In this document: positions 1-61,898 of the stretch, one piece after another
Numbering within the stretch: position 1 is the first letter of the stretch
Layout of the letters: each line of letters starts with the position of its first letter
From: Craspedostauros australis
Taxonomy: Eukaryota
Assembly (NCBI GenBank): GCA_030167865.1
Contig: JALAGF010003123.1
Location: 1 to 61,898, forward strand
DNA length: 61,898 nucleotides
Reading direction: 5' to 3'
The notes under the pieces: model-generated
What the model was told of the DNA's origin: nothing
The model's input: only the letters and a program-made list of their open reading frames with translations
The model's database searches: none
Position numbers and translations under genes: made by a program

Positions 1-2
1 CC

Positions 3-560
3 TTCATCAAGAAGTACTGGGAGGCATCAGCGCACGACAAGAGCTACGAAAACGAAATGTGGAGACCGTTTCTGTCCGGTCTGATCGCATCTGGCCTCTA
101 CCGCAAGACACGACGGCCGGGATATCGGATGAAGCTGCGCAAGATGTACAAGGCTCTGAAGAAGATGCTCTCCATCCAAGGTTGCAACTGCCGAGACCGG
201 TGCCTGCTGCTCAAGGCAGAGCTGGTCTCGCTCCAGGGCGGCAAGCTCCCCCACAAGGTGCTGGGGGCTTACAACCTCGCGATCCAGACCGCCTTGCACC
301 ATGGCCAAGTCCAGACGGCGGCCTTGGGATGCGAGTTGGCTGGTGAGCACTTTCTGCGTTCNNNNNNNNNNNNNNNNNNNNNNAACTTCTTCCAACGTGC
401 TCTGTATTTGTACAAGGATTGGGGATGCGTGGCCAAGGCCGAGTACCTCCAGGAATGCCGTTCCATATACATCGACCCGATGGCATCACGTTTTTCAAGA
501 AGGAGCACACTTCACAAGCGTATCCCAGAAAGATTATTGCTTGGGCCGACCACAAACTGA
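3..560 (+). CDS. 3' end (partial, runs off the window start) of a predicted AAA/STAND ATPase sensor-type protein; C-terminal TPR-like helical region (COG3899-like)
   Basis: The frame is open from position 3. The motifs 'LLLKAEL', 'YNLAI..A', 'AALGCELAGEHFL' and 'RALYLYKDWGCVAKAEYL' match the A.A.E.AG...Y..WGA.AK tail of multi-sensor kinase/AAA ATPase proteins. The frame is preserved across the N gap. Confidence 0.65.
   Translation, partial: FIKKYWEASAHDKSYENEMWRPFLSGLIASGLYRKTRRPGYRMKLRKMYKALKKMLSIQGCNCRDRCLLLKAELVSLQGGKLPHKVLGAYNLAIQTALHHGQVQTAALGCELAGEHFLRXXXXXXXXNFFQRALYLYKDWGCVAKAEYLQECRSIYIDPMASRFSRRSTLHKRIPERLLLGPTTN
362..383. other. Assembly gap (22 N)
   Basis: Run of N in the sequence. 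Confidence 0.99.
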
Positions 561-766
561 TTGGATTAGTTGTCAGCTCAACACCCGCACAAAAAATGCA
601 CTACTATTGCCTTGTGCAGTACTGCACTCACAGGCTTGCGAGTATTCTTGCGCTTGCGGTGGGTTGACGAATCGACTAGAGTAGTATAATCATTGCATGT
701 GCATACATGTAGAAAGGTACTTGCGTCTGCCTGTAGCACGACTTGGTGTTGCTTCTGCGGAGGAGC

Positions 767-3118
767 TCACGCAAACTCCTTATTGTTGGAATTGTTCGCG
801 ACCACATCATTTACGATGGCTCTTGTCGATCTACGCATCAATGCTGCTGCTGCCATTTCTGGTGGTGCTCTTGCCTTGTGCTCTTCTGCTGTGTCCGTGC
901 GCGCAGCTTGGTTATCGGCGGCGAGCTCCTCTGCGATTCGCTCCGAGATGCTGCTTTGATACCGAGAAACGGCGGATTGCGCACTGTCCTTCCACATGTC
1001 ACCGACCGACAAATTCCATTGCAAGGAAACCGCGAGGCCGCGCAGGAGCATGCTTGTGCGGTACACCATCCCCAGTTCGTTGGGGAAGTACGTGATTGCA
1101 TCCTTCTTGTGCATCTCCTTATGCCAGTCGTGATCCAAATGGAATGGTTCAAGCCGACCAAACATGAGCTTGGCGAAATTTGCCAGAAATTCCGTGGAAT
1201 CATTTTTCGTTTTCACCTCCATGGCTCGGAAGGCTGCCGCGATCACCTCATCCGAGTCATTGTTCGCGACGCTGAGCAGGAGGTTGGCAACGCGGAACTG
1301 TTCATCCGGCCGCAGCTGCTTGCACTGCCCAAAGTCGATGAGACCGAGCTGCGGTTCCTTCCCGTCCATCATCAAGGACAGCTCGCCGCCAGCATCGTTT
1401 GTGTCGATGACGAGGATGTTGCCTGGATGAGGATCGGCATTGAACAGGCCCAGCTCGAAGATCTGGTGGCCATGAACCTCGAACAGTGCCTGGATCCATG
1501 TCCTTGTCATGGATATCCTCTGCGCTTGCTGTGCTGCAGTTTGATGCGCAGCTGCCCATCCCTTGACCGATGAGGGCACCAATGATCTCGTTGGCATTGC
1601 GTCATCGGCCACCACGTCGATGCCCTTGACAACTACGGCCGTTGACCAAAGCATCAGCTGTCGTGCGAACCGAACCGCCCAAAGGATGGAATCGAACCCG
1701 ACCGTGTTGCCGACCATTCTAGCAATCTTCGGCCAAACCGACGATCGGCCGATGGCAGGCGGGCCATGCTTGGTTTCAGTATTGATTTTCTTGGATGCTG
1801 CTGCTGTTGTTCCTGCTGCCACCGGTGATGATGATGCATCTTGGGTGCCGAGCGCAGATTCGTTGGTGCTCGCCTCGGTCTGCTCCTCGCTGCGACCTCC
1901 ACCATCGTTGTTGGTGTTTTGATTTTCACCAAAGTCTTTCGTCGCATTCTGCGCGATCGAACGTAACTCCGTCTTCGTGTTGATGCCCAAATCTTCCAGC
2001 CGCCTTCGTGCTTCCTCCTCCATCTTTGGACCTGGTAGGTACGTCATCGTCAAGACAGTGGGCGAGCACAGCTCTGGAAGGACTTTCGGCACGAGGACGC
2101 CATACTTTTGGTACGGACCGTTGGGATCCAAGCTGGATTCGTAGACTGCTTCGAGGTTGCGACGCTCCTTGTCGTAGTCCAGTTCGGCCAAGAACTGCCG
2201 CGAGAATTCTTCGTAGCTCATCTTCGCGGAGGATTCATCGATAACGTCGAAGTAGACGCAAAGGTCCATGAACTGGCCGATGCTGATGATGTCGGCTGGG
2301 ACCTGCCACTTCGCATCTGGATATTGCACTTTGATGATGACCGTTTGAGTGGGCGATGACGATGCGGAAGGGTCGTCCTCATGCGCAGCTCGCCGGATGG
2401 TCGCCTTGTGTGCCTGGCCAATGGATGCCGCTCCACATGGGATTGGATCTATGGACTCGAACACCTCCTGAAGTGCCGCGGCTCCAAAGTCTCTCTCCAG
2501 GACCGGCAGGATGATGGAATCGAAGTCTTCGTGTCCGGGAACATCGGACTGCAGCTTTTTGAACAGCTCTCGGTATTGATCAGGGACGGGCAGCGTCGAC
2601 ACCGACAGCACCTGCCCAAACTTGACGTACAGTCCCTTGAGCTCGAGCAGGCACTGGAACAGATCCGGCGCATGCTGCTGATGCAATTTTGCCATCGTCC
2701 CTGCGCGCCGCACCTTCCTTTGCTTTTGGAATTCTTCTTCCAGGTCCGCGTTATCGGCGCCCTCAGATTCCAACGCTCTGCGCGCCGTCCAATCCTGGTA
2801 CTGCACCAACGGACTGCGGCTGGACAGGTTCCATGTGTAATCCAACACCACTGGTCCGATGTACGACCAGAAGGTCAGCTGCCGATTCAATCCAGCGCCG
2901 TCATCGGATTGGAGGTACAGTGCTGTGCCTGCCCCACCAAGCGCAATCGAACCGCCGACTCCGATCAACGCGGTCCTTCCTGCTGTCCTCGCATAACCCA
3001 GTGGCGCCTTGGAGATGGCCGTGGAGCTGGCAGCACGTTGGACCGACCTCGCGCTTGCTGCCGATGGCAAAACGAATGCGCCTCGCGATGGGAAGTGACG
3101 TGCCGCCGCTCGAATCAT
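767..3118 (-). CDS. ABC1/UbiB (ADCK) atypical kinase, probably mitochondrial
   Basis: 783-aa ORF with KxGQ motif (LKGLYVKFGQVLS), LQSDVP, A-rich loop AASIGQAHKA, IKVQYP, ELDY, NADPHPGN and LIDFGQ. The N-terminus is R/A/S-rich and followed by a hydrophobic segment. Confidence 0.93.
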   Translation of the reverse strand: MIRAAARHFPSRGAFVLPSAASARSVQRAASSTAISKAPLGYARTAGRTALIGVGGSIALGGAGTALYLQSDDGAGLNRQLTFWSYIGPVVLDYTWNLSSRSPLVQYQDWTARRALESEGADNADLEEEFQKQRKVRRAGTMAKLHQQHAPDLFQCLLELKGLYVKFGQVLSVSTLPVPDQYRELFKKLQSDVPGHEDFDSIILPVLERDFGAAALQEVFESIDPIPCGAASIGQAHKATIRRAAHEDDPSASSSPTQTVIIKVQYPDAKWQVPADIISIGQFMDLCVYFDVIDESSAKMSYEEFSRQFLAELDYDKERRNLEAVYESSLDPNGPYQKYGVLVPKVLPELCSPTVLTMTYLPGPKMEEEARRRLEDLGINTKTELRSIAQNATKDFGENQNTNNDGGGRSEEQTEASTNESALGTQDASSSPVAAGTTAAASKKINTETKHGPPAIGRSSVWPKIARMVGNTVGFDSILWAVRFARQLMLWSTAVVVKGIDVVADDAMPTRSLVPSSVKGWAAAHQTAAQQAQRISMTRTWIQALFEVHGHQIFELGLFNADPHPGNILVIDTNDAGGELSLMMDGKEPQLGLIDFGQCKQLRPDEQFRVANLLLSVANNDSDEVIAAAFRAMEVKTKNDSTEFLANFAKLMFGRLEPFHLDHDWHKEMHKKDAITYFPNELGMVYRTSMLLRGLAVSLQWNLSVGDMWKDSAQSAVSRYQSSISERIAEELAADNQAARTDTAEEHKARAPPEMAAAALMRRSTRAIVNDVVANNSNNKEFA

Positions 3119-3483
3119 TGTTTGTCTTGGTGCTCAGTGAGTTACGGGTTGGCTTAAGAGACCTTGTTTGTCAAACGGTCGCTCGATACTGGTGACGATC
3201 TTGTTTTCGCCTCTTTGTTGTTTGCGATTGTGGTTGTTGTTGGTGGTCTTGTTGGTCCTTGTCGAATCTTGTTGTTGTGTGATGAGTATTGAAGCGAAAG
3301 TGGGTGTCAAGTGATGTTGAAAGGATCGTATGAACGGATTATGTCTGCTTTGAGTTGCCCAAAGGTTTTCGACTCCTTGCTGTTGTTCCTTCGTGTTTTT
3401 GTTTTTGCGTTTCGCTGCTGCTTCGCTGCTTTGGTCTGTGCGTGGTTTGGGTTTTTGACGCAATCACACGAAGGTGGTTGTGT

Positions 3484-3528
3484 GTTTTGGGGAACGTTCA
3501 TTGGAGATTCGTTTTGAGGAACGTTCAT
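3484..3528. repeat. Direct repeat 2 x GTTTTG(G/A)GGAACGTTCAT, 27-bp spacing, upstream of the ABC1 kinase
   Basis: Copies at 3484-3501 and 3511-3528 match at 17/18 positions, and each contains the palindrome GAACGTTC. Confidence 0.8.
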
Positions 3529-4884
3529 CAGGGATCTTGGTCGGGAAGAGGAACAACAAGGAACACTTCTCGAATGACAAAGAAACAACGCAATGATCGA
3601 TTCATTCGACCACTAAAGATCGCAACCTGTATCTTCGAGAATAGTATCTAGCTCTCTCTAGACACACGCAGAGAGAGGTGCTGGCAGAGAAAACGATTTG
3701 ACACAGGATCTGACATGATCTATTATATCGTATTATATAATATTATATAATACATCCGAGAAGATTTGGTATCATTGTCTGCATCGATTATTGATGGCGG
3801 CATTGGTCTTGAGATGCGGACAACTTCGTCCAGGCGTACCGAGGGAAGATGCGGCCAAGAAGACGCGAGACCCCAGCTGGTGAACCCGAAAGGTGTTGCG
3901 CGCACAGCGGCGGCGGTAGTCTTGGTGTTGCTGTTGCTGTTGACCTCATGGCATCATCATCTCGAGCCAATCCTATGCGATCAATTCTACTGGTCTAATT
4001 TCCTCAACTATCTAAAACTCTGCCTCCAATGCACACGATTCAGATCTGACGCGCCTCTGCGCTTCTGGTTCGCATCCATGCGACGCCAAAGATTCAACAG
4101 AAGCAGCCGCCTCGACAATTGTTCTGTGACATCAACAAACCTCATCCTGCCATAACTCAAACCAAGAGGAGATTCACAACCAGTGTCGACATCACCCAGC
4201 AGCTCCATCACCATCAACACATCCGTCAACAGCAGGACGAACATCTTCGTATCGAGTCGAACAGAACTGAGCAGACAGCGCCAACATGCGTCTCAATGGA
4301 TCTGGAATGTCCGCGTTTGGCCTTGCGGTCAGCGCGCTGCACTGCGTGATCGACGTCGACCTCAACGTGAATGCAGAAAGTCGGGTGCAAATCGTGGTAC
4401 GTCTGCTACCGTGCGGTTGAGTGTGCGCTGTATTGTGGTGCAGTGTGGTGTGATGCATTCGTGGTGATGTGGTGTTTTACCGCGTATGCTCTTTGTCTCA
4501 GTGACGCCCCCGGCATCTAGCGCTCGCCTATCTGCGGCTGAAGGTACTGCTGCACACACCCATGCATCCTCCGGCGTGGCCTACAATCATAATATCATGC
4601 ATTGTATTATAATGTCAATATAATGTGATGGATGTTTCGCTATTCTTCGCACCTTCTGATCCTATGGGCTTCGATGCAGAAGCAGCGATAGAGTGTCACA
4701 CAGTCTTCATTACGGATATGAAATCTCTCCATTGTGGAGCACGCGGTTGTCGCAGCATCCGGAGGCAGACTGAAGAGACATCCAATGAGAATACGAGTCA
4801 GTACGAGCTATAGCACCATACTCACACGACCCGCCTAACTCATCTCTCGCTCGCCCATCTTACGTCTCTTGCGCGGAATGGCCG

Positions 4885-6432
4885 TTGCCTCATACGACAA
4901 CACAGGCCCCTCCAAGCTTCAGAAAGGAAAGCGGATACAACCACACACAGGCACACTTTGGCTGGTTTCCATCCAACAGCTTCCTGGAACACACCGTGTA
5001 CTATGTCGACGATTTCATGTGCGATTCTTATGTTAGCGATCAACACATACAAGACCATGCTTGGCCAAAGTATTTCGACTCTGTGGCGGAGGAATATTCT
5101 CCCCCCAAAGCCCCATTCATCTTGATGATTGATCGGGGCAATTGTAACTTCGTGCAGAAGGTGCGGAATGCGCAGCACGCAGGAGCCACGGCGGTGCTGA
5201 TCGTGGACAATATCTGCCTTTGTTCCTCAGGAAGTCGATGCACCTCAGCCAATGACGCCGCATGCGAGTCGCTCGAGCCAGAAATGGGCGATGACGGGTC
5301 GGGTGGCGACATTGTGATCCCGTCGTTGATGATCCTCAAAGAGGACGGTGACGCCCTCAAGGCTGCCATGAAAGCTGGGACCTTCATCCGAACCAAGTTG
5401 TCATGGACTGGGCCAAACAAAGACCACGTGGACTACGAACTTTGGACAAGTCCAAACATCGCGTTCGATGGCGAAACAAGTATGGAACGTGACTTTGCGA
5501 ACTTTGCCAAGGCGCTGGGGAACTCTGTCACCTTCACGCCTCACGTGTACATATCCGATGGAGAGGCTAGTGGCTGCCTTGATTCCTACGGCAGAGATAT
5601 ATGTGGCAAAATGTGCACAAATCATGGCCGATACTGTGCACAGTCGACATATGATCCCACGGGCACAATTTCGGGTGCCGATGTCATCACAGAGAGCCTG
5701 CGTTGGATTTGCATCTGGAGGGAGCGTGGAGAGGATGGGACTGGCCTGGCATGGTGGAAGTACGTCCAGGAATTCCTCCGCACATGCACCGGAGAATCAT
5801 TTGCGAATGACGAATGCATCACCAACGCCATGAAGTCCGCCGGCATCAACAGGGGCGCCATCGACGACTGTATGTCTCATTCGGGCGGTGTTGAGGCACA
5901 CGTTGAAAACATCATCCTCCGAGATGAGATGCATCTTGCCCACAGAAAGGGTGTCTATATGACACCGAAACTGTTCATCAGCCATATGCCATATAGAGTG
6001 AGACCCACTGCAGGTGAAGCCTTCGAAACCATCTGCGCACAATTCAGCGCTGGCTCGCAACCTGAGGCCTGCCTCCGATGCACCAGGGAACGGGACTTTG
6101 CTCCGTGCTTCGACCGAGCAAACGAAGGAGGAGGAGAAATCCCTGCGGATACTCTTCTCGAACCGGATTCCGCCCCACCAGCACAAAAATCAGTCTCCCA
6201 TGCTACTTTCTTCGTCTCCGTGATTGCTCTGGTCGGTACGTTGAGCGCAGCTGGAGTGATCTACCACCAGCGAGCCCGCCGTAACATGCAGACCCAAGTC
6301 CGCGGGATTCTGTCGGAGTACATGTTGCTCGACAACAGCAACGACAACCACGATGCATCGCTTGAGGCCGTTGCATTTCCTCCAAGTGCTGATGCCGGTG
6401 CCGGATCTGTGCGGCTCGGACAACTGGGTTAG
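4885..6432 (+). CDS. Vacuolar sorting receptor (VSR/BP-80-like; PA domain, thioredoxin-like domain, TM); 5' exon unresolved
   Basis: PA motif 'MIDRGNCNFVQKVRNAQHAGATAVLIVDN', 'CTNHGRYC', 'ESLRWICIW', 'WWKYVQEF', a single TM, and the tail 'VRGILSEYMLLD' (equivalent to plant IMAQYMPLD). The ORF start is not an ATG; a probable acceptor ACACAG lies at about 4900-4905. Confidence 0.9.
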   Translation: MPHTTTQAPPSFRKESGYNHTQAHFGWFPSNSFLEHTVYYVDDFMCDSYVSDQHIQDHAWPKYFDSVAEEYSPPKAPFILMIDRGNCNFVQKVRNAQHAGATAVLIVDNICLCSSGSRCTSANDAACESLEPEMGDDGSGGDIVIPSLMILKEDGDALKAAMKAGTFIRTKLSWTGPNKDHVDYELWTSPNIAFDGETSMERDFANFAKALGNSVTFTPHVYISDGEASGCLDSYGRDICGKMCTNHGRYCAQSTYDPTGTISGADVITESLRWICIWRERGEDGTGLAWWKYVQEFLRTCTGESFANDECITNAMKSAGINRGAIDDCMSHSGGVEAHVENIILRDEMHLAHRKGVYMTPKLFISHMPYRVRPTAGEAFETICAQFSAGSQPEACLRCTRERDFAPCFDRANEGGGEIPADTLLEPDSAPPAQKSVSHATFFVSVIALVGTLSAAGVIYHQRARRNMQTQVRGILSEYMLLDNSNDNHDASLEAVAFPPSADAGAGSVRLGQLG

Positions 6433-6697
6433 AAAAAGGAAGGGTCAGGCAGGAGGGGAGAGGACGGGATAGAACATCCATCAGGGAGACTCGGAATTGA
6501 GCACTTCCCGCAACCTCGACCGATCGTACATGTTCACGAGTAGCGTGGACACCCGAAAGAATTGAAGCCCACAGGCAGGATGAAGCAGTCTTCTCAACAT
6601 CGACCTGTCACTACTCGTAGTACACAACAGGCATACATTAGTACAGTGATTCCAATGTACTTTCTCTCTCTCCAGAGTTGGGAGCCATCTCGGTTCT

Positions 6698-7786
6698 CTA
6701 TTTTATACTACGCGCACGTAGCATCCATTCGTAGACATCGCTTTGCTTCGACGCCGTTATGCCCATTGTGTGACCTCTCACTGCGGGGGGAAAGTCTTCA
6801 GGATCGTTGGCGAACCTCGAGTACACCACAAAATCTTGGCTTGAATTGACCTGTTCCAGACGCTGCACCAGATTGTCACTTGCTGAAACCGGGAAGATGA
6901 CATCGTCAGCACTGTGAAACACCCAGATCGGAATATCGCGTAATCGTTGCGCAGCCACTTCAGGCAGCTTTCCAGTGAAGCCGTAGGAGGCAACCACCGC
7001 ACCGCTGAACCGTCCGGTGGTCAGCAACTCCACGCTGACGGTGGCACCGTCGGAAAATCCGAAGAGGAACACCCTGTTTGGGTCGAAGCGGGGACAGCCG
7101 GCCTTGCGTCCTGCGTCGCTCTTGGCCCAGTCCAGGAACGCCAGCAACTTCCCTCTCGGCTCTTCGTAGAAGCTGCGCTTGCCGAAGGAGTAAGGAGCGA
7201 GCACCGCAAAGTTCTTGACGAGTGATGAGGGTGCCGTTCCACATCTGATGAGGCTCGGGATCAACCCAGAATGCTCACCTCGGGGATCTGCCAATTCGGA
7301 GATATCCATGTTGTTCTTGCCTGCACCATGCAGCACGAGTATCAGCGGCGGTGGGTTCACTGCATCTCCAGAGTCATGGCCGGGCTCAATAGAGCTTTGC
7401 AGCATTTGTGGCGGAGAGTACGAAAGAGCCTCATACGTTGATGGATCCCTCACGATCGAAAGAGGAGAGACATCGATGGCGTTCGTCTTGGTGACGTCGA
7501 AATCCTTCGAAATCAATGACGAGGGCCACGGCAAAGACAGTGGCGTTGACGCTTCTATCAATTCTTGTCCCCGCGCCTCGTCGATAGCCAATGCAGTTGG
7601 TGGACCAGCCACTGTGACCACCGAGACTCCTACCGCATGGCGACCTAGTTGCCGGCGAGAAATCGGCGCATCGCCGCTCCACGCGTCGCACGTGATTGGG
7701 CAGAGTAGAGGACTGATTGATGCCAACGCTGCTGCTCGTGCTACTCCTCCTGCCACTAATTTTCTTGTGAGTTTGGCCATCGTCAT
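6698..7786 (-). CDS. Alpha/beta-hydrolase (phospholipase/carboxylesterase, predicted-peptidase type), probably plastid/thylakoid targeted
   Basis: LVLHGAG oxyanion motif, GFSDGA nucleophile elbow, FHSADD acid motif and C-terminal GH. The start is placed at MTMAK; the ORF extends to 7903. Confidence 0.82.
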   Translation of the reverse strand: MTMAKLTRKLVAGGVARAAALASISPLLCPITCDAWSGDAPISRRQLGRHAVGVSVVTVAGPPTALAIDEARGQELIEASTPLSLPWPSSLISKDFDVTKTNAIDVSPLSIVRDPSTYEALSYSPPQMLQSSIEPGHDSGDAVNPPPLILVLHGAGKNNMDISELADPRGEHSGLIPSLIRCGTAPSSLVKNFAVLAPYSFGKRSFYEEPRGKLLAFLDWAKSDAGRKAGCPRFDPNRVFLFGFSDGATVSVELLTTGRFSGAVVASYGFTGKLPEVAAQRLRDIPIWVFHSADDVIFPVSASDNLVQRLEQVNSSQDFVVYSRFANDPEDFPPAVRGHTMGITASKQSDVYEWMLRARSIK

Positions 7787-8313
7787 CGCCACCGAGATGA
7801 ACATGAATCTGTTGCCACCGCTCCTGCCACTAGTCGTATCTTGCACTCCATTGTTGTCGTTTGTTGTTGGTGGTGGAAGATCTCGCCCATCATCCGCCAA
7901 CATGTTGCATCAACACAGTAAAGTTCTCGTCGCAGAAAGATCCAACTCTGTTCGTGATTGCAAGAATCAAATATCAGTGAATGAATGGAACGGTCGAATG
8001 TATCGATTGCAAACGTGCACTTCCAATCAGTCGTGCACAGATCTATGGGAATCGTTTTCGTCAAGATTCGGGAGATCTGCAACAAAACACCATCACACAC
8101 CCCAACATCGCGAAAGCGCAAGTACGAGTATCGACATCTGCGAGACATCTGCTGATGCTCAACAACAACGGGAAATAGCCCCATCAGCGCCAAACCCACC
8201 CTTGCCCCTTCTCCTTGATCTCACAAAATGATCGCACCAGAAATCCTCCAATCGGAACTACCGCCACCACCGACACCACCAATCGTCATCTCACAAACCA
8301 CAAACAGACCACA

Positions 8314-9759
8314 ATGACTCTCGAGACTCGCAAATGCAACTGGCTGGAATCAGTCTTCGCCTCGGCGAATGTCCGCTTCGTTGCCGGAGTGGATCTGAAA
8401 GAGATGAAGCCAATCGGTGAAGTCCGGAGTGCTGTGGCGGCTGCCATGAAGTGCATCGGCGGAGCTCATGTTTCAAGTTTGGATCCACCCACTCTGGCAC
8501 GCGGGGAGGACAATGAGCTGTCCACGCTGTCAATTCGAGAGGAACCGACCGCATCTCGCACCTTACGCCAACTCGTGGGCGCCAACATCGCGCAGGACAT
8601 GCCGGCATTGGGAGGCCCCATTGTGACGCTCCACCAGGATGACGCAGCATCAACCGAAACCTTCGCGATCGTGATCAATACCAACCATGCGCTCATGGAT
8701 GCCATCACCGTGAAGAAAGTTCTGCTTGCCATCAAGACATGTTTGGAACAACCGACATCGTCTCCACCAGGCACATCGCAAAAGGAGGACGGTTCCACGC
8801 AAGATCCACTTGTGCCATTCGCAATGACGGAGTGGTACGATGCTCTTGCCACACCCGCGGAAGCGAACAACGCGACATGGCATGCCATCAAGATGCAAGA
8901 CGAAACAAATCAGAAATTCTTGCCATGGGGTGAGCAGACCACCGTCACCGCCGCAGAATGCCTCGGCGCGAACAATAGCGCCACAGCAGTCGGAGGAGGA
9001 GACTCACTTACTTCAGGACAGGACCGGAGCCAACTCAACCCCGGCGAGATTGTGCTGACAGTGGTGTCAGAGAAGGTGAAGCAAGGCCTGGCAACTGCTA
9101 GATCGTACGGGACAACATGGACGGGGCTCTGGATGGCATGTCTCAGCTGTTCTATCGCAGAAAGGTATTTCAAGTCGGCCAGCAGCGACGACCGCGACAC
9201 CAAATCCAGCTGCTGTGTTGGAATTTCCACGCTGGTGGATCTTCGCCGATGCCTTCCCGCAAAGCAACTCACCGAGGGTATGCTGCAAATGCAGTCCACC
9301 GTGACTGTAGCAACGACGTGGGATCGCGAAGCTTGCGCAAAGCTTAGTGTTAGTGACAGCGGAGATGCCAACCGAGACCTTCTTTTGACACGTGCAAAGT
9401 TCATGACTGATCAGCTCAAGGCACGCATCAATCGTGGAGAGGCGCACAGACAGGCAAAAGCGTTTTCCACGGGAGATCTTGCAAACGAAGCTGCACCGAT
9501 TGAAGCCACTATCGAATTGTCCAATCACGGGATCTACGCGTCACCACGTAGTGTGGAGGTCGCACAACGATTTGACGGCTACGAGGGCCTCAGCATCATT
9601 ATTCATAGCGAGAGCGGCACGGGCGACATGAAGATCACAGCGTCCTTCGGTCAGAACGTGGATAGCAGGATGTGTGGCGACTTTCTCCATCGCACAGTCG
9701 AATTTCTCGAGGTGGTGGTCGCCACGGCTTCAGCGCCACCAAACAGCAGGACAGACTAA
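8314..9759 (+). CDS. CoA-dependent acyltransferase (HxxxD; alcohol acetyltransferase/PapA5/condensation-domain-like)
   Basis: N-terminal 'RKCNWLESVF', catalytic-like 'INTNHALMDA', 'TWTGLWMAC', 'VDLRR' and 'ELSNHG' (SNxG). The first ATG is at 8314, after an A/C-rich leader. Confidence 0.68.
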   Translation: MTLETRKCNWLESVFASANVRFVAGVDLKEMKPIGEVRSAVAAAMKCIGGAHVSSLDPPTLARGEDNELSTLSIREEPTASRTLRQLVGANIAQDMPALGGPIVTLHQDDAASTETFAIVINTNHALMDAITVKKVLLAIKTCLEQPTSSPPGTSQKEDGSTQDPLVPFAMTEWYDALATPAEANNATWHAIKMQDETNQKFLPWGEQTTVTAAECLGANNSATAVGGGDSLTSGQDRSQLNPGEIVLTVVSEKVKQGLATARSYGTTWTGLWMACLSCSIAERYFKSASSDDRDTKSSCCVGISTLVDLRRCLPAKQLTEGMLQMQSTVTVATTWDREACAKLSVSDSGDANRDLLLTRAKFMTDQLKARINRGEAHRQAKAFSTGDLANEAAPIEATIELSNHGIYASPRSVEVAQRFDGYEGLSIIIHSESGTGDMKITASFGQNVDSRMCGDFLHRTVEFLEVVVATASAPPNSRTD

Positions 9760-10588
9760 TCCTACAAATGAGGAAGTTGACGAGAGGCACGAGCATGTTG
9801 CGACTTCGAGGTTGCAGGTCGTGCTATTAACATTGAGTAGTGCACAACAAGAGTTTACAAAGAGTGCTATATTCCTCTTTGATAAATATATTGTGGATAC
9901 GTTTACCGCAGCTTCTAATCTCAAACGGAGCACGTAAGGACAAGCTGCACGGGCCTGGATCTTGCAGCCGTGTCCAACGTATTTGTACAAGCACAGTCGA
10001 GCAGAGCTCGACATAGAGTCCTGCCAGCTTCCGCAGTTGGATGCACTCCAAGAAAGCAAACAAATGAATGAGCCCCTCGCTCTGGCTAATGTGTTCTTAA
10101 GTGCTCTTCACAAAACGCCATGACGGATGGAATAGATCCAGAGAGGACGTGATCGTTGTGAGCTAGTTGAGATCCTGAAACTCGAGCAGACCAGGTTTTT
10201 GCGCCGCATCTCCTTGATCGCACTCCTCAACTCGTGGGGTGCTGACTCACTGATTGTTTTTGGCGGCCTTTGCTCTTTGACGAAGTCGAGCGGGGGTGAG
10301 ACGTTGACTACTATAGTACCAAGAGAAAGACGTGGAGGATGCCGAGGCATGCAGAAGAAGGCAGCTGATGCACCAAATGGTCGAAAGGCCGAAGTTCACT
10401 GTGGTCAACTAGTAGAAGCCATCTATTCCAACGAGTGGGACAAAATAGCATTACAGCATGATGTAATACAATACGTGGAAACCACAGGAGCTATGATCGC
10501 TCTGTTGCTTGTCTTGTTGACGTTCTTGTGGTTGCTGGACCTTGAGCGTGAGATGGATCCATATCAGTTGTGTCTCGACGCTACTGGC

Positions 10589-12829
10589 TTACTTGTCCTT
10601 CGATAGTGCATTTGCTGTCTTCATCGTCCAAAGCGAAACGAGGATGCCAGTAGATCCGTACATCAGCGTCGCCACCAAGTCGATCGCCAGGACGTACATG
10701 AAGTGGAAGGTGTATCCGATGAACGATCCTGACGGATGTGGCGCATCCAACCACAGGAAACAGCAGACGAAGCCGAAAGCAATGCAAAAACCCGGTGTGA
10801 AGAAGAATATCCACTCCAATTGGCTGTCTTTTGCCTTGAGATCTTCTTGCGCGCGAGCACAGCTGGCCTTGACAAATGCAAACACTGCCAGGCAGATCTG
10901 GAAGCGGTATCCCAGGCTCACCGTGTACTGCTTCGTCCCGAGAATGAGGGCGGTTCGCATGGTCTCAGTGCAGATGAGGACCATGGGAATCGTCGTCCTG
11001 ACCACTATGGAAATGAGTCTGACAGCAAAATAATGATCTGCCTGTGTCACCCAAGAATTTGTGCGTGGTATTTGCAGATGGTAGCCGGCTTTGGCTTGTG
11101 AGATGCTGAGGAACGACCCTACGAAAACGAACACAACCGTGGCACAGAACCACACGACGCCCATGGCGATGGTGGCCGAAAAAGAGCTATGCGAGGGCAT
11201 TTCGAGATCGTGAGATCGTATCATCGTATCAGCGATACCGAGGATCAGGATAATGGTAGTAGGAAACAGCGTTGCGGTGAGAATCGCCGACGATTGCCAT
11301 GAACCCTGGCCACTGAATCCATGATGGAGACTGTGGGAAATGTATCCGCCGACAAGACCGCAGAGAGAGTAGAGCCGAAGACTTGCATTCAAGATCGAGG
11401 CGTGGTCAGATGCATCGACCATCCCAACCAAACAGGCCACGAGGATGAGCAAGACAGAGAATGTGAGCTGTGCACCAGTAGCAACTGCGGCATAGAACAG
11501 TGCCGGCATATGTGTTGGTGGATGGATTTCTCTGGTTGTGCGACGCGCTTCATCCAGCTCGCTCTTCAGCTCATGGTCTGTGTCGAGCGTCATGCGACTC
11601 TCTTCATCTCCAGTGTCCTCGATGTTCTTGGTATTGCCGCTGATGACATCGCTCTCTGCGTTGTTGGTGGTGGCGGTGTTGCGCATGAAATGACTTGCGA
11701 CGGGCATGTTGGAACGTGACGACATGGTGGCTACCACGCAAGTAGATGAGAATATGGCCAGCGCCGCCAAACACAAGCAAAACCTGGTCCACGTTTCTGA
11801 GGCTTCTTGCTCAGCGTTGGCCATTTCCCTAATCGAAGACGAGGGGCTACGCCAAGGAGATTGCCAGCTGGTCTCAGGTTTGCGCCAGATGACATCGAAG
11901 GTGAAGACAATGGTTTCGTTGGCCGCAATTCTTTGCATCTCTGTTGAATTGGTGATCTGGGTATGCGTGTGCTGCTTGTCGTGAAGGTACGAGTCTTGAC
12001 TGTCGATGTTGGGTAGTGTAAGACCATCTCTACCGGTGGACTCGGAGATACGGTTGCGAGGTTTGTTGTGGTTGATGCTGATCGGCTCCACGGCAACATC
12101 AACGATATTGTAGAATTCGAAAGTGCTAACTGGTCGGCGATAGACGATGTGGATGTTGACATGGTTGTGGATGTAGAAATACTTGTCATTGGCGTTGTAG
12201 TGGCCCATTGGGAATCCCCCGTTGTACATCATCCTGACTTTGGATGGATCATCAGTGCGGCTGATGCGGGCGGTGGGCAGAGCATCGATGACCCAGTTGT
12301 GATGATATCCATCAGCAATGCGTTGGCGCAGAATCTTGGCATCAGCAGTTGTGAGCTTGGTCTGGCACAGACGTTGGGAGTATGTGTCTTGCTTCATGCG
12401 GAGAGCGTATGGGCTGTTGGGAGTGTCGTGGACTGCGTTGGTGTTTTTGTCGCTGCTGCCGGCGACGGTTTGCGCGGATAGCCATCGCCATGCCGACGCT
12501 GGGGATCGATGAGTCGGCCACGCCGATGCGACATCGAGGTTGGATGGCTGATCTTGATCGTTCAGACCGCAGAATGGAAGACGGTGATAACTGGTTGGGA
12601 TGTGGGTCTGTTCCGAAGTCAAGGGATTGATGGCCATCGGGATTAGTTCGTTGGTTCTGAACGCACGAGGATGAAGTTTCTCGCTTTGGATCGAGATGAT
12701 ATGGCCGCGATGGGCAGTACGGATGCTCACTGTCAGAAGTTTCGAGCACAATAGAAGAAGTGCGCAGCCGATGATTGCGCCCGCATCGATGGGAGAGAAG
12801 GCAAGAAGCCTGCCCGCAAGCGATCTCAT
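10589..12829 (-). CDS. Divergent TM9SF/EMP70 (nonaspanin) family protein
   Basis: Luminal motifs 'YHRLPFC', 'NSPY', 'YHHNWVIDALP', 'GFPMG', 'YIHNHVNIHI', 'FTFDVIW', followed by about nine hydrophobic segments ('ATGAQL', 'GLVGGYIS', 'LFP', 'QIPR', 'GSTG'). The start is placed at MRSLAG; the ORF extends to 13165 through a minisatellite. Confidence 0.88.
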   Translation of the reverse strand: MRSLAGRLLAFSPIDAGAIIGCALLLLCSKLLTVSIRTAHRGHIISIQSEKLHPRAFRTNELIPMAINPLTSEQTHIPTSYHRLPFCGLNDQDQPSNLDVASAWPTHRSPASAWRWLSAQTVAGSSDKNTNAVHDTPNSPYALRMKQDTYSQRLCQTKLTTADAKILRQRIADGYHHNWVIDALPTARISRTDDPSKVRMMYNGGFPMGHYNANDKYFYIHNHVNIHIVYRRPVSTFEFYNIVDVAVEPISINHNKPRNRISESTGRDGLTLPNIDSQDSYLHDKQHTHTQITNSTEMQRIAANETIVFTFDVIWRKPETSWQSPWRSPSSSIREMANAEQEASETWTRFCLCLAALAIFSSTCVVATMSSRSNMPVASHFMRNTATTNNAESDVISGNTKNIEDTGDEESRMTLDTDHELKSELDEARRTTREIHPPTHMPALFYAAVATGAQLTFSVLLILVACLVGMVDASDHASILNASLRLYSLCGLVGGYISHSLHHGFSGQGSWQSSAILTATLFPTTIILILGIADTMIRSHDLEMPSHSSFSATIAMGVVWFCATVVFVFVGSFLSISQAKAGYHLQIPRTNSWVTQADHYFAVRLISIVVRTTIPMVLICTETMRTALILGTKQYTVSLGYRFQICLAVFAFVKASCARAQEDLKAKDSQLEWIFFFTPGFCIAFGFVCCFLWLDAPHPSGSFIGYTFHFMYVLAIDLVATLMYGSTGILVSLWTMKTANALSKDK

Positions 12830-12860
12830 TGTGAAGGCTGTCGCTGTCGTTGTTGTTGTT

Positions 12861-12980
12861 GTTCCTGTTGCTGTTGTTCCTGTTGCTGCTGTTCCTGTTG
12901 CTGTTGTTCCTGTTGCTGTTGTTCCTGTTGCTGGTGTTCCTGTTGCTGGTGTTCCTGTTGATGGTGTTCCTGTTGCTGTG
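12861..12980. repeat. 15-bp minisatellite x8 (GTTCCTGTTGCTG(T/G/C)T)
   Basis: Units start at 12861, 12876, 12891, 12906, 12921, 12936, 12951 and 12966, preceded by (GTT)n. Confidence 0.95.
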
Positions 12981-14342
12981 GCTGCATGTTTACTATTTTG
13001 TTGTGTTGTGGGTATGGGAGCGCAGTTGGTTTGTTTTTGTTTTTGTCGTCCTGAAAAGATTGCGGCACTGAGAGCGGATTGTGGGCCACGCAGTTGGTGC
13101 AAATGGGGATGCACAGCATCGTGAAAGACACCGCCACGCGTTTGCACCAAGGTGATGGCAAACATGCTCTGATCTTGTCATGGATGGACGTCAACAAAAA
13201 AACGTCCAGACAAAGCCGAACTGTTCCAAATCTTGCCAGCGACCGTTCGGCAGCGCGCTCCGCTGCGCACCTCGACTTTGACAAACCTGGGAAGACTCGG
13301 GCCCGAACGACGCTCGCGCACTGACGGCCGGCTCGCTTCAACGCGCGGACCCGTGCACAACACTGCCCCGATCAGCATTGTTCCCACCCTTCGATCGGTA
13401 CAAGAAACGCGCTATACAAGCCTGGAAGAACACGATCTGGACCAAAGCTTTTCTAAGGGCAGTGCTGTTGCTAGTATGCCCTGACAGTTTTGCGCGGACA
13501 ATTGCCAATGCAATCAAAGTGCCTTCACATCGTCTAAGTGTGGCAAGGACTGAGTGTGCAGGCTTTTCACATAACCGGAGGTGTTGGGGGGTGAAACCTG
13601 TCTGTTCTGAAAAATTATGTCTGCGCAGGGCGGTCATTTGCTCGGTGTGGAGAATGAAACGACTGCGATCAAAAGTGCCGCCACCACAGTGGCAGATGGT
13701 ACCTCGGCCATCACGGGTGCGCGCGAGAGTTTGATGGTAAATGCGCTGAGAAACCTTCATTGGCTGATCTGATCGTACTTTGTGCTCGCACAATGGAGGT
13801 CGCTCCCGTGTGTTGTCCGAAAATAACGAATCATCGACCTCCGGTAGGATAGCATACCACGCGCTCGAGTATTCGCGAGCTGTGAGTGCGAGACCTCTTC
13901 CGTTGTGATCCTGTGTCAGCTTGTTGGCACGGTTTCCAGTCGTGTTTGACGTGATCGCAATCAGGAGCTTGTCGTATCCACGACTCAGTGACGAGGCCGA
14001 AAAGTCGTGACCGAGGCAGCTGGTGTCGCAGAGCAAATTGTCCCGCGACGAAGGGCCATACGCAGTGTGGCAGAATGTCCCCACACATCGCTTTGCCTCT
14101 CTTGTCCAGAGGCGACCAGGGGCCGTCCAGATTCCCACCACCGGGCCTCTCTGCCCTCTCTATCTATCTCTGCCCTGGCGATTGCTTGCTGGTATGATAC
14201 ATACTAGAGCTACTCGTACGAGCTATCAATACGATTGATTACGCGTACGCACCGAAGTCGAGACGACGAACGTCAATTGTTGGAGTACGCAGCTGCAACA
14301 CATACAGCTAGTCGTACGTACCCATCACATCAGCTTCGAAGG

Positions 14343-16007
14343 ATGCAGTCTCCAAGAGGCGGCGGATCGCAGGCAGAGAATCGCGTGGGTGGCAACGGCA
14401 ACCACAGCTCATCGCTTCGCAATCTATTCGGCTCTTCCTTCCGCGATGTCAACCTCCACTGCGCATCGCCGAAGCCCCTGCCAGTTCAGGACCATGCTGA
14501 GATCAGAGGCCAGCCGCAGGAAGTGAGCATCAACACGGCGCTTCGCAACCTCCTCGCGAACAGCTCTTTTTCGGACGTCGAGCTCAAAGGGTTGGATGGG
14601 GTCACGGTCAGCGCGCACAGGGCCATTCTCGCCGCGAGGAGCCAGGTGTTCGAGAGGCTCCTGTTTGGGCAGTTCACGGAGGCGAAGGAGACGGTGGTGG
14701 CGCTGGGATACAACGGCGAAGTTTTGAAGGCCATCGTCGAGTACTGCTACACGGATGCGGTGTCGGTTCTGCTGGAGGAGAAAGGAAAGCCCTTCCCCAG
14801 CAGCAGGGTGGATGTTATCGTCAGCCTGTCATCGGCGGCGGACTACTTCGGATTCCCCAAGCTGAGCAACAAGGTCACCAACTGGTGCGCGCAGAAGATG
14901 GACGAACGCAAAGCGCTGGCGTGGGCATTTCTGATCGAGACAGATCAGCTGGGGGCGAATCCCGACCTGCTGTACTATGCCATGGATATCATCCGCAACG
15001 AGTTCATGGAGAGCTTGACCAAGGTGCGCGAATCGCCTTCGTACCTGCTGCATTTGACACCAGCGCTGCTGGAGAGCATCCTCGCCGACAACCAGATCAT
15101 GGCGGACGAAGTCGATCTGTTCGGCATGGTGGAGAGCTGGGTGAGATGTTGTGACGAAGAATCCGACGATCCGTTCCACAAGAGCGACCGCAGGAAGGAG
15201 ATCGCGAGAGACCTCGTTCACAAGCACGTGCGACTAGGCAGGATCACGCCATCCAACATCCGCGATATCGTGGAACCGACCGGCTTGGTGATGACGGAGC
15301 AGATCCTCACGGCCTACAGAAACCACGCGCTGCAGATGGAATCCAACATCCCGCTGCCCCTCATCACGAAACGCGGACCATGCTTCGAGAGTTCGCACGA
15401 GGCTGGATACTGGTGCACCTCCAGCGATCATTGCACGGAGCTGCTGCGGTGTCGCAAGCTGCGCTCCGGCATCCACGTGTGGTCCATCAAGGTGGTGATC
15501 GCGTGCGAATCCACGTGGCTGGGCGTCGCGGCGACGTCGGAGAAGATCGATCGTTCGGCGTGGCTGGGTAGCAGCGCCGGCGGATGGGTGTACGGTAGCA
15601 CCGGTTGTGTCTGTCACGCCCACCGCGGTCCGTACCAAGTCACGCATCCACCATTCGCGGAAGGCTGCGTCGTGAAATTTCGGCTCGATCTGACGCGGCG
15701 CGGTCAGCTGTACATTGCGCTGAGAGACAGCGATGAATACATGCTGTTCGACAACATGCTCATGCAAGATGGGAAGAACGTCGGTCGATCCTTCGTGCCT
15801 GCAATCTCATTGAAGGCCCCCGGCGCCGTGCAATTCCTTGGCTTTCATCCATCATCTTCCCAGGAGGAGCTGCCCATGAATTCTGACGGGTACCCGCAGC
15901 GCCCACCGATGCGAGACGGTTTGAGTACGGATTCCAGCCTTGACGACGTCAACAGCTCTTCATCGTCGTCATCATCGTCCTCATCTTCATCCTCCACCAG
16001 TTCGTAA
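14343..16007 (+). CDS. BTB/POZ-BACK-SPRY(B30.2)-like protein (putative Cullin-3 adaptor)
   Basis: BTB 'FSDVELKGLDGVTVSAHRAILAARSQVFERLLFGQF.E...LKAIVEYCYTD', BACK-like 'LESILADN..ADEVDLF..V.SW', SPRY-like 'SGIHVWSIKV..WLGVA..WLG...GWVY..FAEGCVVKFRLDL', and a poly-Ser tail. Confidence 0.88.
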   Translation: MQSPRGGGSQAENRVGGNGNHSSSLRNLFGSSFRDVNLHCASPKPLPVQDHAEIRGQPQEVSINTALRNLLANSSFSDVELKGLDGVTVSAHRAILAARSQVFERLLFGQFTEAKETVVALGYNGEVLKAIVEYCYTDAVSVLLEEKGKPFPSSRVDVIVSLSSAADYFGFPKLSNKVTNWCAQKMDERKALAWAFLIETDQLGANPDLLYYAMDIIRNEFMESLTKVRESPSYLLHLTPALLESILADNQIMADEVDLFGMVESWVRCCDEESDDPFHKSDRRKEIARDLVHKHVRLGRITPSNIRDIVEPTGLVMTEQILTAYRNHALQMESNIPLPLITKRGPCFESSHEAGYWCTSSDHCTELLRCRKLRSGIHVWSIKVVIACESTWLGVAATSEKIDRSAWLGSSAGGWVYGSTGCVCHAHRGPYQVTHPPFAEGCVVKFRLDLTRRGQLYIALRDSDEYMLFDNMLMQDGKNVGRSFVPAISLKAPGAVQFLGFHPSSSQEELPMNSDGYPQRPPMRDGLSTDSSLDDVNSSSSSSSSSSSSSSTSS

Positions 16008-16170
16008 CTAATATCATGGACTTTACCAATAATGTAATAATACAGGTTGAATACACGTAGAATAGCCAATAATACTCGTGCTATTGGAGAGTACAAGAAA
16101 CAGATGACATTGCTCACCCATCATGCTCGTACATAATTGGACTATATGCATTCCACTAGTATAGTACGTT

Positions 16171-17445
16171 TTATGTGGATGCCGCACCGCCGCATTCGGC
16201 AACGAACTCGTCAATCGTCTTGATCATGGCCTCTTGATCGAAATCGCCGGTGAAGACGCAGTTGCCAAGCTCCCCCTTGAGGAGGATGAGACGCAGCTGG
16301 CCGTTGGCGACCTTCTTGTCGGCCGCCATGTACTTGAGGAAGATGTCGCGGTTCATGGGTGAATCGACGGGCAACTCGATGGGCAGATTGCCGCGTTCCA
16401 GCAGCCGGTACGTGCGTTCCACGAGATCCTGATCGATCCAACCCATCATGGCGCTCATCGTGGCCGCCATGGCCGTGCCGATGGACACGGCCTCACCGTG
16501 CAGCCACGTGCCGTATCCCGATCCGCTCTCGATGGCGTGGCCGAAGGTGTGACCCAGATTCAACGTCGCCCGCAGACCCGCCTCCTTCTCATCGGCCTTG
16601 ACGACGTCGGCCTTGTTTTCGCAGGACCTCTTGACGGCGTAGCGCATGGCCTCGGCGTCACGCTGCAGCAGCTTCTCCATGTTCTGCTCCAACCACACGA
16701 AGAGCTCGGCATCGCGGATGAGACCGTACTTGACGATCTCCGAAATGCCGCTGGCCAACTCGCGATCCGGCAAGGTCGACAGGGAATCCGTGTCGATGAA
16801 GACGCACTGCGGTTGATGGAAGGCGCCGATCATGTTCTTGCCCAGCGGGTGGTTGACGGCCGTCTTGCCGCCGACGGAGCTGTCGACCATGGCCATGACG
16901 GTCGTGGGAATCTGCACGAAGTTGACGCCTCGCTGGTAGACGGCGGCCGCGAATCCCACCATGTCGCCAATGACGCCGCCGCCCAACGCCACGAAGGTGC
17001 ACTTGCGGTCCAGTCCCAGCTCCAGCGCCTTGTTGAGGATCATCTCCAGCACCTCCATTGACTTGTTCTCCTCGCCGTCGGGCAGCACGAGCGTGTGGAC
17101 CTCCTTGCCTTCGGCCTTGCCGATGAGCTTCTCGTACTTCTCCAGGTACATGGGCGAGATGCGGTCGTTCGTGATGATGAGCACCGACTTGCCGGCGATG
17201 TGCGACGCGATCATCTCCGACGTCTGCTGGTCATCGTATCCCGTTCCGATGTAGATGGGATAGTCGCGACCGTCCTCCAGATCGACGCGCACGACGTCGT
17301 AGTTCTTGTCCACGGCGGCGCTGCTGCTCATGGCCATCTGCGTCGTGCCGCGTGGTGCAGTGGCAACGCCGATCTGGAATGCAGCAACGACCGAAAGGCA
17401 GCTGGCGAGCACGGCCAACGTCGTTGTCACGCTGTGCATCTTCAT
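16171..17445 (-). CDS. aroB: 3-dehydroquinate synthase, plastid-targeted
   Basis: LPDGEENKS, ALGGGVIGDMVGFAAA, PTTVMAMVDSSVGGKTAVNH, EIVKYG, LNLGHTFGHAIE and HGEAV motifs. The signal peptide ends VVAA-FQ (ASAFAP-type bipartite presequence). Confidence 0.97.
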   Translation of the reverse strand: MKMHSVTTTLAVLASCLSVVAAFQIGVATAPRGTTQMAMSSSAAVDKNYDVVRVDLEDGRDYPIYIGTGYDDQQTSEMIASHIAGKSVLIITNDRISPMYLEKYEKLIGKAEGKEVHTLVLPDGEENKSMEVLEMILNKALELGLDRKCTFVALGGGVIGDMVGFAAAVYQRGVNFVQIPTTVMAMVDSSVGGKTAVNHPLGKNMIGAFHQPQCVFIDTDSLSTLPDRELASGISEIVKYGLIRDAELFVWLEQNMEKLLQRDAEAMRYAVKRSCENKADVVKADEKEAGLRATLNLGHTFGHAIESGSGYGTWLHGEAVSIGTAMAATMSAMMGWIDQDLVERTYRLLERGNLPIELPVDSPMNRDIFLKYMAADKKVANGQLRLILLKGELGNCVFTGDFDQEAMIKTIDEFVAECGGAAST

Positions 17446-17841
17446 CTTGTTTCGCCTGTACTAATGTTGCTGTTGCTGCCGTTGTTGTTGGTGTACGACC
17501 TGGGCACGAAGGTATGGACACAGCAATTGTGGGTTCCAATCATTCAACACATCAATGTGGCGTATCTCGTTGTTGTTCTTGTGGAGGTTGAACCAGAAAC
17601 GTTTGTGTCACGATTTTGGCGGATGGTGTCGCATCCCTTGATTCGATCGGATACATCGTTTGGCCTTCGTACGTGTAGTTATACATCGAAAGTAGAGTGT
17701 GTGCGCAACAGTTATGGCAGAATCCAGCTCGAACATTCAGAAACGTTCCACTATACGTGCACAAGAGACCACATACACATACACATACACGCACATGTGC
17801 ATGCATGCATACATGCATAATATTGTGTGCTACGTTGATGA

Positions 17842-19660
17842 TTACACCTCGGCTTGGGTGGGTGTGAGGCCGGGCATTTCCTCAGCTTGCGGATCAGCAG
17901 GAAGCGCCTCGCCCTCGTTCTGCAGCAAAGGTTCCGTGAGCTCTGTGAGGGCCGGTCCTGGCTGCGTTCCTGCCGTGGGGAAGAAGATTCTTCCGAACCA
18001 AGAAGAGGGCTCCACCTCCGTTGTTGCGGCAGCTGCTGGTGTTGTGGTCGTTGTGGCCTCTGCTGATGGCACCGTCTCGGTGATTGTTTCCGCAGAAGCT
18101 GCTGCGGCCGCGGTTGCACCGCGTGGAGCGCTCGTTCTGGAGAACGTGCGTTGCCACCACGACGGACTTTCTTGTTGCTGGTTCGGCGCTTGTTGCTCCA
18201 CCATCGCAAGTCGCCGGGCCAACCACGCGGGAACGTACATGTCCGTCGTTGCTGCACCCGCAGTTGCTTGCGCTGCGCCGTTGGTGGTTGGCGCATCCTG
18301 ACCAGTCTCTTCGGGTTCTTCCTCGTCCTCGAAAAGATCAATCTTGCACAGGGGACACGTCGCGGAGCGCTCCACCAACCACCGGGCGATGCAGTTTGCG
18401 TGGAAGGTGTGATCACAGGGCAACTTGCGCATTCGCACGCCGGGTTCGAATTCGTCGAGGCAGATGGAGCATTCGTGCATGTTGCCGTCGCAGGGGCAGT
18501 CGGCCACGGAGTAGGGGTAGGGCGGGTAGCTCTCGCGGACCTGTTGGTTGGTGAGCCGCCGTCTGCGCGGGCGCGGTGGAGGTTGCGGCTCGTCGAGCAA
18601 ACCGGCACGGAGGAAGAAGAGAAGGCAGCAGCAGGCGCAGGCGCTGAAGGTGGCGGAAAGCATGACCCACAGCATGATCGTCTTGTGAGACACGTCCGGC
18701 AGATCGCTGTCGAGGATCACCTTCGGGCCACCTTTGTCCATCGATGCTTCCGACTGACTCATGAGGATGTCCAAGAGCACGTATCCGCTGGTGTCGCTGA
18801 CATGCAGAACGGCCACCGTGATGTCGTCCTTGTGGTCGCCATCTCCATCGCCTCCCGAATGTTTCTTCTTCTTATGCCTTCGGAGCAAGCGATTGAAGGG
18901 AAGTGGCGTCGATTCGTCATCGTTGACATCACCGTCATCCAGTTCCGCCTCCGATGATGCGAAGACATCTTCATCTTCGACAGGTTGGGAAGGATGATCT
19001 TCGAGCATCGTCATGTCGTTCACCGGCGCGGATGTCGCCGACAACTCCAACACATTCGAAGCATCTGCATCTGCGACATCGGCATCCCTTGTGGCCCTGA
19101 GAGACTTTTCTCCATCAACGATGATGTACTTGACGAGACCTTTGGGATGTATTTGCGTCGAGGCCACGCGCGCTTTTTCCTCGATGGAGCATCCACCCTT
19201 TTTGACCATAAGAGCAACTGGATTTGATAGATTGATCGCCAGATTGATGGAACGATTGGTGGAGCGATCGATGGTCCAAGAAACCACAGTGAATGGCGCA
19301 GTGAGAATGAAAGCAAGTGATGTCAGAACGGTTGATTGGTTGGTTGGTCGATCGTATCATGCCGAAACCCTCTTCATGAATTGATTCAGTTGTTGCACAT
19401 GGCGCAGACTCACCTGGAATTGCATCGTTCGGTGTCACGACGCTCCATGTCCCCTTGCCGCACAGGTAGGGATTGGCGTTGACGACCTGCAAGTGACCGA
19501 GATACTGATATCCCTTCCACAGACTTGACCCAATTCTTCCATCCGGCTTGCTGGAGAACGATTGCTCCGTTTGCACGATGGTCACTGTTGCCTCCACCGC
19601 GAAGCGAGACAAGGCGGTCGCTGCGCAGAGCACGCGGAACAGGGCATTGCGGCCGAACAT
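17842..19660 (-). CDS. PA-TM-RING-H2 E3 ubiquitin ligase (RMR/RNF13-like), 2 exons: 19660-19414, 19217-17842
   Basis: Signal peptide, PA motif joined across the intron ('DAIP|VALMVKKGGCSIEEKA'), TM 'IMLWVMLSATFSACACCCLLFF', and RING-H2 'CSICLDEF...LPCDHTFHANCIARWL...CPLCK'. Confidence 0.92.
19218..19413 (-). other. GT-AG intron (196 bp) of the PA-TM-RING gene
   Basis: Donor G|GTGAGT, acceptor AATCCAG|; the phase-1 join restores the reading frame. Confidence 0.88.
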
Positions 19661-19965
19661 CTTGTCAGTCAGCTATGAGACGTTGGTGTGCGTGGAAGCA
19701 GTTCGGCTTGATGTGATTGTGCACTTGTTTGCGTGTTTGCACGATCGTTCGTATAATATAATATAGAATAATATAATAGATCTGATGGAACTGCAACAAC
19801 CTGAAGTTCTCCATCCAACTCCAACTCCAACTCCAAGAAGAAGAAGCAGAAGAAGCGTGAGTTGCTCCCTTCCTGATCTTCTCGCTGATACTGGTATTTC
19901 AATCTGCAGAGGAAGTGATGGCCCTGCTCCCTCTCTTCTCTCTCTCTCTTTCCTTTCTTCTCGAC

Positions 19966-20010
19966 TGCGTTCTGCTACGATGCGCTCAACTACGATGCGT
20001 TCTGCTACGA
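19966..20010. repeat. 15-bp tandem repeat x3 (TGCGTTCTGCTACGA) upstream of the PA-TM-RING gene
   Basis: Units at 19966, 19981 (variant) and 19996. A CT microsatellite lies nearby at about 20170-20196. Confidence 0.85.
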
Positions 20011-20724
20011 TCTGCACAAAAGAGGACTCCACGTACGACTATAATAGAATGTTCCGCTGGCACGATTACGGTATCTGCGATGAGCGGCGAAGGATGAATG
20101 GTATTAGATGACCGATTGTACGACACGAATGCAGCAACGTCGTGTGGAACCAGCACAGATGTGGCTTCTCCTCTCTCTCTCTCTCTCTCTCTCTCTTCTT
20201 CCTTGTGCTTCTGCCTCTCGCCCAGCCTCGCCTCTTGCCTTCCCTTGTTTCGTTCTTCCTTTGACTCTTCCTTTGTCTCCTCGTTCTGCTTTTTGTTCTT
20301 CCGCGCCTTCGGTTTCGTCTTGTGTCTCTTCTGCCTCCGCTCCGCGTCTTGCTTTCATGCGCTGATCGTTCGTGCATGATTTTTTGTGTCTTGTTTCCAG
20401 TTTCGTGTGAATTCTTCGTGACGCGACGGTTTATTATTAACGGCAGAGGCATCGACGATTCACGGGATTGACTTCGTTCCCGATTTCTAGCCTCTTTCCT
20501 GAAATACAAGTAGTCTAGGCCCTTCAAATATAGATCAATCGAGTACTAATTTGGCATGATCAACACTATTCCACCTGGTATGAACATATCTGCATTTAGT
20601 TGCACTGTTTGACTCTTCCAAATTCTGATATAATTCTGCTTTAATCATAGCATGAAGTTACAATGCGCATGGCTCCCACCAACGCGACATCCTCTTCGAG
20701 TCTTCAACTTCACTTCACTTCACA

Positions 20725-21763
20725 TCATGAGGCGCCCACGCACACCATCAGAACGGCCGGTCCGATGCGTCCCTCCAGAGGTTGCAATTCTGGGTGCATC
20801 TGCGAAGAATCCAACCATTCATGGGACGATAGATGCTCGCCGCAGACGTTGAGGAATTCGTGGAGCTGCCATGCCGTCGGTTCGCTCAGCAATATCCGCG
20901 TGCCTGGCTCCACGCATTGCGTCAGTTCCAGGAAGAAGTTCTTCCACTTGCCCCGCGTTTCCGTGATGACGTAGGAGATCAAGATCAGGTCGGCATGCGA
21001 TGCGATCCATGTTGCGTCATTGGTATCCCTGTTGCTGTCGCTGCTGATTTGTGCACCGTCGTTCGTTTCGCTTGGATCGTCTTGACGCGACATCAAGGAA
21101 CGTCGAATGTCACAGTACCCCATCGTCACCTTCGCAACCTGCTTGTCCATCAACACTGGTTCCAACCGCTCCAGCACGGCATCCTTCCATCGACCAATCA
21201 CATAATCCAACAGAATGATCTCGTCCACACGCCCATCCCCGAAATGCGCCAACGCCCCGACGGCATCGCAACCAGGCCCGCAGCCGATACTGCAAATGCA
21301 TCGCGTTGCATCGATTCCTCGCGCCTTCTGCAACGACGTCGCCGTCAGCATGGCGCGTTCGACGAACTTCTGTCGCGTGTATCCCACCAACGCATCGGCA
21401 TTGTCGAACATGTTCTGCGTCTGCGTGCCCTTGCTCATGTTGAACAGCAATTCGCGTGATTCTTCGTGCACGGCCGTGGCTGGCAATTGCAGCGCCTGGT
21501 AGATGGCGACGATGTACTTTAGATGCTGCGCGTTGGTGGCCGACGTGTCGTGCGGTTGCTGCAAATCATCGTTGAGCTCCTGACGAAAGGCATCGAGCTC
21601 CTGCGTGGCGCGTTCGATCCACACGTCGTCCTTGCGTTTGATGGCCTGCTGCAACCGGACTTCCAACTTGCGCAACTTGTGTTGCTGCTTCAGCCGTTTC
21701 TTCAGATTGCGTTTGTGTTCCTTCTCTTCTTTCGTGAGCGAGCTGTTGGGGGCTTTGTTCCCG

Positions 21764-21795
<32 letters not shown>

Positions 21796-21813
21796 AGATG
21801 TTGATGAGTCCAT
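20725..21813 (-). CDS. Class I SAM-dependent methyltransferase-like protein with basic coiled-coil N-terminus
   Basis: Motif I 'CSIGCGPGCD', acidic 'IILLD', 'ADLILISYVITE' and 'ILLSEP'; the N-terminus has polyQ and a K/R-rich helix. Confidence 0.72.
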
Positions 21814-22108
21814 CTTGATGATGGCATTGTGCTGTCCATCACTCAGTCAGATTGTGTCATCAACACAATTGTGAACGAATGAACGAACGAAATCACTGCA
21901 CAGCACATCCCAGTCGTTCGTATGTCTGTCTGTCCATCACGTTCGCTCCATCTCAAACGAAATGGACCTCACGCAACTGTGCTCTCTACGGATAGTGCAC
22001 GTATGACATTGCCAAAGCATGGTAACTTGCGCTACACTCTTACTCTCCGTGCCTGTGTCTCTATGGTAGAGAGATAATACTATTCATCTACATTCGTATC
22101 ATACGTGT

Positions 22109-25100
22109 TTACTGCTGCACGACGGCCTCCATCGATTGCGTCACCGTGATTTCTGCCATCTTGGACATGAAGTCCTGCAAATTGGGAGCATCGAAACACA
22201 GGTACAGGTCGCACTTGTCGTCGGCCACAGTCTCGGCGAGATCCAGGGCCGTCTGGTACCAATGAATGGGCGAATAGGCGGGTCGATTCAATGCCTGCAG
22301 GACTTCCTTGCGCGTGGCGAACACGGCGGGAACGGCATCGTCCAGCGTTCTTGCCATCCAGGATGCCGTGTCTTGGCAGACCTGCAGGTACAGGTTGACG
22401 GCCAGCACGACGTACCGGCTGCGGATGTCCTTGATCTGACGCTCCCGTTCCTTGTCCTCCACCGTTGTTACGGGTTCCTCATCGATGCTGAGCCAGCCGC
22501 GTGGCAACGACAGCACATCGAACAACGTTTGCTGCGCTTGGGTGGCAGCCTCGATCACATCATCCCCCTTCTGTGACACCTGCTTGATCCAGTGCCGCAT
22601 CTCAGTATCTTGCATGATCTTCTGCTCGATTCTGTTCAATCGTCGCGCGTCGATGGCGGAGGCACCGACGTTGCCGCCCACCGGTTTGGACGCGATCACA
22701 TCCTTCCAATTCCCAAAGGATGCATAGGCTTCGAGGTATGCCACGAATGCCAGATGCTCGCGTTTGGCGTATTCAATCCGTTCGTGGTACGCTTCGGGCG
22801 CGACGCCGTCATCAACGTCGGGCGCAACTTTGCCGGCCCTGTCCGCAAGATCATCCGGCAGGTAGTCGTTGATGAGGGCTGCGGCGCTCTCCATCTTGGC
22901 ATCGTCGTTGCTGGCGAAGAATTCGCGCAGGAGTATGTTGGCACAGATCAAGGCGTCTCCGTAGTGCTCGTCGTACTCGAGCAACCACTCGATGGAACGT
23001 GACTTGATGACGTCGTTCATTGGATCGTCGCCTTGGTACTGGTTGTCCTTCAGGAGGATGCGCACGACGCGACGAACCAATTGCAGGTCCATGCCAGGCG
23101 ACGCGAACAGGTCTCTGGCCTGCTCCAGCAGGATGTTGCGCTTGCGATTCTCCATGACCTCGGCAAGGAGCTGCGGGTAGAACTGCATTACAATAGCATC
23201 CGGCAGCAGGCTGACGTAGAGGGTGAGGAGATTCCACATGTCCGGCTGCGATGCCAGGTACTGCACGTACTCGAAGAGGATGGTGTTCTTGCATCCCTCC
23301 AGCTGGTCCAGGATGATGGGGGTGGAGCACGCGCTCCAGGAATCGAGATACAGGACGAGGTGCGTCAGGAATCGCAGCAAATCGACGTCGAATGACTCGC
23401 ACTGTTGGGAAACGGCGACGATGTACTGGATCAAGGCGCCCTTGCCGATCAGTATGGCCGCCATCGCACGTCGGTACTCATCGCGTCCCTGCATGTCGAC
23501 GAATGGCGACGATGACAGCATCTGAATGACTTGGGCGTTGGACATGTTCTCGAGGTCCATCGTCGACATGAGCTGCTGCTGCTCTTGCTTGAGCTCCGGG
23601 AACCCGTCACGTTGGTGGTTGTGATTCCAGTGCAAGACCTGGTCCTCCAAGCGGCCCCACATGCTGGTCCAAACAACCGCAAGTCCGTGCTCCCACGTTC
23701 TGAGCTGGCTGTTTCCGAAGCAGGTCTTGGCGTCGTTGGCGAGGAAGGAGCAGATGGCAGATTCTTCGGGACGACGCGTCAAGGCCAGCTCGCCATTCTT
23801 CCACATCTGCTGCTTCCACAGGAATCTGTGAGGATTGCCGACGATTCTGGTTCCAGCATTGTTGCCACCACTGACATCCAAGGGGGTTGCGATGCTTTCC
23901 ACGCCGTGCGGCTGACCACCGCCGAAAACGCTGGCCCTCCATGGTTGGCCATAATCGCGGGCGAACTGCTGCGCCTTCTCGAGCTTGCCTGCAAGGAGCT
24001 GACTGAAGCACGACTTGAGCAAGGCCTGATCAACGCACGGTGTGTTCTCGCCAATCAACGATGCGATTTCGTCTGGGATGCCGTTTTGCGCTGCCGTCTT
24101 GGTGGACTTCGGCGGTGGGCCAATGCTGAGATCATCGAAGCAGGCCTGGATCCACTTGAGGATCTCGTGACGGCGTTGCAGGACCAAAGGACGCGTGGCG
24201 TGCTTGTCGCTTGATAGATGCGACAGCAGATGCTTGTCCGTGGCCCCTTTGAGGCTAGCGACCTGCTTGAGGAAGGCCGTCTGCGTGACCGCGTGCTGCT
24301 GGTTGGAGACTGGATCATCCGCCCACATGATGGATGCCAACCCCAGATTCCGAAGACGAGCGAGGAGCATCCACGTGTTGCCTTCGAGCTTCTCATCATC
24401 AAGTGGGAAGGAGGGGGTGGATGTCGATGATGACTCATCCCACGCCAGGAGGCGCAAACGGCGCAGGAAGTCGATCTCCGTCTTGCGCTCGTTCGCTGCC
24501 AACGACGTGATATCGGGCTGTGCGGACGAATCTCCAAGCGCCCGCTCCTCCTCCTCGAGATCCATGCGTTCCGACAACGAGCGACGATCCTTGAGGTACA
24601 TGTGCAGAGCCTCGTGGTAACGCTGATCGATCTTCTTCCCGTACATCACCCGTGGTGTTCGTTGAGGCACGAGTGCCATGGTGGCATCCTGATCGTTCGC
24701 AATGGTGGATTTCCCCGGTGTGTCCAGACGTCGGATAGGAGTCTGCATAGGAGCAGGCGCACCATCCGCATCGGCCCCAGTTGTCGGTCTTGGACTCCTG
24801 GGGAGGGAGGAGGATGACGAGTCCTTGCGATTGAGACGCGACATGCCACCACCCCCGTACGAAAAGTTTCCCTTCTTCTTCTTGGAGGAGTTGGACATGA
24901 CCGGCGTATCTGCGCGCTCCAAGATGGGTGTCTTTTTGGGTGTCGTCGTCATCATCATCGTGCTGCTGTTGTTGTTGTTGCTGCTATTGATGGTATTGCT
25001 GTTGAGGTTGCCGGTGGCGAAGGTGCTGCTGCCTTTGGCACTTGCAGACGTATAGGACGGTGTGCCTGCTGGATCCGTAGCTGCATTGTCGGCATCCAGT

Positions 25101-25372
25101 TCCTGTCTCATCCATTCCACTGGATCCATGCCATAAGGATCGTCCTGCGCGCCTTCCTCATCCATGTAATCGGACTGGCTGGAGTAAGCAGACATGCCCA
25201 CGGTGCCCAGCTTGGGCGATGTGAAGCTCGCCAGCTGTGCCTGGATGTTGGCGAACGCCTCGGCCGTAGCATCTGGCTTGCCGCTGTTGGGGCTGTTCAC
25301 GCCCATGTCATTGTCATTGTCATTGTCATCGTCCAGGCTGTAACGCGACGTGGATCTTCGTGATGAAGCCAT
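22109..25372 (-). CDS. NUP107: Nuclear pore complex protein Nup107/Nup84
   Basis: 1087 aa with a disordered TP-rich N-terminus, then 'E.NTW.LL', 'LLAGKLEKA...GQPWRASVFGG', 'GNPHRFLWK', 'E.AI...L', 'TWE', 'LRFLTHLVL' and 'GWL', characteristic of Nup107/Nup84. Confidence 0.85.
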   Translation of the reverse strand: MASSRRSTSRYSLDDDNDNDNDMGVNSPNSGKPDATAEAFANIQAQLASFTSPKLGTVGMSAYSSQSDYMDEEGAQDDPYGMDPVEWMRQELDADNAATDPAGTPSYTSASAKGSSTFATGNLNSNTINSSNNNNSSTMMMTTTPKKTPILERADTPVMSNSSKKKKGNFSYGGGGMSRLNRKDSSSSSLPRSPRPTTGADADGAPAPMQTPIRRLDTPGKSTIANDQDATMALVPQRTPRVMYGKKIDQRYHEALHMYLKDRRSLSERMDLEEEERALGDSSAQPDITSLAANERKTEIDFLRRLRLLAWDESSSTSTPSFPLDDEKLEGNTWMLLARLRNLGLASIMWADDPVSNQQHAVTQTAFLKQVASLKGATDKHLLSHLSSDKHATRPLVLQRRHEILKWIQACFDDLSIGPPPKSTKTAAQNGIPDEIASLIGENTPCVDQALLKSCFSQLLAGKLEKAQQFARDYGQPWRASVFGGGQPHGVESIATPLDVSGGNNAGTRIVGNPHRFLWKQQMWKNGELALTRRPEESAICSFLANDAKTCFGNSQLRTWEHGLAVVWTSMWGRLEDQVLHWNHNHQRDGFPELKQEQQQLMSTMDLENMSNAQVIQMLSSSPFVDMQGRDEYRRAMAAILIGKGALIQYIVAVSQQCESFDVDLLRFLTHLVLYLDSWSACSTPIILDQLEGCKNTILFEYVQYLASQPDMWNLLTLYVSLLPDAIVMQFYPQLLAEVMENRKRNILLEQARDLFASPGMDLQLVRRVVRILLKDNQYQGDDPMNDVIKSRSIEWLLEYDEHYGDALICANILLREFFASNDDAKMESAAALINDYLPDDLADRAGKVAPDVDDGVAPEAYHERIEYAKREHLAFVAYLEAYASFGNWKDVIASKPVGGNVGASAIDARRLNRIEQKIMQDTEMRHWIKQVSQKGDDVIEAATQAQQTLFDVLSLPRGWLSIDEEPVTTVEDKERERQIKDIRSRYVVLAVNLYLQVCQDTASWMARTLDDAVPAVFATRKEVLQALNRPAYSPIHWYQTALDLAETVADDKCDLYLCFDAPNLQDFMSKMAEITVTQSMEAVVQQ

Positions 25373-27179
25373 CGTGCGGTCGATTCAGATGCAGATGTTT
25401 GGCAAGAAGGTGCGAATCTGGACTCTGCTGAGCTCCGGTCTGACTTGCAGGCGCTGTCCCTGTATTCGTACGGCTATTGACTGGAGAGTCTTGCCTCTGC
25501 CGTTGTTGTGGATTTGTATGGATCATCATTGTCCCGCCATGACAGAGCCGAAGCCGTTGCCTTTGTCATGGGTCCAAACCACATCCAAAACTTTGGCGTG
25601 TTGGCGTGTTGGCTTGGCGGATTTCGAAAACGACAAGGCGGATGCTGACGACATCCAGACGACAAAGGCAACCGCAGTGTTCGTCTTGATCAATTCGACA
25701 GGATGGACTCATTGTGGACATTGTGGAAAGATTGCAACAAATAGTCCGGCTGTCTCACGCGACACGAACGGTCATTATGAGAACACACCCAATCGGCGAG
25801 GTTCCTTGTGGTTTCTCGCGGAGATCGCGTGGTCAAGGCACAAAGGGAACAAATAGCGCAACGACGAGGATGATGGCGGCGTGCAAAACAGTGCAGAGTT
25901 TAGGCGAAAGGCACAAGGCACCAACAGGAAGGCTTCAACCCAAACAAGAGAGGGAAGGAGGGCACACAGAGACGAACCACAGAGAGAGGAGATTTGTCGA
26001 GGAGTAGATCGCAAAGCGAGACGAAGAGGGAGACAGCATCGAAGACTGTTCGAAGCAGGGACCACAACCGAACCAACCCCATCGCCAGACACAACAAGAG
26101 ACCATCGTCGAGGAGGGGTCACCCATCACGGCCCAGCGGACATCAACACAAACCGAACGAAGCAAATCGAAACGAAACAAACCAAAACAAACCAAAACGA
26201 AGCAAGACCACTTCCGCTTGCACCCAAGATTGCGGCCTCCACTTCGCACACAACATCACACGCAACATCACACACAACACCACACATAGCACACAACACA
26301 CAGCAAGCAAGGTGTCTGGCCTCCCAACTCGACCAGATCCTTGACCCGTATCCCGCGAACAAACACATTCAACAAGGAGCGTGCAAGCAAGCCAGAGAGA
26401 CAGTTGCAAACTGCTCCAACCGCCTGCTTGATCTGCTTGTTCCTTCGCTCTTCACTTCCAGTTGCCCTCCATCCACCCACTCCTGCGGTTCAAAGTGTCC
26501 AAACGCCTTGGCGGAAGGTCGTGAGCGAAGTTTCTCCGGTTTGTGTGTCAAACACAGCACGCAGCAACACAAGAGTCATTCGCATGGTATTGTTGTTGGG
26601 GTGAGTACGCGCAAGTACTTGTTGGAGGGAATAGGCCGTACCACACGAGTACAACTACGAGTACAAGGTCGACCACGAATAGAGGCACTATCGTAGAACA
26701 CCATCCAAGAACACAGTCCCACGAAATACCCAAGACCAAACAACGCCACCATCCCCGCAATTGATCCAACATTAAAGGATCAAGACCAAATTCACAAAAA
26801 CGGGACAACGAAAGAACAATCAGAATCAGGTATTGCATTGGACCACTCTCGAACCATTACGCACGTACTCGCACAACCAGCCGATCGGCAAACACCACCA
26901 CATCCAACTGCAACTGCAACCGCGACCGCTATAGTTGCCCTTTGTGGACCTTGTGTTCATAAAACGTCATTCAACACATACAAGACAAGACAACACAAGG
27001 AATCCCAATTGATCAGATCGGAGCAAGCAACATCAATACAACATCCATCATCGAAGATCAGATCAAGTTGCATCTTCGGCAACGATAACGAGAGCAGTAC
27101 TGGTGGGCTGTACTCGTAGGCAGAGCATCCAAGAAACAACCGCACTGACGTCCACACCATCATCCGCTCAGCTTCAACC

Positions 27180-29333
27180 ATGGCGGGACCGCTGGGTGGC
27201 CTCAGCGCCATGAATGACATGAACCAGGCCATGCTTGAAGAACTCATGCGACGTCATGGACAACGTCCCCAGAGTGTGCCCGAGGGAGAGAATGAAGACG
27301 AAGCCGATGAGTTCGATCCCGACGCTCTGCTCAGCCAGCCTCTCTTCCTGGATGGCAGCAACCACACCCTCAACCTCAACAAGGAGGACTTCAACATGTC
27401 AGACGGCTCGGACATCGAAGATGCTCTCGCGGATGACACCACCGCCAACGACAACAGCACTGTGGCGATGAGCGTGGTTGGAGCGACAAACACCACCAAC
27501 GGTAACAACATCCACAACGGCCAAGCCCCAAGGGAGAACGGCCACATGCAACATGCTCAGATGCAACATCAACACCAACAGCTGTCCAATGGGTCGCAGC
27601 ATCAGATGCCTGCGATGCCACAGCGCCAACCAAACTCAGACAATGTCACATTCGGCATGACAATGGAGATGTATCAGCAATACCAACAGCAACAAGAGCA
27701 CGAACAACAACGCCAACAACAGCAGCAACGCCAACAACAACAACAGCACCAACAACAGCATTCCTCTTCCATGGCCCACAGCTCGATGATGCCAGGCCCT
27801 TCGTCTTCTCAGATGAATCAGGATTCTGCACCTCCCATGCCCCGTCGCATCCAGGAAGCGCAACAGCAACAACAGCAGCAACAACAAAATCATCAAGCAG
27901 CCCCGCCTCAACTCCCAGGCGAGATGCTCAATGTCCAGCAACAGCTCGAGGCTGTGCAGAAACAGATCCAGGCCGTGCAACAACAATCCTCGCACCTCGA
28001 GAACCAACTTCATTCGAATCAGCCTCAGATTAATTCGAATGGCCAGGGTCATGACAGCATGATGGCATCGCAGCCCTCGCTGGGAAGCTTCCAACCCCAG
28101 CATCGACAGCATCCACAGCATCCGCCACCATCGCAGCAATCACAGCAACGCCAACAATTGCAGCAGATGCAAGCCCAGCGGCAGCAGCAACAGTCGCCAC
28201 CGACACAGCCGGGTCAAGTCAACGCGCAGACACAAGCGCAGGCCCAGATGCAGGCGCGCTTCCCAGTCAACATGGCCGGGATGGGCATGGGAAGAGCCCC
28301 GCCTGGTCGCTCCATTTCCATGCCGATCGGTCTTGGCGGTGGCGGTGGATCGTCCCTGTCGGCCTTGGCAGCCATGCAGCAGGGGTCGCTGCAGGCAGCC
28401 AGCATGGCGAACAGGCAACAACGACAGCAGCCGCGTCACCCGCAGCAGCAGATGCAATTCAACGGCAACGCTAGCAACGGCGCGCTAGGTGGACCCGTTG
28501 GGATGCAAATAGACATGTCAGCGCAACAGCAGCAACAGCAACAACAACAGGCAATGATGCAAACACTCCTCATGCAGCAGCAGCAACAACAGCAACAACA
28601 ACAACAACAACAGCCCACCGGTGTGAATGCGATATCGCCGCTTGGCGTCACACCTTCGATACCGACAGTCCATCCATTGCAAATGAACCTGACAACGCCC
28701 GGGCAGGTGGGGATGAGCAACCTCATGACCGCCGGCAATTTTGATCCAACCCAATTTCTCAGCCCGCTGCAACAGCAACAGGCAGGACAGCAGCCGCAAA
28801 ATCCACAGAATCAGCAACCTGGTTCCGATGGCCCGCAGAGCGTTACGGAAGCGATGGAAAAACTCTGCGAGAGCATGAAGCGCTCCGCGAGGAGCAGAAG
28901 CCTCGTCAAGCAATTCTCCAACAGATCCCTCACGCAGCAGAACTCCGCCAGAAATCTCATTAAGCAGAGCAGCTCGCGCAACCTCTCACGCCAGAACAGC
29001 GCCCGCAGCCTCCAGAAGCAGGGCAGCAGCCGCACGCTGGGACGTCAGATCAGCGGCAGGAACTTGGTGCGTGCCAACTCGGGACGCTCCCTGCAGCGAA
29101 CCTACTCCGGCCGCATGGGCGGTGAGGACGGGAACTTCCCCGTGCGTCGGCCCGGTTCCGACACGAAGCACCGCCTGCATCACCAACGGGACCCTCTCGC
29201 GCACATGAGCAAGACACCCGTGCGTGGCGTGCTACGACACAAGTCGCAACCGGCCGTCCTCAAGTCAGTTGCGGCCGCCGCGGCCAATCGCGGCATCACG
29301 CAGATTGATGAGAAGTCGCCTGGCATGTTCTGA
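27180..29333 (+). CDS. Q/M/N-rich low-complexity protein with 'AMEKLCESMKRSARSR' helix and C-terminal 9-aa repeat array
   Basis: 717-aa ORF with mixed CAA/CAG polyQ and coding-like codon use. No recognised domain. Confidence 0.8.
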   Translation: MAGPLGGLSAMNDMNQAMLEELMRRHGQRPQSVPEGENEDEADEFDPDALLSQPLFLDGSNHTLNLNKEDFNMSDGSDIEDALADDTTANDNSTVAMSVVGATNTTNGNNIHNGQAPRENGHMQHAQMQHQHQQLSNGSQHQMPAMPQRQPNSDNVTFGMTMEMYQQYQQQQEHEQQRQQQQQRQQQQQHQQQHSSSMAHSSMMPGPSSSQMNQDSAPPMPRRIQEAQQQQQQQQQNHQAAPPQLPGEMLNVQQQLEAVQKQIQAVQQQSSHLENQLHSNQPQINSNGQGHDSMMASQPSLGSFQPQHRQHPQHPPPSQQSQQRQQLQQMQAQRQQQQSPPTQPGQVNAQTQAQAQMQARFPVNMAGMGMGRAPPGRSISMPIGLGGGGGSSLSALAAMQQGSLQAASMANRQQRQQPRHPQQQMQFNGNASNGALGGPVGMQIDMSAQQQQQQQQQAMMQTLLMQQQQQQQQQQQQQPTGVNAISPLGVTPSIPTVHPLQMNLTTPGQVGMSNLMTAGNFDPTQFLSPLQQQQAGQQPQNPQNQQPGSDGPQSVTEAMEKLCESMKRSARSRSLVKQFSNRSLTQQNSARNLIKQSSSRNLSRQNSARSLQKQGSSRTLGRQISGRNLVRANSGRSLQRTYSGRMGGEDGNFPVRRPGSDTKHRLHHQRDPLAHMSKTPVRGVLRHKSQPAVLKSVAAAAANRGITQIDEKSPGMF
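28923..29111 (+). repeat. Coding tandem repeat, 7 x 27 nt (9 aa; RxLx[RKQ]QxS[AGS])
   Basis: RSLTQQNSA RNLIKQSSS RNLSRQNSA RSLQKQGSS RTLGRQISG RNLVRANSG RSLQRTYSG. Confidence 0.9.
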
Positions 29334-29770
29334 TTTTTCATGGAACAACAACACTACTCGCACTCGTACCAGTGCTCTCTCGTGAAAGTGTGCAGGCGGT
29401 GACATTCATTGCCGAGGGTGGGGAATGCATCGGCACGACGAACTGAACTGCAAACGTACGGATACTCATGTGTTCATGTGAAGAGCATCTTACGAGTACG
29501 AGCACACCTTTCAATTGTTAAAGCGAGGTCATTACTACTCTTTTCAAACCTACGAACGGTGGCTCTCCAATCAAATAACATCTTTTACTGATTTTGTTTT
29601 GTTTCGGAGTCGCATGTCCTCTTCACGAGTGTCTGTGTTTGTTTGTGTAGTCGTACTTGTTTGAGAAATGTGGTATTATACATTAGTGCGTGCTCGCAGC
29701 ATGACAATTAAAGACCACCTGGTCTCCTCCACATACTCGACTATTTCACTCCTTGCTTGTTGTTTCATCA

Positions 29771-32700
29771 TCATACCTCCGCATCGGATCGGACACCAAC
29801 CACCGTCAGTCGACGTTCCTGATTGATCTTGGAGGATATCATGGCCTTGATCTGTTCCACCTGCATGCCGCTCACGTCTTCGTCGTCCACCGCCACGAGT
29901 GTGTCGCCAACCGACACTTTGCCCCTCAACAAGCTGTTGTCACGGACTTGCGCGATCGCGATGCCACGCCCGTCTTTGCGGATGGCAAGGATCACGCCGA
30001 GGACACCTGGAGGGGCTGTAATTGTGCGCTCTCGCTCGTCGTCGTTGCCGCTGTGACTGCGAATGCGGCTGGTCCCCTTTCGCTTCGGCGGGGCTTGCGC
30101 CTTGGTTGTGCTCGTGATAGATGCCTTGCTAGATTTCGAGTTTGCTTTCGCCTGGGATGTCTGGTGCTGCGTTTCTGCGTGTTCTATTGCGTCGAGCTGT
30201 CTGCCCAAGCGTTTCAACTCGTGCTCCAGCATTTGAGGGGCGATGTCGCTGAGAGATGGAGCCGTGGATGATCGGTGTGACACCAAGCTGCTGCCGTAGC
30301 TCACGATGCTGGATTTGGTGGAGCGGACGCTTCCGGCGCTGGAACGAGCGCTCATGGACTCCAAATCGGCGGCGATGGATTGAGGTCCCAGAGCCTCCTC
30401 CACCTTGTTGTATAGCCACGGACTGGGCGACATGCCTGTGGATCCTGTGGATTCGGAAATGTCGTCATCTAGGGTGCTTTGGCCGGTGGCAGCAGCGTTC
30501 GAAGAATCGACTCCGTCATGGTGGCCTCCATGTTGCCTTGAGAGCATCTCACCCAAGCGCATTCGATTGGCATCGGTCCAAGTTTGCGTGGAGGACGTCG
30601 GAAGTATCGTTGCAGCTGCTGCTATTTCCTCATCGAGTGTTGGTAATGACATGCTTGGGTTGGTGAAATTTGCTCCGTCTGTGTTTTCGGAGAGATTCCC
30701 TGTCGTGGCTTCGGCGATGCTCACATCTTGCTCTTGCGTGGCAGACACGTAAGGGTGTTCTCGCACGTAGTCGCTGTCCGCACTGTGCGCGTCAAAGCCA
30801 TCATAGCTGCGCAAGTCTCCGTCATGAAGCTGCCGCAATCGCTTTTCCAGTTCGGACGGAGCGACGTATCGCCCGGTCTCCTTCGTCTGCGTCGGGTTTG
30901 GGAATGATGCCCAGGTGGATTCCGACTGTCCTGCCGTCTGCGTCGTCTGTCGGGATGGACCTGACATGACCGATGTTGACAGATCTGTGCTGAGATTGTC
31001 ACCGAAGTAATGCACATTCTCCGGTGTGTCACGGGGCGACGGAGGAAGCTTGAAGTGGACCTTGCGCATCTTGTGTTGCTTCTGCTTCTGCGTGTGCGTT
31101 TCCTGCCGTTGCTTGTTGGATGGCGTCAGATCCGGCACCTTCTGTTGCAACGCCGAAGGAGAAGAAGTCTTGTTGGTTTGCTTCATTGCCGTGCGGATGG
31201 TCGAAGGCAAGGGCGCTTCAGTAGCCATCTGGTCCTGTGGGTCCTTGTGACGGATCTTGACGTCAGCCCATGGCTTGGCCAGAGGTCGGATGGCGTTCGG
31301 ATGTCGGGCTTGGTTGGCGAAGAAGGATGTTGTGTTTGCCATCTGCCGTGTACTCTTGGATGCTGCCGACAGCGAAACGGAGAACACCGAGCTGTCATTC
31401 TCCTTGTTGCTGAAGCTCCCGTTGCTTTCAAAGCCGTTCGACCAGTTGTCATTATCATTCCATCTCTGGCGGTTTTCGCCTGAACTCCCATCCTCATCCC
31501 CGCCACTGCCGTCGCTGGAATTGACGAATGGGGATTCGTCGAGGTCGACAGACTGCTCTGTGCCAGTCTCCCACCCGAAGGCATCTTCTGTTGCCTGGTC
31601 GAAGCTGCCGTTCCTTGCATCTGACTCGTAGTTTGCTTGACCGTTGCTGTCCCCGGCTGATGTTGTGTGGTTACGCTCATGGTCATGGTCATGGCCCTCG
31701 CTGCGGTCAAAATCGTTGTACTGGTCCGAATCAGTGTCGTTTGCATGCCAGCGCATGTTGTGCCCGTTGACCATGCTCGGTCCGTTCTCAAACCGTTGAT
31801 CTTGCATGAGACCACTATCGATACCATCATCGTCGTCGTCGTCGTCGTCGCTGCCATGAATAGCGATCTCGATGCCCATACCATTGCCGTGTACGCTCTC
31901 GTCACTCACTTCGTCGCTATCATCATCATCGCCATCGCCACTGTCGTCATTGAACGACGGGGCAACCGTCGGCCTTTGAAAGGAGAACAGATTCTGTGGT
32001 AAGACTCCCTCGAAGAATTCTTCGTTGTCCACATCCACCGGTCCTGCGTCATCCACGGATACCGGACCATGGATCTGCAGGTCCTCGAGGAGTTCTGCGC
32101 GATCGGAGATCGGGGACAGGGTGGCTGTTCTATGATCCATCAAGAAGGTCTGCGTCTTGAACGCACCCCCATTTTGGCGATCTGGCGTCCCGAACATTGA
32201 AGTTCGTGCGGAGATGCCCAAGGGAGTTGGGAGCGTTGTAGTTGACGGATCGGGCAGCCCGGGCAGCGCCGCCGAGTCGTCGACGGAGAATGGTGTGGTG
32301 TAGAGGGAGCTTTCGTCAAAGCTGCCGAGGGCCGGTCCGCGGTGCTTGCTCTTGCGTGACTTTCTCCTGCGGCCGGCGGTCTGGTCACCGATGCTTGTGT
32401 CGGCGAGAGATTCGGTTTCGTTGGTGAGTGCGATGATCGTGCCCGGCTGGATCGACTTGGCGGGAGATCTTCTGTTTCCATTGGTCGCGTACTCGTTGTC
32501 CATACGGTTGTTCACGAATCGAGTGTCGTCACGGTCGTTCGCACAGAGACACCACGCAACGACGACGCATGAAATGATGGTGGCAGCAGCGATGCCACTG
32601 ACCGCAACCAGGATGATAATGTCGGCAGTGGAACTGTCTGCGATGATGCCACCAGAGTCTGAGCTTGAATCGGGCGTGGTGGCTCCGGACGATGTTGCAG

Positions 32701-33754
32701 TCTTTGACGAGGACGTGGGCGAGATCGTGGGTGGAGCAGTTAAAGAAACTGCATCGTTGGGCGCGAGGCTACTCATCTTCGCCGTCGACGAGACCTTCGC
32801 GTCTGGTTCTGGTTCGTCAGTGCTATGGGCCTGGAGGAGAGATGGTGATGTTGTAGTCGTACTCGCAGTTGCATCATTCGGCACCGGTGCTGGTGTTGGC
32901 GACTGAAACTGAGGTGGAGGAGATGGAACTGTGGGAATTGGATCAGTACGCGAGCGACTTTTGGAAGTGTTTGCGCCGATCGTTGTTTCTCTTGTATCCG
33001 TGTCACCATTGTCACCAACTCCTGCGTTGCCATGAGAGCACCCGTCGTCAGTCATCGATGATAGATCTCTTGCTGTATCACGATGCAATCGAGTGTGCGG
33101 AGAAGATGGCTGCTTCATGTTTTGCTGTCGCCCAACACTTTGATTGATTTCGATTGGCCCTGAAGATAGAGTGGAAAACCCGAATGTATGTGACACAATT
33201 CAAATGACATTGAGTGCGATTGTGGTGAGTGAATGAGTGATTGGTGGCAAATGCAACGGAGATGTGCCATGATACCGAGCAAACCCATTCAAAGACCGCA
33301 AAAAGGGGGGTAGAGCAGAGCACTCCAGAGAGATCTCACCTGGATGGCGATTCGAGGTCATTGTCCGACGCAGGTGACGCCGTTCTTGGTGCAATGCATC
33401 GGCCTTGGCTTCTTCTTTAGTGGAATCAATGGTCGACGCCACATCCAATCCCGTTGGTTGCTTACGCAGATAGCCTCTGCATGCGTCATCTTGACATCGT
33501 GGAATAGAGCCATGACTCGTTCTCTTGGTATGCGCACTGGAACTCCATGGGGATCGCGATGAGCATCGCAGGGCCATACAACCGAGTGCCATGAGGACGA
33601 TCAGAAACGCGCCGATCACAGCACGACGTTTGGTGCCATGGTGGGTGGCGACCCTGTCTTCACGTTGGTTTTCGTTGGCTTGATCTTTGCCATCGTGGTG
33701 GTTGCTACTTGCGCTGATACGGTCGGGCATGATCTCGCTGTCGTACTTGATCAT
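29771..33754 (-). CDS. Membrane protein with two TM helices and a C-terminal PDZ domain, 2 exons: 33754-33340, 33159-29771 (~1267 aa)
   Basis: Exon 1 has TM 'AVIGAFLIVLMALGCMAL'. Exon 2 has an S/T/P-rich region, TM 'IIILVAVSGIAAATIISCVVVAWCLC', acidic tracts, and PDZ 'APPGVLGVIL...IAQVRDNSLLRGKVSVGDTLVAVDDEDV'. Confidence 0.8.
33160..33339 (-). other. GT-AG intron (180 bp) of the PDZ membrane protein gene
   Basis: Donor CCAG|GTGAGA, acceptor CTTCAG|; the phase-1 join gives HP-G-PIE in frame. Confidence 0.75.
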
Positions 33755-35205
33755 TGTCGTATTCGTACTAGCGTACGAACGAAGCCAATTGCGATTGCGG
33801 GCGATGATGTTCTGTGTTTGAGATGCCGACAATGGGGGGCTCCTTGCGATGATTGACTTGGACAATGCGTATCGCAAAGACGATTGCTTCACTTCCAAAT
33901 CCTCTTGTGCCGTTTGGAATGGTGTTTGCAATAGAGTGTGAAGGAGTACCACGATGCATCAGATCGCAACGCAAGCATCGCGAGCCATCCATCCATCCAT
34001 CCATGCATTCATTGACTCGTTCCCCGATCCCTTCGTTTGTAGTTGTACTGACTGCACCATGAAGATGGGCACAATGAAGACGAGAGCAGCCAGAGCGTTG
34101 CATCCATCTACCGCATCGTGTGAACTCCGAGCCTGACCTGCGTCTCTCTTGCGTGACCTGGCAAGTAAGTCATCACACACATGGTCAACTCTTTGTATCT
34201 TTTGCCATGACTGTCTTCTCTTGCGGTTGGAGCATTCATACCAGTGTGTGTATGTGCGCGCCGTGACAATGCTGCAACGAGCACCAACGTTCATGTCGTG
34301 CGCAGTCCACGGAACGTGTGGGTCCGTGCCGTTGCAAGATACTCAATGGATGCACGCCGATGCCGCCACCATCGTGGGAGTGGCTATCCTCCACGATCCC
34401 GGGGATCTTCTCTTCTTGTGTGTCGATCATGACAGCATCCGCGTCATTGCCAGCGTCATTGCTGATACCATCGTGTTGGATTCTTGTGGAGCGCGTTTGG
34501 TCGAACGAGAATTTGGATTTTGGCAAAGTTGAGCTGATAACGGCAATTCAACCGTCGAGGAACTTCCACCATCGGAATTGGGTCACGGAAATGCGGATGC
34601 CGACTCAAGAACGAGAAGAGAAGCACCATGGCGCGTGTGTGGTTGACGCTTGTTGTTGACATGCGGAGACACCACTGTTCTGGACGCGCTTCGGAGATTC
34701 ACGTCATGGTCGAGGAACAGATTCGGATGTTGACATGATTCGATGGCACACAAGAGGGTGAATTCCTTTTGCGCGCGCTCGGTCGTGACATTGAGACGGG
34801 CAGTTGGCCTGCGCATTCCGGTCAATTTCGGCTCCGGTGATGGCGCGACGAGAACGATGTCCCACGGCGGCGCCTTCTCCAGGCTCCAACTTGTTGGCGT
34901 GGATGGAAGTACGAGCGGTCTGCTCTATGTTTGTGTGTGTTTGATCTATGGTATGTTAGCGTTTATGTGTGGTTGTGTTTATTCATAATGGTTGGTGCAT
35001 GGAATCGGCGCGCGGAGAGTAGAAGAGGAGGTGCTCGTTTGATGGTGAACTTGCCTCTCCTTTCTCGTTGCCGAGCGTTGGGCTCTGTTAGTTTGTCTGT
35101 GACGCAAGCATGACCGTGTGTGTGTAAAATTGTGTGATGAAAAGAAGAGCCTTGTCGAGTACGGTCGAGCAGAGTGTGGTGCTCTTTGGAGCATGGCTGT
35201 CTGCT

Positions 35206-35979
35206 CTAGAGTTCGAAGTCGAAGATGTCGTCATCTGTCTCCCCCTGGAACTCGTCGTCGTAGTCTTGGTTGTCGAAGCTCTGCACCAACGCCTCGTTGC
35301 CAAAGTCCTCGAACGCGGCAATGTCGCAGTCGCGTGCCTGCTCCAAGGCTTCGCCGACCACGGAGATGAGCTGCCCGCGTGAGAGGTTGCTTCCTGGTGT
35401 GGAGGCTCCACCGTACAACGACGAGGACACCGGAGGCGAGAGGAGATGGCGCTCTGCCTTGGCGGATGGACGTGCCTGCTTGAGCCTGGCGTTTTGGATG
35501 CGTTCGTACATGCGCCACGTGTTGCGGTTGTACTCTTGCTCCAAGGTCTTGTGGGAGCAGGCCATGAGGGCTGGTATCCTCTCGGCTTCTCGGCTCACGT
35601 TGAGGTAGTCGTCTGCCGATCGCGAGACTCGGCCGTGCATGAATCGCGGCGAGTGGGCGGGACTAACAATCATCACGCTTTCTTCGCCATTCAACGAGAA
35701 GTCGTCGTCGCCGTGCGACGCGAATTGCTGCGGCTTGTGTGGCATCTGTTGGTCGATGGAGCGTGGTGGTTCTTGTTGTTGCTGGTGATGTTGTTGAGTG
35801 CTGATGGTACTGTGATCGGCAACAGAGGATGGGTAAGCAAAGCTCGATGCAAGCATGTGAGTCAGTGCCGATTCCGGTCGTGATTGGAAGTCCATGCTGG
35901 TGGCCTTGGTGGACGTTGCTGAGTTGGATGGTTCAGCGAGCATGCTGGAGGAGAGCAGTGATAGTGGTGATGGTCTCAT
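35206..35979 (-). CDS. Small diatom-type hypothetical protein (Y..TWRMYERI motif; C-terminal DDDIFDFEL)
   Basis: The ORF extends to 36162, but the upstream part is CA-rich and UTR-like. It contains a helix 'YNRNTWRMYERIQNAR' and an acidic-hydrophobic C-terminus. Confidence 0.75.
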   Translation of the reverse strand: MRPSPLSLLSSSMLAEPSNSATSTKATSMDFQSRPESALTHMLASSFAYPSSVADHSTISTQQHHQQQQEPPRSIDQQMPHKPQQFASHGDDDFSLNGEESVMIVSPAHSPRFMHGRVSRSADDYLNVSREAERIPALMACSHKTLEQEYNRNTWRMYERIQNARLKQARPSAKAERHLLSPPVSSSLYGGASTPGSNLSRGQLISVVGEALEQARDCDIAAFEDFGNEALVQSFDNQDYDDEFQGETDDDIFDFEL

Positions 35980-36420
35980 GGTGATTGTCTGTGTTGGATG
36001 GTGTGTTGGATGGTGGATGTCGGATGATGGGCGGTGTCGAGAATGGATGTGTGGTATTGTGAGGTCTTGGTATGAGATGATGGAAGTTGAACTGACGAAA
36101 GTCGATGGAACTGGAGTTTGTGTTTGGAGCGTGCTTCCGTCCTTGTGGGTGTGAAAGAGCAACTGGTTTCGCGGAAGTTCGTCTGCAGATTCTTTTTTGG
36201 GTGGCTCCTGACAGAGCGTCCTCAGCTGCCTCTGACTACTCGCAGAGAGTCACTGCGTTGTGCTCGTGTCTATTTCGCTTCTCCCTCTATCGCTGTTTCG
36301 GCGGTTCCGTGGTGGCTCCTCTTCCCGTTTGTTTTGCTGTCGTGTTTGTTCCTTGATTCCTTCGTTCTTCCATCCTGTGTGTGGCTCTGCGTGCACGCAG
36401 CGTAAGGAACACATGACACG

Positions 36421-36767
36421 ACACGTCAAAGTGCGTGTCAGGCACGTCCAAAACTGCCCAGAACAAGGAGAGATTCTCTCACGGCACACCGACGCGTACC
36501 GCCGATCCAAGGCAGGAAGTTTCGTTTTCTTGATTCTGCTGCGACACGGCGAATCGCACATTCCCCAACCGATTCCCTTGACGTCACGTGTGGCTTGCAC
36601 GCACCGCAGCTTTGCTCGCACCACACGACGCGTACGCACGAAGGAACACAGTCGGAGCTGCGTACTCTTTGGCTGTACAGTGTGTGCTCGTACTGCCCAA
36701 CTCAGAATCTTCTCTTCCACAGATTCAACTGAAGTTCGTCGGATGGATGTGCTTGTTGTGACGTCAC
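36421..36767. promoter_or_regulatory. Cluster of bZIP-type ACGT elements (ACGTCA 36423, TGACGTCACGTG 36579-36590, GTGACGTCAC 36758-36767)
   Basis: Two perfect CRE palindromes TGACGTCA, one overlapping a G-box CACGTG, in the divergent intergenic region. Confidence 0.5.
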
Positions 36768-37837
36768 GGCGCCTTCAAAAAAGAAACAGAAACATGCACA
36801 CCAGAAGGCCCAACCAGATTTCTTAAATTGACAAACTAAGGAATCTGGGAGGGTGCTGCAAGGGGAAGAATGTGACACGCCCGCTGTTCATGCCTTGTTT
36901 CACCGATGGAGAACTGCGATTGGCTCACATGCGACAGCGGTGGTTAATTGTTCGCAAGTCACAACTTCTCCAAACGACACCAAAGAACATGCATAGTTCC
37001 GCCCAACAGATTCATGAGAGCGCCAATGGAGCGAGCCAAGGTGGCGCCAACCAGCGCACAAAATTCGTTGCAACTCGCAACACTCGCTGTGTTGTCCAAC
37101 ATCGACAAGAGTGCTTGTGTTGCGAAGTATGGTTGGTACCAATACAGCAGCGCACACGAGAATGAGTCTTCCTCCACTTTGAAATGCAGGCCTACGAGCT
37201 CGACAGGATGGGTTAGGATCCAGTGGACAGCATCATTTCAGATTCGAGCATCGACCCAGATTCGGGCATGGCGGAGAGGCAACAACCGAATGGGTTTGAA
37301 CTGGTCACCATCGACAAAAATTCAAGTGCTTGGGACATCCCCAAGGCAACCACGATAGATCCAGCGCATGACTGCCCTCGTCCTGATCATAATTGCCACA
37401 GACGAGCTGATAAATCCGAACCAAACGAGAAACGGCATCGGCAGTGATAGTCGACAAACATAGAACCGCCTCCGCACTCCGATTCCTTGCGGCCACAAAC
37501 TCCTGCTTTGTCCGTCACGCTCGTTCCTTGCGCTTTGCCGACCATCGATTCCACCAGGAAAAGAACACACAAAGAACGACCAATGTCATTGTTTGGGATG
37601 GACGGCTGTGGTTCGTTCGTGTTTTTGGTGCAGTTCCGACCAGGGCGATCACAAATACGGATGAATGTCAAAAATAGGTCTTTATCAGTGCTTCAATCAA
37701 GCTCCAATCTTGGTCTTTCTGGCGTCTGACATGCCATCCGTCTGAAACCAACCAAAATCGGAACAAGATGGATCTTCGGGTCGATGGCTGTCGTGGAGAA
37801 AGACATCAAAACAGGCACCAACAGAACAGGAGGCATC

Positions 37838-37866
37838 AGAGACAGAGACAGAGACAGAGACAGAGA
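37838..37866. repeat. (GACAGA)n hexanucleotide microsatellite in the PRS leader
   Basis: AGAGACAGAGACAGAGACAGAGACAGAGA seen directly. Confidence 0.9.
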
Positions 37867-38011
37867 TTGGCAGATGTTGATGGGCAACAGCAGCACAGAT
37901 CCCAACCCAGCGGAATTCAGAGACTCCAACATCACAGAACAACATCACAGAACAACATCAACCCGCACCACTCAAAAGATCGTCTTCCACCGCTCCAAAG
38001 TGTCCATCAAG

Positions 38012-38605
38012 ATGATGCAGGCATCGATCCGTCGCTTGATCCATTCTTCCTCGAGACGATCCGTCGCATCGTCGGCAGGCAGATTGTTGCGATCGCCAAC
38101 GGGAAGGCGCATTGCAAAGACCACGGCGGCAGCCATCTCCACGCAGACGCAAGCACAGACGCAAGCACAGACGCAAGCACAGACGCAACCATGCAGCGAC
38201 GCGTCCAACCTGGCCGGATGGACCGCAGCAGCGTTGGCGGCGACGTTGGGTGCGACCTTCGCGGCGACCGCCGATCAGGATGAATCCGCCACGGCGCCAT
38301 TCTCGCTGCGGCAACGGCTCTCGACGCTCAAGTCCAACGTCACGATGTGCGACACATTGCCGAGCTTCGGCAGCAGCAGCGATCCCATGGTCACCGGCAA
38401 GCCCATGGAGCACGATCCCATCGAGACGCTCTACTTGGATCGTGCCGTCTTCAACCGCCGCGACAAGCAGAGGGAGCTGGAGGATGTCACGTCGGATCTC
38501 AACAAAGGAGCCAGAGCGCTGGGCGTGTGCCTCCAAACTGCGGAGGAAGATCGCAGAAAGCGAAATGGACATGCTGTCGACGGCAACCGCATTGACAACG
38601 ATGTT

Positions 38606-38636
<31 letters not shown>

Positions 38637-40268
38637 ATGATTGCGAATTCGCCAGGGATGACGACGACGATGACAACAGTGACGACAGCAGTGACGACAA
38701 CCATGGCCGTTTACCTTTCGTTGCTGTTGATGATGCCCATGTGCATGTCGGTGAAGACCACAACGCAACACCCAAGCCAATCGCATTTGCGCAAGCTGCA
38801 ATAGACGCCGAGCATGACAGCGCCAGGGTCGTCAACGCAAACAAGCAGATGTCATGGGCGACACACGATTCCATGGTCACCACGCAGAACATGTACTTCT
38901 ACCGCTCCCCCAAGATCCTCTCTAGGATGGCCAAGAAGTTCATCTTGATGTCGGCACCCCAATCGGAGGACCTTGGCTGCGACGTCGCCCACCTCCTCGG
39001 TCTCGACCTCAACAAAATCGAGGTCGGCAAGTTCAAGGACGGCGAGACGAGCATCAAGCTCGGTGAGTCGGTGCGTGGCAAGTACGTATACCTCATCGGC
39101 GCCACCACGAGCAACGACTCCATCATGGAGATGATGCTCATGGTCTCCTGCCTGCGTCGCGCCAGCGCCAAGCAGATCACCGTCGTCATCCCTTACTACG
39201 GCTACGGCCGACAAGATCGCAAGACGAAGCGAGAATCCATCGCGGCTGCCGATATAGCTCTCATGCTGGAGGAGATGGGTGTGGATCGCGTCATCTGCAT
39301 GGATCTTCACAACGACTCCCTGCGAGGCTTCTTTCCACCGGAGATTCCAGTCGATGTAAGTTGCGGCAACCGTCACACGAACGAATGTATGCACTGCGAA
39401 TGTTTCGTTTTGTCAACATGTAGCGTTTGCTTGATGAGCGGCATCAAACCTGAAAGGACGCATTGGCACATGTACATCTTGCCCGAATTTACCGACATAT
39501 TTTGTGTGCAAGTACTTATGCGGGTGGTTCAATTCGATTTACTCCCACTCACCCACACTCTCTCACGTGCTCACACTAACCCACACCACAACCACACCAC
39601 AACTACCCACGCTCAATCAAACCTGTCCACAACACCAGGATCTGGTGCCAGTTCCCGTTGCCGCAGCCTACTTCCACGAAGAAATGTGCGAGATGAAACC
39701 GCCGGAAGGATGGCAACCGAAACACTCCAAGGACTTCTACTACCCAAAGGTCACCGTCGTCGCATCGCACGAAGGACAGGTGGCACGCGCCACGCAATTC
39801 CGAGACGTCATCCGAAGGCTCAGCCATCAGGATGTCGAACTGGCATTCATCTCCAAGACCAAGCTCAAGACCGGCGATCGGACCTACATCCCAGACGTCG
39901 TCGGCAACGTCGAGGGACGCAAGTGCATCCTGGTGGACGATATCGTCAACACGGGAACCACGTTGCAAACGAACGTCAGCAGGCTATCGGAGCTGGGCGC
40001 CGACGGCATCTACGCGTGGTCCACGCACGGCGTCTTCGGACCGCCGGGATCGGTCAAGACCATCGACAAGATCGATGCCATCGAAGGATTGCAATACCTC
40101 CTCATATCCAACTCGATCATGAATTCGTCCAAGTTGCCGCCGAAGATCCGCCAGCTCAATATCGCGCCGCTCATGGCGGAAGCCATTGCCAGAGCTTTGC
40201 ACAACCAGCCAATCTCCGGAATTTTGAACCTCGAAGAGATGAGGGGGATCGAACGATACGACGGGTAA
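38012..40268 (+). CDS. PRS: Ribose-phosphate pyrophosphokinase (PRPP synthetase) family protein with long N-terminal extension, 2 exons: 38012-39355, 39639-40268
   Basis: FKDGET, ESVRGK, NDSIME, RRASAKQITVVIPYYGYGRQDRK, MDLH, 'PVD|DL', VGNVEGRKCILVDDIVNTGTTL, THGVF and APLMAEAI. The N-terminus resembles a mitochondrial presequence. Confidence 0.92.
39356..39638 (+). other. GT-AG intron (283 bp) of PRS
   Basis: Donor GAT|GTAAGT, branch-like CACTAAC at about 39574-39580, acceptor ACACCAG|; the phase-0 join links the two PRS halves. Confidence 0.9.
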
Positions 40269-41297
40269 TGTATCCCTTCTCTCGTATACGACCCACGTCA
40301 ATGAATACGAGCGTGGATGCGAGCACTGTTGTGCTGACGAGCAAGCTCCGTGTTTGCCGACTGGAGAACGCCCGTACGCATTGGGTGCATTGCGATGTTG
40401 CGCCGCATGTAGCAAAAATGATGTGCCGCCGCCAGGGTGTCACCAAAGCTAACTGCGAAAGCATGCACACAGTATTGGTAGACCGAACTTTTTCCCTTGC
40501 GGAATGATGATGTTCTGTGTCCGTCTTGGCGTGCATCACCTGGACTGCCGTGATTGTCATTGAACGTTCGTATTGGCCATACTCGCAGCTCTGAGGAGAG
40601 AAACGGCGATTGGGGCGAGACTCATAGCACCGAGGCTAATACAAGGAAGTTGGTATGAACGAATATCACATTGTTCTGCAATCATCCACTGCCATTGCGC
40701 TTCCGTGAAAGTGTCATACATATGATGCATACTTGTGGGTTGTATGATGCCACACCAAGCCACCGCCAGACTACGTATTGCCATCGTGCACCATGCTGGC
40801 ATCGGGTGCAATACCACGTATCCACGATCGCTCGTGACATTCCCTGAGCCCGAACTTACTTTGGCTCTCCGCGGTGTGATCTTCAGCCTTCTGGTCACTC
40901 CCGCGACGACCATCAAGAGCTACCAATGCGCTGCCCAACAGACGGCACGCCATCGGTGGGAAACGAAGCGCACAACGATGTCGCGTTGAACTGTGTTGGG
41001 ATGGCACCGTTTCCAGCTTCGCTGTTCTGGCCTGCGATGCAGTACAGCCGATTGCCGCCAAATGCAATGTCGTTGAAACTGTTGTATTTCGTATGGAACA
41101 TACTGGTACTGCTCTACCATTACATTATTATACTCTATGCTGGTATTCGTGCCATCCCTGATGTGGATGATACTGCTACTCCCACAGTTCTCGACAACTG
41201 TGGCGGCCTATGCGTTCCGACGCACCGAGGCGTCGCTCACTCTCCCATGCGTACACTTACATGTACGTGTACGTGTACGCGCGCTCGTGGTTGTGGC

Positions 41298-44200
41298 TCA
41301 CCGCGACATGCGCCTCGCTGCTTCCTTGAAAATGGTGCTCAGATCATCGGACTCCAACCCCTCCAAGGGCAAGGTGGTGTTGACCCCCAGCACCGCCGTC
41401 TTCGATGGCAGTGTGGAAGCTCTGGAGATGTTCGACATCTTCGATGTGGAAAAGGATGTTTCCGTCGACGAGGATGAGGCACGGCTGCATGCGTCCCTCG
41501 AAAACTGCTCATCGGTCTCGTCCAGATCCAGTGTCATCTCGTGGATGGGAAGGTCCATCTGGACGCGCATCTCGGAATTTTTTGCCAAGCCGCTGGCTGT
41601 GCTGCTCCCGTTGCTGCTGGGTGAGGCGCGCCATTTGTTGTTGCCGCCGATGTTGGACATCTGGATGGTGCTGATGCTGTTCTCAAGCGGACTCATGCCG
41701 GAACCTTGACCTGGTCCAGAAGAAGGGGTGCTGGTTCCTCGATCGCTGCCCGTCCCGTTGCTCTCTATCATCCGATCGGACAACGGCTTCGTCTTGGGCG
41801 TTTGGAGATCATCGAGAGTGAAGCTCTCGAGCGAGAGCTTGGTTTCAAATGTGATGCTACTGGTCGTGCTCTGCGCATCAGTTCCGTCGTCGCCGGAGGT
41901 CACGGATGTACCGTCCCTGTTTTTGTCACCGCCGCGAGTGGCAGCCGGAGAGAAAGAAATGGAGTCGATCCGCTCAACTTCGATGATGTTGCCCCTCTCT
42001 CGTTTCTTGCCATCCGCCGTGCTGTTCTCTTGAATGCTGGGCATGGCCGATGAACGCGAGCTGGAACGGAATGATCCCGATGACTGCCGAATCAGACGGG
42101 ATCGTCTTGACCGTGTGGAGGAATCCATGTTGCGGTTGGCCACGGAAGCCTCGCGCAATGCGACGACCAGATCTGCAGAGAGCTGATTTCCAGTCATCTC
42201 CGCACATTCGCGCAGGATGATGTCGATTTCATCGTCCGTGTTCATCGCGTACGACAACGCCGTGCTTCGTGACAGAACGTAGCACAGCTCTCTGGGGACC
42301 TTCTCGGCGTAGGTTTTGCGTAAAAGGCACAGAATGCTCGGTCCCAGTTGTTTGTTGGGGGCGAGCGATTGGGGAGTTGAGGGGGCGCTTCCTTGCCCAC
42401 CCATCATCGGTGGCGGTGGCGGTGGGGCCTGTTCCTGTGTTTGCCCCCCTGAAGCTACGCTCCCCTTGGCCATCGATGACTCCTGATGTCGGTCGCCATT
42501 GCTGCCCGCCGTCCATTGCAGCTCCGATGACTTCGGATCTTCGAGCTCTGAGTCAGTCGATATCTCAGAGAAGTGACCGGACGATTCTCGATTGTACGCA
42601 AACGCGATGCGCGAGGATCGTTTGCCATCGTCATTATCCAGCCTCACTTTCTCCATGCCATTGATCACGTTGACATTGGCATTCGCACCGGCAGTGTCTT
42701 GGTTGGCAGGTTCCTGCACATTTAAGGTATCATTCAATGGCGCAAGGACATCCGAGGGGAGTATCCCGCTGCTGCTGCCGCCGCCACCTTCGCCACCGGG
42801 CTGGTTGGCACGATCGTCCATGTACTGAAGCTCCAGAGCTTTCTCTCGTTCAGGGATGGACCATGGCTGCTGATCGGCCTTGGGCCCCTTCGGCGATAAC
42901 GAAAAGGAGGCGAATGTGGAAGCGGAGTAGTCGAGCTCAGAATCCGATGTCTCCAACTCTCCGACGGTCCCCGCTGCACCGTCCGGGCCTGTGTTGACTT
43001 GGCCCAGTGTCTTGACGAAGTCTTCGGGAACGTCGCCGTTCAGTTCCTTGGCCTCGTCGATGATGTACTGCATCCGAAGCTCATCGTCATCGAGGTCCGG
43101 TTCTGAAATGTAGCTTTCGCTAAGGGCGCTGAAATACCCGCTTGCATTTCCGTAAGAGATCGTGTCTTCGCCGGATCGGTGCTGCTTCTTGAAGTGCTCC
43201 GACAGCGTGAGACCACGGAAGCTCCGAGCTGCAATGCGGAATGATCTTGTAAGTTTCGTGGGCATGTCGATACCCAACGAACCGGATGCCTTCGCCATGG
43301 TGCTTGTGATCATCGTTTCGTGCAGGCAGTTGATATCATGTTCCCCGTCTTTCTGAGTAGCGCTTCGCAGGGCTCCCGCGATTTCACCTGATATCTTTTG
43401 GCCGTATTCATGCTCTGCAGTTGTGATGAACGCGAGAAAGCTCTCATCATATTCTGCCGTGGTTTGATCTTGGTGTTGATCTTGATTTGACAGAGTTTGC
43501 GGATCGATGTTCTTGGTTTCGCTGGGTGGAGTGAGCGTTTCCTTTGCGCCTTCTTCCGTTGGTTCAGCCTCTACTTTCACTGCGTCGGATGACGCTGATG
43601 CTGGTGCTGGTGCGCTCGCTGGTGCCGCCGATGCTGCGTGTGATGTTGCTGCAGAGGCTGAGGACGCGGAGCTGAGCTTGTTGCAAAGTGCAGAGACGAT
43701 GTCGTTGGAGTCCGACACCAGGCTCTTCCCATCATTGTCTTCCTCATCCAAGTTCAACGCTTCCATCATCAATGATGACAAACCGGACATGTTCATGGCA
43801 TCGGTCTCAGAGAGCAGCGTGTGGATAGACGCGCGCTTGAGAGCCTCGATGAGCTCATTCGGTAGTTCCATGCCGAACTGTTCCTGCGTTTCGGCAATGA
43901 TTGCATCGAGCTCGGCGCTGGCGTTCTTCGAATCGTGCATCTCATCCCCGCTTGTGCTGTCAGCGGGGCCCGACAACGACTCCAGCTCTGGAAGTTCCGG
44001 CGATGATGATCCTCGCATCTCGTCAGCAGTTGGTATGCGCGGCGCACCTTCAATGCTGAATGTGCCGGGCGCATATTCGCCATCAATCTTCATATTGGCG
44101 TCACCATCGGCGTCTGCAGTCTCGTTACCGGCAGCCTGCTTGTCATCATTTTCGTACATCACAGACTCAACGCCTGCGGCAATATCAGCTTGTACCGATG

Positions 44201-47200
44201 ATTCTGCCGGTGCTGTCCTGTCCCCTCCTTGGTCCGCTCTTTCACCTTCATTCGGGACGTCATTCACGAGAGCACCCAGCCGAGCCTTGGACGCATCCAT
44301 GACATCCTGCATGTCCTTCTCCTTCAGCGAGCCGCCGTCAGTTGCCAACGTGCATGCTGTCATCGGCGATAGCTCCAATGAGAACCTGCCGCTCTCGGTT
44401 CTCTCCATCAACTCCGAACGCGTTGGTGTGGAGACCACCCGGATGGGCGCCCCGTTCTGCTTTGGAGATTTGTACGACGGAGGTGGGGGTGGCGAGCTGG
44501 TCTTCAGGGTGCCACCGTTCGTTTGTGGCCTGGGAGATTCAAGGTACGCAGCCTTGTACATCTCGCTCAGATCATCTGTCTTGGTTCCACTGGCAACGTT
44601 CAGCAGCATGTCGTCGGCCCGCCCCGTTGCCTTGGCAATCTTCGCATTGATGTTGAGATACCGCTTGGTGCGTTTGGGTGTGACCAATGCGGCAGCGTTA
44701 TACCGTTGAACGGGGCTCGCCGGTATCTTCTGCTCTTTCGTGTCTTGGGGCTCGAAGCCCATCGCAAAATCGGTCTGGTGGATTGGCTCTGTTTGGGATC
44801 TCTGCATTTTCGGTGGGAACGTTGAATTCCTGTCGCTGGTTGCTGCCTGCTTGCCGCCAACGATCACCTTGCTCTCGGTCAAGTGTTGTGCTGCTTCACG
44901 TATGGCTGCCATGAGATCCGCTGGGATCGAACGTCGGAGCATTGCCACTGATTTCAGGATGAGGACCTCGATCCTATCGGATGTCAAAAACGTCCCGAAT
45001 GGTTGCCCGGCACCATTGACGTTGCTGTTGCTAGACTCGTTGGAATCCAACTCCAGGCGACGCACAGATTTGTCCTTCGCCCACGATGCCTTTTTAAGGG
45101 CATCTGCGACGTTGGCGGGAATTGGGAAACTGTATCGATTCTGTGCTTCGGTCAGCAGCAAATCGAGCTCCATGGCCTGCGGGGATGGTGCAGATGGTGC
45201 TGCGTTCAGCGATTTGGATGACGCCTGTTTTGTTGAGTTATGATACGATCCAGTTGGGAAGGAATTGGTGGATTCTTCGTGCGACTCGGAAACCTCCATC
45301 AGGCTTTCCAAATTCTGCTTTCTCTCGGGCTTGGCGGTGGAGTGCTTGGAATCTCCACTCTTCCTAGTCTTCTTCTTCGTCGTGCTGTGATCGAGTGTGG
45401 CAACTGCGTTTTGGAAGAGATCCTTGAGATCATCGGTGGGAGGACCGAAGTCTGCAAGGCTGTTCATGAACCTTTCGGCAGAGGCGCGCTTCTTGCGTTC
45501 CAGTTTGCCTGAGCTCTTTTTGCCGTTGCCATTGCCATTGCCGTTACCGTGGCTACTGCTATTGTTGCTGTTGTTGGATTCTGCTTTCTTCCGCAACGCC
45601 TTCATTTCGCTGGCTGATACTCGTGTGTTGGTGAGCTTATCCCAGCTCGTGTCAGATTTTGCGGAATGGATGGAAAGATCCAGCGCATCCATGAGCTTGT
45701 CGCGTCGCGACGATGAAGGCTTACGTGGTCTCCTCATGTTGGGTATCCTTCGGGTACTGCTGTGGGCGAGTGGATCTGCATCTTCCATCAATTTGCCCAT
45801 TTTCGAGATCGATGCAGGCTTCTGTGGAACGTCGTTGTCTTGTTTGGGCAAGTATCCCGGCGGGGCCGCATTCATCGGAATGTTCGGATCCTCGTTGTAC
45901 GCATTCGACGCCGCGTTGGCGTCGTCGCTCTCGGTTCCCATTAATTTCTGTTTCGACATCCCTGGCGGAAGTGCAACATTCCTCATCGCCTCCAACAAGT
46001 CAGCAGGCATCGGCCCACCGAAGAGTTGCTCGGCATTTTGGATGACCCCGTCGTCATGCAGAGCACGCACCACCATCAACGATGTCATACCGCCATTGTT
46101 GGAACCAAGGCAGGCCTCTCGCAATGATTCCACCATGTTCTCGGGAATTTCCAAACCATAAGTGGCTTCCGTGTCGGTTACGATGTCTTCAAACGCAGCC
46201 TCGCCAGCGCTATCATCGACCGGCTGCATGGTGCGGGCTCCTCGTTCGGATTTTTCCGTCTCTGCGGCCTTCTTCAACAGAACATCCAGATCATCGGTGA
46301 CGATCTTGGTGAAGGCGGCAAGCGACGTGAGGTCGTCGCTCTTTGTGGCGCGAAGCCGTCCACGCCGCGGGATGTCCCGCGCAGCAGCTGCCAAGTTTTC
46401 GAGATTTCCGCTCTTGGATGGACCAAGTCGACGGAATGGGGTCGATGTGAAGTCCATCGATGCATGCCCATCTCGTTGTATGAATCGGTTGCTGCTGCTG
46501 GTGACCTTCGGGAAGGCCCGCAGACTGGAGTGCCCTGTTGATGGAGGTCGGCGTTCGTTGAGTCTGCTCAAGTCCTTTTCCAGCTGACTTGGTTTCTCAG
46601 ACTTTGGTGGTGAGAAGACACCGCCAATGTCCAACGACAACTCGCTCTCCCTGGACACTCTCGACAGATCATGGCTGCGAGCATCATCTGCCTCTGGATA
46701 ATGATGACTTCCCCTGGATGATGGCAATCCAGATTCTTGGCTTCGGGTTTCTTCCCGTTCCAACCTCTGCTGCTGCTGCTGCTGCTGCTGCTTCTGTCTT
46801 TGCTGCTGTCTTCCGTTTGGTCCTGTCTGGACTTCGGTTGGATTTTCGATTATATCTGTCAACGGGAATGAAATCTTGATCTCGGTCGACTGTTGGCTGA
46901 GGGACCGTGACAAGCCGTTGCCACCACCACCTCCTTGTTGCTGCTGCTGCTGCTGTCCCTCCTCCTTCGATGGCTTCTGATCCTGCTGTCCGAGAGCCAA
47001 GGTGTGAGTACCGTCCACAACAGACACATCGATCGGCGGTTGGTTGTCGTCCATCGTATCCACCGTAAAATCGTCATCCAAACGCAAGGACTGGCTTGCA
47101 CTCAAGCCGCTGGATTTGGAGAGCATCATGAGCGCAGCATTCAGCTCGGGCGACATCTCGTCCTCCATGTTTTGTTCTGCTGCCATTTCTGGCGAAATCT

Positions 47201-50200
47201 CTGGTTCGTAGCGGATGGAGTGTAACGAAGTGGAATGGACCACGGGCACGTCCGAGACTTGTGGCATGATTCCACGCAAGTCAGGCTGAGGTGGGATTTC
47301 CAAGAGATTTGGAGCGTCGAAATTGTACGGATTTGAATGCATGATGGTACCGGCCAGACGCGTTGGTCGGGGCGGTGATGGGTCGGCCCCAACATCATCA
47401 CCCTGCTGCGTTTCTGCAACATTCTCCTTGCCTCTGTCTGCAGACTTGGATGGCGACGTCGCTGGCAATAGCTTGTCTTCGGGGCTTGCCGGCGACATGC
47501 TCCCCAGAATGCCTGGCGTTTCCGCGATCTTGTCCAAGGTTGGACCTCTGTGGTTGCTTGTGCTGATGGTGCCGATACTCTCGCCTCCCTTGCTGCTGTC
47601 GAAGCCCGGGAAGATGTTGTGAAGACTCAACGATGCATCCGCAGAGCTTGTCTTGGTCTCCGCAAGGCTCGTTGCTTCGCTCACCTCTTCTCTCGGCGTT
47701 TGTACGGACCCAGCGCGAGAGCTGCGATGACGCTCGTGACTGTTCCCCCGCTTGGCAAAGTAGGCTGAGATGGTGGGTGATTTCGAGTGGTCCTTCAGTG
47801 CGCTGGACCTGGATGATCCTTCGTTTGTGTTAGTAGCGGTAGTCTCACCACCGCTCTCTTCGATGATTTCTCCATGAAGTTCGGAACTACTGCTGGTGCT
47901 GCCGGTCGTGCTATCACCATCGCTGGCATTGCCGTTGGTCATGTACGAATCTGCCTTGGAGCTGCTGTGGTACGATCCCGTCGATGTGGACATTGGGTCG
48001 TGGCCAGAGTCGTTGCCCTCCAACCGCGATTGCAGCACAAACAACGCCCTTCGCAACGAGATGAGGGTGTTCTGCTCAAAGACGTCACCGTACAGTTGCT
48101 GCGCCTCTCGCAGCATGCGATCAACCTCCTTGAAGTCGATTCGCATGCCGCCGCCCCCGTCATCGAGCTCGTACAGAAGGCTGTCAAATTTCCCCCCTGC
48201 ATCACGCAAGCTCTCAACCAAGGACTGCGGCAACGCGTGATGCAGCTGCCGTTCGGCTTGCTCGATTAGCGCATCGAAGAACTCTTGCTTCAACCGCACC
48301 TTCAGTGTCTCCATCATCGCCAGATCTTTCTGGGTGGATTCCAAGCGCCGCTGCGCAGCAGTGCGAAGCGCGGACACTGCGCTGAGCGGGATGGACCGAT
48401 TGCAAGCCCGTTCGACTTCGTCGATGAGCTTGTAATTCACGATAGCTTCAGCGACTGTGTGGAAGAGTTGCGGCGCATCGGATGCCGATGCCATGCGCGC
48501 ATGCTGCGATGGCGTCAAGCTGCTCATCTCCGTGGCAAGTCTCAGCGACACGTCACGCAGGGCGATGAACAGATCACGTGGCAAGGATTGATCGAGATGA
48601 TGCTCGGCTTCTCGCACGATGGCAATGAGATCCTCTTCCGCTGCCAGGATCTTTGCCGTGGCAATCAAGGGGTCGACGTCCTCCGGTCCATGGAAGGATT
48701 CATTGAGCACGTGCTTTTGAACGGTCAGCGCTGGAGGGGCGCCGCCGTCCGAAAAGCGGCGATTCATCGTCTGTGTGCGCTGTGAGTGGTTCGATAACAT
48801 GAGGTCACTGGCAGATTTGTGCCCATCCATCATCAGGTTGTCCGTGCGATCGGCGTCGTAAAATTCTGCCGCTGCCTTGCAGATGTCATCCAGATTGTCC
48901 ATTTCGTGACGCACGGTGTCCGCAAAGCTGCGCAACGAGTCATGGAATGAAATTGAGTTGAAGGAGTTGTTCCCTTGCTCCAGCGTTGGAAGCATAGACA
49001 TGGTGGCGCGTTTGCTAGGCCGCCTATGCTGCGATTTCTTCTTCTGGGTGAGACTGAGCAATCCCCAGCTGGAGGCCGATGCTGAATTGTCACCGCGCGA
49101 CGCCGTGCTGGCTCTGCTCTGGACCTGATACGAGTACTCCGCGCCGGTGAGCGAGGAGTTACGGGTCTGCGGCGTCGCATCGGATGCGTCGTCATCATAA
49201 TCATACTCGCCGCTGTTCGTGTCGATCCTGTCGGAACTAAGTCTTCGGCTTCTCCGACGGCCGGAACGGTGGTTTCCGCTCCTGTTGCCGTTCCTCCGAC
49301 CTTGGGATGCCTCCGTGCGCTTGTCAACGAAGCGCAACCGTGCCTCCAAGTCAAGTTTCTGAGACGTCGACGATTCGTCGTCGGTGTAGCTCTGTCGAGA
49401 TGATGTTGGTGGCGATTCTGACGGCGGTGGTGGTGGCGACAGTGCGTGCATCTGCATCTGCATGTGTTGTTGTTGTTGTTGTTGCTCATGCTGGCCTTGC
49501 TGCAGCTGTTGGGATTGTTGCTCGCGGATGGACTCCAGCTGACGTGTTAGGTGTTGCACTTGCAATGTCAGTTCCCTCTCCCGTTCCGTCTCCACGTGTG
49601 GCACTTGACTGGACTGGTCGCCGTCTGTGTCGATGGATAGATTATCGCCGGACAGTTCCGAGCCGACCGACGACGACTTCTGCAAGAATCGACGTCGCTC
49701 TTGGTCCTTCTGCGATCTAGAGATGGAGGACCCGCCTGAATTCACGCTGCTGGTGGATGTTAACCGCAGCTGCTGCTTATTTCTTGGCCGTGAGCCGACA
49801 CTGTCGGCGGCTGTCGTGCCTGTTGTGTTGAGATCGTTGGGGGGCCCCTTCGTGTTGGTGGAGAGAGGGAGGAAGTAGTCTGTCGCGTCATGCCTGTCGG
49901 CGTCGCTATTTTCATCGCTGTCCATACCACTCTCATCTCCCTCAGCAGCGGCGCGTCCGTTGCTGGTTTGAGATACCGCGGGTGCCATCTGGCTCAGTTT
50001 GCGTTCCAGTTGTTGGATCTTGATCATGTGTGCCTGATTCTCTTCGAAGAGAAGATCGTTCTGCTGTTGCAAAATTCCGACCTTGCCCTCCAGATATCTG
50101 GTGAGTACTGTGGGTTTCTCCGGGTCCATTCCCATCATTCCAACTGCTTCGTCTTCGCTGCTGATGCCACTGCCGTTGGCGTCGCTGCCACTATCATCGT

Positions 50201-52472
50201 CACCCTGGCGTCGTTCTTCGCCATTCTCGAAGACTGCATCTGTCTGTGCTACTGTTCCTGCTACTGCTGCCGCTCCTGTTTGCGATGACGTGGATGACGC
50301 AGGCAATTGTGTTGGGGTATGAGTTGTTGTGGGGCATGGTGTTGATTCGATGGTCGTGGTGGGACGGCGGTGGTGAGAATCGATGATGATGTCGGATGCA
50401 GTGTGGATGGGCGCTGGCGGTATGTGACCATAATCACGCAAAATCATACCTAATTGTAAGGACTCCTTGCGCAAGTCGGAGTTTTCGTCCTGAAGATCCA
50501 GCAGCTGTCCCGATTGGAACTGCTGCGCTTCCATGGCCTGCGACAGGAGAGTGTTGCGATCCATCATGGCCGATACCAGGCGTTCCAACTGCACTTCGCG
50601 GTTGGACTTGGTGCCGTTGTGGTTGTGGCTGTTATGATGTTGTTGTTGCTGCTGCTGATTGTGCGAATGGCTGTGTGATTGATGTTGGTGAAGGTGGTTG
50701 TTGTGCGAAAAAGAAGCCGCCAAACTGCCGCTGCTGCTGTTGTTGTTGGTGTCGTGATAATAGTTCATACCATTGTTGTTGCTGTTGTTGTTGTTGTTGA
50801 CAGACGTCAATGAATTGTGCAGGTTGGTGTCGGTGGGTGTCGTAGGCAGTTCGATGGACGTAACTTCACCAGTCATGCTGATTCCGCTTGCAGATGCTCG
50901 GCGCATGGATCGGGTGTGATTGGAAGTTGATTTGGCAGTTGCGTTCGTTGCCACGACGTGCTTTTTGTTGTGATGTGGTGGCGGTGGTGTCTGCAGGCTG
51001 GACAGGCTGTTGTCATGGTCGTACTCCTGCATGGTGGATCGCAGCAAGTCTTCAATCTTGGCGGTCAAGGCCGCGACGGAGGTGTTTGTATCAGTCTGCA
51101 GCAGCGGCATGTGCAACGAAGCCGCCGTGGCCATCGTGGAACCGGAGGATATGGTGCTCTCATCCATGCTGTTCGCACGCGACCGGTTGCCGCGTTCCGC
51201 GCTGTACTTGAGAGCAAACCTGAGCATGGCCTCTTGCGTGGATTGGTGCAGGTACTTGGAGGCGTGCTTGAGGATCCACAGGACGTCCTTGGATGCGGCT
51301 TCGTTGGGCTGTATCCTTTGCGGGATGTCGACCAACGCGTTGGGGAATGCATGGATCATGCGCAGCACGATCGCCGGCGTCGTATTCCATTGCACCGCCA
51401 TCCACAGCGGGTACTGGCGCGTGTGGTCCATCTGCGAGCACGCCTGCGGGTAGTATGTTACGAGATAGAGAATGAGGCGTTCCAAGTCCTCCCGCAGCGC
51501 GATGCCCTTCGGTATGAAGTGCAGATAGTTGCATGCCAGATGGATGGGCAGCTGACGGAACGTGAAGTTGGCGGATCGTTCCAGCAGCCGCGCTGACGGC
51601 GACGCCGATGTCCTGGTCGGCGACGCCACGACGGCAGGCACGGGATCGCTGACGCCACAGGAGCATTCGACGGTCGTGACGGGCCATGATATCCTGCGGT
51701 CAGGCGGGTGCATGGCTTGACCGATGCTCGCAGCGCCATCGCTGCTGACATGATGCGAGAATGGGTAGCAGCACAGCCACGTGGATGCTTCCGAGGGACA
51801 CCGTCGCAGGCGTTTGGCGGCCGATGCGAACTTTTGCTGGATGAGCAGCTTGCACAGCACGGTGGGGTTGCGAGCGATGTCCACCTCCTCCTGCACCTCT
51901 GCTTCTTCCTGTCTCCGCATCTTCGGTTGTTTCCTCGACTGGGCCTTTGCCTTTGTGTTTGCGTTTGCGTTGGAGTGTGATTGTGGTGAGTGCCCACCAT
52001 TGGAGGCATGGTTGCCACTGCCACTGCCACTGCCGCTGCTCATCGCCGAGTGTTGGAGTTGGGAGGAATTGATCGAAGACGAAGAGTCATGGTCCATGGT
52101 ATTCGTCTTGGTGGTGGCCCTCCTATTGACTGGCCGCCTGCTTGGCTGCGTCTGCGCCGCTGGTGTTGCCTTGGCTGTGGTTGGGATTGAAGTGCCGCTA
52201 TCACCTTTGCGCAGTGGCGTCGATGTTGCGCTTTGGGGCAGAGGAGCTATTCTCGCTGCTAGCAAAGCCGTCGGAAGCGCCGCGAGAGGCTCGACTTGCA
52301 GCAACAGCGGCGCTTCGCTTGCGGATGGCAGTGTCAGCGAGGAGTGGCCTTCGCGTGGGCGCTGCTGTTGTTGCTTGTTGCTCCCGTGCTTCGCTTCGTT
52401 TCGATTCCCAGGTGCGCCAGTGTTGATGTCAAGGCTGGTGCGGCTGATGATCGGCGAAGACAGCGGAGTCAT
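41298..52472 (-). CDS. Giant (up to 3724 aa) single-ORF protein: N-terminal ankyrin-like domain, coiled coils, ~15 dispersed helix-hairpin repeats in disordered S-rich linkers
   Basis: 11.2-kb uninterrupted ORF. Ankyrin-like 'RQLPIHLAC...YPQACSQMD...YPLWMAV...AFPNAL' at about 51330-51865 and coiled coils at about 49500-50600. The true start could be 52097 (MDHDSS). Confidence 0.9.
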   Translation of the reverse strand: MTPLSSPIISRTSLDINTGAPGNRNEAKHGSNKQQQQRPREGHSSLTLPSASEAPLLLQVEPLAALPTALLAARIAPLPQSATSTPLRKGDSGTSIPTTAKATPAAQTQPSRRPVNRRATTKTNTMDHDSSSSINSSQLQHSAMSSGSGSGSGNHASNGGHSPQSHSNANANTKAKAQSRKQPKMRRQEEAEVQEEVDIARNPTVLCKLLIQQKFASAAKRLRRCPSEASTWLCCYPFSHHVSSDGAASIGQAMHPPDRRISWPVTTVECSCGVSDPVPAVVASPTRTSASPSARLLERSANFTFRQLPIHLACNYLHFIPKGIALREDLERLILYLVTYYPQACSQMDHTRQYPLWMAVQWNTTPAIVLRMIHAFPNALVDIPQRIQPNEAASKDVLWILKHASKYLHQSTQEAMLRFALKYSAERGNRSRANSMDESTISSGSTMATAASLHMPLLQTDTNTSVAALTAKIEDLLRSTMQEYDHDNSLSSLQTPPPPHHNKKHVVATNATAKSTSNHTRSMRRASASGISMTGEVTSIELPTTPTDTNLHNSLTSVNNNNNSNNNGMNYYHDTNNNSSSGSLAASFSHNNHLHQHQSHSHSHNQQQQQQHHNSHNHNGTKSNREVQLERLVSAMMDRNTLLSQAMEAQQFQSGQLLDLQDENSDLRKESLQLGMILRDYGHIPPAPIHTASDIIIDSHHRRPTTTIESTPCPTTTHTPTQLPASSTSSQTGAAAVAGTVAQTDAVFENGEERRQGDDDSGSDANGSGISSEDEAVGMMGMDPEKPTVLTRYLEGKVGILQQQNDLLFEENQAHMIKIQQLERKLSQMAPAVSQTSNGRAAAEGDESGMDSDENSDADRHDATDYFLPLSTNTKGPPNDLNTTGTTAADSVGSRPRNKQQLRLTSTSSVNSGGSSISRSQKDQERRRFLQKSSSVGSELSGDNLSIDTDGDQSSQVPHVETERERELTLQVQHLTRQLESIREQQSQQLQQGQHEQQQQQQHMQMQMHALSPPPPPSESPPTSSRQSYTDDESSTSQKLDLEARLRFVDKRTEASQGRRNGNRSGNHRSGRRRSRRLSSDRIDTNSGEYDYDDDASDATPQTRNSSLTGAEYSYQVQSRASTASRGDNSASASSWGLLSLTQKKKSQHRRPSKRATMSMLPTLEQGNNSFNSISFHDSLRSFADTVRHEMDNLDDICKAAAEFYDADRTDNLMMDGHKSASDLMLSNHSQRTQTMNRRFSDGGAPPALTVQKHVLNESFHGPEDVDPLIATAKILAAEEDLIAIVREAEHHLDQSLPRDLFIALRDVSLRLATEMSSLTPSQHARMASASDAPQLFHTVAEAIVNYKLIDEVERACNRSIPLSAVSALRTAAQRRLESTQKDLAMMETLKVRLKQEFFDALIEQAERQLHHALPQSLVESLRDAGGKFDSLLYELDDGGGGMRIDFKEVDRMLREAQQLYGDVFEQNTLISLRRALFVLQSRLEGNDSGHDPMSTSTGSYHSSSKADSYMTNGNASDGDSTTGSTSSSSELHGEIIEESGGETTATNTNEGSSRSSALKDHSKSPTISAYFAKRGNSHERHRSSRAGSVQTPREEVSEATSLAETKTSSADASLSLHNIFPGFDSSKGGESIGTISTSNHRGPTLDKIAETPGILGSMSPASPEDKLLPATSPSKSADRGKENVAETQQGDDVGADPSPPRPTRLAGTIMHSNPYNFDAPNLLEIPPQPDLRGIMPQVSDVPVVHSTSLHSIRYEPEISPEMAAEQNMEDEMSPELNAALMMLSKSSGLSASQSLRLDDDFTVDTMDDNQPPIDVSVVDGTHTLALGQQDQKPSKEEGQQQQQQQGGGGGNGLSRSLSQQSTEIKISFPLTDIIENPTEVQTGPNGRQQQRQKQQQQQQQQRLEREETRSQESGLPSSRGSHHYPEADDARSHDLSRVSRESELSLDIGGVFSPPKSEKPSQLEKDLSRLNERRPPSTGHSSLRAFPKVTSSSNRFIQRDGHASMDFTSTPFRRLGPSKSGNLENLAAAARDIPRRGRLRATKSDDLTSLAAFTKIVTDDLDVLLKKAAETEKSERGARTMQPVDDSAGEAAFEDIVTDTEATYGLEIPENMVESLREACLGSNNGGMTSLMVVRALHDDGVIQNAEQLFGGPMPADLLEAMRNVALPPGMSKQKLMGTESDDANAASNAYNEDPNIPMNAAPPGYLPKQDNDVPQKPASISKMGKLMEDADPLAHSSTRRIPNMRRPRKPSSSRRDKLMDALDLSIHSAKSDTSWDKLTNTRVSASEMKALRKKAESNNSNNSSSHGNGNGNGNGKKSSGKLERKKRASAERFMNSLADFGPPTDDLKDLFQNAVATLDHSTTKKKTRKSGDSKHSTAKPERKQNLESLMEVSESHEESTNSFPTGSYHNSTKQASSKSLNAAPSAPSPQAMELDLLLTEAQNRYSFPIPANVADALKKASWAKDKSVRRLELDSNESSNSNVNGAGQPFGTFLTSDRIEVLILKSVAMLRRSIPADLMAAIREAAQHLTESKVIVGGKQAATSDRNSTFPPKMQRSQTEPIHQTDFAMGFEPQDTKEQKIPASPVQRYNAAALVTPKRTKRYLNINAKIAKATGRADDMLLNVASGTKTDDLSEMYKAAYLESPRPQTNGGTLKTSSPPPPPSYKSPKQNGAPIRVVSTPTRSELMERTESGRFSLELSPMTACTLATDGGSLKEKDMQDVMDASKARLGALVNDVPNEGERADQGGDRTAPAESSVQADIAAGVESVMYENDDKQAAGNETADADGDANMKIDGEYAPGTFSIEGAPRIPTADEMRGSSSPELPELESLSGPADSTSGDEMHDSKNASAELDAIIAETQEQFGMELPNELIEALKRASIHTLLSETDAMNMSGLSSLMMEALNLDEEDNDGKSLVSDSNDIVSALCNKLSSASSASAATSHAASAAPASAPAPASASSDAVKVEAEPTEEGAKETLTPPSETKNIDPQTLSNQDQHQDQTTAEYDESFLAFITTAEHEYGQKISGEIAGALRSATQKDGEHDINCLHETMITSTMAKASGSLGIDMPTKLTRSFRIAARSFRGLTLSEHFKKQHRSGEDTISYGNASGYFSALSESYISEPDLDDDELRMQYIIDEAKELNGDVPEDFVKTLGQVNTGPDGAAGTVGELETSDSELDYSASTFASFSLSPKGPKADQQPWSIPEREKALELQYMDDRANQPGGEGGGGSSSGILPSDVLAPLNDTLNVQEPANQDTAGANANVNVINGMEKVRLDNDDGKRSSRIAFAYNRESSGHFSEISTDSELEDPKSSELQWTAGSNGDRHQESSMAKGSVASGGQTQEQAPPPPPPMMGGQGSAPSTPQSLAPNKQLGPSILCLLRKTYAEKVPRELCYVLSRSTALSYAMNTDDEIDIILRECAEMTGNQLSADLVVALREASVANRNMDSSTRSRRSRLIRQSSGSFRSSSRSSAMPSIQENSTADGKKRERGNIIEVERIDSISFSPAATRGGDKNRDGTSVTSGDDGTDAQSTTSSITFETKLSLESFTLDDLQTPKTKPLSDRMIESNGTGSDRGTSTPSSGPGQGSGMSPLENSISTIQMSNIGGNNKWRASPSSNGSSTASGLAKNSEMRVQMDLPIHEMTLDLDETDEQFSRDACSRASSSSTETSFSTSKMSNISRASTLPSKTAVLGVNTTLPLEGLESDDLSTIFKEAARRMSR

Positions 52473-53328
52473 CCAGCAGGATTGGTTGTCTGTGTGACTT
52501 CTTGCTGCGATTGGTGCTCTGGTATCGGTCTGCTCTTTTGCGATGTAGTATATGATTATATAATATATAATATGTTATTGTATAATACTCTATTGTGTAG
52601 TACTCTATTGTGTTGTGTCGACACTGTGTTGATGTTGCTATTGATGTTGCTATTGCCTTTCTTGTCCCCGACTTGTCTCTTTGCCGCTCTGTGTTTGTTG
52701 CTATGGCTGGTAACGCTGTCGCTGTTGCTGCAGTCGATGAAGATGGCGATGGCGACGATCGACCTGAGCGGCTTCGTGTTTTGGTGGCAGTGCGCGGTGA
52801 TGCCCCAGATGGGAAGAAACAGGAGGGGAGAAGGAAATCGTGTTCTGCGTGCGCGCAAAGGGCGGGTCGGCAGCAGGTGCGATTGTGCCGTTGTCCCTTC
52901 CTTTCCCTTCTTGATTTCCCGCTCGTCTGTGCGTGTTGTTCGAGTGTCCGAGTCATCAACAACAAGAAAGGGTCACAATAATTTCGAGACATCGTGGGCA
53001 TCAATCGGCGCGGGCAGACTTTATCAACCACAGAATAATCGCGGTCAGCCGATGACATCGTTCCAATTATGATTATGTCCTTTCCAAGTTGGTCCTTCGG
53101 ATAATTGTAGTCTACGTCGATATCTTCATGGGAGTGTAGAGGCAGCAAACCTCCTGTCGTCTTCTTGTGTTCAGAGTATTGGCAGCTTGGCGAGTTGGCA
53201 ACTTGGCAACATTCCGATTGCCATGAGTGCCATACCAATACGTCCACCCTCACAGCTACTATTATCGGTATTGCACTATGTATGCATATGAAGTGAAGTG
53301 GAGTACTCTAAATGAACGACGGCCATAT

Positions 53329-55124
53329 TCACAACTCGTACACCCCGATGTAATCATTGCGCAACGAGCCAAGATACAGCTTGTTGTCGCGGACGGTCAC
53401 TCCCGTCATCCCCGCAACATCCTTGCCCGTCGGATCTTGTAACAGCTCCACGAATTCGTTGCGGGAGGCGTCTACCACGGAAATGGCCGTATATGGTTGC
53501 ATTGCGGGGGCCAGCCACGACGGCAGCAACATCAGCATGCTGCGCAGGATCTGGTCGAGGGGATGCGGGATGGCGTTGAGCACTTTGTGAGCAGGCACGA
53601 CGGTGGAGGGATGGATGCCGTAGCAGTACTCATTGTCGTTGCCTTTGCTCGTCCATGCGCAATCGACGCCATCGTAGTCTGTGCAAGCAAATGACAAGGC
53701 AAAGAGGCAAAGATAGGGAGTGAGCATGACTGCATGGTACAACACCGAACTCATCACATTGCATGATAACACTGAACTTACAGCCAGGTGCGGGTGGTCC
53801 ATCCACAACGTATTCCAACGACCCCTTCTTGTCCCCCGCAAGATGGTACTTCGCCAGTCGCAGGCTGAAAGTCTCTGCGAACAGAATGTAGGTCTCCTGT
53901 TCATCCACGGCGATTCCGTTGGCAAAGAGCAAGTTACGTGCCAGCACCGTGACGTCTTCTGTTTCGGGATTGTACTGCAACAATCGGCCCGTCCGCGTTC
54001 CCTGCATGCAATTCGCCTTGGATGGGTACATCACGTCCCAAACCATGCTGTTGTCTCTTGATGCCGGAATGTCCGTGGCTGGAAGGACAACTCAGTTCAA
54101 CGGATCATCATCAACGAATGCGACATGATTGGAGGTCAGTGAATGAGTATGGTACGAGCTATTGTGCAATGTGATAGCTGCAGATTCGCACGAATAGCTG
54201 GGAATAGAGCAGCAACCTGCCACGCGTTGCATCAATTTCCAAAGGGATGAAAGCTGTCCAGAATCTTCTCCATTTGCAGCACAACACCCAACCGTCAAAC
54301 GTACCATCTGTAAAGTACACCATCCCTGATTGAGGTCCCACCGTGACATCATCCGCAAATCGAATCGTCGTCATCGCATCACCATCCATGACTTCGGCAG
54401 CGACAAGCTCGATTTTGGAATGCAACCCGGCAGGATTGCGCATCCGTGTCAAGCCCAACACGGCATCTGCAATATACAATGTGTTGTCGGGTGTGAAGCA
54501 TCCACCCAGCGGTCGGCCCTGGCCGAGAGATGCGACCAAGGTGGTCGTGGCCGTCATGGTGTTCTCGTTGCCGGATGGTTGCATGTCGGATACTTGGACC
54601 AGGTTTGCTTCTTCCGTCAGGAGGAAAAGATTGCCTACGTGATCGAAAACAACTGTCTCTGGTCCAACCAACAATGGTCGTTTACCGCCTTCCTTTCGCT
54701 CATATATTTTGGTGAGCTTGCCATCTGCACCATGGATATCGATAGGCGCATGGTGTGAGACGAAGGAGGGATGACGAGGAAGAGAGAGAGAGAGATTGAA
54801 CATCATGAGAAAGAAACATTTCATGGTGAGCAACGAGACTCACTCTGAGCATGCCAGCATGTTCGTTTGGAATTCTTTCATGGAATCTCTGCCACTTGAG
54901 TGCCACGCCACAGTTCCTTACGTACGTTTGCTTTGGAGACTGTCGTTGGTGTGATCGACGCTCACGTACGAAATCCTGTCATCGCCAACTACTGGCACAG
55001 CAGAACCGAAAGGAAACAGGATGGGATGCATGACCTTCGGCACGAACCAACCAAGACATCCCACGAAGATGCTCAGCCGAAGCATGTTTCTCGTGCGCCC
55101 GTCTTGCGATTGCTGCGATGCCAT
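53329..55124 (-). CDS. Strictosidine synthase-like / APMAP six-bladed beta-propeller, 4 exons: 55124-54926, 54724-54305, 54078-53782, 53678-53329 (421 aa)
   Basis: N-terminal TM; GPETVVFD, GRPLG, LYIADAVLGL, FADDV, VYFTD|ATD, TGRLLQYNP, LLFANGIAV, FAETF, PG|YYDG, LYLGSL. The three GT-AG introns (54725-54925, 54079-54304, 53679-53781) all join in phase 1. Confidence 0.92.
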
Positions 55125-55975
55125 TGTGATTTGATGTACGGCCAAATGGGAAGCTGGTCAGAGTATGTTCTTGCAATGGTCAATCTGCGGTGCAGCGCAA
55201 ACGTCGAGGATAGTGGGCGGAGCGGTCGTTGCCTGTTCTTGTGCCTCTCGCATTGTGGGCTTGAGTGCATCCCTCCGCCTCTCTGGCGTGTCGAACATGT
55301 TTGTCGCAGCAACACCAAAGATCGGTTTTACCGAATCCATGATCAAGAAATTGGACCAGTCGTGAATACGAAGATGAAACAGAATGGAATTTGGAATTTC
55401 GACTTGTCCAGAATGGAATAGAATCAAATAGAAGCAACAGTTTCGCTAACAACTCTTGGTTTCATTGTCCCTCTGTCGAAGGACAGACGAATACAGAAGC
55501 CTTTTGATTTGCGGACGATCAGATTGGAATCGATTGACTCGTTGGCTTCGCTTGGACTCCTCTTGATTCGTTTGGTTGGCTTCGCGCAATTTGCTTGTAC
55601 ACGCGCTCTTTGTGGTTAGTTGTTGGTTGTGCTGGTTGTGGGTGGAGTTTTGTGTGGTCGTCTTGGCTTCTTGCCTCCCTTGTCGTTTTGCTTGGCTGGG
55701 ATTGGATTGGATTTTGTGGTGCGCGTTGTGAGTGGATGCGAAGCCAAAAACATGTGCAACTCCCGCGTTGCGCCAAGAAGGAGAGAGAAGCAGCAGCACG
55801 AAGAGGAGAGCAGCGTCACCACAGCCGCAAAAATAGCGCAGCGCAGAGACATTCGGTGGAAGCGCCGCGCAGCCGACAGCATCCTCGACAAAACAAGAGT
55901 GACCAACGATCCAACAACCGACTTCGTCTCCTCCTCTTGCTTCTTGTTTGTCAATTCCTTCACCCACCACTCCTG

Positions 55976-56000
55976 CATCCATCCATCCATCCATCCATCC
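55976..56000. repeat. (CATC)n tetranucleotide microsatellite
   Basis: CATCCATCCATCC... seen directly; a similar run occurs at about 33986-34004. Confidence 0.9.
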
Positions 56001-56626
56001 GCATCAGTGTCTGTATCAGTATCTGCATCCGCCTCGATCACAACCACTCCACGGACGTCGAATAGCGCACAGCCACACAGCCACCCGTCCACATTCACAC
56101 TCACACTCACATCCAAATCAAGATACTACACTCCACCTCCTGATACCGACTCTGCACACACACTGACGTTGGATCTAATCGTGCAGCACCAAGAACAGCA
56201 GCACAGACAAACGAACGAGACACGGCAGCCTGACCGGGAAGATCCACGTCTTCGCCAACCCTCCATTTCTCCCATCCCATCCCTCTCTCTCTCTCGACCA
56301 ACAGAGCACACTTGCTGGCACAGAGATCTATCTTCGTCCAACAAACTCATTTCGGCTTCTGGTGACTCTGACCGATCTCCAACTCATTCCATTCGCAAAA
56401 AAACAACACCAGCAAAAGCAACAGAAGCAACAAAAGCAACGGTCATTACCAAGGACACATATACTGCACTATACTTTGTGATCAACAGACCATCGGCACA
56501 CTTCTCCACTCTCCACTCTCCGCACTACAATAGTAAGGCACAACACACCACCCTCTACGACACCCACAGCGACACCACCAGAGACTCAATTAAGTTCCAT
56601 TGCCACTCCAATACAAAGTCTGCACC

Positions 56627-58468
56627 ATGAGCTCCCCAACGCCACCTGCCGACGCGGCCGCAGCGCCGCCCTCGACCACTCCGCCTGCAGCAGCTCCAGC
56701 AGCACCGCAACCACTCAACATCGCCCTCCGCTTCGTCCGAGCCTACTACAACAGCCTCATTTCCGACCCCAAGTCCATCTCCCGATACTACCAACCAAAG
56801 GCTGCCTACCTTTCCCACGGAGACGGCAGCGGCCAGAGCGAGCAATCCGACTTCCAATCCTACGGCATCGAAACCTCCGATCGGTGGGCTGCTGGCGACC
56901 GCACCATCAAGATCGAGTTCGGGCAGGGTGCCATCGATGCCCAACCAAGCGTCGACGGGGGCATCCTCGTTGTCGTCACCGGCCATGTTTGCTACTTCAA
57001 GTCCAAGCAGCACGGCGTCGATCAGCGCAAGGCTTTCGTGCACACCTTCTTCCTCGGCTTGCCATCTCCCACCTCCAAGTCCTTCTGCGTCTTCAACGAC
57101 ATCCTGCGTTTCCTGAAGCCCATCGAGGTTGCGCCAGAGGCCAACGGGGAGTCCAACCAGGTCGTCCCACCACCAGCTGCCGACGCGACCGAACAACCAG
57201 CGGCACCAGCACCGGCCGTCGAGGATACCGCTGAAGTGGCTGCACCAAAGATTGCAAAGGAAGCCACCGAGCCCGATGCCAAGCCTGCACCAACCGCCGA
57301 TGCCGAGCCAGCAGCCGCCAAGATCGATGCGCCGAAGGCGGATGCCAAAGATGTTCCAGCTGAAGAAGAGGCACCAGGCGGCGGGGTCGAAGAGAGCAAG
57401 GAAGTTGAGCCCGAAGATGCCGATACACCAGCCAAGAGCAGCAGCGCGGACACCGGTGCTGCGCCAGATGCCAAGCCAGTAGACGAAGTCGCGAAAATCG
57501 ATGCGGCAGCACCGGCATCAGAACCAAGCAAAAAGCCTGCCGATGCCAAGGCCGACAAGCCCACCGCGGATGCTCCCGCCAAGGACACCACCCGAAACGG
57601 ATCTGCAGAACCAAAGGAGAAGGGAGGCGGAAAGGGTCGCAAGGGCAGAAACGGCCGTGGCAAGTCTCCAGGAACAGCCAAGGCCACCATCGACCAGCAA
57701 CAGCAACAACAGCAGCAGCAACAACAGCAGCAACAACCACCAAAGCCTGCTCCAAAGGCTGCCCCAAGCACCTGGGCAAGTCTGGTCGCATCCAATGCCT
57801 CTTCAACACCCATGGCCGCCGCGCCAAGCCCCATCAAGACCAAGCCACCAACCCCAGCAAGCGACAAGTCCAAGGCGAAGCCACCACCAACAACCGACTC
57901 ATCCAATGATGCCAAGGGACCGTCCAAGTCGAGCAACGCCGGTTCCTCCGGCGGCAGAAAAGATTCCGAGCCTGGCAGCAACAAAGGCAGCAACAGCGGC
58001 GGCCCCAAGAGTTCGGAGCGCCGCTCGGACAGAGATCGCCCACGACGTGACCCAGATTGCACGCTTGTCATCAAGAAAATCCCCGACGGCACCAAGGAGT
58101 CCGAAATCATCGCCCTCTTCGAACCTTTCGCCAAGCAAACCAACGCAAAGATTGTCGGTACGACCGTTGCCAACCACCGTGCCCTCGCCTTTGTGGACTA
58201 CGACGCTGTTCAGCCAGTCATGGCAGCCATCGAGGCTCATCGCAAGGAACCTCTGCAGCTGAATGGACGCGTCCTCGAGGTCGACCAGAAGACGGCCGAG
58301 CAACGCGCACGACGCAGCACCAAGGGAGGCTTCCGCAACGAATCACCAAGCGGCGGGCGATACCAAGGTGGTGGCGGTGGCCGCCAGAGTCGCCGTGATA
58401 ACCGCAACCGAGGCGACAGAGGCGGGCGTGGCAACCGAGGTGACCGAAGCGATCGAAGTGGCAGATAG
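56627..58468 (+). CDS. G3BP: G3BP/Rasputin-like NTF2-RRM-RGG stress-granule protein
   Basis: NTF2 'FVRAYY...IDAQPSVDGGILVVVTG...FVHTFFL...VFNDILRF', acidic/Pro linker, 'TWAS' motif, RRM 'LVIKKIP...AFVDY...LNGRVLEVDQK', and RGG tail. Confidence 0.9.
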   Translation: MSSPTPPADAAAAPPSTTPPAAAPAAPQPLNIALRFVRAYYNSLISDPKSISRYYQPKAAYLSHGDGSGQSEQSDFQSYGIETSDRWAAGDRTIKIEFGQGAIDAQPSVDGGILVVVTGHVCYFKSKQHGVDQRKAFVHTFFLGLPSPTSKSFCVFNDILRFLKPIEVAPEANGESNQVVPPPAADATEQPAAPAPAVEDTAEVAAPKIAKEATEPDAKPAPTADAEPAAAKIDAPKADAKDVPAEEEAPGGGVEESKEVEPEDADTPAKSSSADTGAAPDAKPVDEVAKIDAAAPASEPSKKPADAKADKPTADAPAKDTTRNGSAEPKEKGGGKGRKGRNGRGKSPGTAKATIDQQQQQQQQQQQQQQPPKPAPKAAPSTWASLVASNASSTPMAAAPSPIKTKPPTPASDKSKAKPPPTTDSSNDAKGPSKSSNAGSSGGRKDSEPGSNKGSNSGGPKSSERRSDRDRPRRDPDCTLVIKKIPDGTKESEIIALFEPFAKQTNAKIVGTTVANHRALAFVDYDAVQPVMAAIEAHRKEPLQLNGRVLEVDQKTAEQRARRSTKGGFRNESPSGGRYQGGGGGRQSRRDNRNRGDRGGRGNRGDRSDRSGR

Positions 58469-59624
58469 GTCCTTCTTTGTTGAGTTGACGAGAGGAAAGC
58501 GGGCTGATCATCTCCCATGTGACACACTCCATCATTCGACTGCTCTTCGCACTTTGCAACCTGTTAAAGCGATCGCAGTTGCCTCCAGCGGGCCACATGA
58601 TCATCGCAACCAACCAACCAACGTGAACTGCCATACATCTCTGTTCACACACCTCTTTTCAACCCGAGAAATGCGTACTGCCAAAAGAACTGAGACCCGG
58701 CCCAACCATGACGCGAACAACTGGAGACAACCATACTCTCCTGCAACACAAGAAGTGGGAGGAATCAACCAGTCTGGAATGTAGTGTACATCGCCTCACC
58801 CATCTCAGACTGATTCCCAGTCTACAGGGGACGTTGTACATGCAACCTCGGCATTCCATCCACCACTCGTCAACAAAGCAACAACACAACCAACAGCAAC
58901 AACAACATGAAATAACTCAACATCCTCATCCACAACACCCAGTGCCACTTTGGTGGCATTCGGGGGCATCTATCTACCCACCATACTCTGCTCTCCTGGA
59001 CTCATTCATCTTCTATGCATCTCAGTTCATCTGGGCATTGACTTGATTCGAATTCGGTGGAGCTCCAATCCAACACATATCAACATCCATGTCCCACTTA
59101 CCAATACCACATCATACCATACATACCAACAAGTATCCACGTGCACAGCATCAGTGCGTATCACACGAAAACAAGGGTAGACAAACACCGAGCCATCCAT
59201 CCAAACATACCAACCATCACTCACTCACTCAAACACAACCCTGGAGCAACGTAGACCTCCAGCCACATTTTCATCGCATGGCTACTATTGTAACAAATAT
59301 AGCATAGAAAGTGCGATTCGCTAGCCATTGTCTACCACAGTAACCTATCGGTGTTTGATGTTGTTGCGACCGCTTGTATCGAGAGCCACGCCCTTTACGA
59401 CAACCCCTGCCCAAGCCTCATGCCACCATCTCGTTCTTCTTGTTTCGTTTTGGCTGGTCCTCGTGTTCACACTCTTTCGTATCTCCCCAATCGTGCGTCA
59501 ATTTTTCGGAACGAGAACGAATCCAAGACATCTCCCGCCACTCGACGTCGACAATGTCTCCATCGCACTCTGAAGCAACGACAACGCCGGACATGACGCA
59601 GTGGACCCGAAACGAATCTGCAAG

Positions 59625-60716
59625 ATGGACAACAACCATGGCGAAGGACAAGGCAGCGGCCATGAGGATACGCAGGATCCACCGACTACAACGAAAACGC
59701 TGCAACAGCAACATGACATGCCATTGCCCAATGACCAACAAATCGAAATCTGGACGCGGCAACAACTCGAAATCGCAAAGCAGGTCATTGTCCTCAACGA
59801 TCGCGAAAGCAGCGATGATGGCGATGACGTGAAGCACATCGATGCTCCTTTTCCGAACTTCCGATACCTCTCCACAGGCAACAGCAAAAGCAACGACGCG
59901 GAAAGGTACTTCGGTGGCGTCGATGTCAGCTTCCCCGAGAATGACGATGATGATGCGGTTGCCGTCTACGTCATTCTCGATGCCGCAACCAACACCGTAG
60001 TGCATCAAGATCAGATGTACTTTGCATTGCAAATTCCCTACATTCCATCCTTTCTGGCAATGCGCGAAATCGAGCCATTGGTCGAGTTAGTGCAGCGCTC
60101 GCAATCGCCGTATCGTCCGTCTGTCATCCTGGTGGATGGCAATGGGATCTTCCATCAACGGCATGCTGGCATTGCGACGTGCTTGGGCATTCGAACGCAA
60201 ATCCCAACCATCGGGATTGGGAAGACATTGTATCACGTCGGTGGATGGACGAAGGATGTCATGACGCACATGATGGATCGCATGTTTCAGTCTTTGGATG
60301 CCCAAGACACGAACGCACAAGGCAAAGAGCACGAGATGATCTTGTTGCGCAAAGATGCTTGGATTCCAGACATAGATCAGGATGCTGCACAGCCACGCGT
60401 CGATCGTTGCGACGTTCTGAAACGACTCGCTGTGATGGGCATTGCCGTCCCGATGGGAGTCCATGCATCGTCCGGCTTCGCGTCCCAGTTTCCAACTGTG
60501 GCGTGCGCGTTGGTGGGACATGGTGGCAGGACAGGCAAACGCGGCAAGAATGTTGTGGGCACGAAGAATCCCATCTATGTCAGTGTGGGGCACAGGATTT
60601 CATTGCGAAGAGCCATCCAGATCGCATGTCGTCTCAGTTTGTCGAGGATACCGGAACCTGTGCGACAGGCCGACTTGGTTGGGCGGCAGCTGTTGCGTGC
60701 TCGGAACATGAAGTGA
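59625..60716 (+). CDS. ENDOV: Endonuclease V (inosine-specific nuclease)
   Basis: GGVDVSF, PYIP wedge 'PYIPSFLAMRE', LVDGNGIFH, TIGIGK, PIYVSVGH and RIPEPVRQAD. Confidence 0.95.
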   Translation: MDNNHGEGQGSGHEDTQDPPTTTKTLQQQHDMPLPNDQQIEIWTRQQLEIAKQVIVLNDRESSDDGDDVKHIDAPFPNFRYLSTGNSKSNDAERYFGGVDVSFPENDDDDAVAVYVILDAATNTVVHQDQMYFALQIPYIPSFLAMREIEPLVELVQRSQSPYRPSVILVDGNGIFHQRHAGIATCLGIRTQIPTIGIGKTLYHVGGWTKDVMTHMMDRMFQSLDAQDTNAQGKEHEMILLRKDAWIPDIDQDAAQPRVDRCDVLKRLAVMGIAVPMGVHASSGFASQFPTVACALVGHGGRTGKRGKNVVGTKNPIYVSVGHRISLRRAIQIACRLSLSRIPEPVRQADLVGRQLLRARNMK

Positions 60717-60964
60717 CGTGAAAAGAGGGTTGCTTGCTTGGTTGGTTTGTGGATCTCGCATGGTCCTATTGCATGGTTTTCAACAAGTAGTCTCTCTGCA
60801 GAGGTAGAAATTGAGAATCTACCGTACATGGATATCAAATATAATTGGTTTCATTAGAGTTCAGCATGTTGCTGTTCCAACTTGGCCCTTGTTCGTGCGC
60901 CGCATTTGACATCATTGCATCTTTCGAAACGAAACATCGCCATCGCGACGATCATGAAGCCACC

Positions 60965-61417
60965 TCACCGATACGCCGCCTCCGTCAGCGGCGACAACGA
61001 CTCCGAAACGTGATCCGCCACCGTCGTGAGCCACGCCTTGATGCGGCCCGGCTGCGCACCGGCCGAGGCAATCGCAATGACGAGACAATCGATCCCCGTG
61101 CAACTCGACACGCCCACCATGCCCAGTTCCAGCTCCAGCAAGAGGAAGGGCAAGATATTGCGCCGCGCCGTGCTCGATTCGGCTGCCGACAGGGTCAACG
61201 TCGATTCTCCCATGCTCTGGTAATCCATCGCGACGTCGGCAATCAGCGTGGCCAGATTCTCGACGCTTTCCTTGCTGCCCGCGCTGTTGACGAAGGTGTT
61301 GGACGTGGAACCAAGCAGCTCGCCGTCGCAAGTGACGAGCATGGCCGTTTGGACGCTGGGATCCTCCGAGCATATCCTCGAAAGGATGGGTGCGATTCGG
61401 CCGGAACGCAGCATCAT
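60965..61417 (-). CDS. LAMTOR2: Ragulator subunit LAMTOR2-like (Roadblock/LC7 fold)
   Basis: 'MLRSGRIAPILSRI...VQTAMLVTCDGELLGS...ATLIADVAMDY...FLLLELELGMVGV...PGRIKAWLTTVADHVSESL' aligns by eye with LAMTOR2 (MLRPKALTQVLSQ...GMLKAKAQALVQYLEEPL). Confidence 0.78.
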   Translation of the reverse strand: MMLRSGRIAPILSRICSEDPSVQTAMLVTCDGELLGSTSNTFVNSAGSKESVENLATLIADVAMDYQSMGESTLTLSAAESSTARRNILPFLLLELELGMVGVSSCTGIDCLVIAIASAGAQPGRIKAWLTTVADHVSESLSPLTEAAYR

Positions 61418-61898
61418 CTTGTCGCGGTGTTTGTGTGTTCTGGGATGGGACGTATTGTATTGTTCTATTCCACAATTGAATATAATGTGATAAAATGATG
61501 GAATATATGACGAGAATAGAATATGCAATGCGAAGTTGCCTTCTTGATCAGTGTTGTTTGGATGTGGGGCTTCCGTTGATTGGGAAAGGCTGCAGAGGCG
61601 GGACGGTACGATAAATGGTGTGATTGTGTGGGGGTGGTTGATGGATCTCTCCTGGTGTTCGTCGACGCGCGGTACCCGTCCTGTTGGTGTTGTGAGGAGA
61701 GAGCCTGCTGTCCTGTGTGTCGAGGTGTGGCATCGGGATGTGTGCTCCGTCGTCGCATCGGGGTTTGATCCTCTGATTGGGCGGAACCGAGATCTTTTGG
61801 TCGTTCATTTGTTGTTGTTTTCGATGATTCGCAAAAGTAGTAGTCCCCCAAAACACGGTTCGCAAAATCGAAATGGGCCAATGAGGGGCCAGGGAATC

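Follow-up and report, generated by a model that had tools for sequence, protein, structure and literature searches.

A recurrent hairpin module of about 30 residues in a giant protein of Craspedostauros australis

What is it that recurs in the giant protein encoded on contig JALAGF010003123.1 of Craspedostauros australis (GenBank assembly GCA_030167865.1), and does it amount to a domain in its own right? The window analysed here, i.e., the whole stretch of 61,898 nt, contains on its minus strand (41298..52472) a single, uninterrupted reading frame that stays open over 11,175 nt and codes for a protein of 3724 aa (P0001). As judged from the sequence, the position of its start codon is uncertain, since the orthologs lack an equivalent of the first ~190 aa; from an ankyrin-like domain through a C-terminal motif the protein is collinear with orthologs of 2332-3062 aa. 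A first-pass annotation of this DNA had described about 15 copies of a ~28-aa helix-hairpin repeat and had taken pairs of them for four-helix bundles on disordered linkers, an interpretation that is partly supported by the present analysis.

The repeat in the giant protein is real and comprises 12 clear and two variant copies of a unit of ~30 aa, all encoded on the minus strand. The 12 well-formed copies, each present where the first reading had placed it, span nt 42141-48638. Copies 1 (48543..48638, aa 1279-1310), 2 (48351..48446, aa 1343-1374), 3 (48192..48287, aa 1396-1427) and 4 (48042..48137, aa 1446-1477, followed by a conserved FVLQSRLE) form a cluster; all four are found by profiles and adopt a helix-loop-helix in the AF2 models, copies 2 and 4 being recovered also by de novo iteration and copies 1 and 3 by both iteration and leave-one-out profiles. 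Copy 3 is in addition the source of a sub-threshold match to the Pfam family SMI1_KNR4. Copies 5 (46107..46202, aa 2091-2122) and 6 (45969..46064, aa 2137-2168) are recovered by leave-one-out, profiles, iteration and AF2 alike; D-T-E-x-T-Y-G in copy 5 is invariant across 12 aligned sequences, and the linker between the two copies has an invariant L-H. Leave-one-out, profiles and iteration agree on copies 7 (45081..45176, aa 2433-2464), 10 (43353..43448, aa 3009-3040) and 12 (42141..42236, aa 3413-3444). The best conserved copy is copy 9 (43824..43919, aa 2852-2883), with 24.1 bits in the leave-one-out analysis and an identity of 0.60 to the orthologs, and it is the only one without a neighbour within 80 aa.

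Two to four of the 14 copies are weak as judged by their sequence. Copy 8 (44886..44981, aa 2498-2529) is found by the profile, ties with shuffled sequences in the leave-one-out analysis and is missed by the iteration, while copy 11 (43224..43319, aa 3052-3083), the weakest of the twelve, is found by the profile, has orthologous counterparts and is missed by both stricter tests. The two variants rest on ortholog alignment: MQYIIDEAKELNGDVPEDFVKTL (42978..43082, aa ~3131-3165) is missed by profiles built without it, and LLRKTYAEKVPRELCYVLSRS (LLRKTYAEKVP..., 42237..42332, aa ~3381-3412), which pairs with copy 12, is conserved in 7/7 full-length orthologs with an identity of 0.52. Two degenerate copies had been suspected at first. 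That at ~43005-43075 (aa ~3131) is recognisable in five of seven orthologs and corresponds to the first variant; the other, at 47120-47190 (aa ~1761), has no profile match, aligns with no ortholog hairpin and is unconfirmed.

Plain self-BLASTP of the giant protein yields 0 off-diagonal HSPs at E <= 0.05 and the mean identity between copies is 22%, so that the repeat is detectable by profiles only. At the DNA level, nothing beyond a CTG run and weak matches of 25-41 nt came to light, in agreement with the first-pass annotation. With leave-one-out HMMs, 8/10 left-out copies scored above the best match in 200 local shuffles, one tied and one (aa 3052) was missed. A de novo iteration seeded with the single copy at aa 2852-2883 and run against the family plus equal-sized decoys (i-E <= 1e-3) converged on 138 real domains versus 0 decoy domains; within the giant protein it recovers 10 copies and leaves aa 2498, 3052, 3131 and 3385 unreached. 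Moreover, an HMM built from the giant-protein copies alone finds 14 copies in the independent ortholog P0002 with 196.3 bits, the best of 200 shuffles scoring 3.8 bits. The profile tests are thus positive for an internal repeat even though self-BLASTP is blank. The pairing claimed earlier also holds, as a neighbour within 80 aa (start to start) exists for 13/14 copies here and for 115/159 family-wide, with spacings of 39-80 aa inside clusters and 150-650 aa between them.

A profile search of 1,835,955,588 representative proteins (E <= 1e-3) returned 26 proteins, of which two, an EF-hand protein and a HYR repeat protein, were discarded as false; the 24 true relatives have the architecture of the giant protein in common. 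In the Pfam scan of the whole giant protein no domain reached its threshold. With no described Pfam family above the cutoff and these 24 other proteins among 1.84 billion representatives, the sequence searches characterise the ~30-residue module as lineage-restricted and previously undescribed, as had been surmised. Its consensus is E-L-D-x-I-I-x-E-A-E-x-x-Y-G-x-x-[LI]-P-x-[ED]-L-V-x-A-L-R-x-A-S, and the most frequent positions in 159 copies from 25 proteins are G14 (77%), P18 (75%), A24 (75%), L25 (79%), R/K26 (85%), A28 (75%) and S29 (66%). Matches of the repeat to plant LRR proteins were rejected as spurious, being explained by G-x-x-hydrophobic-P as a generic helix-stop/helix-start signal.

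The copies stand out as islands of conservation within low-complexity linkers, identity to seven orthologs being 0.40 within copies versus 0.18 elsewhere. For 13/14 copies the best matches in P0002 are collinear, with identities of 0.31-0.80 versus 0.22 between paralogous copies, so in these alignments each copy is seen to be retained at its own position. The alignments likewise trace the module to an ancient duplication of a single hairpin: since first and second members of pairs do not form distinct classes (p = 0.12, 0.29, 0.73), the unit of duplication was the single hairpin and not the pair.

As read from the consensus, helix 1 is amphipathic and mostly acidic (E-L-D-x-I-I-x-E-A-E-x-x-Y) and is stopped by Gly, a loop of 4-5 residues (G-x-x-[LI]-P) follows, and helix 2 is initiated by Pro (P-x-[ED]-L-V-x-A-L-R-x-A-S). 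In line with the helix-hairpin unit proposed before, AF2 places a helix, a 5-residue loop and a helix in every modelled copy, and the models are all-helical except for two 3-residue strands. The natural pair (aa 2079-2177) is modelled as one compact helical domain with a pLDDT of 82.8 and a pTM of 0.70, and the four-copy cluster likewise with 81.2 and 0.59, values obtained from shallow alignments of 9 and 12 rows, with the packing of hairpins judged by pTM alone. The presumed four-helix bundle therefore stands as a compact helical domain but not in its number of helices, as the pair model has five, a conserved linker helix separating the hairpins. Comparison with solved structures gave no clear match. 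The stretches between copies are rich in Ser and Thr, and disorder-promoting residues make up 69% of the linkers versus 52% of the copies, hydrophobic ones 20% versus 34%, which supports the disorder assigned to them earlier. The prediction is that adjacent hairpins pack with their short linker into small domains, compact and purely helical, about seven of which, plus one lone hairpin, would be strung along ~2200 residues of a Ser/Thr-rich low-complexity chain.

Two further elements are predicted to precede these hairpin domains on the N-terminal side, an ankyrin-like domain and a coiled-coil-like segment. The former ('RQLPIHLAC ...', 51153..51905, minus strand, aa ~190-440) is found in both architectures of the family; the Pfam search gave no match for it in the giant protein and sub-threshold Ank_5 matches in 3/24 relatives, and a protein language-model atlas linked it to ankyrin clusters with a feature score of 0.97; this language-model lead is also what hints at a diatom affiliation. 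The latter surrounds a conserved island, MMGMDPEKPTVLTRYLEGKVG (50076..50138, minus strand, aa 779-799; identity 0.76 versus seven orthologs), where the sequence is heptad-like and probably forms a coiled coil, and relatives show weak coiled-coil Pfam matches at the equivalent site. At the other end, a conserved Arg/Ser-rich island (...RSRRSRLIRQSSGSFRSSSRSS.MPSIQE, 42027..42140, minus strand, aa 3445-3482) immediately follows the last hairpin, identity to the orthologs over aa 3425-3482 being 0.69.

The protein also carries short LD-like motifs (D-D-L-x-x-I-F-K-x-A-A) that appear similar to helix 1 of the hairpin and have no helix 2. On the minus strand these are DNLDDICKAAA (48867..48899, aa 1192-1202), which precedes the four-hairpin cluster by 87 aa, DDLDVLLKKAA (46263..46295, aa 2060-2070), which precedes pair 5/6 by 31 aa, DDLKDLFQNAV (45402..45434, aa 2347-2357), which precedes pair 7/8 by 86 aa, DDLSEMYKAAY (44544..44576, aa 2633-2643) and the C-terminal DDLSTIFKEAA (41316..41348, aa 3709-3719), which lies 15 aa from the stop and has an identity of 0.74 to the orthologs. 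The motif regex has 44 matches versus 0.58 expected and a maximum of 3 in 100 shuffles; 20/43 motifs are followed by a hairpin within 120 aa, and 17/25 family proteins have one 13-20 aa from the C-terminus. When the motif profile is aligned with helix 1, only 1/500 column permutations attains the score.

Kinases favour R-x-x-S-hydrophobic, and helix 2 ends in a conserved R-x-A-S-hydrophobic stretch, a candidate basophilic kinase site. The residue after the Ser is V/L/A/I/F/M/W in 57/76 copies, and S29 is identical in 8/8 orthologs for the copies at aa 2433, 2852 and 3413, the last of which ends in R-E-A-S-V with R and S identical in 8/8 and V following in 7/8. S29 is unconserved in several other copies, and it could be merely a helix C-cap.

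Taken as a whole, this organisation makes it fairly probable that the undescribed modules serve as small knobs for docking along an extended, flexible, multivalent scaffold. The giant protein would be a cytoplasmic scaffold, the hairpin domains its repeated sites for docking proteins, and the LD-like motifs would bind that same partner as ligands or else be helices docking onto the hairpin domains; a basophilic kinase acting at the candidate site could regulate docking. A rather unlikely alternative is that the hairpins do not fold autonomously and are ligands rather than receptors, i.e., amphipathic helices folding only upon binding of a partner; this partner might be the ankyrin-like domain of the family itself or some unrelated protein. 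The units are indeed just ~30 aa long and set in a low-complexity chain, the likeness of the LD-like motifs to helix 1 alone suggests that helix 1 is the recognised part, and the copy at aa 2852 is the best conserved although it has no neighbour to pack against; an ankyrin domain is a classical peptide binder, and an ankyrin-like one occurs in both architectures. However, AF2 packs pair and cluster confidently within the chain (see the pTM values above), the within-pair linkers are conserved (e.g., L-H between copies 5 and 6), which fits a folded unit, and most copies family-wide have a close neighbour.

It is very improbable that the repeats are degenerate remnants or pieces of SUKH (SMI1/KNR4) domains, homologous to their N-terminal helix-loop-helix. 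SMI1_KNR4 is the only Pfam family matched (E 5.4e-4, 21.0 bits for the whole protein; aa 1401-1429 versus profile positions 5-33), two of the 14 single copies match it as well, and similar sub-threshold matches occur in 5/24 relatives, with SUKH_5 in one more. Yet all of these stay under the gathering score of 25.4 and are confined to the beginning of a profile of 125 positions (the first ~30 here, none beyond position 57 in relatives), so that the likeness is as superficial as had been supposed; the shared G-x-x-L-P is a generic helix cap, and this may explain the resemblance. SUKH-1/SMI1-KNR4 (PF09346) shares with the module a hydrophobic-acidic helix, G-x-x-L-P and a second helix, but is a single domain of ~125-150 aa, not a 30-aa unit in 14 copies. 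Furthermore, its core has four helices and six strands (PMC3113570), in contrast to the nearly all-helical models obtained here, and each copy is followed by low-complexity chain without a beta-sheet. That composition or chance alone produced the pattern, in a long reading frame of low complexity that is no real gene, as the blank self-BLASTP and unreached Pfam thresholds might suggest, is refuted by the shuffle and decoy controls and by collinear orthologs whose conservation is concentrated in the copies, and is opposed by the long open frame.

The docking-scaffold reading invites comparison with several known systems. TPR and HEAT solenoids likewise multiply a helix-turn-helix hairpin of ~30 aa within one protein; here, by contrast, the copies are non-contiguous, as beads on a string and without a superhelix, and a Pfam search at E <= 1 gave no TPR or HEAT match. 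Among diatom proteins, dAnk1-3 of the valve silica deposition vesicle carry ankyrin repeats and are predicted to be cytosolic; they are widespread in diatoms, a role in organising protein assemblies has been proposed for them, and the passages describing them mention no hairpin repeat (PMC9894196). They resemble the giant protein in their predicted cytosolic location and ankyrin repeats, a likeness by description that serves as a lead only.

With regard to mechanism, the LD-like motifs resemble those of paxillin: both are amphipathic helices, short and acidic, that are built around an L-D-x-[LI]-[LIF] core and occur dispersed along a disordered chain. The docking sites of paxillin-type LD motifs are four-helix bundles, e.g., the FAT domain, and here, too, such motifs and small helical bundles coexist within one protein family. 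Sequence and fold comparisons found no relation to paxillin or FAT; the parallel is one of mechanism and not of homology. In contrast to the paxillin/FAT system, motif and bundle reside on one polypeptide, and the motif looks like the first helix of the very hairpin that builds the bundle; by analogy, the LD-like motifs may bind to the hairpin domains.

The giant protein, which is encoded on the minus strand at 41298-52472 in one uninterrupted frame of 3724 residues, carries a real and undescribed family of repeats predicted to be helix-loop-helix units, here termed hairpins. Such a repeat had been proposed between 42145 and 48640 by the first-pass annotation, and a simple pattern search found the peptides quoted there at their given places. 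A hidden Markov model built from ten seed copies and iterated within the protein settled on 12 copies, starting at residues 1279, 1343, 1396, 1446, 2091, 2137, 2433, 2498, 2852, 3009, 3052 and 3413. As the seeds fit their own model by construction, three non-circular tests were used. In the leave-one-out test, eight of the ten omitted copies were recovered at 5.5-24.1 bits, in contrast to 2.6-5.2 bits for the best matches after local shuffling of the protein (200 versions), while the copy at residue 2498 tied with the shuffles and the one at residue 3052 was missed. Applied to P0002, an orthologue of the giant protein, the model made from the window only detected 14 copies with a total of 196.3 bits, as compared to a maximum of 3.8 bits over 200 shuffles of P0002. 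Finally, a de novo iteration started from the single copy at residues 2852-2883 and run against the family plus an equal decoy set converged on 138 real versus 0 decoy domains (i-E ≤ 1e-3), ten of the 138 lying in the giant protein; it never reached the copies at residues 2498, 3052, 3131 and 3385. Profile methods were needed because plain self-BLASTP of the giant protein sees no repeat (0 off-diagonal HSPs at E ≤ 0.05), the identity between copies being 22% on average and 41% at most.

With respect to copy number, two variant copies are backed by the orthologues, the one at residue ~3385 by seven of seven and the one at residue ~3131 by five of seven, whereas a degenerate copy suggested at 47120-47190 (residue ~1761) is without profile or orthologue support. 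The total is therefore 12 clear and two variant copies. As had also been noted, the copies occur mostly in pairs, 13 of the 14 having a neighbour at most 80 residues away, and there is no repeat at the DNA level: the gene contains weak short matches and, as its sole tandem repeat, a run of 14 CTG units (46767-46808), which is translated into poly-Gln in one of the linkers.

The 14 window copies were made into a profile, which picked out 26 of 1,835,955,588 representative proteins at E ≤ 1e-3, 13 of them at ≤ 1e-10 and six at ≤ 1e-30; 24 of the 26 have recognisable islands in common with the giant protein. The remaining two, P0015 with its EF-hands and P0016 with its HYR-like domains, were taken as the spurious matches that a short profile gives. 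In P0015 (365 residues) the score of 55.6 bits comes only from helices between the EF-hands, the matched stretch reading W-P-E-I-E-x-F-I-A-E-M-E-x-Q-Y-G-E-K-M-P. Word-based homologue searches yielded one orthologue among proteins of near length, none among shorter proteins, and only the query itself when the second architecture (see below) was used. The source labels of the relatives are uninformative: they read "hypothetical protein" except for one fragment, which bears an automatic label.

From 159 copies in 25 proteins, which include the giant protein's own 14 copies that match by construction, the consensus is E-L-D-x-I-I-x-E-A-E-x-x-Y-G-x-x-[LI]-P-x-[ED]-L-V-x-A-L-R-x-A-S, with G14 (77%), P18 (75%), A24 (75%), L25 (79%), R26 (67%, plus 18% K), A28 (75%) and S29 (66%) as conserved positions. 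Family-wide, 115 of the 159 copies are at most 80 residues from another copy, with a modal spacing of 40-60. In the C-terminal two thirds of the giant protein the majority of the conserved islands are hairpins, and the fraction of the seven full-length orthologues that are identical to its residue averages 0.40 inside copies versus 0.18 outside. In P0002, the best-matching counterparts of 13 of the 14 copies lie in collinear order, with an identity of 0.31-0.80 versus 0.22 between paralogous copies; the copies are positionally orthologous, and the duplications are older than the divergence of the species compared. The pair itself is unsupported as the unit of duplication: by sequence, the first members of pairs do not separate from the second (permutation p = 0.12, 0.29 and 0.73 in three proteins), and it was therefore the single hairpin that was duplicated.

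Among known families, SUKH comes closest. The lone Pfam match of the whole giant protein is SMI1_KNR4 (PF09346), with 21.0 bits versus a gathering threshold of 25.4 and with residues 1401-1429 on profile positions 5-33 of 125; partial matches to this profile also occur in five of 24 relatives (14.2-21.1 bits), all ending by position 57 of 125, with SUKH_5 in one more, and in two of the 14 isolated copies (best 16.1 bits). However, the SUKH core fold is described as four helices and six strands (PMC3113570), and SUKH-1 membership fails both on the score and on the fold, since nothing past the first helix-loop-helix is matched or predicted and the models are helical without the six strands. The resemblance to the SUKH N-terminus without the rest of the fold, as noticed in the first-pass annotation, is sub-threshold and limited to the profile start; the G-x-x-L-P common to both is a generic helix stop/start. 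A TPR or HEAT solenoid is at odds with the arrangement in the giant protein, where copies are not contiguous (39-80 residues apart within clusters, 157-644 between them), and neither the protein nor the isolated copies have a Pfam match to these families at E ≤ 1. An EF-hand would require a 12-residue calcium-binding loop, whereas the hairpin loop has 4-5 residues (G-x-x-[LI]-P), and Pfam gives no EF-hand in the giant protein. The plant LRR receptor kinases (L-x-G-x-I-P) that the 14-copy profile drew from the PDB sequences, at E values of at least 0.0014 and amid other noise, are chance matches. No Pfam family above threshold covers the repeat in the giant protein, searches of an open-access literature collection by family peptides or keywords found no description of it, and the words disordered, motif, amino acid and coiled do not occur in PMC13652820.

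AlphaFold2, run on shallow alignments (9 and 12 rows), predicted the four-copy cluster at residues 1262-1492 with a pLDDT of 81.2 and a pTM of 0.59; the model (231 residues) is all-helical but for two 3-residue strands, and in every copy a loop of 5 residues joins two helices. The pair at residues 2079-2177 (99 residues) reached a pLDDT of 82.8 and a pTM of 0.70 with no strands. The hairpins are accordingly predicted to form small helical domains. The earlier notion that pairs build four-helix bundles is upheld as far as a compact helical pair is concerned, but five helices are modelled, the additional one being the conserved linker that joins the two hairpins, and a bundle is a reading of pTM and secondary structure. 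Invariant across 12 aligned sequences of this pair (copies 5 and 6) are D-T-E-x-T-Y-G, L-H, P, L, A, R and L-P-x-G. Foldseek retrieved nothing from the solved structures at E ≤ 1e-3 (best 0.12 and 0.89), the wide VIA-align search gave best Z-scores of 6.2 (pair) and 8.3 (cluster), which the tool rates as common for helical models, and ESM Atlas gave no usable match for the four-hairpin region. The chain between copies is 69% disorder-promoting with 20% S+T, as compared to 52% and 11% in the copies.

Two architectures can be distinguished in the family. The giant orthologues (2332-3062 residues when full-length, plus fragments) are collinear with the giant protein from an N-terminal Q-L-P-[LI]-H-x-A-C domain through to a C-terminal motif. 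The second comprises six shorter proteins of 261-1538 residues (P0004, P0008, P0013, P0018, P0021 and P0022), probably a paralogous family, all of which have hairpins, densely packed; the longer members P0004, P0008 and P0022 share the ankyrin-like head of the giant orthologues, and P0008, P0013, P0018 and P0021 have the C-terminal D-D-L motif. For this head Pfam gives no ankyrin-type match in the giant protein and Ank_5 in three of 24 relatives at 15.7-21.7 bits (cutoff 27), and phmmer finds no match in the PDB, while a language-model Atlas look-up returned a score of 0.97 and 171 shared features with ankyrin clusters. The classified members of those clusters are mostly Bacillariophyta, and a diatom affinity of the family, as far as this look-up goes, is a lead. 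Ankyrin proteins of diatoms, dAnk1-3, have been described, with the designations Tp23225, Tp5147 and Tp21058 (PMC9894196). Within the N-terminal half, conservation peaks (0.76) at MMGMDPEKPTVLTRYLEGKVG (50076-50138, minus strand), in a heptad-like, probably coiled-coil region where relatives have weak coiled-coil Pfam matches. Directly after the last hairpin follows a highly conserved Arg/Ser-rich island, RSRRSRLIRQSSGSFRSSSRSS.MPSIQE (42027-42140, minus strand), with an orthologue identity of 0.69 and dense R-x-x-S patterns.

The window is a gene-dense, intron-poor nuclear segment, since its other ORFs (770-40504 and 55752-60713) match ordinary eukaryotic families by Pfam, i.e., ABC1 kinase, vacuolar sorting receptor (VSR/PA), EMP70, BTB, dehydroquinate synthase, RING, Nup84/107, PDZ, PRPP synthetase N, NTF2+RRM and endonuclease V; four of the 17 neighbouring ORFs scanned (8314-9756, 27180-29330, 35209-35979 and 55752-56627) have no family at E ≤ 1e-3. 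The first ~190 residues of the giant ORF (51906-52472, minus strand) are rich in Q, S and N and without counterpart in the orthologues, which start shortly upstream of the ankyrin-like domain, and the true start codon may be a downstream ATG. Long plus-strand ORFs of 166-400 residues overlap the gene (43507-44709 and others); they most likely arise from its compositional bias, the AT skew being about -0.2 to -0.27.

A second motif, D-[DN]-L-x-x-[ILM]-[FLY]-x-x-x-A, has 44 matches in the family, against an expectation of 0.58 and no more than 3 in any of 100 shuffles; a single match, which falls inside the ankyrin-like domain, is probably incidental. With its preferred residues it reads D-[DN]-L-x-x-[ILM]-[FLY]-K-x-A-A and lies outside the hairpins, in the giant protein at residues 1192, 2060, 2347, 2633 and 3709 (48867-48899, 46263-46295, 45402-45434, 44544-44576 and 41316-41348, minus strand). 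In 17 of 25 proteins it is found near the C-terminus, at a distance of 13-20 residues; of 43 occurrences, 20 precede a hairpin by at most 120 residues. When its columns are aligned as a profile, helix 1 of the hairpin fits best, with a score reached by one of 500 column permutations. This LD-like motif looks like a hairpin without helix 2. A complex prediction of pair 5/6 (residues 2087-2177) with the LD-like stretch at residues 2036-2080 scored 0.02 against a mark of 0.34; as it left the alignment unused and the fold of the partner is uncertain, it weighs neither way on binding. At the end of helix 2, the residue after R-x-A-S is hydrophobic in 57 of 76 copies, and the serine is invariant over eight orthologues in three copies. 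A basophilic kinase consensus fits R-x-A-S-hydrophobic, and this ending together with the Arg/Ser-rich island would fit regulation by such a kinase; the serine could equally serve in helix capping.

Taken together, we infer that the giant protein may be a multivalent scaffold: a flexible chain, anchored by its head and able to dimerise, on which about seven small helical domains are displayed together with a lone hairpin and five free amphipathic helices. Paxillin-type LD motifs are acidic amphipathic helices of the L-D-x-L-L-x-x-L type that bind a four-helix bundle, and by analogy the free helices might dock on the hairpin domains; alternatively, helix 1 and the free helices might both be ligands of one partner, e.g., the ankyrin-like head. 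The most far-reaching version of docking is, in our estimate, improbable: the free helices would insert into the hairpin bundles or exchange with their helix 1, in cis or in trans, the hairpin domains and orphan helix-1 motifs making up a self-complementary docking system restricted to diatom-like algae. Dimerised by its coiled coil, the giant protein would then join its shorter paralogue in a reversible cytoplasmic meshwork or condensate. Phosphorylation of R-x-A-S-hydrophobic, where helix 2 ends, would act as the switch, and the ankyrin-like head would be an anchor that might sit at a membrane organelle. For the dAnk proteins, anchoring at the silica deposition vesicle has been proposed (PMC9894196).

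One lineage-specific family now has a defined and searchable module in the form of a consensus and about 159 aligned copies, a predicted fold to which no solved structure is clearly related, a further motif linked to the hairpins, and an architecture of ankyrin-like head, coiled coil, hairpin beads and C-terminal helix that is conserved. Diatom-type genomes encode many large lineage-specific proteins without recognisable domains. The hairpin family is a candidate for a new Pfam-type entry, residues 2085-2175 and 1262-1492 are offered as constructs for structural work, and the finding gives reason to tag or knock out the orthologue in a model diatom. If the head were to tie the family to dAnk-type machinery, this could bear on the cytoplasmic organisation of silica morphogenesis.

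Compared with known systems, the unit is of the same type as in other helical hairpin repeats, but it is arranged here as beads on a string. The generic G-x-x-L-P also drew plant LRR ectodomains in the PDB sequence search. The orphan motif resembles the paxillin-type LD motif in its pattern of residues, and with dAnk1-3, as they are described in PMC9894196, the hairpin family has the ankyrin theme in common.
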